A DNA stretch of 64,000 bases, taken from the NCBI GenBank assembly GCA_010909165.1, contig MU008187.1:686247-750246 (forward strand). Direction: 5' to 3'. A model generated the notes under the pieces. That model saw nothing but the letters and a program-made list of their open reading frames with translations. It did not search any database and was not told the DNA's origin. Below, one piece after another: positions 1 to 64,000 of the stretch. Every line of letters starts with the position of its first letter. Position 1 is the first letter of the stretch. The translations under genes and the position numbers were made by a program. The DNA is from Anthoceros angustus. Taxonomy: Eukaryota > Plantae > Anthocerotophyta.

Positions 1-137
1 AACCACCCGGCAGTAGAGAATGCGCGCTTGCAGCCAGCTCGGCGCGGGCTGCCCAGCGAATGCTACAGCATATGCATCTGTAGTCTCCAAAAATGTGTCT
101 CGCTCGCTCGTGAAATGCTGCTGCAGCTACCTTCCCC

Positions 138-2025
138 TCATGTTCCCCAACTCATCACCAGGAGCAGCATGAGGCACATCAAGCCGGCGGCATGGCTGCT
201 GACCAGAGCTGAGCTGATGCCTGCGGACTTGCGAATATCCGGGACCCTGTTAACAACAACCCACAAGAAGCCAGTGTCAGGAGTATGTTAAGAACCCTTT
301 ATCCTGCAGTACTGGAGGTCATGAAGCAATGCTTACGATGATTGGTAGGTGCATCCTGGGTAGCCTGCACAAAAGCGCAAGAAGGATGGAAGAAGTTAGA
401 AGAGAAATTCCTGGTAGCAAGGAAGGAAGGAAGAAGGAAATCTGGGAATTTGTTGGTTACTTACTTGGGTCGTTGGTGGTGACGACGGCTGTGCCTCCGA
501 AATCGCAGGTTCCGCTCGCCGTGTGCTTCTTCTGGTAGTAGTCGTTGTAGGCATAGGAGGCGTGGTCGAAGACGGTGTCGGGGATGTAGCAGGGCTGGCC
601 GGGCTGGATGGCGGTGCAGTTGGCCTCGCCCTGGCCGCAAGCCCAATTGAGCCCAGGCAGTAGGGCCTGGTCGCCCACGGATCTCTTGGCGATGCACCAC
701 GTCCTGTTGGCGGTGACGTTGTACACCACCCCGTTCCCGGTGAGGTCGATGCTGTAGACGGCGCTCTGGTTGGGATAGAAGAAGCCCCAATTCCTGTTAG
801 ACGCCGCCCCCTGCTGGCCGTCCTCGTTGAAGAGCTCGTAGATGAAGGCCTGGATCTCCTGCCCGCGGCGAGCCGGGGTCCCTCCTCCCTTGATCACATG
901 CGTGACCAGGTTCTGGTTGTAGCTCTGGGCGTTCTGCACGCTGGCGCCGGCCTCGGTGGTGTCGCCCCGGCTCGGCCACCCCGTCTTGAGCACCACCACC
1001 CGCAGGTTGCTGAAGTTGGCAGCGCCCAGAGCCGCGTACACCGCGTCCAGCACGGCGTCGAAGACGTTGGCGTAGTGCAGGTTGGTGATGGTGTCGTTCA
1101 CGCCCACGTTGGGCAGGAAGAGGCAGTAGTCGAGCGGGATGGCGTTGGCGCCCTGCTGGAACAAGTAGAACGGCTGCAGGTTGAGCATGAAGTAGGAGCG
1201 CGTGTCGGAGAGGAACTGCAGCACCGGGTTGAGGTAGAGGGAGAGCAGCGTCTGGTTGAAGGCGCCCATGGAGGGCGGGAAGGAGTTGGTGAGGACGGCC
1301 GTGGAGTGCGGCGTGGAGATGGCGACCTGGGACGCCAGGCTGGCGTTCTTCAAAGCAGCGTAGAGGTTGTTCATGGCCGCCAGCACGAAGGTGTAGGCGT
1401 TGGAGCCGTCGGAGCGGGTGAAGACCTCCTCGCCCACCGCGATGGCCGTGATGTTCACCCCCGAGGTGATGTGGCGCACCACGTTGTTGTTGATCCAGGT
1501 GGTGGCCGCCACCGCGCTCTGCCCCAGCCCCTCCACCTCGCTGTTCTGCACCGAGATGACGAGCTGCAGCCCCGACCCCGCGAACGCCTCCACCTGCGTC
1601 GCGTCCGACCCGTACAGCCTCACGTGCCGCACCCCCAGATTCTTCAGCAGGAGGGCGGCCGCCGCGGGCGACGCCGAGGCATTTGGGTTGGCGAAGTTCG
1701 ACCCATAGCTCACCCCGATGTACCCCCCTGTAGAGCAGCAATGCAGCAAATTCCACACCACCCATCGTCAGCCAAAGCAGCTGCAAAGGCTCCCGACACC
1801 GAACACACACTGCCCACAACCAGCAAACCCAAACCCAAAGCCAAGCCAACAAGCAAGCAAGCCCACCACAGAAGCTGCACATGGAGACAGGAAGGTGGGC
1901 TGGCGGCAATTGCAGGCCCAGGGAGGGAGGGAGGAACCTGCTGGGAAGACGCAGAAGGCGGCGAGCGAGAGCAGCGCGAGGAGAGCTGCCGGAAACGCCC
2001 CTCCTGAGGGCCGCCTGATCACCAT
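138..2025 (-). CDS. Glucan endo-1,3-beta-glucosidase (GH17) with X8/CBM43 domain and GPI-anchor signal; exons ~1938-2025, 465-1727, 337-364, 138-246
   Basis: Signal-peptide exon MVIRRPSGGAFPAALLALLSL; GH17 motifs IGVSYG, IAVGEEV, (K)TGWPS, FIYELFNED, RNWGFF; X8 WCIAK...WACG...C..IQPGQPCY...CDFGG; hydrophobic C-tail; GT-AG sites join in frame. Confidence 0.92.
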
Positions 2026-5000
2026 CGGATTGCGTCTCCTCCTGCTTCCAGCTGCAGCGACTCGGGCTGCGTCTGGGCGGGAATTGGAGGCGGGGGGGAT
2101 TGGGAGCCAGGGCAGAGCAGGGGCAGGGCGGTGCAGGGGCAGGGCAGGAGCGGATTGGGGGAATCAGGGAAGCGAAACAGCAGGCGTAGGAGTAGGAGTA
2201 GGAGCAGGAGCAGGGGCAGGAGGAGCAACAAAAGGCCAGGGAAGGCAATGTGGCAGGCAGGAGATAAAGGAGGAGGCGGAGCGGCGGGAGGCGGCGGGAA
2301 AGGAATGAGGAATGGGGAATGGGCGATGCAATGCGCCTGGCTGGAGGCCGATCGGGGTGCAGATAACGGGAGGACACCGCGCGCGCTCAGCTCAGCTCGC
2401 AGCAGAGGCTACAAACAGCACAGAGCACACAGCGGGAAGTGCGCAGGTGAAGTTAACAAAGCGACACACGCTGGGACTGAGAGTCGGACTGGGACTGGGC
2501 CTGGCACTGGAACTGGGACTGAAACGGGCCGGGCCTTGCCTTGGCAGAAGACGCAGGCCAGCCCAGCCCAGCCCAGCCCGCATCCAGCAAAAGCTATGCC
2601 ATGTTTTTTCCCTGCCAGACTAGTGCCTAGGCTACTGTATCGCCCAAACGGCCTTTGTACCTCCGATCTAGCGCGGCCCGTAAACCCATCAACTGTTCCC
2701 TTCCCGATAGGCCCCCTTGTGTATGTGCTGACTCCGGCTGACATCCACAGAATGCTCCTCCTCAATTCTAGAGATCCGACGTGAGACCAGCACTGGCAGC
2801 ACCAGCGGCTGCAACAGGATAATAATAGTATCAAGAACTGGCCTGCTTGGGGAAACGGATAGCTAGTGCTCCAGCCACTGACATTTTTGGTTGTGTTTTT
2901 TTGTGATTGCGTGGAGGTGGCAGGTGCAAATATGATTCTGGGAGGGGAACTTTAAGCAAACAAGGCCTTGAAGAAAAGACAGCCTCAACGAGAAGAAGCC
3001 AAGAGTGGACAAAAGCATTGAGAGGAAACACACTCAAATTGAGCTTGGAGATGAATAGGGAGTTCGTGCCGGACTCCATCGATTGAGTTCTTTGAGTGAA
3101 TTCTTCAGGGAGAGTGCGCCGGACTTCCTCCAGTGAGTTGTTCCACACGAGAAGTTAGTAAAACCTTGAAAACCTCGGAGTGCAAGAAACAACATGTGGA
3201 AAGGGTGTCCTCAATGGGAACCCGCAGATAGATAGCAAAAGTCAAGAACTCAAACAGGCTTCCACTTATGTAACTGTTATATGTTATATGTTATATGTTA
3301 TATGTTTCAGGTGATGATAAGCAAGACTTCGTACATAAGTTGAATGTAATACGACAAAACAATAGTACATGTACACACGGTAGTGCACTTGTAATGCCCA
3401 CGTACTGTACATGAGTTGAGCCCGAATGTGCACGCTCGGCAAATCTCTCGTGCACAGGAGTACGCATAGCTCGCTTCTTGAGATTGGTTGTAAATAAATA
3501 TGAGAGAGCTGATGCACACGTGACCTTACGGCACATTTACGTGCGGATTTGGATCAGAGAGTGCACATGTGATGTTATACGGAGGCAGCGGATCGGACCA
3601 TTACTATGCAATGTCAGACACAATTTATGTACTATCTTATAATGCCCAATGTTGACACATGTGGCACATAGATATGTAATATTTGTCTCCTGTAGGTGAC
3701 GCATTGTCCTCTACCTCCATGGTTTGCAGGCAGTTTATTCTTCCCGCATATGACATTGTGGGTAGGGAGCTCACTTGCTCCTCTCCACCTCGACCCTCGG
3801 GGTCCCCTTTGGTTGTCCCTTCCCACATGGGCTCTTCCCATCATTTTTTCACCTCAATAAAATATTATATATTTATCTACTAATGCCTTGATTATCACTC
3901 TCTATCTCGCACACCAACTCCACCACCTCCTCATGTGCTTAACCTTGGGAGTCCCTGGAAAAGGTCTTATTAAGTTATGCATGACAGGCAGATAATATAA
4001 TTAAGTTCCAACGTCCGTTTGAATTGCGTAGCAATATTCGAGGCGGGAAGTCACCTACCCATGTATAATAAGTCGCAATTGCAGAAGTGGAATTGGGGAG
4101 GCGACGGTCCCGGCCTAGCCGTTGGGGCACCACGCGGCGCGAATGCTCCACTCCGATAGAGACCTGGAGTTAAGAAGCGGAAGCGTTTCGTACGCAGCCA
4201 GGGAGGGCGGGGTCCGCACGTCCAACGGTCACTCGCCAGTTGGGCAGTCGCAGCAGAATCTTCGCCAATTCTTTATGGGCAAGCCTCCAGTGCTCATCAA
4301 TGCGCTCTTCCCTAAATTGATATTTCACACTCGTTAACCTCCGTTCCGTTCCGACACACACTCCGTGTCAGACGAACCGTTGAGACCGCCATCTCCGTGG
4401 TTGACTCCTACTCCCCTCCGAGAGCTCCTCCGAGAGCTCTTCCGAGACCGAGAAAGAATGGGACTCCCTCTCACAGCCTCACAGCAGCCACGGGCTCGAT
4501 GCATCTCGACACTTCCCCGGGAAAACCAGTTCATACATGCATGCTCTAGGTCTGTTCAACAGAGTGAGATTTTCGCCTTCTACTACCTGGACATTTCCAG
4601 CCTTCCTCCGCCATCTCCAAGCTACCGTTCTATGTTTGGAGACGGACAAAGGCCAGCCCACGCCTAGGGGCGCTTCTGCGTGCAACTCCTGACGTGAGGC
4701 CTGCAATGGGAAAGGAAGTTGCATGTCCCCATAGCTTGGTAGCCCTGCCCTGTGCCCTGTGCCCTGTGCCCTGAGCCCTTTGCCGGTCAGTGGTAAAAGT
4801 ACGGTGATGGGGAACGAGGGTGTTTGTTTAATCATCCGAATCCTTACAGCCAGCTCCAGTTGTCTCGCCTAACCCCATGGGCCTCTGACACCAGCGCACA
4901 GGGCGGAAGGCTGGCTCAGGCAGGCCTCAGGGAAGGAATATTTGTTCTCGGAGCGGCCCTGCCCTGCCCTGCCCTCGCACACCACAGCCTAGCCTGCAGC

Positions 5001-5828
5001 CCTGCTCTGGCCCCTGCCCTGGACGCCCATGAATCCGGCCGGGCCCGGCAAGCGGGGGCAGGGAGCCGAAGAGTTGTTGCATCCTCGGCCAACGGCATCC
5101 TGCACTGCATCCCACAACAGGCTGCACGGCGCATTAAACGCGAAATGATAAAATTTGGGTGTCAGACCCAAAATCCATCACGGGGGATATGGAGTACGCT
5201 CGGAGACGGAGGCCAGCACTGATAGCGCCGTCGCCTCTGCCTCCTGCCAGCCAGTGCCCAGGGCCCAGGGCACCACCTCTCTTCTCATCAGGCCACAGGG
5301 ACTCCAGACTCCACAGCCACTCCAGCCCACCACCGTGGACCCCGACCCACTTCCATCACTTCTTGCTATACAATAGCTGCCTCATCAGGCTGGGATGCCA
5401 AGGTTGGCAACTTGGCAATCGAGAAGTCTGGAGTCTGGACACGGAAATCAGTGCCTTCTTTGCCGTCTCGTTTACCAAGCCACCACAAAACCCGATGAAG
5501 AAGCCATGATGAAGACGAGGCCATGATGCTGTAAAACAACCTTTCTGTCCACATTTTCACTCAACGGCTTCCAATTCAAGCCCACTGTGTCAGTCAGTCT
5601 TGGCCGCCGAACCACAATGCCACCACCAACTTCACCAACAACAGACCAACTCGCAGAAGCAGGCGCAAGTACCTGGAGCTGGCGTTGCCAGTGACAAATA
5701 GGTCTTGGCACAGCAGCGCGCACAAGTGGATGCAAGTGGCCGCGTACCATCAATAGTTCACCACTACTTATTAGACCCAATTACCTACACCTATCTAGGT
5801 ATACTGTCCAGTTACGAAACTGCTGCAT

Positions 5829-7313
5829 CTAAGGCCCAAAACTTGCATGCCATTGTTTGGGCAGATACTCTCCAAATATCGACTTCAGTAACTCTTTGTC
5901 CTTCTCTCCTAGTGGCTGCGCGCTGTATCCCCTAGCCACAGCCAGACGCGAAGCCCGACGACCATTCTCGGCACAGCGCTTCCTTTTCCTGGCAAGGATA
6001 GATGATGGTGTTTCTTCCTTTGTCTCAGCCGGGCCTGCGCCCTGATTAGCCTCATCTGTCCTAGTCCCCACAACAGAACCACCATCTGTGCTCTGCTCGC
6101 TGCCGGTGACCGCACGGGATTCAATCTCCCCTACGTTGCTGTTGCTGGACACAACATCAGCTTCCTTGCTGCCCCACCAACGATATGACGTGCGGCTTAA
6201 CCCAGAGGATGGAAATCCACTCCTAAACTCATCTAAGAAATTTGGAAACGAAACCTTGGGCTTGTGGGCCAGCGAAGTGGCAGCTGAAGCCATGGCCACG
6301 TGATCTCGGTGGGCTGGGATTGGGTTTACTGGCAATTGGGATGCAGAGCTTACGCCAGTCCACGACCCGAATTGACGATCTGGTATTGCTTGAGTCCTGC
6401 GAGGAAAGGGGGGAAATGGCAGATATGAGAAGCTCTGATAAGCTTGCTCCCAACCGGCTGCAACAAGAAGCTACAGCTCTGATTTTCATGCAGTCAACTT
6501 TTATCACCACAAGAAGCTGGCACACAATCCACACCAAAATGGCAAATCTGGAGAAACAGCAGAAGGGCAACGTACAGAGTTGGGGCAGAGGCCAACATAT
6601 AGTGAGGATCCGACAATTGCCCTAACTGCTTCTCTGCTGCAAGCTTGGCCTTAATATCCTCCGCTGCTTCTCGCCTGATGTCCTCAATCGACTTCCCAGC
6701 CATTATCTGCATACGTTCAACACGTCAGTAAGGCTTGAATGAAGCTACTCCCTACCAAATTTTATGCAACACCCTCTAGAAATCTCGGTTCTTTTGTCAA
6801 AAAAAAGTCATAGCCAAGCAGTAGCGACCAAAACCCTAAATTGCAGCTGGTGGAATGAACAGAACTCACTTTGCGATATGGCCATCTTGGTATGCCGTTG
6901 TCCCTGCAGATTCTCTTCAAGGTACTGCTGCAGACACCTGCGACCGACAGAGACGTCAAATGAGAAACAAACAAGGAATTCTTGATCAAACAGAGAATCG
7001 AAGGACCCCACCACACACCTGCGACCAACAGAGACGTCGAGAGAGAATCAAGCAAGAAATTCTGACTCACATCAAATCGACGCGCAAGCCAGGGTTAAGG
7101 AACCGAACAGCGGAGAGGAGAGGAGAGAGGAAGAAACCTCTCGAGAGGCCGGAGCTGTAAATCTTATATAGGTTAAGATAGGAAGAAACACCAACCGAGC
7201 TGGTAAGATGCCTCCGCAATGGGAAGTTTGAAAAACTTGGCCATATCGTCGAAGCTGATCTGCGTGGCTCCATTGCTTGAGGTGGAAACACTAGGCACGG
7301 CCTGCAGGGCCAT
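5829..7313 (-). CDS. RWP-RK domain transcription factor (RKD-like); exons ~7196-7313, 6870-6937, 6576-6706, 5829-6396
   Basis: Spliced translation ISFDDMAKFFKLPIAEASYQLGVCSSTLKRICRDNGIPRWPYRKIMAGKSIEDIRREA...FLDEFRSGFPSSGLSRTSYRWWG; intron phases are consistent. Confidence 0.88.
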
Positions 7314-10035
7314 CGTCGCCCGCAGCATTTTCCGAGTCACTCGTCCTTGCTCAAATCGACATGCGACGCAACGGGACGCGATGCGCGATTGCCCTGCGTA
7401 CTATGCACAATCTCACCGCCTCCTCACCTTCCTGCTAATCAAACGCGCACATTTCATGGCGCCACCTCCCACCGCCCGTTCCCTCACCGGCAGCGAGCAC
7501 TCGACTCCCGGTGGTGTACCGAAACCGCACAGTCCGCCGTTTGAGTTTTAAGTTTTCTTTCTCACTCTCTCTCTACGATACGGAATCCACATTTTGCATG
7601 TATTCTATTATATAGAAAACGTTTTTGAATATACATATGATTTATCATCGTATATATATCCAAAATATTTATGGGCGCGGTTTCACTTGTGCAAACGCGC
7701 ACTTAGCTGTTCGAGTTCTTCAATAATTTCTGAGGGTCTATTTTTTAGATCTAGCTCGAAAGACCCTCTACACACGGCTCATGCTGGTTTAGGGTTTTCA
7801 CATGGGAGCCATGTGTGAAATGTGGAGTTCCTTGGCCGTTTGCTTCATGATTGCATCAAGTTTGGGTTGAGCTCCTTGGGCGTTTGCGGCTCCTAGGTCG
7901 GAGGGTTTGAGCTCCTAGGTTGGAGGTCGAGCTAGGCCGGTTCCCTTGTTTGGCGGAAGGAAAGCAAATGCTACATTGTACAAAACATATAGAGCCTCAA
8001 AACTCATGAACATGGTCATATAACCATGGTTTCTCTGTAGTAGATGCGACATCAAAGGTCCTATTGCTAGTGTAAGGCATGAGCCGATGTAGCAACCGTC
8101 GTTGGACGCGGGATACTTCCATTTTCGTGGAGATGACAAGGTATAGGAGGTGAGTGAAAAACTTCATTTGCAACAAACATATTGGCATGCATGTCAATAT
8201 GTTAACGTGTAAACATATCGGAGGCCGGTCAAACTTGAACCATGCGAAGAGCGCTTATTAATGTCTGTCAAGTGTGGCTAACCCTCTCTTGGGCGGTGGA
8301 AACTTATGCGGTCACGCTTGGCCTTAATATCCTCCGCTGCTTCTCGCCTGATGTCCTCAATCGACTTCCCAGCCATTATCTGCATACGTTCAACACGTCA
8401 GTAAGGCTTGAATGAAGCTACTCCCTACCAAATTTTATGCAACACCCTCTAGAAATCTCGGTTCTTTTGTCAAAAAGTCATAGCCAAGCAGTAGCGACCA
8501 AAACCCTAAATTGCAGCTGGTGGAATGAACAGAACTCACTTTGCGATATGGCCATCTTGGTATGCCGTTGTCCCTGCAGATTCTCTTCAAGGTACTGCTG
8601 CAGACACCTGCGACCGACAGAGACGTCAAATGAGAAACAAACAAGGAATTCTTGATCAAACAGAGAATCGAAGGACCCCACCACACACCTGCGACCAACA
8701 GAGACGTCGAGAGAGAATCAAGCAAGAAATTCTGACTCACATCAAATCGACGCGCAAGCCAGGGTTAAGGAACCGAACAGCGGAGAGGAGAGGAGAGGAG
8801 AGGAAGAAACCTCTCGAGAGAGGCCGGAGCTGTAAATCTTATATAGGTTAAGATAGGGAAAGAAACACCAACCGAGCTGGTAAGATGCCTCCGCAATGGG
8901 AAGTTTGAAAAACTTGGCCATATCGTCGAAGCTGATCTGCGTGGCTCCATTGCTTGAGGTGGAAACACTAGGCACGGCCTGCAGGGCCATCGTCGCCCGC
9001 AGCATTTTTCCGAGTCACTCGTCCTTGCTCAAATCGACATGCGACGCAACGGGACGCGATGCGCGATTGCCCTGCGTACTATGCACAATCTCACCGCCTC
9101 CTCACCTTCCTGCTAATCAAACGCGCACATTTCATGGCGCCACCTCCCACCGCCCGTTCCCCTCACCGGCAGCGAGCACTCGACTCCCGGTGGTGTACCG
9201 AAACCGCACAGTCCGCCGTTTGAGTTTTAAGTTTTTCTTTCTCACTCTCTCTCTACGATACGGAATCCACATTTTGCATGTATTCTATTATATAGAAAAC
9301 GTTTTTTTGAATATACATATGATTTATCATCGTATATATATCCAAAATATTTATGGGCGCGGTTTCACTTGTGCAAACGCGCACTTAGCTGTTCGAGTTC
9401 TTCAATAATTTCTGAGGGTCTATTTTTTTAGATCTAGCTCCGAAAGACCCTCTACACACAGTGCTCATGCTGGTTTAGGGTTTTCACATGGGGAGCCATG
9501 TGTGAAATGTGGAGTTCCTTGGCCGTTTGCTTCATGATTGCATCAAGTTTGGGTTCAGAGCTCCTTGGGCGTTTGCAGCTCCTAGGTCGGAGGGTTTCGA
9601 GCTCCTAGGTTGGAGGGTCGGAGCTGCTAGGCCGGTTCCCTTGTTTGGCGGAAGGAAAGCAAATGCTACATTGTACAAAACATATAGAGCCTCAAAACTC
9701 ATGAACATGGTCATATAACCATGGTTTCTCACAACAGAGTAGATGCAGCACATCAAAGGTCCTATTGCTAGTGTAAGGCATGAGCCGATGTAGCAACCGT
9801 CGTTGGACGCGGGATACTTCCATTTTCGTGGAGATGACAAGGTATAGGAGGTGACTGAAAAACTTCATTTGCAACAAACATATTGGCATGCATGTCAATA
9901 TGTTAACGTGTAAACATATCGGAGGCCAGCAGTCCAAACTTGAACCATGCGAAGAGCGCTTATTAATGTCTGTTTCTGAAGTGTGGCTAACCCTCTCTTG
10001 GACAGGTGGAAACTTGTACGTGGCTGCGCTGGCCT
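6643..10035. repeat. Near-identical ~1.67-kb tandem duplication (6643-8315 / 8316-~10035) carrying the RWP-RK 5' exons and upstream DNA
   Basis: Identical ORFs recur ~1673 bp apart; the copies differ mostly by small indels. Confidence 0.9.
8316..8991 (-). pseudogene. 3'-truncated second copy of the RWP-RK gene (exons 1, 2 and part of 3)
   Basis: Same MALQAVPS...RWPYRK...IMAGKSIEDIRREAAEDIKAK sequence, cut off at the duplication junction. Confidence 0.75.
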
Positions 10036-11017
10036 CTCCTTCGCTTGGAAGATGTTGTTCATGTAGTACCCGGTATCCTAGAATTGTCTCCAAGCCTCCC
10101 CGATACAGAGACGTACTTGGTCCTCCTACATCATGTGTCAAGGCTTTGCTCATGTTGTCTCGTTCGCACTTGATGTTGTATGCAACTTTTGTCGGGGGGA
10201 ACAGGTCAACAGGGGGCTTGTGCTGTTTGAAGTGGTCAAACAACACTTGCAACTCTTGCCCTTGCTCCACCTGTGCCAACACATCAGCATGCAAACACGC
10301 TTGTCAGCATGACAACAAGTCAACAAGTTCATAAACAAGTTTACAGCTCACCATCAGCATCACCATCCTGGGCATCTTCTGCAACTCGAGGGCTCGAAGG
10401 GGATGCAGCATCCCCTCCGTCAAGGTCAAGTAGGACCTTTGATATGCTGCATCCGCTTTGTTGTGAGGAACCACGTCTATATGACCATATGCCATGAGTT
10501 TTGATGCTCTGTCCGTTTCTTACATTGTAGCATTTTCTTTCCTTCTGCCAAACAAGTTAACCGGCCTAGCTGCTTCGAACCTCCAACCTAGGAGGTCCAA
10601 ACGGCCTAAGAGCTCGGAACCCTCCGATGTAGGAGCTTCAAACGGCTTAGGAGCTCTAAACCCAAACTCGGTAATCAGCCATGGAACAAACAACCTAGGA
10701 ACGTTGGGTGTTTACACATGGCTCCCCATGTGAAACCGACATGAACACTATGTGAAAAGGGATTTTTTGGTTTGAGCTAGATCCAAAAGAAGAAACCCTA
10801 ACATGGCGGTTTCCAAGGAACCTAAATGGCTTAAGTGCGGGTTAAGTGAAACCGAGCCCAAAAATATTTTGGGTACACATACGATTATAGACCATACGTA
10901 CACATCAAAAATTACATATTCTATGCTACCTGGCACAAAAGATGGATTCCAAACTGTAGATGAATATCAGAGAAAAACTTAAAACTCAAATAGTGGGCGG
11001 TGCGTTTTCAACACACC
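9192..11017. mobile_element. Foldback/MULE-like non-autonomous element with ~570-bp diverged terminal inverted repeats (~9192-9770 and ~10430-11017)
   Basis: Colinear reverse-complement matches: ttgagttttaagttttt/aaaaacttaaaactcaa; tttcacatggggagccatgtgt/acacatggctccccatgtgaaa; atcaaaggtccta/taggacctttgat. No TSD found. Confidence 0.7.
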
Positions 11018-12959
11018 TTGTCATGTCCCTTTGTAAATTTGAACCTACATTTTTTCTCTTCCAGAACCATGCACTTCAAATATCTAAACAACCAGGGTTT
11101 TTAGTAGGACATGCCTTACTTTTAATCCTTCACGATCCAAAAAGAATATTATGTACTTAGGGCATGTGCAGGAATTGTTAGGTCAAAGATTCTTTAGCGT
11201 TTCTTATTGCCTCTAAATCTATATAGCCATGATACCCGTGCGAGTGTAGCCGGGCATCCAGGTATTGTAAACTAGTTATGGGGACTTGTAAGCTTTCACT
11301 CGAAGTGAGGCATTGAGATGTAAACAGGCATGTGAGTAGACCCATGCTCTACTCGATTTTAGTGACCTGATGCTCTTGCTCAGCATACACTGCGAGAATG
11401 AGATTGGTATGGTATGCACTTAGAATTGGGCCCACATTAAACGTCTCAAGATGCCGAAGGTCCTCATTACTTGTTCAAGGTTTTGATCACGATGAAAAAG
11501 GTGTGCAAAAAGGGTTGAAAATGCAACGAAAAACCCTTTGAAAAAATAAAAACAGAAAAGCACAAAAAATGCCAAAAGTTTTGTGGCAAGTGCGCAGATC
11601 TATGTAAGCACAATTGCCTCCAAAAAATGGTTTTTATATTTTTTTTCGTATATATTTTATTTTTTTCTCACTTTCCATGAGGAATGAACGGTGAACATGC
11701 AGAAATAGTGTATTGCTGACGGTTCTATAGAATATCTTCACCCTTCAAAATTGCACTACCCACTTATGGATGCAGCACACAAGGACTAAGTGGACATGCA
11801 AGCTGTGGTACCACGGATGTGAACACTTCATTTAAGTTAGAAAATACCCTTAAAAAACCCCCAAAAAATAGTCCAGGCGCGTTTTTGCGCAAAAAAATAC
11901 CAATTCTTAGCCATAACCCCTTTTTACCGGAAACATAGATCTACTAAGACATTTTTAAATAAGTAGTAGCATACTTTTAAGTTGATCGTGACGTCGGTTT
12001 CACATATCTTCACACACACACATACAAAGTGAGGATGGCCACAAAGGCTTATACACATGCATCACTCGTTTTTGTCCAGTATATGATAAAAAGGATGTGG
12101 CACATCGTCAGAATTTGTTAAAGTTTAAAATCAAATACATTCATACACGCATAAATAAGACCTAAATTCTTCTAAACGGCAATTTTCAGTGTAGATTTTC
12201 CAACGTGCAATTATGCGATTTGGGGTTTGGTGAAGTTCGTGCACAAAAGGGGGTTACTGGAAACCCATTTCTACTTAGGGGCTATTATCACAATCCTTTT
12301 ACGAGAAGACTTGTATCGCTCCTCAAGTGTTTTCATCCTATTAAGCTAGATTTGATGAATTATAGGCTCTCGAGCTTCTAATGCATATATTGGCTTACAG
12401 GCAAATGTCCAAATGGCTTAGGCCAAATGGACACACATTTATAAGAATGCCGTTTTAAGCATCGTGCGCTTCGATCGCTACCTAAATAGAGTGCCTGAAA
12501 GGAGTGGATGCCCTTAGTGCAAGTAGCTTAGGCACACCATGGTACAAGTTGTCCAAGTACCAAGTTCCATGGAAGGAAAATTCCGTCTAAGCGAACTAAA
12601 ATATAGTCGTCTTCTTCTTCTTCTTCTTCATTTCCAAAATGCTCTAGACCCTAATCCCTAATTAACGTATTATTTCAAGTAATATAATATGTAATAAAGT
12701 GTCAAATGATAAAGTATCATGCCAAAATATGTCATATACTTATCATTTGACGCTTACGCTTACACTTATAGTTACATTATAGTTAGGATTACAGTAACAC
12801 TAACCTTTGCCGCGGTCGACCTTTTAGCCTCGTTGCGCGTCGTTGCAAAGTTGCGGGTTCAGTTGCGGCCTCTGAGGCCCCGCACAATTTCAAAAAACCA
12901 CCGAAAAACTCTAAACAGGGTATGGCCCATGACATTCTGCCGGAGAACTTAGAGGTGAT

Positions 12960-14240
12960 GCAACTAACTTCAGCTGCGGGAAAAAGTTACAACACATCAG
13001 GCCCACAATATTGCTTTAGCTGTCACATGATAATGGCATCTTTTCTGCTTCATCTGACTGGCCAGATAAGAAAATCAATCATGCAAATGCAATGCTCAAT
13101 AGTAGGTTTGATGCCATGCCATTCAGCCATGGAATCAAAGAGCTTGCGACCCTCATGGACTAGTCTCTCATGAGTGCATGCTACTAGAAGGCAAGCAAAA
13201 GTAGCACCATCAGGTTGAATACCGGCAATAACATCTCCTCAGAACCAGCTAGTGCCTTGTGACCAAGTTCATCAGAAGTACCAGACCCAGATATCAGGGT
13301 GGTGAATGTAACCACATCCTTTGTGTCGATGCTGTCAAAAACCTGGCGTGCATCTTCCAGTTCACCATATTTTGCATACATGTCCACCAGGCAGTTGCCC
13401 AAAACTATGTCATCCAAGAGTCCTCTTTCGACAATCTGTGAGTGCAGCTGCCTGCCCTTCTGTAGGGCACCAGTGCTTCCACAAGCCTTCAGAAGGCAAG
13501 CAAAAGTAACATGGTTCGCCGAAATCAGGCCCTCCTCCTCCATTAATGAATCCAGGTTAAGCAACTCTTTGCAAAGTGCTTGCTCCGCATACCCTGCTAT
13601 CAGGGCAGTCCATGTCACCACATCCTTTGTGTTCATGCTGTCAAAAACCCGGCGTGCATCTTCCAGTTGACCAAATTTTGCATACATGTCTACTGAGCGC
13701 ACCAATACGTTATCCAAGCCCCTCATTCGACAATTAGTGAGTGCACCGCCCGCTGCACCGAGCACACGCCAGACAAGGTAAAAGTAACATCGTTAGCCAA
13801 AAGCAGGCCCTCCTGCTCCATTTTTTCCATACACAACAAACACCACATGTCCGAGGCCTTGCTGGGCATACCCAGCTATCAGGGCATTCCATGTCACCAC
13901 ATTCCTTGTGGGCATGCTGTCACCACATTCTTTGAGACCAAATTCTGTGTGTGCATCTTAGAGTTCACCACATTTTACATACATGTCCACCAGGCAGGCC
14001 AACAAACAAGTTAGGAGGATTGACACTGTGCAACACATCACAGAGCACTTTTCTGCCAGATTCCAAGTCTGCGGCAGATGCACAAGCTTGAAGGGTAGCT
14101 ACAAAGACGTAACTGTCCGTTTTCACTTCTGAGCTACCCGTCTCATGATACAGTTGTATGGCCTCCTTAGGCTTCCCATGCTTAGCATATGCAGAGATCA
14201 TGGAAGACAACATGAGGGCATTTGGTTTTCCCACCGACCC
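12960..14240 (-). pseudogene. Degenerate PLS-PPR fragment (PPR repeats plus E-domain start, no DYW)
   Basis: [61 protein letters not shown]; multiple frameshifts and stops. Confidence 0.85.
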
Positions 14241-14478
14241 CACAGGATCTGAGCCAAATTCCAGGTGGGCCCCGACCCCTGATCGCCACGACCCAGCCAG
14301 ATCGAAAGCAAGTCCACACAAAGCAGACGCCGTGCGTGAAGTTCTCCCTATGCCGCTCGATTCTGCTTATATCTACTTCAATGAGAGGTGCCAGGATCAG
14401 TGTTAGCCATCTATGTTTATGCCTCAGTTTGGACAGGAATGAAGTTAAGCAAGCACATTCACTCCGAAAGCAATGTTC

Positions 14479-16505
14479 TCACAGTCTACCCTTGCAACTG
14501 CAACAACCTGCTGCGAATCGATGCACACGATACTCATCCCTAACAACAATGTCTCTCTGTTCAAGCTTTGACATGATCTCAGTAGAACTGCGGCAGTCAC
14601 TACACATGGGTAGATTCTTCTTTACCACCAGAGGCGTCCCACTTGGAGCGTTCAAGAGACCAAACGCCAGAGCTAGCTTCTCAGAATGACCACAAAGCAC
14701 ATCTTCCTTTTCCTTCTCAGACAGAGGTTTCAATACCAATTTTGTGTGAGGTACGTGGCCTCCACCTTGCTTCAGACGTGCTTTTGTGCTCTCTACCTTA
14801 AGTGCAAAATCCTTTCCTTTCTCCCACCAGAAATCTGTGTACCTCCTTATTCACCTCAATGATCGCCACTGCAGGTTTCTTGTTAGCTCCTGCTGCCCTT
14901 CATTGTGTCTCAATCCTGTCTACACCGCTCCACCTACCTGCATCTGCGTAGGCATTAGCCATGAGCACATAGGCAGACCCCATTTGAGGGTCCGCCATGA
15001 ACACCTCACAGCCCTCTCTATATCCCCGTGACTTTTGCAGGCATTCAACAAAGATATCAAGCCCACAAAATCACTTTGGACCCCACATGATAATAGCATT
15101 GTCTCTGCCTCAACTCGATGGCCAGCACGCCCAAGAAGATCAATCATGCAGGTGTAATGCTCAATAGCAGGTTTGATGCCATGTTGTTCAGCCATGGAAT
15201 CAAAGTGTTTGCGACCCTCATGGACTAGTCCCTCATGACTGCATGCTGCTATAAGGCAAGTAAAAGTAGGATCATTAGGCTGAACACCGGCAACTAACAT
15301 CTTCTCAAAGCAAGCTGGTGCCATGTGACCTTTATCACAAGCACCATACCCAGCAATCAGCGATGTCAATGTCACCACATCCTTTGTGGCCATGCTTTCA
15401 AAAACCTGGCGTGCATCTTCCAGTTCACCACATTTTGCATACATGTCCACCAGGCAGTTGCCCACCACTCATCATCCAGCAGTCCTCTTTCGACAATCTG
15501 TGAGTGCAGCTGCCTACGCTTCTGCAAGGCACAAGTGCTTCCACAGGCCTTCAGAAGGCAAGAAAAAGTAACAAGGTTAGCTAAAATGTCCCTTGCCTCC
15601 TCCATTTCTTCATACACAACAAGCGCCTCTTGGCCGAGTTCTTACTGTGCATACCCAGCAATCAATGCTGTCCATGTCACGTCATCCTTTGTGTTCATGC
15701 TGTCAAAAATCTGGCGTGCATCTTCCAGCTCACCACATTTTGCATACATGTCCACCAGGGAGTTGCCAACCAATAAGTTAGAAGGAATGCCACTGCGCAC
15801 CACATCACTGTGTACTTTTCTGCCAGATTCCAAGTCGGCAGCAAATGCACAAGCTTGAAGGGCAGCTACAAAGACATGATCATTCGCCTTCACTCTGACC
15901 TACCCATCTCATGGTATGCTATGGCCCCTCAGGTTTCCCGTGCTTAGCATGTGCAGAGATTATGGAAACCACAAGAAGACATCTGGTTTGCCCACCCTGG
16001 TGCACACACCCATGGACTCGCATATACCTATGTCATCATCATCCTTTGTGTTCATCTTGTCAAAAATCGCGTGCATCTTCCGACTCACCACATTGTGCAT
16101 ACATATTACCAAAGCAACAAACAAGTTAATAGGAATGCCACTCTGCACCACATCACAGTGCACTTTTCCGCCAGATTCCAAGTCGGCGGCCAATGCACAA
16201 GCTTGAAGAGCAGCTACAAAGACATGATCATTCGCCTTCACTCCTGACCTACCCATCTCATGGTATAGTTGTACTGCCTCATTAGGCTTCCCATGTTTAG
16301 CATGGGCAGAGATGATGGAAGACCACGTGAAAACATCTGGTTTGCCTACCCTGGTGAACACATCCATGGCTTTGTCTAGCCTTCCTCCAGATGCATATAT
16401 GCGCAAGATTTCCCCACGTAAGTAATCAACTCGTACCCGAGTTTGACACTGAGATCATAACTCGTCGCCCCACAACCAAAACCTTCTTAGCTGTACAAAG
16501 TTTTA
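14479..16505 (-). pseudogene. 5'-truncated, frameshifted PLS-PPR-E-DYW:KP gene ending GRL
   Basis: PLS repeats spread over several ORFs; C-terminus [13 protein letters not shown]...NLPMCSDCRSS...[15 protein letters not shown]; internal duplication of ~350 bp; 5' end lost at ~16505. Confidence 0.85.
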
Positions 16506-17717
16506 GCTCGACTGATGCGCCTGCTAATTCTGGGACAAGGTTGGGAAGTGGTGGGATGCACAACGGCCAAGGTCCAGAAGTGCACCTATGCAAGAAGACC
16601 ATGCTTCCATTACCCTACATTAGGAACAGAATGTCACAAAGAAAGTACTAGTTAGGTGTTCTAAGTTATAGGTTTAGGGAGGCTTCTATATTAGAATCGA
16701 TTCCTAGTCTGGGTTTCTCACTAGTCCTCTATCATCAATTAAGGACATTGTTATGTTCGTGGGGTGAGGTGTATTGTGGCAAATTAGGTGAGCTTAACTT
16801 TAATTAATGTTGTGTTGCTTGCATCCCCTGGCAATTTGAGATTAAAATTTGCTTTCCTAGTGCAAGGCTTAGAGTGATCGTTGTACAAGTGTTCTGAAGA
16901 GAGGAGTAGTTATAGGCTAAGTTCAAGAGATTCCTAGTACTGCATAGCTAATATGATAGTTGCAGAGTGCGTTATGAAACAGTGATCCTAAAATCATGGG
17001 AGAAACTCTTGTTTTGGTTAGAACTCGCGTGTCCATGAAGTACATGTTCGACTATTTCGTCATTGGTCCATTGGATGAATTTCAGGATGAATTTCTATAT
17101 GTTAAAGCAACTCTTAAATAATCAAGGGAAATGCAGACAAGCTATGAGAAAGGCATCAATATTAGGGTAGGAACTCTTATTTTTGTTCGAACTCGTGTCT
17201 TTGTCATATAAGGGTAGGAACTCTTGTTTTTGTAGGAACTCTTGTTTTTGTTGGAACTCGTGTCTACGTGAAGTGAAGCTGATGTTTGACAGTATGGATC
17301 CACTTGATATATTTTTAGAAGATTTTTCAAGTGTTATACATGAACATATCATAGTTGTTTTTAAATTAACAAAGAAAATGTTATTAGCCTATGCGAAAAA
17401 CAGGCCGCCTGTACATGTAACCAGTGATGATACAAATACATATACATATATAATATATGATATAGATACGATAGATAATACAAATACAGATAAGGCAGAT
17501 GATACGGATTCAAATATAATAGATTTAAATAGATACAGTGAATGAGTAGTATGCTTGTGATGAAATCTTAAAATTAATGGATTGATAATATGCTTGGTGA
17601 CGAAATCTTAAAAACTTGATGAATTGATTGACTTCATACGTTTCCTCGTATAGACACTTGCTAAAAAAGTTTCCCGTTACAAAGAGCGATTTGAAACGGG
17701 CTCACGGCTACTTATCA

Positions 17718-17785
17718 TACTAGTGCACGTTAAGGTTGCCCTTCATGATAAATTATATCCTCTATTTTATAAAAAAATAATTTAA
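17718..17785 (+). mobile_element. Solo CACTA-like TIR fragment related to the 29057-29396 MITE
   Basis: tactagtgcacgttaaggttgcccttcatgataaattat matches the TIRs at 29057 and 29396. Confidence 0.5.
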
Positions 17786-18298
17786 TTTGATGAACAAGGG
17801 AAGGAGCATGCATATGACAGAGATCCCATTGGCGGATGTATCCAGGCAGAATTGGCACAATCCAACCTAGGACAAGCCAATTTCAGAGCGAATCTGGAGT
17901 CAATTTGCAGTCTGCCATTTTTGGAGACCTGGTGTGCCTGAATCTGGTGAAAGGGAGGGCGCTGTGGTTTGTTGAACTCGAAGTCGGGATCCTCTTACAT
18001 GTAGAGCAGCATTGGTCGACGAGACCTGCACAAACTGGAATCTAGTCTGTGAAGAGCAAATCCAAACCAGAATTTTAGGCTTTTGGGCGCCTGGGGCGAC
18101 TGCGGATTGCCCTTATACAAGGATTTATGGCTGGATAAAGCATCCTTCTAATCTGCTTGAATCAAATCCAAGGATGGCTATGGAAAAGAGACGGGGAGTT
18201 CGTTTGGAATGTAAGGTTTGTAGGGTGCTGGCTGCTGTGGAGGCTGTGGATGAGCGGCCTAGTCTTGTCCATGCACCTCCGACAGCGGTCCCTGAACG

Positions 18299-18850
18299 AT
18301 GGCCATAGCAAAGGCTGAAGCTTCGTTTCTTCTCTTTGCACGTCATTAGCTTTCAGGCGGGACTCAACAATCTGGTGTGTTTACAGGGATTCTACGAAGA
18401 ACTCCTACTAACCTCATCTTAGGGAGTCGACTCCTGGCAAGCAAAGCTTCCAGGTGCAGCAGTGTAAGTCGCCCAGCACTTCCACTCCTGAGAAAGTGTG
18501 TGGGTAGGGACGGGCTTTCCAGCGATGGTCGTTGCCAGGAGCAGGAGAACCTGCGGCAACAATTTTTTCTGGACCGTACCAGGTGCTGGGTCAACAGACA
18601 GATAAGAATAGCTCCCGTTCTCCTGAATTCCGGCGAAAGGGGTCCGCCGAGGTGCTATGGGTAGACAACATGTTTAAAACAGCTTGGGTTGATGAGCAGC
18701 TCGTTTCCTTGAATATGAGATGGGTCACGGTGCCTCTCCTTCCAAGTCGAGCTCTTCAATAATCATGAACCTGGACGGCGTGCAGGTTCTGAAATGGGCT
18801 CCAGCAGTGTAAGGAGCCCAGCACTTCCACATCCGATGGGCCATGGTGCC
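18299..18850 (+). pseudogene. Orphan 5' module (leader, transit-like peptide, decayed PDF motif) of the GRP-type PPR family
   Basis: Shared leader ccctgaacgATG; [27 protein letters not shown]...FFLDRTRCWVNR/SRSPEFRRKGSAEVLWVDNMFKTAWVDEQL with frameshifts; no PPR body follows. Confidence 0.8.
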
Positions 18851-19056
18851 TCCCTAAAAGAACAAATTATCGCCCGGCCAAGTTCCTAAGCAGTGCATCG
18901 GCTAGCGCCTGTAACCTGCCTATCAAAACCCCTCATGTTGGACCTATCATAACCCCTCATGTTGGACAAGAATCCCAAGAAGGCGAAATTGTAGGGAGGA
19001 GTAGCCTTGCCAGCGCGCAAGACAAGAAGCCAAATGCCACCTATGATCCTCCAAGT

Positions 19057-19212
19057 GGAAGAGAGCGTCCATATGTGCCAGGTCTGAAAACATATGGACA
19101 GGTCTGAAAACTCCTCGACGGAGACCCATAAACACTTGGAAGAGAGCGTCCATATGTGCCAGGTCTGAAAACATATGGACAGGTCTGAAAACTCCTCGAC
19201 GGAGACCCATAA
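19057..19212. repeat. Two direct copies of a ~75-bp sequence (81-bp period) inside an unclassified insertion (~18855-19695)
   Basis: ggaagagagcgtccatatgtgccagg...gagacccataaa occurs twice. Confidence 0.85.
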
Positions 19213-19709
19213 AAGGAGTGGACACAAGGGATAAAGGTTGGCAAGTTGTCCACTTACATACCTCCATCTTTAGCTCGTCGAAAATGGCCGCCCTAGAGAC
19301 CGTGTTAGAAGTATTTAGTCGTACTAGAGACCTTGTTAGAAGTGGGTTCGGGAATCGTCGAGGGGCGCCCACCAGTTGATCAACGAGCTAAGGTACGTTC
19401 TAGAGTCGTCGGGCTGCAGGTCGTGAGAGAATAGCATAGGGGTTCGACGAGGGCCTGGTCCAGGCAAAATTTCATCGCGATTCAAAAAGAAACAAGTGCG
19501 ATTCGGAAGGCCAAGGTCGGGCCAAGAATCTCTCCCGCTATCTATATCCCGTAATACACTCAAATGTACCTCATGATGTCTCCCAACGGTAGATTATCGA
19601 AATCGCTTATGCTAGGTAAAGCCCATGGACGTTTTTAGACTTTAGCTTCTACCTAGGCAATCTGTCAGAGTCTTCAGTTAGACCATCTTCCCAGGGCAGC
19701 CCCTGAACG

Positions 19710-22394
19710 ATGAACACACCATGGCAACCGGACCCGTTCTGGACCCAACAAGTTGATGTGTGTACAGGGATTCTACGAGGAGCCCCCGCTCACCTCATCT
19801 TAGGGAGCCAACCCCTGGCAAGTAAAGCCTCCAGGTGCAGCAGTGTGAGGAGTCCAGTACTTCGACTTCCGAGAAAATGTTTGGGTGGGGACGGGTTTGA
19901 TGATCGTGGCCAGGAGCAGGAGCGTTTGTGGCAAGAATTTTTTCTGGACCCTACCATGTGGTGGGATAACAGACGAAATAAGAAGAGCTCCCGTTCCCCT
20001 GACTTCCGGCGTAAGGGGTCCGGCGAGGTGCTGTGGTTAAACGGCATTTTCAAGCCAGCTTGGGTTGATGAGCAGCTCGTTTCCTTGGATATGCAGATGG
20101 GTCATGGTGCCTTTCCTTCCGACTCCAGCTCTCCGGATAAGCCTGAACTTAGCAGGCGTGCAGGATCGGAAGTGTGCGTCGTCACGGCTGTAACCGTGAG
20201 CACGTTATGTCAGCAGGGAAAGCTTTTTGAGGCCGTTGGAGCCCTGGAATCTCTGGCGCAGACAGACTCTGCTGTTTCGCAGTCTCTGTTTTGCAATGTG
20301 CTGAAACTGTGTACAGCGAAGAAGGATTTGGTTGCGGGGCGACGAGTTCATGATCTCACCGTCAAGCTTGGGTACGAGTCGAATGCATACTTGGGGAACC
20401 ATATCTTGCGCATGTATGCATGTGGAGGTAGGCTAGAGGAGGCCATGGATGTGTTCACCAGAGTGGGGAAACCAGATGTTATCACGTGGGGTTCCATCAT
20501 CTTTGCATATGCTCAGCATGGGAAACCTAATGAGGCCATACAACTGTACCATGAGATGCGTAGGTCAGGAGTGAAGGCGAATGGTCACGTCTTTGTAGCT
20601 GCCCTTCAAGCTTGTGCATTTGCTGCCGACTTGGAATCTGGCAGAAAAGTGCACTGTGATGTGTTGCACAGTGGCATTCCTACTAACTTGTTTGTTGGCA
20701 ACTGCCTGGTGGACATGTATGCAAAATGTGGCGAACTGAAAGATGCACGCCAGGTTTTTGACAGCATGGCCACAAAGGATGTGGTGACATGGAATGCCCT
20801 GATTGCTGGGTATGTAAAATGTGGTGAACTGGAAGATGCACGCCAGGCTTTTGACAACCTGGCCACCAAGAATGTGGTGACATGGACCGCCTTGATTGCT
20901 GGGTATGCACAGCAAGGACTTGGACATGAGGCACTTGTTTTGTATGGAGAAATGGAGGAGGCGGGCCTCATTTTGGCTAACCATTTCACTTTTGCTTGCC
21001 TCCTGAAGGCCTGTGGAAGCACCGGTGCCTTACAGAAGGGAAGGCAGCTGCACTCACGGATTGTTGAAAGAGGACTGCTGGATGACGTAGTTGTGGGCAC
21101 TTGCTTGGTGGACATGTATGCAAAATGTGGTGAACTGGAAGATGCACGCCAGGTTTTTGACAGCATGAACACAAAGAATGTGGTGACATGGACGACGCTA
21201 ATTGCTGGGTATGCACAGCAAGGACTCGGCCAAGACGCGCTTGCTGTGTATGATCAAATGGAGCAGGAAGGCCCCAATTTGGCTAACCATGTTACTTTTG
21301 CTTGCCTTCTGAAGGCCTGTGCAAGCACTGGTGCCTTACAGAAGGGCAGGCAGCTGCACTCACAGATTGTGGAAAGAGGACTGCTGGATGACGTAGTGTG
21401 GGCACCTGCCTGGTGGACATGTATGCAAAATGTGGTGAACTGGAAGATGCACGCCAGGTTTTTGACAGCATGGCCACAAAGGATGTGGTGACATGGACCG
21501 CCTGATATCTGGGTATGGTACTTGTGATGAAGGTCACAAGGCACTAGCTTGTTTTGAGGAGATGTTAGTTGCCGGTATTCAGCCTAATGATGCTACTTTT
21601 ACTTGCCTTCTAGTAGCATGCAGTCATGAGGACTGGTCCATGAGGGTCGCAAGCACTTTGATTCCATGGCTGAACAGCATGGCATCAAACCTACTATTGA
21701 GCATTACACCTGCATGATTGATCTTCTTGGGCGTGCAGGCCATTTAGATGAGGCAGAGAAGATGCTATTATCATGTGAGGGCCAAAGTAATGTTGTGGGC
21801 TTGATGTCTTTGTTGAATGCCTGCAAAAGTCACGGGGATTTAGAGAGGGCGGTGTGGTGTTTTGAAAGCATTGTTAGGCTGGACCCTGAATGCACGTCTG
21901 CGCATGTGCTCATGGCCAATGCTTATGCAGACGCTGGTAGGTGGAGTGATGTAGACAGGATTGAAACACAGAGAATTGTAGCAGGAACTAAGAAACCTGC
22001 AGTGGCTACCATTGAGGTGAATAAGGAGGTACATAGATTTGTGGTGGGAGAAAGAAAAGAGGATATTGCACTTAAGGTGGAGAGCATGAATGCACGTCTG
22101 AAGCGGGAAGGAGGCCACGTACCTCAGACAAAGTTGGTGTTGAAGCCTCTGTCTGAGAAGGGAAAGGAAGATGCGCTCTGTGGGCATGCTGAGAAGCTAG
22201 CTCTAGCGTTTGGTCTGTTGAACACTCCGAGTGGGACACCGCTGGTGGTAACGAAGAATCTACGCATGTGCAGTGACTGCCACAGTTCCACGGAGATCAT
22301 GTCAAGGCTCGAAGAGAGAGACATTGTTGTAAGGGATGGGTACCGTGTGCATCGATTCACAGCTGGTTGTTGCAGTTGTAAGGGTCGACCATGA
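19710..22394 (+). CDS. PDF-motif + PLS-PPR-E1-E2-DYW:KP (GRP-type) organellar RNA-editing factor candidate; apparent small frameshifts near 21398, 21500, 21630
   Basis: N-terminal [47 protein letters not shown]; P-L-S repeats; [10 protein letters not shown] box; GHAEKLA...CSDCH...CCSCKGRP*; intronless. Confidence 0.88.
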
Positions 22395-22699
22395 GAAAAA
22401 TGAAGTACCCAGTGGTCCACTAGTTTTCGCAGAAGAACATTGCTTTTGGGGTGAATGTGCTTGCGTAATGCTATCCCTGTCCAAACTGAGACATGGACAT
22501 GGATGGCTAAGACTGATCCTGGCTCATCATAACAGAAAGAATCTGAATGGAGCACCACGGGGGGATGGCGCCTCGCGTGGACTCGCTTGCAGTCCGGCTG
22601 GGTGATGGAGATAATGGATCGGGGGTGCAGGCCTGGAATTTGGCTCAGATCCGGTCGGGTTGTGCTTGCCAGATTGAGGTTGTGTCGAGATGAGAGAAA

Positions 22700-23640
22700 A
22701 CTTTTTGTGTTGCACAGTGGCATTCATCCGGACTTGTTTGTTAGCAACTGCCTGGTGGACATGTATGCATAATGTGGCGAACTGAAATATGTATGCCAGG
22801 TTTTTCACAGCATGGCCACAAAGGACGTGGTGACATGGAATGCCCTGATATCTGGGCATGCATAGGAAGGACTCAGCCAGGAGGTGCTTGTTCTGTATGG
22901 ACAAATGGAGCTAGAGGGTCTCATTTCAGTCGACCATGTTACTTTTGCTTGCCTTCTGAAGGCCTGTGGAAGCACTGGTGCCCTACAGAAGGGCAGGCAG
23001 CTGCCCTCACAGATTGCAAAAGAGGACTGCTGGATGACGTACTGGTGGGCACCTGTCTGGTGGAAATGTATGCAAAATGTGGTGAACTGAAAGATGCCTG
23101 CTGGGTTTGGGACATCCTGGTCACAAAGACACTGGTATTCTGGACTTTGCTGATTGCTTGGTATGCCCAACAAGGGCTTGGAGGCGCTTGGTGTGTATGG
23201 AGAAATAGAGTAGGGCCTGATTGTAACTTACCATGTTACGTTTTGCTACCTTCAGAAGTCCTGTGGAAGCACTGGTCCCTTACAGAATGGCAGGCAGCTG
23301 CACTCATTTTTCGAAAGAGCACTGGTGTATGGGGTTGTATTCCCACTGCCTTGTGGAAATGCATGCAAAATGTGGTGAGCTGGAGAATGCACGCCAGGAA
23401 TTTGACATCTTGGCCTCAGAGAATGTCGTGACACAGAATGCCCTAATTGGTGGGTATCCATAACAAGGATTTGGCGGAAAGATGCTTGTTGTGTATGGAC
23501 AAATGGAGTAGTAGGGCCCCGTGGCTGACGGTGTTGCATCTGCTTGGCTTCTTAAGGTCTGTTGCAAGCACTGGTGCCTTGCAGAAGGGCGGGCAGCTGC
23601 ACTCACAGATTGTTGAAAGAGGACTGCTGGTTGTCGGAAC
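22700..23640 (+). pseudogene. Degenerate PLS-PPR fragment
   Basis: [48 protein letters not shown] with stops and frameshifts. Confidence 0.85.
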
Positions 23641-24172
23641 ACGACGTTAGGTTTCAAGGTTCGGTGCGAGTTTCCAGCGGCAGCCAAGGAGTCACGAGTC
23701 AGGAATTTCCAAGACACACTGATTGGATTGTCATGCTGGGCCGAGCTGATGGCGCAGTTCCGAGAGGGGTTACTAGTACCAAGTGTGAGAAATCATAGCG
23801 TGCTGCCAGGCAGTGTAAGCTAATGGATTTTGAGCAAGTTTGCATGGCCAGCAGCAAGATTATAGCTTGATGATGACGGTTGGAAAATAAGGGTTTTGGA
23901 AGTTTTTGGGAAAAGTAATATGGAGCCATGGAAATTATTTGATCACTATTCCTGAAGATCATACTTATGTGATGTTGGAGCTAATGTAACAGAGGTAGCA
24001 AATTAGCTAATCTGACAGAGGTAGCAAACCAGCTAATGTAACAGAGGTAGCAAATCAGGCCGCATAAGGTAAGGGTAATCGGGTAGTGATCATGAAGGAT
24101 CTTCATTTTTCACTTTTTGAGTGAAAAGTTAAGTTTTTCAAAGGAGAAAGCGCACGTCCCATACAAAAGGGA

Positions 24173-26131
24173 TTAGGATCTCGAATCCCTGGACAACCAA
24201 GCTTCCACAAATCTGTACCACGCATTGTGCCTGGCTCTACCCAGCCTAGTCTCAAAGCAGCGCTGCCTCTCCTTGTCCCTCTCCCTTTCTGCAGCAAGCC
24301 ACATCTCCCAGAAGCATCTCCAATCGAAGTCACCTTCCCGATTAGCACACACCGCCATTTCAAACCTCTCCTCTCGTCCCGCCTCGCTTCTGCTCTCTGC
24401 CTGACGCCACAAATCCACACACATTTGCCACTCCGCATCTTTTTCCATTTCTGCACACAGACTGGCCTCGAACTTTCTTCCTCTTTCTAGTTCCCTCTGG
24501 CTTTCCAGCTTCCTCCAGGATTCGTGCGTGCTCGGCAGTTCCGACTCCTCCTCTGTTATTGCACGCACACTAGCCTCCAATTTGGTCGCCCCCTCTGCCG
24601 GTCGCCAGGACTCCGCAATGCTCTGCCACTCCCAGTCTCGTTCTCTAGCCTCGACTGTTTTCTCCGCATCGAACTGTTTACGTTTGTCGCGGTCACTCCA
24701 CACCCTCAAGCTCCTCTGCCACTGAAGATCCCTCTCTCTGTCTGCACACAAACTTGTCTCCAGCTTGGCCTTCCTCTCCTGCTCTTTCTGAGTCTCGAGC
24801 TCAGCCCAGGATTGCAGTGCTCGTTGCACCTCCAGATTACGTTCTCTGTCTGCACATAAACTTTCTTCGAAGACTCGTTGTCTGTCTTCCTCTCGAATGT
24901 CCTGTAAATTAGGCCGCCACGACTGGAGATCTGGAGCACCTTGCCACGAATTTGTCTCTTGCTCTGCACATACTCGGGCTTCGTTCACGTACTGATTTTC
25001 CACCTCTTTGTAACACTGTAACTGCTGCCAGTTTTCAAGGTTGCTAGCCCACAGATTGCTTGATTCCAATGGCATCTCTCCCTTTGTGCACGATCGGTCC
25101 CCTTTCACCAGACTAGCTGCAGTCTGTGTCTGCACTCCATCTAACTCTTGCCGCCAAGAATCCAAGGCAACTTGCCACTCTGAGCTTTCCCCTCTGTTAG
25201 TGCACCACGAAGCATCAAAATCACGTTCCACAGCGAGTGCATGTAAACCTGGCCGATAGCTGAAGCTCCGAGACGCCTCGTTTATCGTTTCGGGCGCTGT
25301 GTCGTCGAGGACTGAGCCTAGGTCAGATACCTCCTCTTGATCAACATCCAAACTGGCATCAAACTCCGCCTTCCATTCCTTCAGATTGTTACGCTCTGCC
25401 AGCCACTCATCCAAGGCTCTGTCCAAATTGGACTTCATCGCGAAATCAGACAGCTTATCCTTGCTCCTTGTAAGGTCTCTTTCCCCCTGATCCATCATCG
25501 GCACCTCCGAAACTCCTTCTCCTCCCCTTGAACCATAGTTCGCGCTAGCATTACGTTTTGTCTCATGTGTTGTTCCAACCTGCTGGCTCGGATGAACAAA
25601 TTTCTGTGCCGCACAACCTCCCGGCGGATGCCTACTACCTACTTCCCCTCCGATGGCCCGAGGCCTCCTCCTTCCACACTCTCGCCTGCTCGCTTCGCTG
25701 TGCGCAACGCAGTGCGCCCTGGCTTGGTTGCTGTGAGGAGGCCGTTTCAGACCTGCGGCAATAACACAACCACTCTGAACACTCTCATCCTCCGTCTCAT
25801 GGTCCCGGTCTGTAGCGCTCTGTGAGGGAACTTGACTGCGTACACCAGGCTCTCCGTGGAGGTACAAGGAATCCTGCTTCTGATCATCTGTCTCTATGTC
25901 GCTTTCAATGCTTTCCCAAGAGCTTAATTCTTGCTGTTTGGGTGGATTTTCATCAGACGTGTGTGTGCTGCTTCTCCCTTGCGACGGGCTCCCTTCACCA
26001 TAATCCGTGCCACCGCGGGCAGAAGCACGAGTCTGGCTCAATCCATCCCCGCTGCTGTCTTCTGCACTTACACTGGCCTTAGGAATCCGAGGCTTATTCC
26101 TACTTGTGCACAGCCAAGATTTCCAGGCCAT
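24173..26131 (-). CDS. Orphan ~650-aa protein: disordered acidic/Ser-rich N-half and a C-terminal array of ~36-aa Trp/Glu/Arg helical repeats
   Basis: 1.96-kb uninterrupted ORF (first ATG 26131); repeats FEESLCADRERNLEVQRALQSW.../FEASLCAEMEKDAEWQMCVDLW.../FEMAVCANREGDFDWRCFWEMW... Confidence 0.7.
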   Translation of the reverse strand: MAWKSWLCTSRNKPRIPKASVSAEDSSGDGLSQTRASARGGTDYGEGSPSQGRSSTHTSDENPPKQQELSSWESIESDIETDDQKQDSLYLHGEPGVRSQVPSQSATDRDHETEDESVQSGCVIAAGLKRPPHSNQARAHCVAHSEASRRECGRRRPRAIGGEVGSRHPPGGCAAQKFVHPSQQVGTTHETKRNASANYGSRGGEGVSEVPMMDQGERDLTRSKDKLSDFAMKSNLDRALDEWLAERNNLKEWKAEFDASLDVDQEEVSDLGSVLDDTAPETINEASRSFSYRPGLHALAVERDFDASWCTNRGESSEWQVALDSWRQELDGVQTQTAASLVKGDRSCTKGEMPLESSNLWASNLENWQQLQCYKEVENQYVNEARVCAEQETNSWQGAPDLQSWRPNLQDIREEDRQRVFEESLCADRERNLEVQRALQSWAELETQKEQERKAKLETSLCADRERDLQWQRSLRVWSDRDKRKQFDAEKTVEARERDWEWQSIAESWRPAEGATKLEASVRAITEEESELPSTHESWRKLESQRELERGRKFEASLCAEMEKDAEWQMCVDLWRQAESRSEAGREERFEMAVCANREGDFDWRCFWEMWLAAERERDKERQRCFETRLGRARHNAWYRFVEAWLSRDSRS

Positions 26132-26175
26132 CACTCCAATTATTCAGCTCCGCATGCAAACACTATTAGGGTGAG

Positions 26176-28257
26176 CTAGAGCAAGCGATACGGCGGCGGA
26201 TACACACGTTCATCCACTCTGCTGTACTTCCTGCTTCCCTCGCCTACAGCATCATCGCCAAATGAAACACCTCCCTCTTCAATCTCGTCGTCATAGTACT
26301 TGTCGTTGTAATAGTAGGTCTCAAGATGCTCCTTGCTGCTACTAGCTTCAATGATCCGTTTTGCGTCAGCCGTGAGGGTTCCCTTACCTGCTTCCTCAGC
26401 GATAGCCTCCTCCGGCTCTGAGCGAGGAGTGCTTGTGGTGGCAGAATCAGTGTCCCCGGGAACTTGAGCTCCTTGCAATGTTGCAGGCAAGATTTCCTCT
26501 TGAGCAGCTGCTGCTACTTCATCGATATCTGCACCACCTTGGGCTGGCCTTGCAGGGCCTTCTTCCTGGGACTGGTTGTTGCCAGCGTCTTGTCGTGCAG
26601 CGGATGATGCCTGAGACGTGTCTTCAAGCTCCGAATCATGCTCCACTCTCTCCTGGAACTTGTACGTCTCCAACTCGGCCACAGTGACACTGGCAGGCTC
26701 TTCTTCCACAGCTATACATCTGGCAGGACTCGATTCTGGCTCAACCTTGCAGGGCACACTCTTGGCATCCTCCTCACTCTTCCTCAACTCGATCTGCGAC
26801 GCGGGATTCCCGTGGCCTGCGAAAGTAGCGAGGGATGTATCGCTGTCGGAGTCCAGATTCCCGAGATCAAAAACCTCCGATCCGGCATCATCGGTATTGT
26901 TATTCACATCGGCAGCATGAGCACCGGTTTCACCTTCCCCGCAAGCATTGTTGGCATACCAGCTTTCAAGCCCCGAGTTCACCCTCTCTCTCTCCCGCTC
27001 GAGAGCCTCCCTGGCCTCGAGAGCGAGCCTCTGCCTCTCGATCTCCCACTCCCTCCCAACCTGCCTCTCCCACTCGATCTTTCTCACACCCGCACTCCTG
27101 GCCTCCCAAGCGTAGCTATGGCGCGTCCGCTGCTCCAGCCTCTCCTCCTCCCTCCTCCTGGTCCTCTCGATCTCCCGCTGCACGCTCCGGCGCGCCTCCC
27201 ACGACCGCAGCTCCTGATCCCTCTGCACTCCGAAAATCCGCTGCCTCTCCCTGTCGATCGCGCGCTCCCAGGACGAGCGCGCCTCGAATCCCAGGGCAGC
27301 GCGGGCCTTGTCCCGCTGCCGCTCCTGCTCGATGAGCCGCTCCCGGCGCTTCACCTAGCCACGGACAGGCGCGCGTTCAAGCCGACGCTCTCCTGCTCCA
27401 CCACAGTCTCGTGCTCCGCCTCCCTCCGCGTCTGCCGCACCTTCTGCCTGTGCGCGCACACCTTGCCTCGTAGATCCGTCTCTCCTTCTCCCACAGCGCC
27501 AGTTCGATCTGCACCCGCTCCCGCTCCCGCTTCCGAATGGCGCTCAGCCGAGCTTCCAGCGCCAAGATCTCCTTCTCCCGCCGCCTGATCCGCTCCCTCT
27601 CCGACTCCCGGGCGGCCGCCCTGTCCCTGCACTGCCTGGCCTCCTGCGTCCGCTGCACCGACCTCCGGACCTCCTCCGCCCGCCGCTCCTGCGCCTCCTC
27701 CTGCTCGCGCTTCCGCCGGGCCTCCTCCGACTCCGCACCGCTTCCCCTTGCTGCTCCGCCGCAAGACCGGCCTCAGCTCCACCACCTCGCTGCCCCTGCT
27801 CCTGCTCCTGCTCCGAAGGCACGGCCTGTATCTCCTGGTCCGTCTCCCCGTGCAGCCTGCTGATCCAGCTATGGAGCCTCCTGTCAGTGTGCGCCCTGCT
27901 GGAGCTCCCGCTGCTCTCCCCGCCGCTCCCGGATGCCTCCGCTGCCGGTGCCGGTGCCGATGCCGGTGCCGCCTCCGCCTTGCCCTGCGTCCGGTTGGAG
28001 GCCTGGTCGGAGAGCGAGGCCTTGGAGCTGCTGCTCCGGCTGGGATCTTGCTCACGCTCCTGCTCCTGCTCCTGCTGCTGCGCTAGCGCGACCGTGGCCA
28101 GGCCGGCCGACGAGTCCTCTGGCGCAGATGGCACCCCGTACTGCAGCGCCTGCGTGCGCTCCTCCTCCTGCTCCCTTGCACCATGCAGCCCGGTGAGAGC
28201 GCCGGCGAAATCCTCAAACGGCTCGGGCACCTCCGGGGAAGGAGGCGAGAACGCCAT
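26176..28257 (-). CDS. Orphan Glu/Arg-rich coiled-coil protein, split into overlapping ORFs by apparent frameshifts (~27740, ~27455, ~27355)
   Basis: GC-rich ORFs of similar E/R/Q composition abut in different frames (MAFSPPSPEV...; RESERERIRRREKEILALEARL...; KRRERLIEQERQRD...). Confidence 0.55.
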
Positions 28258-29056
28258 CGCTTGCTGCCTGCTACCGGCCTCGCATCCGCCGGTTCTGGTG
28301 GAGGCGCCCTGTCCTGTCCTGTCCTGTCCTGCCCTGCCCTGCCCTGCCCTGTCCCTGCTCTGGGCGCAAACCGTTACACGGGGCCCCCATCAACTGCCGG
28401 GCCCCGGCCTCGCGGCCTTGCCACACCCCCCGGACCGCGAACGGGAACGGAGGCCCCGCTCCCACTTCGAATTTAAAACCACATTTGCGTTCTATCGTAA
28501 GCTTCTCATTCCAAACATTGCCAAGCTTATGTGACGTAGGCGATGAGGCATGGTTGCTTGCGATTCGTGAACAAAGGGTTTTTGCTGCTTGTCGAACTGG
28601 AACACGGAACTCCAGTATCTGCAGGATCTCTCGAAATTCCTCGGCTATAATCCGTGTGGTGTGTTTGGGATGTGATTCTTTCTTTCAGCAGCAACATTTT
28701 CTCCAGCAACATCTCTTGACGTTCAAGTTCGGATTGGAGCTGCTAAATCAACTTTATGAACATCAATCTAATGGACCAAGAAGATGATTTTTGGAAAACA
28801 AATGATATAACACTAATTAAATTAAAGTGATATGGATTGGGATACTTTAATAATTTTGATAGAGATCTATATTTTAATATTATTTTATTTTAATCTCTAA
28901 AATTATTTATATATCTGAATTGATAATTTTAATATTCATAGAATTATAATATTTTATTTTATTTCATATTTATTTATATGCCTTAACAGTTCCATTAACA
29001 CTGAAATCAAGTCTTTTGACCCATGTTCTTTAACATTGTGAAAATATTTTGTATGG

Positions 29057-29396
29057 CATTAGCTCATGTTAAGGTTGCACTCTTTGATAAATTATACCCT
29101 CTATACTATAAAAAAATAATTAAACTTTTTTTTATCAATATATATGGTCAAACCCCCTCAAGAAACGAGATCTATTACTTCATGGGTACTCATGGAACTA
29201 TTACTACATGGGTACTCATCTGATGGTCAAAAGTTTTTAGTATGTTGGAAAGGCCATTTCTTGGACTATGTGTCTTATTTTTTCTCAAAATCAAAAAACA
29301 TTGAAGAAACAAACTATGGGATCATAACATAAAGTAATGGCTTTCATTTTTTGAGAAATAATTTGCCATGAAGGGCAACCTTAACATGCACTAGTG
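29057..29396. mobile_element. CACTA-like MITE (~340 bp); right half repeated at ~30690-30861
   Basis: Imperfect TIRs cattagctcatgttaaggttgc...aaattat / ataattt...gcaaccttaacatgcactagtg; no matching TSD. Confidence 0.55.
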
Positions 29397-32110
29397 TCAT
29401 ACAAAAATTTATCCTACAATGTGGGAACCGCGAAGAAGTACGAGTGAGTAACTAAACTTCATATCTAAAGTCGCCTATGCTTCGTAAAGTGTCATACCCA
29501 AGAAGAAGTAAGAGGGAGTAACTAAGTCGACTATGGCTCCTACAATGTTGTAACGAAGAAGAATGTAAGGCCTTCATAGTACAAAGGTTGTAGAGAAAAC
29601 ATTACTTACTACCGTACCTCCTAAAAATTGTCCATATGTCCATACCTTAACACAGCCATCCATGTCAGCTGTAAAGAACATCCCAAACCCTGAACTTGAA
29701 GGTCCTTCTTCCATGACACATATGGGACTCTTGTGTGAACATGCTACTCTTTCAGTGAATCTGGTGTTCCAAGCCAAGTTGCAAATACTTTAAATCCAAC
29801 AACATGATAGTTTTCAAAATTATGCAATAATGCAATGAATTGAGATACTTACTTTGGTAGGTCATATAACCTCAGCATACCATCTTCGTGGTAGCAAGAT
29901 AATACTCGTTGTCTAGAGGAAAACGTAAAACCATGCATACGAATTACTCTGGCAATAGGAGAAGAACCTTCTTGATTCTTAGGAAATGACCATCCTAAAG
30001 CCAATGTGTCTGATAAAGTTAAAGCCCATATTTTGATAGTTTTATCCAAAGAGGATGAGATTAAGAATTGATCCCAAATTTCTAGGTTGTTGATGAAATC
30101 ATCATGAGCCTTAAAGTCTTGTCGAATAGTTCCGCTAGCCACATCCCACATTTGGATATGGTAGTTTGTAGATGCAGAGTAGAGTTTACCATGCCCAGTT
30201 AAAATCTTGGTTATGTTAGCTGTATAGACCATGTAACTTGGTGCAACTTCAAAAAAGTTAGTGCTACTATTGAATCTCCAAGCTAAAATCCCATCGATAG
30301 AACAAACAAATACTATTGGTGGACTTGTTAGTACTGCCATTGATAGCACTGGGTTAAACTCTGTATTTGTTTTTTGTTGTATACTGCAACTAAGAGTTTG
30401 TCGTGTTAAGGTTTCTTGGTTCCATACCTGCAGATGTGGCCATCATATGAGTCCACATGAATCTTCATATAACACAACTTTGGGTCGTACTCATAGCATA
30501 GTTTTAGCATACACTATAAATCACATATCTCATGCAATTTTTCGGGTAGGACATGAAAGTACCTTGATCTCATTAGTTAACATCACGAATAGCCATTTGT
30601 CTACACACATCAAACGATATACAATATGTCCTATAGGTTGTACATGTATACATTGCCCAGTCACATAATTCCACACCCTCACCATCATCCGATGGTCAAA
30701 AGTTTTAGTATGTTGGAAAGGCCATTTCTTGGACTATGTGTCTTATTTTTCTCAAAATCAAAAACATTGAAGAAACAAACTATGGGATCATAACATAAAG
30801 TAATGGCTTTCATTTTTGAGAAATAATTTGCCATGAAGGGCAACCTTAACATGCACTAGTGTCATACAAAATTTATCCTACAATGTGGGAACCGAAGAAG
30901 CAATGAGGAGTAACTAAACTTCATATCTAAAGTCGCCATGCTCGAAAGTGTCATACCCAAGAAGAAGTAAGAGGGAGTAACTAAGTCGACTATGGCTCCT
31001 ACAATGTTAAGAAGAATGTAAGGCCTTCATAGTACAAAGGTTGTAGAGAAAACATTACTTACTAATTGCTCCTAAAAATTGTCCATATGTCCATACCTTA
31101 ACATGCACCATCCATGTCACCAGAAGAACATCCCAAACCTCGAACTTGAAGGTCCTTCTTCCATGACACATATGGGACTCTTGTGTGAACATGCTACTCT
31201 TTCTGAACTGTGTTCCAAGCCAAGTTGCAAATACTTTAAATCCAACAACATGATAGTTTTCAAAATTATGCAATAATGCAATGAATTGAGATACTTACTT
31301 TGGTAGGTCATATAACCTCGTGATACCATCTTCGTGGTAGCAAGATAATACTCGTTGTCTAGAGGAAAACGAAACCATGCATACGAATTACTCGCAATAG
31401 GAGAAGAACCTTCTTGATTCTTAGGAAATGACCATCCTAAAGCCAATGTGTCCGAAGTTAAAGCCCATATTTTGATAGTTTTATCCAAAGAGGATGAGAT
31501 TAAGAATTGATCCCAAATTTCTAGGTTGTTGATGAAATCATCATGAGCCTTAAAGTCTTGTCGAATAGTTCCGCTAGCCACATCCCACATTTGGATATGG
31601 TAGTTTGTAGATGCAGAGTAGAGTTTACCATGCCCAGCTTAAAATCTTGTTATGGCTGTATGTAACTTGGTGCAACTTCAAAAGTTAGTGCTACTATTGA
31701 ATCTCCAAGCTAAAATCCCATCGATAGAACAAACAAATACTATTGGTGGACTTGTTAGTACTGCCATTGATAGCACTGGGTTAAACTCTGTATTTGTTTT
31801 TTGTTGTATACTGCAACTAAGAGTTTGTCGTGTTAAGGTTTCTTGGTTCCATACCTGCAGATGTGGCCATCATATGAGTCCACATGAATCTTCATATAAC
31901 ACAACTTTGGGTCATTTCATAGCATAGTTTTAGCATACACTATAAATCACATATCTCATGCAATTTTTCGGGTAGGACATGAAAGTACCTTGATCTCATT
32001 AGTTAACATCACGAATAGCCATTTGTCTACACACATCAAACGATATACAATATGTCCTATAGGTTGTACATGTATACATTGCCCAGTCACATAATTCCAC
32101 ACCCTCACGG
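29219..32110. repeat. ~1.45-kb tandem duplication (29219-30687 / 30688-~32110) of the WD40 gene 3' part
   Basis: Identical ORF segments recur; the second copy has many small deletions. Confidence 0.9.
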
Positions 32111-32713
32111 TACCATCCGATCCTCCTGTACAAATTTGTTTGGAGTCAGATGATAATACAATTGAATTTACATTCTGTAACAAAAGTTCACAAGCCATCA
32201 GAAACATTACTTCTTTAGATAATATGCTTTGAAACTAATAAATTTTAATTATAAAATTTTAAATAAAATATGATAATAAATATAACTCCCCAAAAACTAT
32301 CATCTTACCTTTAGGTGCCCAATCAATACTATGTGTAAATTGAGCTGGATGGGGACTTGACTCCTTCCGCTAGGACGATGAATAACTCGTGCATCATTAT
32401 TGAAAGGTAAATTGAATCGCATAGGTGCAGGAATCCTAACAGCGGTAGGAGGAATAAGTCCTACCTCACTCCTATTGTTCAGATTGAGTAGCATGGCAGC
32501 CTGACTCCGAGGAATAACTCCTACCTCACTCCTATTGTTGAGATTGAGTAGCATGGCAGCCTGACTCCTAATGGTGAGCCCCTGTGTATCTTGTAGCTCA
32601 TTATTGCTATCCCTCTTGACCCTCTTGTGAGGACCGCTAACTCGTAACTCATTATCACCATATTCATAGTTATCTGACCTAGGGATGTGAGAGTTCAAGA
32701 AACGATGATCCAT
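29574..32713 (-). CDS. WD40-repeat protein resembling the ZFWD family but without a recognisable CCCH finger; 5' exons ~32309-32713 and ~31988-32174, 3' exons present twice (cleaner copy 29574-30427)
   Basis: LIGHLK/NVNSIVL...ICTGGSDGTVRVWN, LYSASTNYHIQMWD, FKAHDDFINNLEIWDQFLISSSLDKTIKIW, FFTADMDGCVKVW; exon 1 has a 60-bp duplication (RSQAAMLLNLNNRSEVG x2). Confidence 0.75.
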
Positions 32714-32742
32714 GTTGAAAGAATTGTTGGAAACTCACTATA

Positions 32743-34862
32743 AGTAACGCCCTTCACCGCGCCGCCAGTAAGGAAGCAACAAGTGCTAGCTTCCCAACAG
32801 TCTAGGACCTCGCCAATTCACTCCACAAGAGACTTGCATGACTCTCAGCGCTCTTAATCGCACAACGCAGTAGTAGGCTCCAATTAGCCCACTGTCCACT
32901 AACGACTCGCAGGCCACCTCATTGAGGTGCTGCTCTTTATTGATAGAATATACTCTGGCTATCTATGCCCAACTGGCTACTAGTAGCCTTGACTCAACGA
33001 CAAGGTCATTAGCTAGGCTCACCACAGCTCTCTCAACACAAGGCTTGCAATGCACACTTGCCTGCTCTCTCATGAGTGTATGATCTTCCTAAAAGCTTGC
33101 TCTCGTCCTTATATATCCTACAGCCTTACCTCAACTAGGCAACTGTTAACATTGGGATTCTTGCAGACCACTGATCACTAAGACTCCTCTTTAGGCAACT
33201 CTTCATTAGTGGCTGTAGCAATTCCTCTCTAATAGAAGATTGCATAAAGTATACAACACATGCATCTTCTTAATAGGGCAGCTACTAATTAGCTTTTTAC
33301 CTCTTTTAACTTTTCATCTTTCTATCTTATTTCACTAGTACAGTTACTCTTCCCCACTGGGAAGATGTCATTGTCCTCAATGACCTCCAGTGTAACGTGA
33401 AATCATCCATAATTCTTGTTGCACATCTTCAAGTGAAACCCCAGACAGGATCTGCATAACCATGAAGCCTTACCAGATACTCTGGTACATTACCACGAAC
33501 AGCAAGCGCCTCTCTCTCTACCAGGAATTCAACAATCTCCCGCAGACCATGATTGTATTGAACCAGGATGACATAGTCTTCCCTGTTCATAAACTAACTC
33601 CTAGTTCATAAACTTCTAGTTCATAAACTAACTCGTGACAAACTCACTATCTTTACCACCATGGGTTAGGTTAGTTAAACATAATAGTTAATACAGTTAT
33701 TTAATTCCAAGGTTAAGACGGTTATTTCACACACTATGTAAGACACTCACGTTTGTAACAATATATCTCCTTCTGCGTACGTTGTGTGTTTTGCTAGCCT
33801 CATCTTGTGTCCCTTGCTGATTATGATGCCATCACATGCATAGGTATATTATCTTGCAATTCCATTTCCACCAGTGTGCTTGGCAGCTCCTCTGCCAGCA
33901 CTACTAGAACTTCCTCTAGTCTGGGCATACTGACCACGAGTATTGCCTCGAAATCGTCTGGAGAAGTTGGATGTACTAGAATGAAAAGTGTCTGGAATGG
34001 CATCTGCTACTGTGATAGCCTCTGCTAACGTAGTTGGACTATGCAACTCAATTACTCTCACTTCCTCTTCTTCTGAAGATGATGAATCTTCAGGCGGTTG
34101 AGGTGGATGATCGGCAGGAGACTGCTGCTTCTTCAGCATCTCCTTGCTCTTATGATTGACCATCTTGTGCACTCTTTAGTCACTTGGAGGAATGGACTAC
34201 ACTCTGATACCACAAAGTAACGCCCCTCACTGCGCGGCCATGAAGGAAGCGACAAGTGCTGGGTTCGCAGCGGTCTAGGACTTCGCCAATTCACTCCACA
34301 AGAGACTTGCACGACTCTCAGCGTTCTCAACCTCACGCAGCATTAGGCTCCAAGTAGCCCGTTGTCCACTGATGACTCATAGGCCACCTCATCGAGGTAT
34401 TGCTCTTTATTGATAGAATACACACTTGATCTGGCTATATACGCCCAATTGGCTACTGTTCTTGACTCCCAACTGGCTACTGCCCTTGACTCAACGACAA
34501 GCTCACTAGCTAAGCTCTCCATAGCTCTCTCAACACAAAGCTTCCAGTGCACACTTGCGTACTCTCTTATGAATATATAATGTTCCTATAAGAGAGTATA
34601 TAATGTTCCTAAAAGGCCTTGCTCTCGCCCTTATATATCCCGCAGCCTGACCTCAATTAGGCAGCTGTTAACATTAGTTGCAAACCACTCATCACTAAAA
34701 ATCTTATTTAAGCATGTCTTCATTGATGTAACAATTCCTTTCTAATAGGAGATTGCATGAAGCATGCAACACATGCGTTTCTTGGCAGAGCAGCTACTAA
34801 TTATTTTTTTACTTCATTTAATTTTTTTTATTTTTCTATCTTATTTCATTGATGTCATAACT
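32743..34862 (-). mobile_element. Non-autonomous internally deleted Ty3/gypsy (chromovirus-like) LTR element; LTRs 34216-34862 and 32743-33348
   Basis: Two homologous ~610-650 bp LTRs; tRNA-iMet PBS TGGTATCAGAG (34202-34212); PPT GTGGGGAAG next to 33349; 5-bp TSD CTATA (32738-42, 34863-67); gag-like PTTLAEAITVA and chromodomain-like EYLVRLHGY remnants. Confidence 0.9.
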
Positions 34863-34941
34863 CTATATGCTTTCCGCAAAAAGAAAGCCCTTTCTGCAAG
34901 TTCACAGCCTTTCATTTTTGCGGTCATGGCGTGCGAAATGG

Positions 34942-35169
34942 TCATTGATCACCCCTTCGCCTTATACTCCTCCTGCAACTTCACAGCCTTCTCCGCGAAT
35001 TATCATTGATCGCCTCTTCGCCTTAAACTCCTCCTGCAACTTCACAGCCTTCTCCGCGAATTATCATTGATCGCCTCTTCGCCTTAAACTCCTCCTGCAA
35101 CTTCACAGCCCTCTCCGCGAATAATCATTGATCGCCTCTTTGCCTTATACTCCTGCAACTTCACAGCCT
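34942..35169. repeat. 61-bp minisatellite, ~3.7 copies
   Basis: atcattgatcgcctcttcgccttaaactcctcctgcaacttcacagccttctccgcgaatt repeated. Confidence 0.9.
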
Positions 35170-35335
35170 TGTCTGCTTTCCCTTCAGCTATTTTCGGTGC
35201 CTGTTCAGCCATTTTGGATGTCAGAGAACCCCTGCATTCAATCTGCTGAGATCCTACACTCTTGCTGTGCCAACACATTAGTTACACATGCGTCACACTC
35301 AAAAGAGGCCTGGCCAAACAGCAATGAACCCTCAA

Positions 35336-35476
35336 CACCTCCTGCACACAAGAGGACCCAATAGAAAAATTAACACACCTTAGCATCCCAGTGGAATATA
35401 GGGCGCACCTCCTGCACACAAGAAGTCCCAATAGAAAAATTAACACACCTTAGCATCCAGTGGAACATAAGGCGCA
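35336..35476. repeat. 70-bp tandem duplication
   Basis: cacctcctgcacacaaga...aacacaccttagcatcc x2. Confidence 0.85.
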
Positions 35477-37094
35477 TAGAAATTTTCCGCCTGCATACTC
35501 TCTCTTCTGCTGTAGACACTGATCTTCTGCTTGAGAAGTCATGGTCTAGTACTCTGAAAGACGCGCGCAACGTCAGAGCCTCACAGCAAACCTCCTAACC
35601 CTAATTCGGACAGGCGGGGTGGCGGGTTTACACCCACAAAGAAGGGGGGCATGGCTCCTTGTCCATCTCTGCCCGACGCGCATCCGCAATCATTCTGTTC
35701 AAATAGGTACCTCTGCACTAAGATAAAGTCCACACTGCTCCCCGAAATTCTCAAGCTCCACGAATGGCGCACACACACACACACATGCATCCGAAACCCG
35801 CTCCTCCCCCTCCCCTTCTCACTATACAGCCTTCAGTGCAAACGCCGTCGACTGACATGCTCATTCCTCCAGCTCCTTCTTCATAGGTAGCATGGCGGAT
35901 TGTAATAGCACACGCAATTGCCGACACGTACCGCAACGTTGGCCCACGGCTGCTCTCCCAAATTATGCCCTCCCCGATCCAGCGCCAGAGCTAGCAACAC
36001 CCCCGACACAGCACGAGTGCGAGACTAAACGCACCACTCCCAAGTTCGGATTCAGCAAACGGAAACAAAGGCCGGCTGCCGAAGCATGAGTCCGCCAGCC
36101 CAGCGTGCGCAAATCCGCTCTCGCAACGTCCCGGGACAGGATGCCTTTCTCAGTATCCCGACACCACGACGAGCTTCGGAATTCTGGATGACACATAAGT
36201 AGCCGTGAAAACTGCATCTTCGTGTCCTACTCTTTCTTGCTGGTTATGAGCTGGGGTGTTATTTGCTTTGCTAATCTCGTTGTCTTTGTGGCAGTGAAGT
36301 CAGATGAGCTCAAGAGGCTACCTCGAGGAAGTGAGATGCCTTTTGACACAAACACCAAGTTCACTTCATATGGTTGCAGCAAGATTCTCTTCCAGCTTGA
36401 TGCACGATGGCGCTGCTCCTCGGTACAATGACATCATCATCGCAAAACTGATGCTTCTTCAGGTACTCCATCCATGGCTACCCCTGCCCGATGTGGCGCT
36501 AGCCTTCCCACCTGGTTGGCATGCACATTCGTGAGCTTGTTCGGTATCTGATTTTAGTGGGTTCAGGTCTGACCCTGCTTACTGGTTTGAGCAGGAATGT
36601 GAACTAGAAGCTCATGAAGTGAAGGGAATAGGGAAGACGCATACATGCCAAGTGGCTACTGCTGGATACAAAATGCTGCCCGAAGGCGTGGACGTCCTTG
36701 AGTTCAGAATCTGTTGTTTCCTTTGCTGACCCACTTGTTCTGCTGCAGGGTCTCCCCAACTCCATCACTGCCCCTCATTCTATTGCTTCTTGTTTCTCAG
36801 TTGGTGATATCCGAGGAAGAGCTCACTGGCGATATGGCAGATGAACTTGTTCAAAAGTGTCCTGCCGATGTGTTGGACCTGGAAGACTTACCTGCTGGCA
36901 GTGAGAAACTAGTTCATGCCTCAAGCTCTGAACTTGCCGGTTGATGTTAGAGCTAACCGGGGTTCTAATGTAACAGCAGGCTCTTCACGTGCCACGGTTG
37001 CAAGGCCTTAAGACTGCATTTTGTATCGTGAGTGTGTAAGGCCGGATGATGGTTGGGAATAGAAGATTCAACTTCGACGTGTTAGAGATCATTT

Positions 37095-37219
37095 CATCTG
37101 TAAGCCCGCAGTCCTTTTATCATTCCTTGTCATCACGTCATCTGTAAGCCCGCAGTCCTTTTATGATTCCTTGTCATCACGTTATCTGTAAGCCCGCAGT
37201 CCTAATCATTCCTTGTCAT
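37095..37219. repeat. 44-bp minisatellite, ~3 copies
   Basis: atctgtaagcccgcagtccttttatcattccttgtcatcacgt repeated. Confidence 0.9.
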
Positions 37220-38331
37220 GACAGTGGATCAAGTTCACCAACACTCAGCTCACACTTATCCTGGTTTCTTGACAGTCACAATAGAATCTACAGGTGCGTT
37301 GCCACCAGAAATGCTTTTCACAGAACCCAATCCAAACCCTCGTGGAGAAAGGCCAAAGAGAAACGTTCACCTCAAAGCAGTCGTTCCTCCCATCTTTCAA
37401 TCTCAATGGGAAGGCCCACTAAGCAGTGGGGCTCGTCAACAAGCCCATGCCATAGCTTTCTTTCTTGATGCCCATATCGTCGCGATCCTCCGATTCCCCA
37501 TACCCTTATGCCCTACGTCGCCGTAGTGCCCTCATGGCTCGTCGGGGCCTCAGGGTGAAAACCCTCTGTACGTCTTCGTATTTTTCAACTGGACGCAAGG
37601 TACTTGACGTGCCCGTGTAGCGTGGTGGTGCGTAATCCCACCTGAATTCTCTCCTACGCGAGTTCGACCCTCGTCCATGTCTACAATGCAGTTTTCCTAC
37701 GGACGCCACAGTCCCAACGTCGGGGTAGTCCAGTTTACACTTCACGCCGAGAGTGACTGATCACCTTTATCACAGCGCGACGGGCGAGAGCTGTCAGCTG
37801 TCCTGCCATGACTGACACCTGGAGTTAAGACATATACTGTACAGTTCACGCGCGAGAGTGATGACAGATCACGTTACTCTGTACGTGTGAAGAGGTCCGA
37901 ATTTTAGAGCTTTTCATGTATATTATATTGTATTGTATTTGATGTATAAGTGAAGTGTGCATTTTCCAACAACGCTGTTTGGCTCTGGACACGCAGGAAA
38001 GCAACAGCAGGAAGCAGGAGGAAGAAGAAGACGCAGGAGCAGAGAGGAGGTAAGCAAACAAGCAAACGAGACACAAGTGCAGGCAGATATGAAGACAGAA
38101 GTGAGGGTAGATATCCTTCGCTTTCATGGCATCTGGGAGAGGAGCAAAGGCAAAGTTGGAAATGGACTCCTCAGCGTCCCAGTACTGGAGCGCATTGAAG
38201 TGGGCAGGCACGAGGCCATGTTGCATCGTTGCATCGCTGTACCCGCAGCGTGCCGCGAGCCCATAAATTGTGCTCCCGGGCTCCGGGCTGCCATCCTCGC
38301 ACCCCACGATTTCTCAGGAAGGTCGTTCAGC

Positions 38332-39006
38332 ATGGCGCAGGAGATGAGCCTGGTTCTGCTCTGCATCGCCCTCCTGGCGGCGGCACTCCCGGCGGTGCGC
38401 GGAGCCGACCCGGACCCTCTGCAGGATTTCTGCGTGGGCGACCTCTCCAAGCCGGGCGACGTGAACGGGTACCCCTGCAAGGCGGGCGAGGACATCACCG
38501 ACGAGGACTTCTTCTTCGACGGCCTGACCAAGGAGAAGATCGTGTCCCCGCTCACCTCGCCGCACAAGTCCACCATCACCTTCGCGCTGTCCAAGCACTG
38601 GCCCGCGCTCAACACGCAGGGCCTGTCCCTGGTGCGCCTGGACCTGGCCCCCGGCGGCGTCGTCGTGCCGCACACGCACGCCCTGGCCACCGAGATCATC
38701 TACGTCCTGCACGGCAAGATCTACACCGGCTTCGTCACCAACGACAACAAGCTCTACGCCAAGACGCTGAGCGCCGGCGAGACGTACATCTTCCCCCGAG
38801 CCCTCCTGCACTTCCAGCTCAATGCCGGCGACGGCCCTGCCGCCAGCGTCAACTTCCTCAACTCGCAGAACCCCGGCATCCAGTTCTCCACCTCCTCGCT
38901 CTTCAAGTCCGGCATCGACCCCGCCGTCCTCGCCAAGTCCTTCGGTATCACCAACGACGACGTCTCGTCCCTCACGGAGAAGATCATCACCCCCAAGGGC
39001 CCCTAA
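38332..39006 (+). CDS. Germin-like protein (cupin), 224 aa, intronless, secreted
   Basis: Signal peptide; box A DPDPLQDFCVGD...NGYPCK; box B PHTHALATE; box C FPRALLHFQ; NSQNPG; strong GC3 bias. Confidence 0.95.
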   Translation: MAQEMSLVLLCIALLAAALPAVRGADPDPLQDFCVGDLSKPGDVNGYPCKAGEDITDEDFFFDGLTKEKIVSPLTSPHKSTITFALSKHWPALNTQGLSLVRLDLAPGGVVVPHTHALATEIIYVLHGKIYTGFVTNDNKLYAKTLSAGETYIFPRALLHFQLNAGDGPAASVNFLNSQNPGIQFSTSSLFKSGIDPAVLAKSFGITNDDVSSLTEKIITPKGP

Positions 39007-39308
39007 GGATATTCATCCTTCATTCAGCTTGGGATCCATGGCCACGAAATTTGAAGTCCGCCAAATACCAGTTGCCATAGCCCGCAGCTTTTGTGATGCC
39101 CAGTTTTCTTGTGCCTGTTGTTATATTACTACTGCAATGCCAATGTTCTGAGGGAAGACAAACCATCGCCTTTCATACATGTATGTACACATGGGTTAAT
39201 GATCTTCTTCGGTTCTACTCTTGAGAGTTGCGGCAAGCTTTTGCCTCGATTCTCCATAATTTCATTGTCTTTCAGACGCTGCTTTTCAGATGCATTTCCT
39301 CAACGCTC

Positions 39309-42300
39309 TCAATGCCGATCTCCACATGAGCAACACCCATCTACGAATCGATGAACTCGATGAGCATCTCTCACTATAATCTCTCGCTGCTCAAGGTGTG
39401 ACATGATCTTGGTGCTAGTGTGACAATCGTCGCACATGCGCAGATTTTTGGTGACTAGCAAAGTTGTGCCATCTGCTGTGTTCAGCAAACCATATGCCAA
39501 GGCCAGTTTCTCAGCATGGCCACACAATGCGTCCTCCTTCTCTTGCTCAGACATTGCCTTCAACACAAGGCCTGTTTGTGGTACATGGCCTCCGTCCTCT
39601 TTCAACCTCCTATTCACACTCCTAGCCTTCAAACCAATCTCTGACCTCTTCTCCCCTACTAGAAATTCGTGCACCTCACTTTTCACTTCAATGCACGCAG
39701 TGGCAGGCTTCTTCATCGCACCTGCTGACTTTCTCATTTCTTCTATCCTATCCACATCTTCCCACCTACCTGCATTTGCATAGATATTCCCCAACAGCAC
39801 ATATGAGCTTGCATTCTCGGGTTCTAATTCTACAAGACGGTCAAAGCATCGTCTCCCACGCTCTACATCACCGTGGCTTCTGCATGCACTTAACAAAGCC
39901 CTCCAGCCTACTGCAGCATCCACAAAGGATGTGGCCTGCAACATATGTTCGGCCTCATTCAGTTGGCCTGACCGGCCAAGGAGATCGACCATGCAACTAT
40001 ACAGATAATCGGTGGGCTCAATCCCATGGTCCTTCACCATCCTCGTAAAATACCCTTGGCCCTCCTGCACCAGGCCTGCATGACTGCATGCCACCAAAAG
40101 TGACAGAAACGTAGTCTCGTTTGGCTGGATACCTTGCTCAAGCATCTCCTCAAAACTCTCAACTGCCATTTCGTAATTGCCATGTTCAGCATACACATTG
40201 AGCAAGGCTGTCCACGTCACCACATCTCTCATGGGCAAGCTGTCAAAAACCTGGCGGGCATCCCCCAAGCTCCCACACTTACCGTACATATTCACCAGGC
40301 TGCTACCAATGATTGCATCCGCCTCCAAACCTCGTTCGCGAATCTGTGAATGCAGCTGCTTGCCCTGCTGCAGCGCTCCCACATTGGCACATGCCTGGAG
40401 GAGGAGAGCGAAGGTGACCAGATCTGGTGGAGTTTCACTCTCATGTTGCATCCTTGCATAGAGAGCCAAAGCTTCTCGCCAAAGCCCCTGTTGGCCATAA
40501 CCTGAGATTATGGCAGTCCATGTAAAACCATCTTTTGCGGGCAGACCGTCAAACACATTGCGAGCATCCTCCAAGCACCCACACCTGGCATACATATTCA
40601 CCAGACAGCTACCAATGAATTTATCAGCTTCTAGGCCTCTTTCACGAATCTGGGAGTGAAGTTGCTTTCCCGGCTGCAGCATTCTGGCACTGGCACAAGC
40701 TTGAAGCAGGCACACGAATGTACCATGATTGGCTGGAGTTATGCCCTCCTGTTGCATACTTGCGTAAAGACCCAAGGCGTCTCGCTCCAAACCCTGCTGA
40801 CTGTATCCTGCTATCATGGCATTCCATGTCACCACATTTCTTGTGGGTAAACTGTCAAACACTTCACGAGCATCAGCCAAACTCCTGCATTTTGAATACA
40901 TGTCCACCAGGCAGCTGCCAATGACGACATCCGTTTCAAGACCTCTTGCACGAATCTGGGAGTGAAGCTGCTTTCCTAGCTGCAACGCTCCCACACTAGA
41001 ACATGCCTGCAGAAGGCATGCAAATGAGATGGTATCAGCTGGGGTTGTATGTTCACGTTGCATTCTTGCATACAAAGCTAGGGCCTCTCGACCAAATCCC
41101 TGCTGTGTGTATCCAGCGATCATCGCAGTCCATGTTACCACATCTCTGGTGGGCAAACCATCAAACAATTTGCGAGCGTCTTCCAAGGATCCACATTTGG
41201 CATACATATTCACGAGACAATTACCAATGACTGCATGAGATTCAAGGCCCCTCTCCCGAATCTGGGAGTGAAGCTGCTTGCCCTGCTGCAGTAATCCAAC
41301 ACTGGCGCATGCTTGAACAAGGCACACAAACGTAACATGGTCAGGTGGAGAGAGGCCTTCATTCTGCATCCTTGAATACAGAGCAAGTGCTTCTAGCCCA
41401 AGTCCCTGGTGAGTATATCCTGTGATCATGGCATTCCATGACACCACATCTCTTTTGGCCAAACTATCAAACAAACTGCGAGCATCCACCAAGCTCCCGC
41501 ACTTTGCATACATATCCACCAGGCAGTTCCCAAGAGCTGCATCAGTTTCGAGGCCCATTTTCCGAATCTCGGAGTGAAGCTTCTTCCCCTGCTGGAGATC
41601 CCCAGCACTGGCACATGCTTGCAGGAGGCACAAAAACGTAACACGATTAGGCAGAGTCATGGCTTCACGTTGCATACTTGCGTAAAGAGCCAGGGCCTCT
41701 TGGCCCAGCCCCTGCTGACTATACCCTGCGAGGATGGCATTCCATGCCACCACATTTCTCCTGGGCAAATAGTCGAACACTTTGCGAGCATCCTGCAAGC
41801 TGCCGCATTTCCCATACATATTAATCAGACTGGTGGCAACAAAAGAATCAGCCTTCACAGAACTGGCTTGGACATCAGCATGCACTTGCTTGCCTGAAAT
41901 CAGGTCCTGTGCCTCGGCACATGCCTTCAGAGCGGCCACGAAGATATGATTATCCGGCTGCACATTCCAGCTCCGCATCTTCCGATACAGCTCGATAGCC
42001 TGTCTGGGCTGCCCATGTCGGGCATGCGCCAAAATAATGGAAGACCACATGTAGGCATCGGGTGACGTGACCGAGCCGAAGACCTGCATCGCCTCCTCCA
42101 ATCTGCCATGAGCAGCATACATACGAATGATATGGTTGGCCAAGAAGGCGTTCGACCCATGCCCACTAGCCAGAGCCAGAGAATGAAGTCTCCTGCCAAA
42201 ACCAACATCCTCCTCTGCCACACACCTCTTCAGGACTCGATACAAGAGCCTGCTGCTGACAAAACATCCCCGCTCCACCAGAAGCTCCAGCTCCCCAACA

Positions 42301-42482
42301 GCCTCCCCCAGCCCAGAATCCTCTCCTCCGCCGTCCCGAGGTCCCTGCACTTGCACATCCCCCCTGCCCAGCTGCAATCCTACCCAAGCAGGTTTCCGCT
42401 GAAGGTCGAGGAAGTCCTGATGGCAGGGCATCTGTGGGGGCAGCTGGATCACCCGCTCCGCCGCCGGCATCATCATCGCCAT
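39309..42482 (-). CDS. Intact PLS-PPR-E1-E2-DYW:KP (DRH-type) RNA-editing factor candidate, ~1057 aa
   Basis: Uninterrupted ORF (first ATG 42482); ~7 P-L-S triplets; KKPATACIEV; [13 protein letters not shown]...CDDCH...CCSCGDRH*. Confidence 0.95.
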   Translation of the reverse strand: MAMMMPAAERVIQLPPQMPCHQDFLDLQRKPAWVGLQLGRGDVQVQGPRDGGGEDSGLGEAVGELELLVERGCFVSSRLLYRVLKRCVAEEDVGFGRRLHSLALASGHGSNAFLANHIIRMYAAHGRLEEAMQVFGSVTSPDAYMWSSIILAHARHGQPRQAIELYRKMRSWNVQPDNHIFVAALKACAEAQDLISGKQVHADVQASSVKADSFVATSLINMYGKCGSLQDARKVFDYLPRRNVVAWNAILAGYSQQGLGQEALALYASMQREAMTLPNRVTFLCLLQACASAGDLQQGKKLHSEIRKMGLETDAALGNCLVDMYAKCGSLVDARSLFDSLAKRDVVSWNAMITGYTHQGLGLEALALYSRMQNEGLSPPDHVTFVCLVQACASVGLLQQGKQLHSQIRERGLESHAVIGNCLVNMYAKCGSLEDARKLFDGLPTRDVVTWTAMIAGYTQQGFGREALALYARMQREHTTPADTISFACLLQACSSVGALQLGKQLHSQIRARGLETDVVIGSCLVDMYSKCRSLADAREVFDSLPTRNVVTWNAMIAGYSQQGLERDALGLYASMQQEGITPANHGTFVCLLQACASARMLQPGKQLHSQIRERGLEADKFIGSCLVNMYARCGCLEDARNVFDGLPAKDGFTWTAIISGYGQQGLWREALALYARMQHESETPPDLVTFALLLQACANVGALQQGKQLHSQIRERGLEADAIIGSSLVNMYGKCGSLGDARQVFDSLPMRDVVTWTALLNVYAEHGNYEMAVESFEEMLEQGIQPNETTFLSLLVACSHAGLVQEGQGYFTRMVKDHGIEPTDYLYSCMVDLLGRSGQLNEAEHMLQATSFVDAAVGWRALLSACRSHGDVERGRRCFDRLVELEPENASSYVLLGNIYANAGRWEDVDRIEEMRKSAGAMKKPATACIEVKSEVHEFLVGEKRSEIGLKARSVNRRLKEDGGHVPQTGLVLKAMSEQEKEDALCGHAEKLALAYGLLNTADGTTLLVTKNLRMCDDCHTSTKIMSHLEQREIIVRDAHRVHRFVDGCCSCGDRH

Positions 42483-43294
42483 GTGCTGAAGCAACACCCA
42501 AGCACACTACCGTTGCACATTCAGGATGGCAAAAACTGCTAACCCATGACTGAGACTGGAACGCCAATGCACCCCGACGCCTCTGTCTTCGAGCAACCAA
42601 GCTTCGATTAGTGTATTGAAAGCATATGGTGAGTCGGAAGGCCCATGGATCCATTCATTTGCCTAAAACACCAAAACGAAGGCTAGATTCTTTCCTCCAC
42701 CTACATAAGAGGAATTACCACCAGCTTGCGTGACACAAACCAGACACTTCATATCGCAAGGCCGCTGTGGTGTGCATCTTGCTTGTAAGAACGATTGTTC
42801 CTCCTTGCAAAGGATTGCAAATCGCCTTCTGAGAAGAAACTGGGAACATTTCCAAGCTTCATGAAGCATGAAGCATGAAGCTCCTTGGCTCAAACCGCAT
42901 ATCACGAACTTGGAGGAAGGCAGAACTAGGGGACCATCGTCATAATGAAATTTGTATGGATCATGTGAGATTGTGAGGTGCCATACATACATCCGGCCAC
43001 ATGCCACATACAGGCTACGTTTTCCCGCGCAAATGAAGGGTCGTTTACATTTGCAGCCTGCTGGCATGATCGCTTGGAAGGTATTTGTGCGCTGTCTTGG
43101 GTTCACAGATTGGTGTCCGCTATGAGATTGCTGGTACCTCGGTGGGGGTAAGTCCTCACGCTGAGTGCGCATTCGAGATCTGGATGCATAGGCGCAAGCA
43201 GGCGGCGACTCTGCAATGAAGGAGCTCTTGTTTCTCCCGTCCTGGTTAGGGGACATGATTCCATGTTGATACTGTGGTGATCAGATTCGTGGCG

Positions 43295-45012
43295 ATGAAG
43301 AATTGTCGAGACTCTTCGATCACCAGATTCTTGCAACCACGGCCTGCCAAGTTTGCCAAGGTTGTCACAGAGGGCGGGGTAGCTGTTAGCGTAAGGAGGG
43401 TCACTGGTGTTGCTCCACACCAGAGCCTGTCAGCTGAACAGGACGGTGTCTCGGATTCTGCACGGAAGCATGGCGTGGTTGATAATGGGGGTGGGATCTT
43501 AGCTGCAGGGGAGTTTCTGCAGAGCCTCGGTGATGACCAGGTTCGGCGGTCAGGTAGGTATAGTGACCTTGTAATGCTTTAGTGTTCCGTTATGATTCAG
43601 GTGATTGTAGAAAGCTCAGTAAGCATCATGCAGAGGGAAGGTCGGAGCAACTCAGTAAGGAGCAGGAAATCAGGATGGAGCTCAACAGAGCAGCTGCCTG
43701 CGCCAAAAGGAACCAGAGATTGTGTGAGGAGCGCCTGGCTGAAGCAAAAGGTCCCTGCCTCTATTCTTGACAGCTGTGAATTATCTGCCGTCGCCTGAAG
43801 TGCAGCAGAATGTGGTCTATCTTCTCATGCCAGCATTGCATATCCTGCAGCGGGAGGTGTGCAGCTGCGGTTTGGGGACCTGCTAGTTGAGAAAGGCTGG
43901 TGTGATGTAGTCGGCGGCGAGTTACAGAAACCGTACATGGAGAACCTGTTTGAGTTTGTGAGGCAAGAAGGCCGTGGTCAAGTTCCAGTTTATCCACCCC
44001 CTGCTAAAGTCTTCAATGCTTTCAATTCCTGTCCTTTTGACAAAGTGAAGGTGGTCATCATTGGACAGGTGAGTTAAGCATGGACAGTACTGTTATGAAC
44101 CAATTCTGAGAGCGTGTGCTAGCTCTTTTTCTGAAATAGGCTTGCCAACTGATAAGAGATGTTTGGCTTCTTCATCTGCTGATAGGATCCTTATCACGGA
44201 CCGGGCCAAGCAATGGGGCTTAGCTTCTCTGTCCCGGAAGGGGTTAAGGTACCATCCAGCTTGCTCAACATTTACAAGGAGATAAACCAGGACCTTGGTT
44301 GTTCAATCCCAACGCATGGGAATTTGGAAAAGTGGACTTATCAGGTGGGTGTTTTGAAACTTACATGATCACAATGACTTAAGCATACGACGTGTATGGT
44401 TCTGAGTGACTTTTGACTGTATTGCAGGGAGTACTTTTGCTGAATGCAGTACTGACGGGTAAGGAAGTCTTAGCCCCAGTGGCGTTGGGCAAACATTCCT
44501 ACCATCCCAGTGGAAGCAGATTTACATATAACTCATGACTTACATCTTCATTGGCAGTGCGAGGGGGTCATGCCAACTCTCATTCCAAAAAGGGATGGGA
44601 GCCTTTTACGGATGCCGCCATCCGTGCGATCTCAAAGAATAAAGAAGGAGTTGTCTTTCTGTTGTGGGGAAACTTTGCCCAAGAGAAAACCAGGTAAGGT
44701 TTCCTCGATGTGCCCATGTCTGTTTTTCCTCTCGAGCTCAGTAGATGACCGTTCATTGTTTGTGTCTGTGCTATGCAAGCAGACTAATAAACACAAGTGT
44801 TCATCATGTGCTTAAGGCTGCACATCCGTCAGGACTATCAGCACACAAGGGCTTTTTTAATTGCAGGTTGGTGACCTGACACCAGTTGTGTGTCCTAGGA
44901 GTATCAGGTGGCAGAAGTTGAGTAATGTTTCTGTCCGGTGCGCAGGCACTTCTCCAAAGCAAATAAGCTGCTTCAGGAAGCTGGCAAATTACCGATCGAT
45001 TGGCAACTTTGA
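43295..45012 (+). CDS. UNG: Uracil-DNA glycosylase family 1, ~8 exons; one apparent homopolymer frameshift at ~44590; start codon tentative
   Basis: [12 protein letters not shown]...VKVVIIGQ|[71 protein letters not shown]. Confidence 0.93.
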
Positions 45013-45836
45013 CCTCGATAGGAGACCAGTGGCCAACACTATCCACCCAGTCCCCCAGATCTTGATGACGAGGTTTAACCTAGTAACCCACTCAATGGGA
45101 AGGGACCTCAGTACCGGTTACGCAGAATGCTAATGTGGAGGGGAATTGCCTTCTGGAGCACATTGAACTAAGAACAAGGTTAATTCGTACTTTTCAACGG
45201 AACCTTGTTTTCAACAAGGTGGTCTGACCCGAGAGGGCATGGTCCGGGAAGGTCAGTCTCGCCTTCCAGGTCCTCCTCGGCAGTCCTGGTTCCAGCGAAC
45301 ATAACCCAGAAATTTGTTCCGGAATTGCTTTCACCCTAAATTTGTGTAAGATGGGCATGGTTTGCCACCCGGATTGCCGACCGCTGAACCGTCTGCCGTG
45401 GTTTGCCAAGTTCAGAATGTGCAGACGTCGTTGCAAATTCTGCGAACCGTGTGCTATCAGGGCGTGCAGTGTGCACCCTAATGCCCTGGACGAGGCATCC
45501 ATGCCACCACTAGCCAGAGCTTGAAATCGGCAGGGAAGCCAGGACCAGACACCGACGACAAACATGGTGGTCCACAGGGAGACAGCAGAGGGTGGACGCG
45601 TTTGTAATGGACGGCATAGCAGGACCGTCTGATACTGACAAGTCTTCAACAGCCGGCAACTTTGTCACCCTGTTCCGTCTTGGGGCACAACACCACAAAT
45701 TTCGGGACGGAAAAATCCGCACAGCCACCGAGGAAACTATGAGCTGCCGATGCCGCAGCTCGTAAGGAGGGGTCATGAACACATCTTGCCACGGTTCTGT
45801 TGTTTAGACTCATCTTCCGCCAGCGGTCTATGAACG

Positions 45837-45920
45837 ATGGCCACAGTACGGCAACCAGATCCGTTTGGGAGCCAACAAATTGGTGTGTGTACAGGGATTC
45901 TACGAGCAGCTCCCGCTCAC
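45837..45920 (+). pseudogene. Short orphan 5' fragment of the GRP-PPR family
   Basis: tgaacgATG then MATVRQPDPFGSQQIGVCTGILRAAPAH, versus MATVWQPDPLWTQQTGVCAG and [28 protein letters not shown] in the full genes. Confidence 0.75.
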
Positions 45921-46443
45921 ACAGTCCACATGTATCACCAGCTTTGATCTGAACTGCAGCCTAAACCACTTTCCGCCCACGCAGAACCTCTGGCTTTCGC
46001 ACAGGATGCCTTGCACGAGGCAGAGCTTGGAGGCTTCCCTCATACTACCAGTTCCCTCAAGCACATGCAGCAGCCTGAAGCACCAGCCCAACTCCTTACA
46101 ATGACGAGAATCCAATACGCAAAAACTTTAAGCTCAGACACGGAAGGCAAGCAAACATACAATCCGCACAGTATGTAAGCAACAATCCCTCTCTCAATCC
46201 TACCCCTTGCCGCTCTGCAGAACCAAGGACGGGTCAAATGGAAACCCTTCACTCGCACGGCTCCATCTGCTACTCCGGACATAGCTCGCGGGAAAAGCGC
46301 TCAGTTCTTAACCTACCTAGGTGTGAACATAGTATGTACCTAGTTGCGGTCTTTCTTGAACCAACAATAAAATGCGAATATGTATAAAGGCTTAGTGCGC
46401 ACGTAGTGTCTGTGTTGCCAGGAGGGGGTTGCTGCAGGCAGCT

Positions 46444-49222
<2,779 letters not shown>

Positions 49223-49602
49223 GGCATCTCTCGGACCGGCCTATCTTTCCTGCTCTCCCGTGAAGGGCTTGTTGTGTCTTATTCTACTTTCTTGTACATA
49301 ATCACGTCGTTAACTTTGTGCTTCGCGAGCGCTCGGGGAGTTACCAGTTGACTTGGCGGGTTCTTTTGAGGAAGGCCATTTGTGTGGCCCGGATTGAGCT
49401 AAAATGGGTTATAAGAGTTTTTTCGTGATTCGATTTGATGCATTCTCGGGCTAGGCCTCGATACCGGTTGGCCACAGTACGGTTTGGCGAATCCATGACA
49501 TTGCCATAGCATCTCTCTTTCCTGAGAGAGGACTGGTCAAGTTCGCGTCGCGTTAGTCTGAATTCGGTGGTTTCGGGTATGGTTCAGGGCGGCAAGGGGG
49601 TT

Positions 49603-49710
49603 ATGGTTGAGGGCGGGAATGGGGTCATGGGTGAGGGCGGGAATGGGGGCATGGTTGAGGGCGGGAATGGGGGCATGGGTTAGGGCGGGAATGGGGGCAT
49701 GGTTGAGGGC
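49603..49710 (+). repeat. 24-bp G-rich minisatellite, ~4.5 copies
   Basis: atggttgagggcgggaatgggggc repeated. Confidence 0.9.
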
Positions 49711-50139
49711 CGCTACGGTTAAGGCTGGGGCGGTAGACGTGATGTGGCGGTGTCATAAAAACAATCGTAAATCGTTGTTCCAGCGTCATAAAAACAATTC
49801 TAAACCGTTGTTGGCTTTTTGTCATGGAGATAAAGTTGGTTGGTTTTAATCCTTTCCCAAGACTCGGTTGATTGATTGATTTTCTTTGCTTCGTTTTGCC
49901 TTGCTTTCTTGGTCACTGTTTCTGTCTCTCTAGTTCAAATATATGTCTGTACCCTGTTGTACTATTTTTGTCCCTTGGTGGTGCTTCTCACCTTCCACCC
50001 TTAGTAGACATAAATAAATTTGTTGTTATTTTAGTACAAATATACTCAAATTTTATCCAAAAAAATACATCAAAGTGACCTCACCGCCATCAAGTGAACA
50101 CAAAGTGTTGTTGTTGTTGTCTATCTCGTTTTGATATCT

Positions 50140-50357
50140 AAAGACGTCAAGATTAAGAGGTTCTACCCGATTAGAACTAGGATGGGCGATAATAGTTTTA
50201 TTACATAAAACTACTTCCTTGTCTTCTAGCCCTCGTTATCTATCTCTTAGAAGACGTCGAGATTAAGCGGCTCTACCCGATTAGAAAAAGGATGGGCGAT
50301 AATAGTTTTATTACATAAAACTACTTCCTTGTCTTCTAGCCCTCGTTATCTATCTCT
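50140..50357. repeat. ~110-bp tandem duplication
   Basis: aagacgtc.agattaag...ctagccctcgttatctatctc x2. Confidence 0.85.
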
Positions 50358-51263
50358 CGGGTCATCCCGGTAGATATGGATGATGGTAGGAGGATGACAT
50401 TATGCTCATATGACATAAGCGGGTTCTATAACATACATACGTAGGATGTTCCCAAGTATATGAATGATTTTAAGAAGAGGGCATAATGCTCACATAACAA
50501 AAGCAGGTTCTATATTTTATACACCTATATTATAATATGTAAACTAGATCAGATTAAGAGAAAGATACAAGAGCATGTACATAGTCTTGTAGGGAAAGAT
50601 CCCTCAAACCCATGTATCTTTTACTTTTTACTTTTTCGAAAGGTAGTCTAGTACTCGTGTGGAAGAACTCTCGCGTGGAAGTCCAGCATGCCCACGGCCA
50701 GGACGACATGTGGAAGACTTCTCATGTGTGAGTCTAGCACACCACAAGGTGCAATGACATGAGTAAGAGTTTCCAAAAACCACACGCACAAGGTGGGACG
50801 ACATGAATATGAGTATCAGACTGGACGATTGATTCTTGACACTAATCACCCTTCTAGATGATATTGTACGGTAATATACATTAATTATCTCTCTAGGTAC
50901 TACTATGATGAACCCCCTTCCCATGTTTAGTGCACCTAAGCTCTCTTGGGTCCAACACAGGTATCACAAAGCACCAAAGAGGACGTAAAGAGGTGTTCAA
51001 GAAGTTGACAATGATTCATACCTTCTATACAAAATGTTTGTATTCATTACGGCAAGGAATCACAATAATGTTTTGAAACTATGTGTTCATCAAGGCAAGA
51101 AGGCCAAGAACGCTAGGGCATTGCAACAATTGGAAATATGTGTTTATCAAGGCAAGAAGGGCAAGGAGTTGTAACAATTGGAAGTATAAAGTGATGATCT
51201 ACATCTTGTTTCTAACGGGAAACAAAGGGGAAAAACCCAACTAAGGGCACCATGCCAGGGGGA

Positions 51264-52165
51264 CTAGCCCTCACGATCACACATTTTAAAACTATCAACC
51301 GCCTGAAGAACTTCATGATTAGGGATGTGAAAAGGCCTACTTACCACCAGTGTCGAAGAAGCTGCATCTCTCGCGCTCGCTGTCGTTCTGTACAGTGTGT
51401 TGGCCAACGCCCTCTGCAGAGCGATAGAAACCCTCTGTTGGAAGAAAGCAATAATACAAGAAAGGGGGAGACCAACCCCATTCTTGCAGCTATGATAAGC
51501 CTTGGCGCAGGCCTTGACGAGCCTAGAGAAATCTTTGCCCATGGCTTCGTGAATCTCGATGGCAAGGGGACGAAGTCATGGCCGTCCTACATAGGAGAGT
51601 ACTTGTGGACCTTAGCCGGTGCTAAGGTCATCCCACCTTGTATCATATGGTTTTTGAAAACTGCTTCCCAGTTGACAAAGGTCGTCGATGTGCACCAAAT
51701 CCTCAGCCAAAAAGCGGCATCCACATAATCCTGGATGAAGGTAGAAGGCCCAACCAGGACATCAAGAACCCGAAGCCTCGGCGGAGAAGCAATATCCCCC
51801 TCCGGATACTGAAGAAAAGGCACGACGCCAGAGGGAGACCAAACCTTCTACTTAATAATTTTGACCTTCAAATCGAGGCGGGAGAGCTTTGAAGCGAAGA
51901 AATCAAACGTCACCTTAACTATGTCTCCACGCCCGAGGATACGGGTATCGTCGGCCACAGACGGATACAAACATTCCCACACCGAAGAGGCAGTTGAAGA
52001 CAAAGCCCTGAATTGCGCCATGGCAAAGAGAGCACCCCCAAGAGGGTCACCTTGCCTAGTGCCCAACACCGAGTTCAACACAGAAACCCCTTCCACCGAG
52101 GGGCCATGTTGATAATAGAGGTTGGAAGGAGACCCAAATAAGAAGCGGACAAAGGAAATAAGGCA
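51264..52165 (-). mobile_element. Degenerate, internally deleted non-LTR retrotransposon, CRE-like (RT plus C-terminal restriction-like endonuclease remnant)
   Basis: RT motifs GTRQGDPLGGALF, SVADDTRILG, LRVLDVLVG; RLE-like tail K.HKY....FVP and QRVSIALQRALA. Confidence 0.72.
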
Positions 52166-52497
52166 CTAGGGTTTAGGGTGAAATAAGGAACTACTATGTT
52201 AGGCTTAGTGTAGAGATATAATTAGGGATAATAACAATACAAGAATTATCGTTTTAGAATTCTAAATTATGAAGCTATGCCATGTACTCCTATATAAAGG
52301 CCTTGAACACTTAATGTTAAGAGTGTGTTATTTTTTTAACAAATTGAACATCTAAGGGTTTTTTCTAGAAAGAAGAAGAAGAAGAAGAATTTTATTTAAG
52401 TCCACTACGGACGGATTCCGTCATGGGAAGCTTGGCACAAGCCGCATGATGTTGTAGAGAGCCATATTTGTGAAGGAAGTTGGCCGGATTATCTGCA

Positions 52498-55400
52498 AAT
52501 GGCAAAAAGCTCGGGTTCATCAGGCACCACATTTGATTCAGGTTCACCAGATTACACGTTGGCTGACATGGGAGAAAGCTCAGCTTCATCAAACATTACG
52601 TTTGACTCGAGTTCATCAGATTATACGCTGGCTGACATGGCAGAAAACTCGGCTTCATCAAACATCACGTTTGACTCAACTTCACCAGGTTACACGCTAG
52701 CTGACACGGGAGAAAGCTCGGCTTCATCAGGCACCGCGTTCGAGTCGGGTTCACCACATTATACGCTGGCTAACATGGTAGAAAGCTCGGCTTCATCAAA
52801 CATCACGTTTGACTCAACTTCACCAGGTTACACGCTAGCTGACACGGCAGAAAGCTCGGCTTCATCAGGCACCGCGTTCGAGTCGGGTTCACCACATTAT
52901 ACCGCTAACATGGTAGAAAGTCACCATCAAACATCACGCTTGACTCAACTTCACCAGTTACACGCTAGTCGACACGGAGAAAGCTCGGCTTCATCGAGCA
53001 CCGCGTTCAGTCGGGTTCACCACATTATACCGCTAACATGGTAGAAAGCTCGGCTTCATCAAACATCACGTTTGACTCAACTTCACCGTTACACGCCAGT
53101 CGACACGGAGAAAGCTCGCTCATCGTGCACCACGCTCGACTTGGGTTTACCAGTTACACGCTAGTCGACATGGAGAAAGTCAGCTTCATCAAACATTACG
53201 CTTGACTCGAGTTCATCGATTATCGTCGACATGGCGTAAAACTCGGCTTCATCAAACATCACGTTTGACTCAACTTCACCGGTTACACGCTTAGTCGACG
53301 GAGAAAGCTCGCTTCATCAGCACCGCGTTCGAGTCGGGTTCACCATACGGCTAACATGGTAGAAAGCTCGGCTTCATCAAACATCACGTTTGACTCAACT
53401 TCACCAGGTTACACGCTAGCTGACACGGCAGAAAGCTCGGCTTCATCAGGCACCGCGTTCGAGTCGGGTTCACCACATTATACGCTGGCTAACATGGTAG
53501 AAAGCTCGGCTTCATCAAACATCACGTTTGACTCAACTTCACCAGGTTACACGCTTGCTGACACGGCAGAAAGCTTGGCTTCATCAAACATTACGTTTGA
53601 CTCAGCTTTACCACGTTACACGCTGGCTAACGTGGCAAAAAGCTCAGCTTCATCAAACATCACGTTTGACTCAGCTTCACCAGGTTACACATTGGCTAAC
53701 ATGGCAGAAAGCTCGGCTTCATCAAACATCACGTTTGACTCAACTTCACCAGGTTACACGCTGGCTGACATGGCAGAAAGCTCGGCTTCATCGAACATCA
53801 CATTTGACTTAGCTCCACCAGGTTACACGCTGGCAGACATGGCAAAAAGCTCGGCTTCATCAAATATCACATTCAACTCGGCTTCACTAGGTTACATGCT
53901 AGGTGACATGGCGAAGCTCGCTTCCTCAAACATTACGCTTGACTCAACTTCACCGTTACGCTAGTGACATGGTAGAAAGCCTGGGCTCATCAGCACCACG
54001 CTCGACTTGGGTTTACCGGTTACACGCCAGTCGACATGGCGAAGCTTCGGCTTCATCAAACATCACGTTTGACTCAACTTCACCGGTGGTGACATGGCGA
54101 CTCGGCTTCATCGAACATCACATTTGACTTAGCTCCACCAGGTTACACGCTGGCAGACATGGCAAAAAGCTCGGCTTCATCAAATATCACATTCAACTCG
54201 GCTTCACTAGGTTACATGCTAGGTGACATGGCAGAAAGCTCGGCTTCCTCAAACATTACGTTTGACTCAACTTCAGCCCGTTACACGCTAGCTGACATGG
54301 TAGAAAGCTCGGGCTCATCAGGCACCACGTTCGACTGGTTTACCGGGTTACGGGCGACATGGCGGCTCGGCTTCATCAAACATTACGTTTGACTCAACTT
54401 CACCGTTACGCTAGTGACATGGTAGAAAGCTTCGGGTTCATCGGGCTTTCGTTACTCGGGTTTACGGTTACACGCTAGTTGACATGGCGAGCTTCGGCTT
54501 CATCAAACATTACGTTTGACTCAACTTCAGCCCGTTACGCTTCGACATGGTAGAAAGCTTCGGGCTCATTAGGCACCACGTTCGACTCGGTTTACCGGTT
54601 ACACGCCAGTCGACATGGCGTAAAGCTCGGCTTCCTCAAACATTACGTTTGACTCAACCCGCATTGCTACACCAGAGTCGACATGGCGAAGCTCGGCTCA
54701 TCGTGCACCACGCTCGACTCGGGTTTACCAGGTTACACGCTAGCTGACATGGCAGAAAGCTCGGCTTCATCAAACATTACGTTTGACTCAACTTCAGCCC
54801 GTTACACGCTAGCTGACATGGTAGAAAGCTCGGGCTCATTAGGCACCACGTTCGACTCGGGTTTACCAGGTTACACGCTAGTTGACATGGCAGAAAGCTC
54901 GGCTTCCTCAAACATTACGTTTGACTCAACCCGCATTGCTACACCAGAGTCGACATGGCGAAAGCTCGGCTCATCGTGCACCACGCTCGACTCGGGTTTA
55001 CCGGGTTACACGCCAGTCGACATGGCGAAGCTCGGCTTCATCAAACATTACGTTGACTCGGGTTTACCGGGTTACACGCTAGTTGACATGGCGAAGCTTC
55101 GGCTTCATCAAACATTCGTTTGACTCAACTTCACCGTTACACGCTGACATGGTAGAAAGCTCGGGCTCATTAGGCACCACGTTCGACCGGTTTACCGGGT
55201 TACACGCTATGGCGACATGGCGGCTTCCTCAAACATTACGCTTGACTCAACCCGCCCCGGCTTACCAGATCGACATGGTAGCTTCCGGGCTCATGCACCA
55301 CGTTACTGGTTTACCGGGTTACCACATCGTAAAGCTCGGCTTCATCAAACATTACGCTTGACTCAACTTGACCCGTTACGGTAGAAAGCTCGGGCTCATC

Positions 55401-55885
55401 GGGCTGCGTTGACTTGGTTACACGCTAGTTGACGCCATGGCGGCTTCGGCTTCATCAAACATCACGCTTGACTCAACTTCACCGTTACGGTAGGCGCATG
55501 GTAGCTGGGCTCATCGGGCACGTTACTCGGGTTTACCGGTTACACGCTTCGTGACATGGCGGCTCGGCTTCATCATGCACCACGTTTGACTCGAGTTCAC
55601 CAGGTTACACACTTGCTGACATGGCAGAAAGCTCAGCTTCATCAAACATCACGTTTGACTCAGCTTCACCAGGTTACACGCTAGCTGACATGGCAGAAAG
55701 CTCGGCTTCATCAGGCACCACGTTCGACTCGGGTTCACCAGGTTAATTACATGCTAGCTGACGTGGCATAAAGCTTGGCTTCATCAAACAACAAATTTGA
55801 ATCAGCTTGACCAGGTTACATGCTGGCTGACATGGCAGAAAGCTCCGCTTCATCAAACATCATGTTTGACTCAGCTTGATCAGGT
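52498..55885 (+). repeat. ~3.4-kb array of a 69-bp unit (~49 copies) with alternating variants
   Basis: ATGGCAGAAAGCTCGGCTTCATCAAACATCACGTTTGACTCAACTTCACCAGGTTACACGCTAGCTGAC, which reads MAESSASSNITFDSTSPGYTLAD. Confidence 0.95.
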
Positions 55886-56284
55886 TTGAGGAGACTGGCA
55901 CGGGCCAAGATGGTCAAGGAGACAGGCACGAGCAAGATGAGGAGGTTAGAATGGGCCAAGATGTAAAATGTCCTTGCCAGCACTTTGGTGCTTATTAGTA
56001 ATATTGTAAAAGATATAATTTGAATCATTAAAATTTCTTTAAAACTCCAAACCATTATCTCTCCTTTTGCTTATAAAAAAGATATTAAGTTAGCTTATCC
56101 CAATTTTGCTTTGTTATTTTATAAATTTTAAATTTAACCTTTGAAGTATAATGTTTTTTTTTCCATCAAAGTGCAAGTCAATTTGCACTTGTCCGTATCC
56201 ATCCTTGTTGGTTATTCAAATCCTACCCTTACCATCGACATACAAATTGTTCGTACATTTCGGAATAAACAGATGCTCCTTGTA

Positions 56285-56975
56285 TAGTAAATGAGTAAGT
56301 GAGTAAGTCAATAGGTGAATAAATGAGTATATGAAGGACAGAATAAGCGAGTAAATGAGTAAATAAATAAATAATTGAATGAGTGAACAAGTGAGTAAGT
56401 AAATAAGTGGCTAAAGGAGTGAGTAAGTAAATGAATAACTGAGTAAATAAATACGAGAATAAAAAATAAATAAAGTGAGCAATAAAATAAATGAGTAGAT
56501 AAGTAAATAAATAAATAGATAAAACTGTGGATAAGTACGTAAGTGAGTAAGAATAAAATAAATAAAAGAGTAAATAAATAAGTGAGTACGTGAATAAATG
56601 GATAAATGAGGAAGTAAACGAATGAGGAAGTAAACGAATGAGGAAGTAAACGAATGAGGAAGTAAACGAATGAGGAAGTAAACGAATGAGGAAGTTAACG
56701 AATGAGGAAGTAAACAAATGAGGAAGTAAACGAATGAGGAAGTAAAGGAATGAGGAAGTAAACGAATGAGGAAGTAAATGAATGAGGAGTAAATAAATGA
56801 ATGAGTACATAAATGAATGAGTAAATAAATGACTGAGGAAATAAATGAATGAGGAAACAAATGAATCAGTAAATAAATGAATGAGCAAGTAAGTGAATTA
56901 ATGAGTAAGTAAATAAGTGAATTAATGAGTAAGGAAAAAAGTGAATTAATGAGTAAGTACATAAGTGAAAAAGTG
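56285..56975. repeat. A/G-rich low-complexity tract with a 16-bp core repeat (~11 copies at ~56605-56785)
   Basis: gaatgaggaagtaaac tandem copies flanked by degenerate (aatgagtaa)-like repeats. Confidence 0.9.
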
Positions 56976-57345
56976 AGTCGGCCAGTTACTCCCACAACCA
57001 CGCCACGAGAGGTAAAAACGAACTTGCAAATCCACTGTCATACCGCTGCAAGCTGAATCCAGCAAGCGTAGCCCCGTTACCACAGGATCTGGGTCAAAAT
57101 CCCACGCCTCCACCGGGGCCCTGACCCCTGATCTCCAAGACCCAGCCAGATCCCAAGCGAGACCCCACGAGGCAGACGAAGCGCGTGAAGTTCCTCCCGC
57201 CCCGGTCTGTTCTGTTATGATGAGAGGTGCCAGGATCCGTGTTAGCCATCTATGTCCACGTCTCAGTTTGGACAGGAATGGAAATGTGCATGTCTCAGCA
57301 AGTACATTCACCCCAATAAGCTCTGGCCACACTTCTTCAGTCTCC

Positions 57346-60300
57346 TCACGGTCGGCCCTTACAACTGCAACAACCAGCTGTGAATCGATGCACACGGTAC
57401 CCATCCCTTACAACAATGTCTCTCTGTTCAAGCCTTGACATGATCTCCGTGGAACTGTGGCAGTCACTGCACATGCGTAGATTTTTTGTTACCACGAGAG
57501 GTGTCCCACTCGGAGTGTTCAACAGACCAAACGCTAAAGCTAGCTTCTCAGCATGCCCACAAGCGCATCTTCCTTTTCCTTCTCACACACTGGCTTCAAC
57601 ACCAATTTTGTGCGAGGTACATGGCCTCCTTCCTGCTTCACACGTGCATATGTGCTCTCCACCTTAAGCGCAATATCCTTTCTCCTTTCTCCCACCAGAA
57701 ATCTGTGTACCTCCTTATTCACCTCAATGGTCGCCACTGCAGGTTTCTTGTTAGCTCCTGCTGCACTTCTCTGTGTTTCAATCCTGTCTACATCGCTCCA
57801 CCTATCTGCATCTGCATAGGCATTGGCCATGAGCACATAGGCAGACGCCATTTGAGGGTCCAGCCTAACAATGCTTTCAAAACACCACACAGCCCTCTCT
57901 ATATCCCCGTGACTTTTGCAGGCATTCAACAAAGACGTCAAGCCCACAACATTACTATAGCCCTCGCATGATAACAGCATCTTCTCTGCCTCGTCTAAAT
58001 GGCCAGCACGCCCAAGAAGATCAATCATGCAGATGTAATGCTCTATAGTAGGTTTGATGCCATGCTGTTCAGCCATAGAATCAAAGTGTTTGCGACCCTC
58101 ATGGACCAGTCCCTCGTGGCTGCATGCTCCTAGAAGGCAAGAAAACGTTGCATCATTAGGCAGAATACCGGCTACTAACATCTCCTCAAAACAAGCTAGT
58201 GCCTTGTGACCTTCATCACAAGCACCATAGCCAGATATCAGGGCAGTCCATGTCACCACGTTCTTTGTGGTCAAGCTGCCAAAAACCTGGCGTGCAGCCT
58301 CCAATTTCCCACATTTTGCATACATGTCTATGAGGCAGTTGCCCAACACTACGTTATCCAGCAATCCTCTTTTGAGAATCTGTGAGTGCAGCTGCCTGCC
58401 CTTCTAAGGCACCAGTGCTTGCACAGGCCTTCAGAAGGCAAGCAAAAGTAACATGGTCAGCCAAAATCAGGCCCTCCTCCATTTGTCCATACAACAAGCG
58501 CCTCTTAGTCCTTGCTGTGCATACCCAGCGATCAGGGCATTCCATGACACCACATCCTTTTGTGCCAAGCTGTCAAAGACCTGGCGTGCATCTTCCAGTT
58601 CACCACATTTCGCATACATGTCCACCAGGCAGTTGCCCACCAGTACGTCATCCAGCAGTCTTCTTTCGACAATCTGTGAGTGCAGTTGTATGCCCTTCTG
58701 CAAGGCACCAGTGCTTGCACAGGCCTTCAGAAGGCAAGCATGTGGTCAGCCAAAATGAGGCCTCCTCCTCCATTTGTCCATACACACAAGCGCCTCTTGG
58801 CCGAGTCCTTGCTGTGCATACCCAGCAATCAGGGCATTCCATGTCACCACATCCTTTGTGGCCATGCTGTCAAAAACCTGGCGTGCATCTTCCAGTTCAC
58901 CACATTTTGCATACATGTCCACCAGGCAGTTGCCCACCACTACGTCATCCAGCAGTCCTCTTCGACAATCTGAGTGCAGCTGCCTGCCCTTCTGTAAGGC
59001 ACCAGTGCTTGCACAGGCCTTCAGAAGGCAAGCAAAAGTAACATGGTCAGCCAAAATCAGGCCCTCCTGCTCCATTTGTCCATACACTACAAGCGCCTCT
59101 TGGCCGAGTCCTTGCTGTGAATACCCAGCAATCAGTGCATTCCATGTCACCACATCCTTTGTGGCCATGCTGTCAAAAACCTGACGTGCATCTTCCAGTT
59201 TGCCACATTTCGCATACATGTCCACCAGGCAGTTGCCCACCATTACGTCATCCAGCAGTCCCCTTTCGACAATCTGTGAGTGCAGCTGCATGCCCTTCTG
59301 TAAGGCGCCAGTGCTTGCACAGGCCTTCAGAAGGCAACCAAAAGTAACACGATCAGCCAAAATGAGGCCTGCCTCCTCCATTTGTCCATACACAGCAAGC
59401 GCCTCTTGCCCGAGTCCTTGCTGTGCATACCCACCAATCAGGGCAGTCCATGTCACACATCCTTTGTGGCCATGTCAAAAACCTGGCGTGCATCTTTCAG
59501 TTCACCACATTTTGCATACATGTCCACTAGGCAGCTGCCAACAAATAAGTTAGTAGAAATGTCACTCTGCACCACATCACAGTGCACTTTTCTGCCAGAT
59601 TCCAGGTCGGCAGCCAATGCACACGCTCGAAGGGCAGCCGCAAAGACGTGAGCATCTGCCTTCACTCCTGACCTACGCATCTCATGGTAGAGTTGTATGG
59701 CCTCCTTAGGTTTCCCGTGGTTAGCATGTGCAGAAATTATGGAAACCCACATGAAGACATTTGGTTTACCCACCCTGGTGAACACATCCATGGCCTCCTG
59801 CAGCCTACCTTCAGATGCATACATGCGCAAGATATGGTTCCCCAAGTATGCATCCGACTCGTACCCAAGTTTGGCAGTGAGATCATGTACTCGACGCCCC
59901 ACAACCAAATCCTTCTTAGCTGTACACAGTTTTAGCACAGTGTAAAACAGAGACTGAGATACAGCAGCACCTGTGTGCGCTAGAGATTCCAGGGCTCCAA
60001 CAGCCTCAGAAAGCTTCCCCTGCTGACATAACGTGCTCACGGTAACAGCCGTAACGACGTCCATTTCCGATCCTGCACGCCTCCCAGGTTCAGGCTTATC
60101 CTGAGAGCTGGACTCGGAAGGAGAGTCACCATGGCCCATGTGCATGTCCGAGGAAATGAGCTGCTCATCAATCCAAGCTGGCTTAAACATGTTGTTTAAC
60201 CACAGCACCTCGCCGGACCCCTTTCGCCGGAAGTCAGGAGAATGGGAGCTCTTCTTATCTCGTCTGTTGTCCCACAACGTGGTAGGCTCCAGGAAAAATA

Positions 60301-60532
60301 GTTGCCACAAGTGCTCCTGCTCCTGGCAACGACAATCGCTGGAAAACCCATCCCTACCCACACACTTTCTCGGCAGGGGAAGTGCTGGGCTCCTTACACC
60401 GCTGCACCTGGAGGCTTTGCTTGCCAGGGGCGGACTCGCTAACATGAGGTTAGCAGGAGCTCCTCGTGTAACCCCCGCACACACACCAGTTTGTTGGGTC
60501 CACAACGGATCCGGTTGCCATACCGTGGCCAT
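57346..60532 (-). CDS. PDF-motif + PLS-PPR-E-DYW:KP (GRP-type) gene with several small deletions (pseudogene or assembly errors)
   Basis: [47 protein letters not shown]; ~5 near-identical PLS triplets; [10 protein letters not shown]; GHAEKLA...CSDCH...CCSCKGRP*. Confidence 0.85.
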
Positions 60533-61537
60533 CGTTCAGGGACCGCTGTCGGAGGTGCATGGACAAGACTAGGCCGCAGTACCTAGAAAGCTGCTGAACA
60601 ACGGGCAGTTAAGCTGTGCTCAGGACCTGGCAAATTGCTGCACAACAGCAAGGCCGGACTGCTCGTGGAGAAAGTAGTCTTGGCACCTGCACCCAACCTG
60701 GACATTGGCACCTCCACCTGGACCTCAACCTGAACCTGCACCGGAGAATGTAGCATTGGCAGTGGCACCTGCAACCCTCTCCCACGCATGACTTCGGGCA
60801 GCTAAGGTCAGCTGATGAAAGAAGGAGGCTCTACCAGGTTGGACGACTTCGCAGGGCGCGAACAGGTGGCAGACACACACAGACAAAGCTCCGTGCCCTG
60901 TCCCAACATTTCCTCAACATGAGCTCGTGTCAGCACCTCAGTTTGCGACTTTCCGCCGCAGGTGATCCGTCCAGCCTTGGCGATGAATTCCCTCGCTTTC
61001 TGCGAGATGTTGGGGTGGGACTTTGGACAAGAGCTGAGTTCCAACTAACCCATTCATGTGAGTTTCAAATTGTCCGATGCGTGGAAAATATAGCATAAGT
61101 AATAAAAATTATCAAAGAATAATAAATAATATCTAAATGATATAATACAAGGTATGTTTTAGGTTATATATTATTAAAAATATTTAAATTATCTAAATAT
61201 TATATAATTTTGTAGCTGAATATTCATTGATTCATATATTACACGCACAAGCAGTTCCTACTATGACGGAATCCGCCTCGCAACAGCGGGGTCCGACAAC
61301 CTAATCAAATAAACAAATAGGTACATAGAAAGTTTTCTCTTTGATATATATAATATAGAGTTTTATTATATTCCATGTAAGTATAGCATGTGATATAAAA
61401 TCCATGAAAATATCATTGATTACGGTTTTCATGTGAAAGCTGCTTCCTTCCATCTTTGTCATGAACTATTATTCTAGTCATGGCATAGCTATATACCTAC
61501 TTGTTCACATGGCTTTGCTATATACTTGCCTGGTCGT

Positions 61538-61591
61538 TTATCGAAGGTGCAAGTCATCGGAATTGATAAGGCTCAATTCTTTGGAGATATA
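61538..61591 (+). pseudogene. Possible thymidine kinase exon remnant
   Basis: LSKVQVIGIDKAQFFGDI resembles the TK1 Walker B motif VIGIDEAQFF; only 18 aa. Confidence 0.4.
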
Positions 61592-61936
61592 CATCATAGA
61601 CGTAGTATTCTACAAAAATTGATATCACATTCAACTAAACTAATAAAATATTTTTTGTATGAGATTTTTATGACCATAACCAATACATGTATGGTGAACT
61701 TGATCGGGTATTTATATTCCATATAATAGGCAGTCCCGAAGTCCTTTAGAATCTTACAACAAAGATCATATATCAGAGGGCCCAAAACAGGCATTTACAT
61801 TCCTCAGGCGGCATTTACATTCCTTAGGCGGCCCCAACCCTAGCCTTACAACAACAGCCCATTTCCTTACAATAACAGCTCTTTTTGCAAGCGAGACAAT
61901 AAAGATTATATATCTAGGGACTTACCTTACAACAAC

Positions 61937-62209
61937 AAATTGGGCCCAAAACGCCAACCTCACACCTAGTGCTCCACCACCCAAATAACCCAGCTATTTT
62001 ATGGTGAGATAGCAGATCGATGTCCATGCTCAACCACACAAGGCAAAGTAATCGGGGGTGGGACATACCGCTTCCTAGTAGTGAATCGATTGACGATCGA
62101 GGGTTGCTTAACCACGGAGTTCCAGTGAACTCCTGGCTATGTGTCATTCATGAAGGGATGAAATATGTGTTTGATACGATGTTTCTTAAAAATTTAAATA
62201 GATATTTGA

Positions 62210-62275
<66 letters not shown>

Positions 62276-63445
62276 TCTCTCTCTCTCTCTCTTAGTAGCC
62301 CCCGACCCCCCAAACATACACTCTGGACAAATACAAAGGGAAAAAAGAACAAATGGGAGTGAGAAGAGAAGGCGCCATGACGTAAAGGTTACAAAAGTCA
62401 AAGCTGTGCCTACCACGACACGTTAGAAGGACCAATAGACTTAAATCCTCAGGAGATAGTAATCTGACCCAAGGATGCTTAAACCGCAGAGTTCGGATGA
62501 GACTCCGTGTAGTTACAAGGTATGGCCACACGATGCAAACCAATGGCTTTCACATTTTATTTATGAAGTGCGCCAACCTGCTGACACACTGGTGTGAGAA
62601 TGCACCGGTAGGCCAACGCTGTCGACACGGAGTGCACGGCTTATCAATGCATTGGGCCGTGTCAATATAAAAATGTCGCATCAAGACCTCTCAATCCCAA
62701 TACTGATCCGGCCCAAAGGCACTTGTCCACAAAGGTTGTTGCAAAAGTGTGGCCACACCATACAAATTCGTGGCTTTCACATTTTATTGATCAAGTGCGC
62801 CAGTAGGCTGGCGCACTTGATGTAGAGTGCATTGGTAGGCGGCGCACTTAACACGGAGCGCGCCGGTAGAGCGCAAGTTTTTTTACTTTACGGGTTTTGG
62901 GCGTGTCTTGGTGGCATTGATCGGAGGCCTTGACTGCAAACAACTTGTTAGGTGCTTGTTTCTTGAATCCATCATTCGATGCACTGGCCCTCCAACACAG
63001 CATTCTGCTTTCGACCTTTGTTTCTTCCTTTCGGTGGACAGTATGGGTGTGCAGATTGTATCGTCCCTAAGGACACACATATTTTGGAAGGAATAGGACT
63101 TTTGTTGTACTAAGTGAAAGGACTGCCATAGTCCCGAGTATGCCTCGGGCTGGAACTGGCATTGTCTTGGGTATGGCCCGGCAAAATCCTAGCGCACGCT
63201 ACCTCACCGCTTGCCGTTTGGGAGAAACCATGGAACTTCCCTCCATGTATATAACACCCAACTTAAATTGGGCCCCGAAACGCCAACCTCACACCCTAGT
63301 GCTCCACCACCCAAATAACCCAGCTATTTTATGGGCCAATAGAACACAATATCCGCCTCCCTTCCATGCATCTAGCGACCAACTGAAGTCGGGCCCCAAC
63401 GAAACGCCAACCTCTCACCCTGGTGCCCACCACCCAAATAACCCG
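61937..63445. repeat. Repeat-rich, probably TE-derived region with a ~65-bp motif at ~61937, ~63265 and ~63390
   Basis: aaattgggccc.aaacgccaacctcaca.ctagtgctccaccacccaaataaccc recurs; 62520-62640 also resembles 62750-62860. Confidence 0.6.
62214..62292. repeat. (AT)n microsatellite followed by (CT)n
   Basis: Directly visible. Confidence 0.98.
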
Positions 63446-63619
63446 AGCCAATAAATAAATTATTAAAATTTATCGTGCAATTTCCATACATATTGTGCAA
63501 TATAAATCCTTTTATGAATGGGCTGGTCGGGACTGAAGCTAGCGAGCTCATCGCCAAGCTGATATCACCTCGGACAAAAGTTGCAAACTGAGTGCTGAGA
63601 CGATCCCATGATCGGTAAA

Positions 63620-64000
63620 TGCCAACGCTACAATCTCTGGTGTAGGTCGAGGTGCAGGTGCAGGTGCAAGTGCCCAGCTACTTTCTCCAGGTGCATTCCG
63701 GCCTTGCTCTTCTGCAGGATTTTTCTGAGCACAGCTTAACTGCCCGCTGTTCAGCAGCTTTGTGGGCACTGCCATTCATCGTCCAGATCAGTCCCCCAAC
63801 CCTGGCCTGGCTGCTGTGAAGGCTGTGGGTTTGTCCGCGGAGAAGGGACGGGTTTGTGAGCGGCCTTGTCTTGTCCATGCACCTCTAGACTACCTGTCCG
63901 GCCGTTTGGTGTGGCCATACCCAGTAACTGGGCATTTTGCCACATTCTGTTGGTAGACTCATCATCCGACAGTTGTCCCTGAACGATGGGTACAGTATGG
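63620..64000 (+). other. Upstream region and start codon (ATG at ~63987) of another GRP-PPR family member running off the window; inverted paralog of 60520-60770
   Basis: gtcttgtccatgcacct...ccgacag..gtccctgaacgATGggtacagtatgg (MGTVW versus MATVW); ctgagcacagcttaactgcccg matches the reverse complement of 60600-60623. Confidence 0.75.

Follow-up and report, generated by a model that had tools for sequence, protein, structure and literature searches.

Site-specific RNA editing in plant organelles is carried out by PPR-DYW proteins, which also underlie guide-free programmable tools for both C-to-U and U-to-C editing. U-to-C activity has been shown only for the synthetic consensus designs KP2 and KP3 (PMC9478123, PMC11845758). 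These GRP designs edit U to C in E. coli and are described as a PLS tract followed by C-terminal domains, a PDF domain being unmentioned (PMC9478123). The PDF motif belongs to the organellar single-stranded DNA (ssDNA)-binding proteins OSB1-4, in which an OB-fold-like domain is accompanied by one to five C-terminal PDF motifs. Binding of ssDNA by the PDF is known from OSB1 and OSB2 only, and the OSB1 PDF is reported to be sufficient for it (PMC6963530).

Here we describe an N-terminal PDF on PPR genes of the hornwort Anthoceros angustus. The window, that is the whole stretch of DNA analysed, is 64,000 nt in length, and the features found in it are collected in Table 1.

Table 1. Coordinates in the window of copy A, of its relatives and of the intact PPR gene
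Feature	Position	Strand	Evidence
Copy A, leader (residues 1-60), likely organellar presequence	19710..19889	+	ATG-initiated ORF, disordered model
Copy A, OSB-type PDF domain (residues 63-131)	19896..20102	+	translation, profile, model
Copy A, flexible linker from PDF to PPR array	20103..20159	+	pLDDT ~54 (330-residue model)
Copy A, PLS-type PPR array	20163..21830	+	Pfam PPR, PPR_1, PPR_2; best E=4e-60 (PF01535), PF13041 9e-57
Copy A, E motif	21831-22016	+	Pfam E_motif (PF20431) 1.8e-9
Copy A, GRP-type DYW:KP deaminase domain	22113-22385	+	PF14432 DYW_deaminase 1.5e-32
Copy B, leader-PDF-PPR-E-DYW:KP(GRP) paralog	57346..60532	-	90% DNA identity to copy A
Copy C, 5' fragment: leader and frame-split PDF, PPR tract absent behind	18362..18762	+	tblastn, hmmsearch
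Isolated leader fragment (residues 1-30 only)	45837..45926	+	tblastn, 67% identity, E=2e-9
Two more decayed PPR(-E-DYW:KP) copies	12995..16445	-	tblastn pieces in different frames
Intact DRH-type PPR-DYW:KP gene, ~1057 aa	39309..42482	-	uninterrupted ORF, KKP box, GDRH end

Copy A begins with an unbroken ORF (19710-21491) containing, after the ATG, the leader, the PDF and about 11 PPR motifs. The 51 residues to which the earlier note had drawn attention are the exact translation of 19926-20078 on the plus strand, and they form the core of a profile match covering 19905-20096. The leader, judging from its sequence, is likely to target an organelle: it has 7 basic and 2 acidic residues, it lacks Glu, and Ser, Leu and Ala are abundant in it. 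In a 330-residue AlphaFold model this leader is disordered (pLDDT 33-38), and it is followed by a folded PDF, a low-confidence linker and confident PPR helices. The tandem PPR motifs are followed by an E motif, as in PLS-class PPR editing factors. The E motif and the DYW:KP part span 21831..22394, with the stop codon at 22392-22394, and lie in a second ORF (21666-22394) in which we located KKP at residue 109, HAE at 174, CSDC at 202 and a GRP terminus. These are the KP box, the HxE...CxxC zinc site and the GRP in place of DYW that define the GRP subtype of DYW:KP (PMC9478123). The architecture announced by the earlier note, a PDF and PLS-type PPRs in one ORF with a GRP-type DYW:KP domain downstream, is therefore what copy A contains.

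The identity of the N-terminal segment was established by profile and by model. Pfam, which has no PDF model, gave no family at E<=1 for the N-terminal 163 aa of copy A. We built a profile of 64 residues from the two good copies, A and B, and searched 1.84 billion proteins with it, obtaining 626 proteins at E<=1e-3, of which 161 reached E<=1e-10, so that the motif cannot be a product of chance. Most of the matched proteins measure 250-500 aa and carry between 1 and 13 repeats in their C-terminal part, and among them is the named OSB1 of Populus (P0029, E=7.9e-24). A word-indexed search with the PDF region of copy A had returned zero matches, a blank due to the sensitivity of the index, since the exhaustive HMMER search found hundreds. 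In an alignment of 131 PDF sequences, copy A retains all 15 invariant or near-invariant columns (W9, F13, P16, W19, D21, R23, K26, P32, D33, F34, K37, L43, W44, P51 and W53), and so it carries the whole signature of about 50 aa with Pro-Asp-Phe and the flanking aromatic and basic positions. These columns are near-invariant among homologs, whereas the leader and the linker could not be aligned.

The AlphaFold model of the PDF by itself (pLDDT 93.5, pTM 0.78) predicts a helix, three short strands and a second helix. It superposes on an OSB/SSB cluster of the ESM Atlas, 98% of which is PF00436 SSB, with TM 0.91 and rmsd 1.1 over 62 residues, both sides being predictions, and on PPR/DYW clusters of the same atlas with TM 0.94, 0.91 and 0.85. 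Among solved structures, none of which is that of a PDF, the best PDB match of the PDF sequence profile had E 0.82, the best Foldseek match E 4.7 and the wide VIA-align comparison a maximum Z of 3.5, and we claim no known fold. Two clusters of hypothetical proteins in the ESM Atlas (TM 0.73 and 0.67) had pointed to a link with phages, which was dropped, the best Foldseek match in BFVD having E 2.7. The profile matches, taken together with the superposition of the models, identify the segment of copies A and B as a true homolog of the OSB PDF domain, as the earlier note had proposed. An SSB/OB-fold domain was sought by Pfam in copy A and not found, so that copy A is not an OSB protein and has the PDF module alone in common with that family.

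The reading frame of copy A is broken, a fact that had escaped the earlier note, by three 1-bp deletions, which we placed against copy B at ~21398, ~21500 and ~21629. They lie within 232 bp, sum to -3, shorten in each case a short homopolymer run (GG, TT and GGG) and separate the two ORFs above; a three-frame reading follows the path 0, 2, 1, 0 and, once the deletions are allowed for, meets zero in-frame nonsense codons. Deletions in homopolymer runs resemble consensus errors in a repeat family that is hard to polish.

At least four frameshifting indels interrupt copy B, with deletions of 1 or 2 bp at ~59457, ~58787, ~58406 and ~57562; it also has a pair of 2-bp and 1-bp deletions at ~58971 and ~58963 that is net in frame, and gains and losses of repeat units. 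Its PDF lies at 60140-60331 on the minus strand (hmmsearch, 155 bits) and is 78% identical to that of copy A over 64 residues; the motif that the earlier note had placed at 60158-60310 is indeed encoded there, but on the minus strand, the plus strand reading as noise. The decayed copy noted at ~18550-18705 is likewise real, but it is split, within copy C, between two frames. With the N-terminus of copy A as tblastn query it was recovered as two pieces in different frames, the first half in ORF 18377-18664 and the second in ORF 18532-18762, and in hmmsearch, again in different frames, positions 1-24 of the profile scored 25.8 bits and positions 13-64 scored 75.6 bits. In the two decayed minus-strand copies no PDF was detectable; one of them (15468-14485) has internal stops, GRL in place of the terminal GRP and CSDCR in place of CSDCH. 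We do not claim a PDF relic in the intact DRH-type gene, where an 18-residue match to the C-terminal part of the PDF profile was weak, with an hhalign E of 0.0057 and a probability of 6%.

As assembled, neither of the two full-length copies has an uninterrupted reading frame, which does not support the assumption that these loci encode working proteins, and we consider copies A, B and C and the two decayed copies most likely to be pseudogenes. It would be unlikely, in our judgement, that copies A and B are instead functional PDF-PPR-DYW:KP editors whose frames only seem broken, through faulty assembly or polishing of a highly multi-copy family. The small number and the position of the lesions of copy A speak for such errors, as does its corrected frame, which is free of nonsense codons and keeps all the catalytic motifs. 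The dN/dS between copies A and B (0.42 overall, 0.65 in the PDF and 0.31 in the PPRs, computed on few sites and mixing selected and neutral periods) is not clearly neutral and suggests past constraint. However, an intact PPR ORF of 3.2 kb in the same window argues against a generally error-ridden assembly, one of the indels of copy B is of 2 bp, and a sister copy carries stops and substitutions at conserved residues, beyond what indel errors can make. Transcriptomes, moreover, reportedly under-represent GRP proteins (PMC9478123).

Public reads bear on the same question. In the unitigs of four public runs, the deleted state of the window prevails at 21397/21398, with 87% of depth in run X1, and at 21500 it accounts for 49-74% of depth, these unitigs being short and multi-copy. 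Precisely, the unitigs were 70-90 nt in length and numbered 11,660-46,387 per run; over the intergenic stretch 18876-19595 there were zero. Each run contained at most 49% of the words of the gene. All that the unitigs show is that the gene family has a very high copy number and that deleted states are frequent among its members.

We found the N-terminal PDF on 50 of 226 related PPR proteins, all 50 from Diphasiastrum and Adiantum, and a motif search added PDF-PPR proteins of Ceratopteris, Selaginella and Pteridium. Of the 150 best representatives, about 12 were PDF-PPR fusions (Adiantum, Ceratopteris, Pteridium transcripts, Selaginella and Diphasiastrum). The Pteridium transcripts suggest that in ferns the fusion exists at the RNA level. 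In a tree of PDFs the PPR-borne ones cluster, with 8 label changes vs 38 with shuffled labels. Many members of Diphasiastrum have a second, degenerate PDF upstream, and the kinesin P0054, an unrelated scaffold, bears a PDF as well. At locus L003 we considered a short intron that would rescue split PDF and PPR ORFs; inspection by eye found no in-frame junction, and this idea was set aside.

The termini of the 50 PDF-bearing PPR proteins were canonical DYW in 13 cases, GRP in one and other (E-type or truncated) in 36. Of four GRP-type proteins in the database, two are without the PDF. Intact proteins of the GRP type with a PDF do exist, namely P0095 (753 aa) and P0250 (950 aa); at the DNA level the loci of these two share about 70% identity with the window and therefore belong to another species. 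The PDF also occurs on PPR proteins of Selaginella, which is reported to lack U-to-C editing. The presence of the PDF on fern and lycophyte editors of the C-to-U type means that it is not special to U-to-C editing, and the pairing with DYW:KP read from the window by the earlier note is not specific in the wider sample. The literature search, which did not cover the founding DYW:KP papers (Gerke 2020, Gutmann 2020), found no paper describing a PDF on PPR proteins, in agreement with the earlier note, which knew of no description; such novelty is not fully secure.

The explanation that we favour, and that we consider probably right as a whole, combines a true PDF homolog, an early fusion to PPR proteins, pseudogene copies at this locus and an accessory role of the PDF. 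The window would contain a portion of a tandem cluster in which hornwort-type PLS-PPR-E-DYW:KP genes, of GRP subtype, are gathered, with the putative ancestral order of organellar leader, one OSB-type PDF, short flexible linker, PPR array, E motifs and DYW:KP deaminase. The fusion of the PDF to the N-terminus of PLS-class PPR editing factors would date from an early stage of land-plant evolution, and the PDF is now present on many hornwort, lycophyte and fern factors with DYW:PG, DYW:KP or E domains only. The copies in the window would be members, most likely dead, of a very large and fast-turning-over gene family. In intact members such as P0095 and P0250, the PDF may provide a sequence-independent grip on single-stranded nucleic acid, adjoining the 5' end of the PPR footprint; the grip would increase affinity or help the RNA to stay single-stranded, the PDF being an accessory and not part of catalysis. 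Since GRP designs described without a PDF already edit U to C, the PDF is at most accessory in that reaction, and the suggestion of a required built-in cofactor is weakened by the same designs, KP2 and KP3 (PMC9478123). Only tentatively do we extend this to an ancient and selectively maintained N-terminal accessory of hornwort, lycophyte and fern PLS-PPR editors, acting as a MORF-like grip in cis or coupling them to nucleoids, which we regard as possible but short of probable.

Two other roles were weighed against this accessory grip. The PPR-borne PDF could bind organellar ssDNA as in OSB proteins, tethering the editor to nucleoids or transcription bubbles, so that editing would be co-transcriptional, or allowing deamination of ssDNA. 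This we hold to be distinctly improbable, even if the PDF is conserved residue for residue between the OSB and PPR contexts and ssDNA binding is the sole biochemical activity known for it (PMC6963530, PMC13393729). In the model, a linker of about 20 residues joins the PDF to the RNA-binding array, a short distance that speaks for contact of both with one strand of RNA, and the synthetic PPR-DYW:KP designs, in which a PDF is undescribed, edit RNA (PMC9478123). The possibilities raised by the earlier note, that the PDF tethers editing to nucleoids, melts RNA or allows action on ssDNA, are speculation. We know of no DNA editing by DYW enzymes. Alternatively, the domain could be a module for protein-protein interaction or oligomerisation, recruiting for instance OSB or other partners, with no binding of nucleic acid; its occurrence on unrelated scaffolds such as the kinesin, the lack of a structural match of its model to any solved nucleic-acid-binding fold and the reported tetramer of AtOSB2 (PMC6963530) agree with such a module. 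The conserved columns, however, are mostly aromatic (W, F) and basic (R, K), a composition which we infer to be typical of single-strand binders, and the OSB1 PDF alone, as mentioned, reportedly suffices for ssDNA binding, so that we give this last role very little credence.

The locus itself is of less weight than the domain, since the copies there appear to be dead and the link claimed with U-to-C editing fails. Published accounts of PPR-DYW editors consist of a PPR array, E motifs and DYW, and a conserved extra domain has apparently gone unremarked: a PDF borrowed from organellar ssDNA-binding proteins, on about one fifth of the sampled PLS-PPR proteins of seedless plants. If the accessory reading is true, the domain might improve the affinity or efficiency of PPR editors, native and synthetic alike. 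The PDF on PPR editors also offers a hypothesis that editing assays of native factors could test cheaply. It represents a new handle on editing in lineages from which, to our knowledge, MORF helpers are unreported. The biology of OSB proteins gains a second context for the PDF domain.

Among known systems, the MORF/RIP proteins of seed-plant editosomes offer a functional analogy only, as a possible non-catalytic aid to the RNA binding of PLS-PPR proteins; they are separate polypeptides of unrelated fold acting in trans, and homology is not claimed. With the hornwort GRP-type PPR-DYW:KP factors and with KP2 and KP3 the window copies share the PLS-type PPR array, the E motifs, KKP, HAE, CSDC and GRP; the published versions, in contrast, begin at the first PPR motif with the PDF unmentioned (PMC9478123), and the window copies differ from the hornwort factors in being frame-broken. 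The lycophyte and fern PDF-PPR proteins, annotated as hypothetical or PPR (e.g. Diphasiastrum P0186, Adiantum P0071, Selaginella P0125 and Ceratopteris P0097), have the same short leader, one or two PDF domains, linker and PLS-PPR array, but mostly end in canonical DYW or E only, and are hence of the C-to-U type or without a deaminase. With OSB1-4, copy A has in common the same module of about 50-60 residues (Populus OSB1, E=8e-24; TM 0.91 for the predicted fold), the invariant W, F, P, WW/D/R, K, PDF, K, LW and P-W columns and, probably, organelle targeting. It differs from them in that it is without the SSB/OB-fold, and in that its PDF is N-terminal and single instead of C-terminal and repeated, and is joined to a PPR array that binds RNA and to a deaminase.

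We found no model for the PDF motif, a ~50-aa motif of plant organellar OSB proteins, in Pfam, and a word-indexed search with it gave no matches. An exhaustive HMMER search was run against 1.84 billion representative proteins, using a 64-column profile built from copy A, the leader-PDF-PPR-E-DYW:KP gene of the plus strand, and its minus-strand paralog, copy B. The profile matched 626 proteins at E <= 1e-3, 161 at E <= 1e-10 and 16 at E <= 1e-30, the majority of them 250-500 aa in length with 1-13 matched stretches near the C-terminus, which is the layout of OSB proteins; the Populus "protein OSB1, mitochondrial-like" (P0029) was matched at E = 7.9e-24. Copy A keeps 15 of the 15 invariant or near-invariant positions of a 131-sequence motif alignment, and the AlphaFold2 model of the PDF obtained from that alignment (pLDDT 93.5, pTM 0.78) is a confident, small alpha/beta module in the order helix, three short strands, helix. 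Searched by shape against the ESM Atlas, this model matched a Streptophyta cluster with 98% PF00436 SSB, i.e. OSB (TM 0.91, rmsd 1.1 A, 62 residues), and three PPR/DYW clusters (TM 0.94, 0.91 and 0.85); sequence-profile and structure searches found no similar solved structure. Because of the profile matches to OSB proteins and the predicted-fold matches, we considered the motif, by sequence and predicted fold, as a genuine PDF domain, in agreement with the earlier note. Two ESM Atlas clusters of phage (Uroviricota) hypothetical proteins, 187-199 aa in length, also resembled the model (TM 0.73 and 0.67); Foldseek with the PDF model against BFVD gave nothing significant, and a phage relative of the PDF is conceivable but unsupported.

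In a six-frame scan of the window the profile matched three sites only, in copies A, B and C, the last being the 5' stump of a family gene (18362-18762, plus strand). The 51 residues claimed for 19926-20078 were reproduced exactly upon translation of the plus strand. The paralogous motif placed at 60158-60310 is nonsense if read as plus strand but is present on the minus strand, 78% identical, and the decayed copy placed at ~18550-18705 exists but is frame-split.

Copy A consists of two ORFs. The one at 19710-21491 starts with an ATG and encodes a leader of 60 residues, the PDF and about 11 PPR motifs, and the C-terminal one, at 21666-22394, encodes the E motif and the DYW deaminase domain, with a KKP box, HAE, CSDC and, at its terminus, GRP, which names one of the two hornwort DYW:KP subtypes, GRP and DRH (PMC9478123). 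Both subtypes occur in the window, so that the genome is most likely that of a hornwort. Hence, of the single protein combining PDF, PPR tract and deaminase that had been proposed, the junction of PDF and PPRs stands in one ORF, but the frame is broken before the C-terminal ORF. In a 330-residue model of copy A, resting on 38 homologs, the leader is disordered (pLDDT about 35), the PDF (residues 63-131) is confident (pLDDT 90-96), the linker (residues 132-150) has low confidence (pLDDT about 54) and the PPR superhelix that follows is confident. In composition the leader is Ser/Leu/Ala-rich and basic, with few acidic residues, which fits a putative organellar presequence.

Copy A's frame path from its first ORF to its second is 0, 2, 1, 0, and alignment to copy B (90% DNA identity) located three 1-bp deletions in copy A, at about 21398, 21500 and 21629; in copy B the same alignment revealed four or more indels that shift the frame, with whole repeat units also gained and lost. 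One of the two further copies on the minus strand has internal stops, GRL replacing GRP and CSDCR replacing CSDCH. Copies A and B could still be intact genes broken by assembly error, given that the lesions of copy A are three short-homopolymer contractions inside 232 bp, summing to -3, that its corrected frames are free of nonsense codons and that dN/dS between the two copies is 0.42. We nevertheless favour real decay, and regard the copies as probable pseudogenes, because the window also contains an uninterrupted 3.2-kb PPR ORF, because a sister copy carries substitution-type damage and because unitigs of four public sequencing runs mostly share the deletions of copy A at 21397/21398 (in run X1, 87% of depth) and at 21500 (49-74% of depth), these unitigs being only 70-90 nt long and from a multi-copy family, with at most 49% of copy A's words in the best run. 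The locus is most likely a graveyard of a PDF-PPR gene family.

The unitigs matching 19600-22475 at >= 95% identity numbered 11,660-46,387 per run (X1, X4, X6 and X12), and zero unitigs of these runs matched the intergenic region 18876-19595. The former counts show an enormous copy number, and the GRP-type PPR family must have a very large number of near-identical members across several related organisms. The intact DRH-type gene is flanked by broken GRP-type copies, and at its N-terminus no more than 18 residues weakly resemble the PDF profile, at the profile's C-terminal end (6% probability by hhalign). Ordinary gene domains are interspersed among the PPR copies, which are bordered by low-complexity or tandem-repeat stretches.

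Features of the window around the PDF-PPR copies
Feature	Position	Strand	Remark
Two further family copies	12995-16445	minus	frame-split
Copy C PDF, first half	ORF 18377-18664		second half in ORF 18532-18762
Duplicated segment	18886-19372	minus	between copies C and A; bordering stretch
PPR-motif fragments	22650-23629	+	all three frames, directly 3' of copy A; look like remnants of another family member
Cupin/germin-like ORF	37957-39006	+	PF00190, 5e-35; ordinary gene domain
DRH-type PPR-DYW:KP gene	39309-42482	minus	intact, ~1057 aa, KKP box, terminal GDRH
Isolated leader fragment	45837-45926		30 residues
Piece with Radical_SAM C-terminal domain	47853-48779	+	ELP3-like; ordinary gene domain
RPAP1_C-like piece	53356-53964	+	ordinary gene domain
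Repetitive Leu/Phe/Ser/His-rich ORF	56229-57001	minus	immediately 3' of copy B; bordering stretch

About 12 of the best 150 motif matches are PPR proteins with 1-3 N-terminal PDFs. These fusions come from Adiantum, Ceratopteris, Selaginella, Diphasiastrum, Logan assemblies and three Pteridium transcripts, in which PDF and PPR lie on single mRNAs, i.e. on a continuous transcript. With copy A and the DRH gene as queries we retrieved 226 PPR homologs, none of the named ones more than 55% identical; the PDF was present in 50 of the 226 and in none of those from Cryptomeria or Ginkgo. The link between PDF and DYW:KP suggested by the earlier note was not borne out by co-occurrence, since 13 of the 50 PDF-bearing homologs end in a canonical DYW (one in GRP, 36 otherwise) and 2 of the 4 GRP-type database proteins are without PDF. 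Intact PDF-PPR proteins of the GRP type do exist, namely P0095 (753 aa) and P0250 (950 aa); the DNA of their source samples shares no more than about 70% identity with the window. A further split family member lies in an independent assembly from another species (SRR33208241, L003:6001-8506), in the same sample as an intact GRP-type PDF-PPR; precisely, a leader and PDF ORF of 162 aa is followed, after 44 bp and in another frame, by a 657-aa PPR-E-DYW:KP-like ORF, with the break within the linker and an atypical protein terminus, ERRN.

In a motif tree the PPR-borne PDFs cluster, with 8 label changes versus 38 with shuffled labels, on a short alignment and with weak support; a single origin of these PDFs is conceivable. 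The homologs have near-invariant PDF columns and unalignable leaders and linkers, which indicates constraint on the domain. Among the lycophyte PDF-PPR proteins, many (e.g. P0237, P0223, P0176 and P0216 of Diphasiastrum, in homolog alignment A4) carry an additional, frequently degenerate PDF upstream of the conserved one, and in the Logan protein P0003 the PPR array is preceded by three good copies. PDF motifs are also found on proteins other than OSB and PPR, namely a 1526-aa kinesin-motor protein of Coptis chinensis with three matched stretches (P0054) and proteins with 11-13 tandem copies (P0001, from Kingdonia uniflora, and P0009).

In OSB proteins the PDF motif chiefly mediates high-affinity ssDNA binding, for which it suffices alone in OSB1 (PMC13393729; PMC6963530). 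The U-to-C activity attributed to DYW:KP domains, which depends on a conserved lysine, has since been shown with synthetic designs (PMC9478123; PMC11845758). Among these designs are KP2 and KP3, both GRP-based, and no PDF domain figures in their descriptions. The PDF is therefore dispensable for catalysis. As a single short, flexible linker separates the PDF from the first PPR downstream, the simplest model would have the PDF grip, irrespective of sequence, the single-stranded RNA bound by the PPRs, at the 5' boundary of their footprint; possibly, the PDF may instead tether the editor to nucleoids or ssDNA, or be a protein-interaction module.

As the earlier note had supposed, no description of a PDF/OSB and PPR/DYW fusion was found by full-text search of literature that did not include the two founding DYW:KP papers, nor any mention of it by term search within the text of a 2026 kingdom-wide survey of editing factors. 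The observation itself is confirmed and its interpretation partly supported. We consider the PDF-PPR architecture of moderate interest, as a known kind of gene in a new form.
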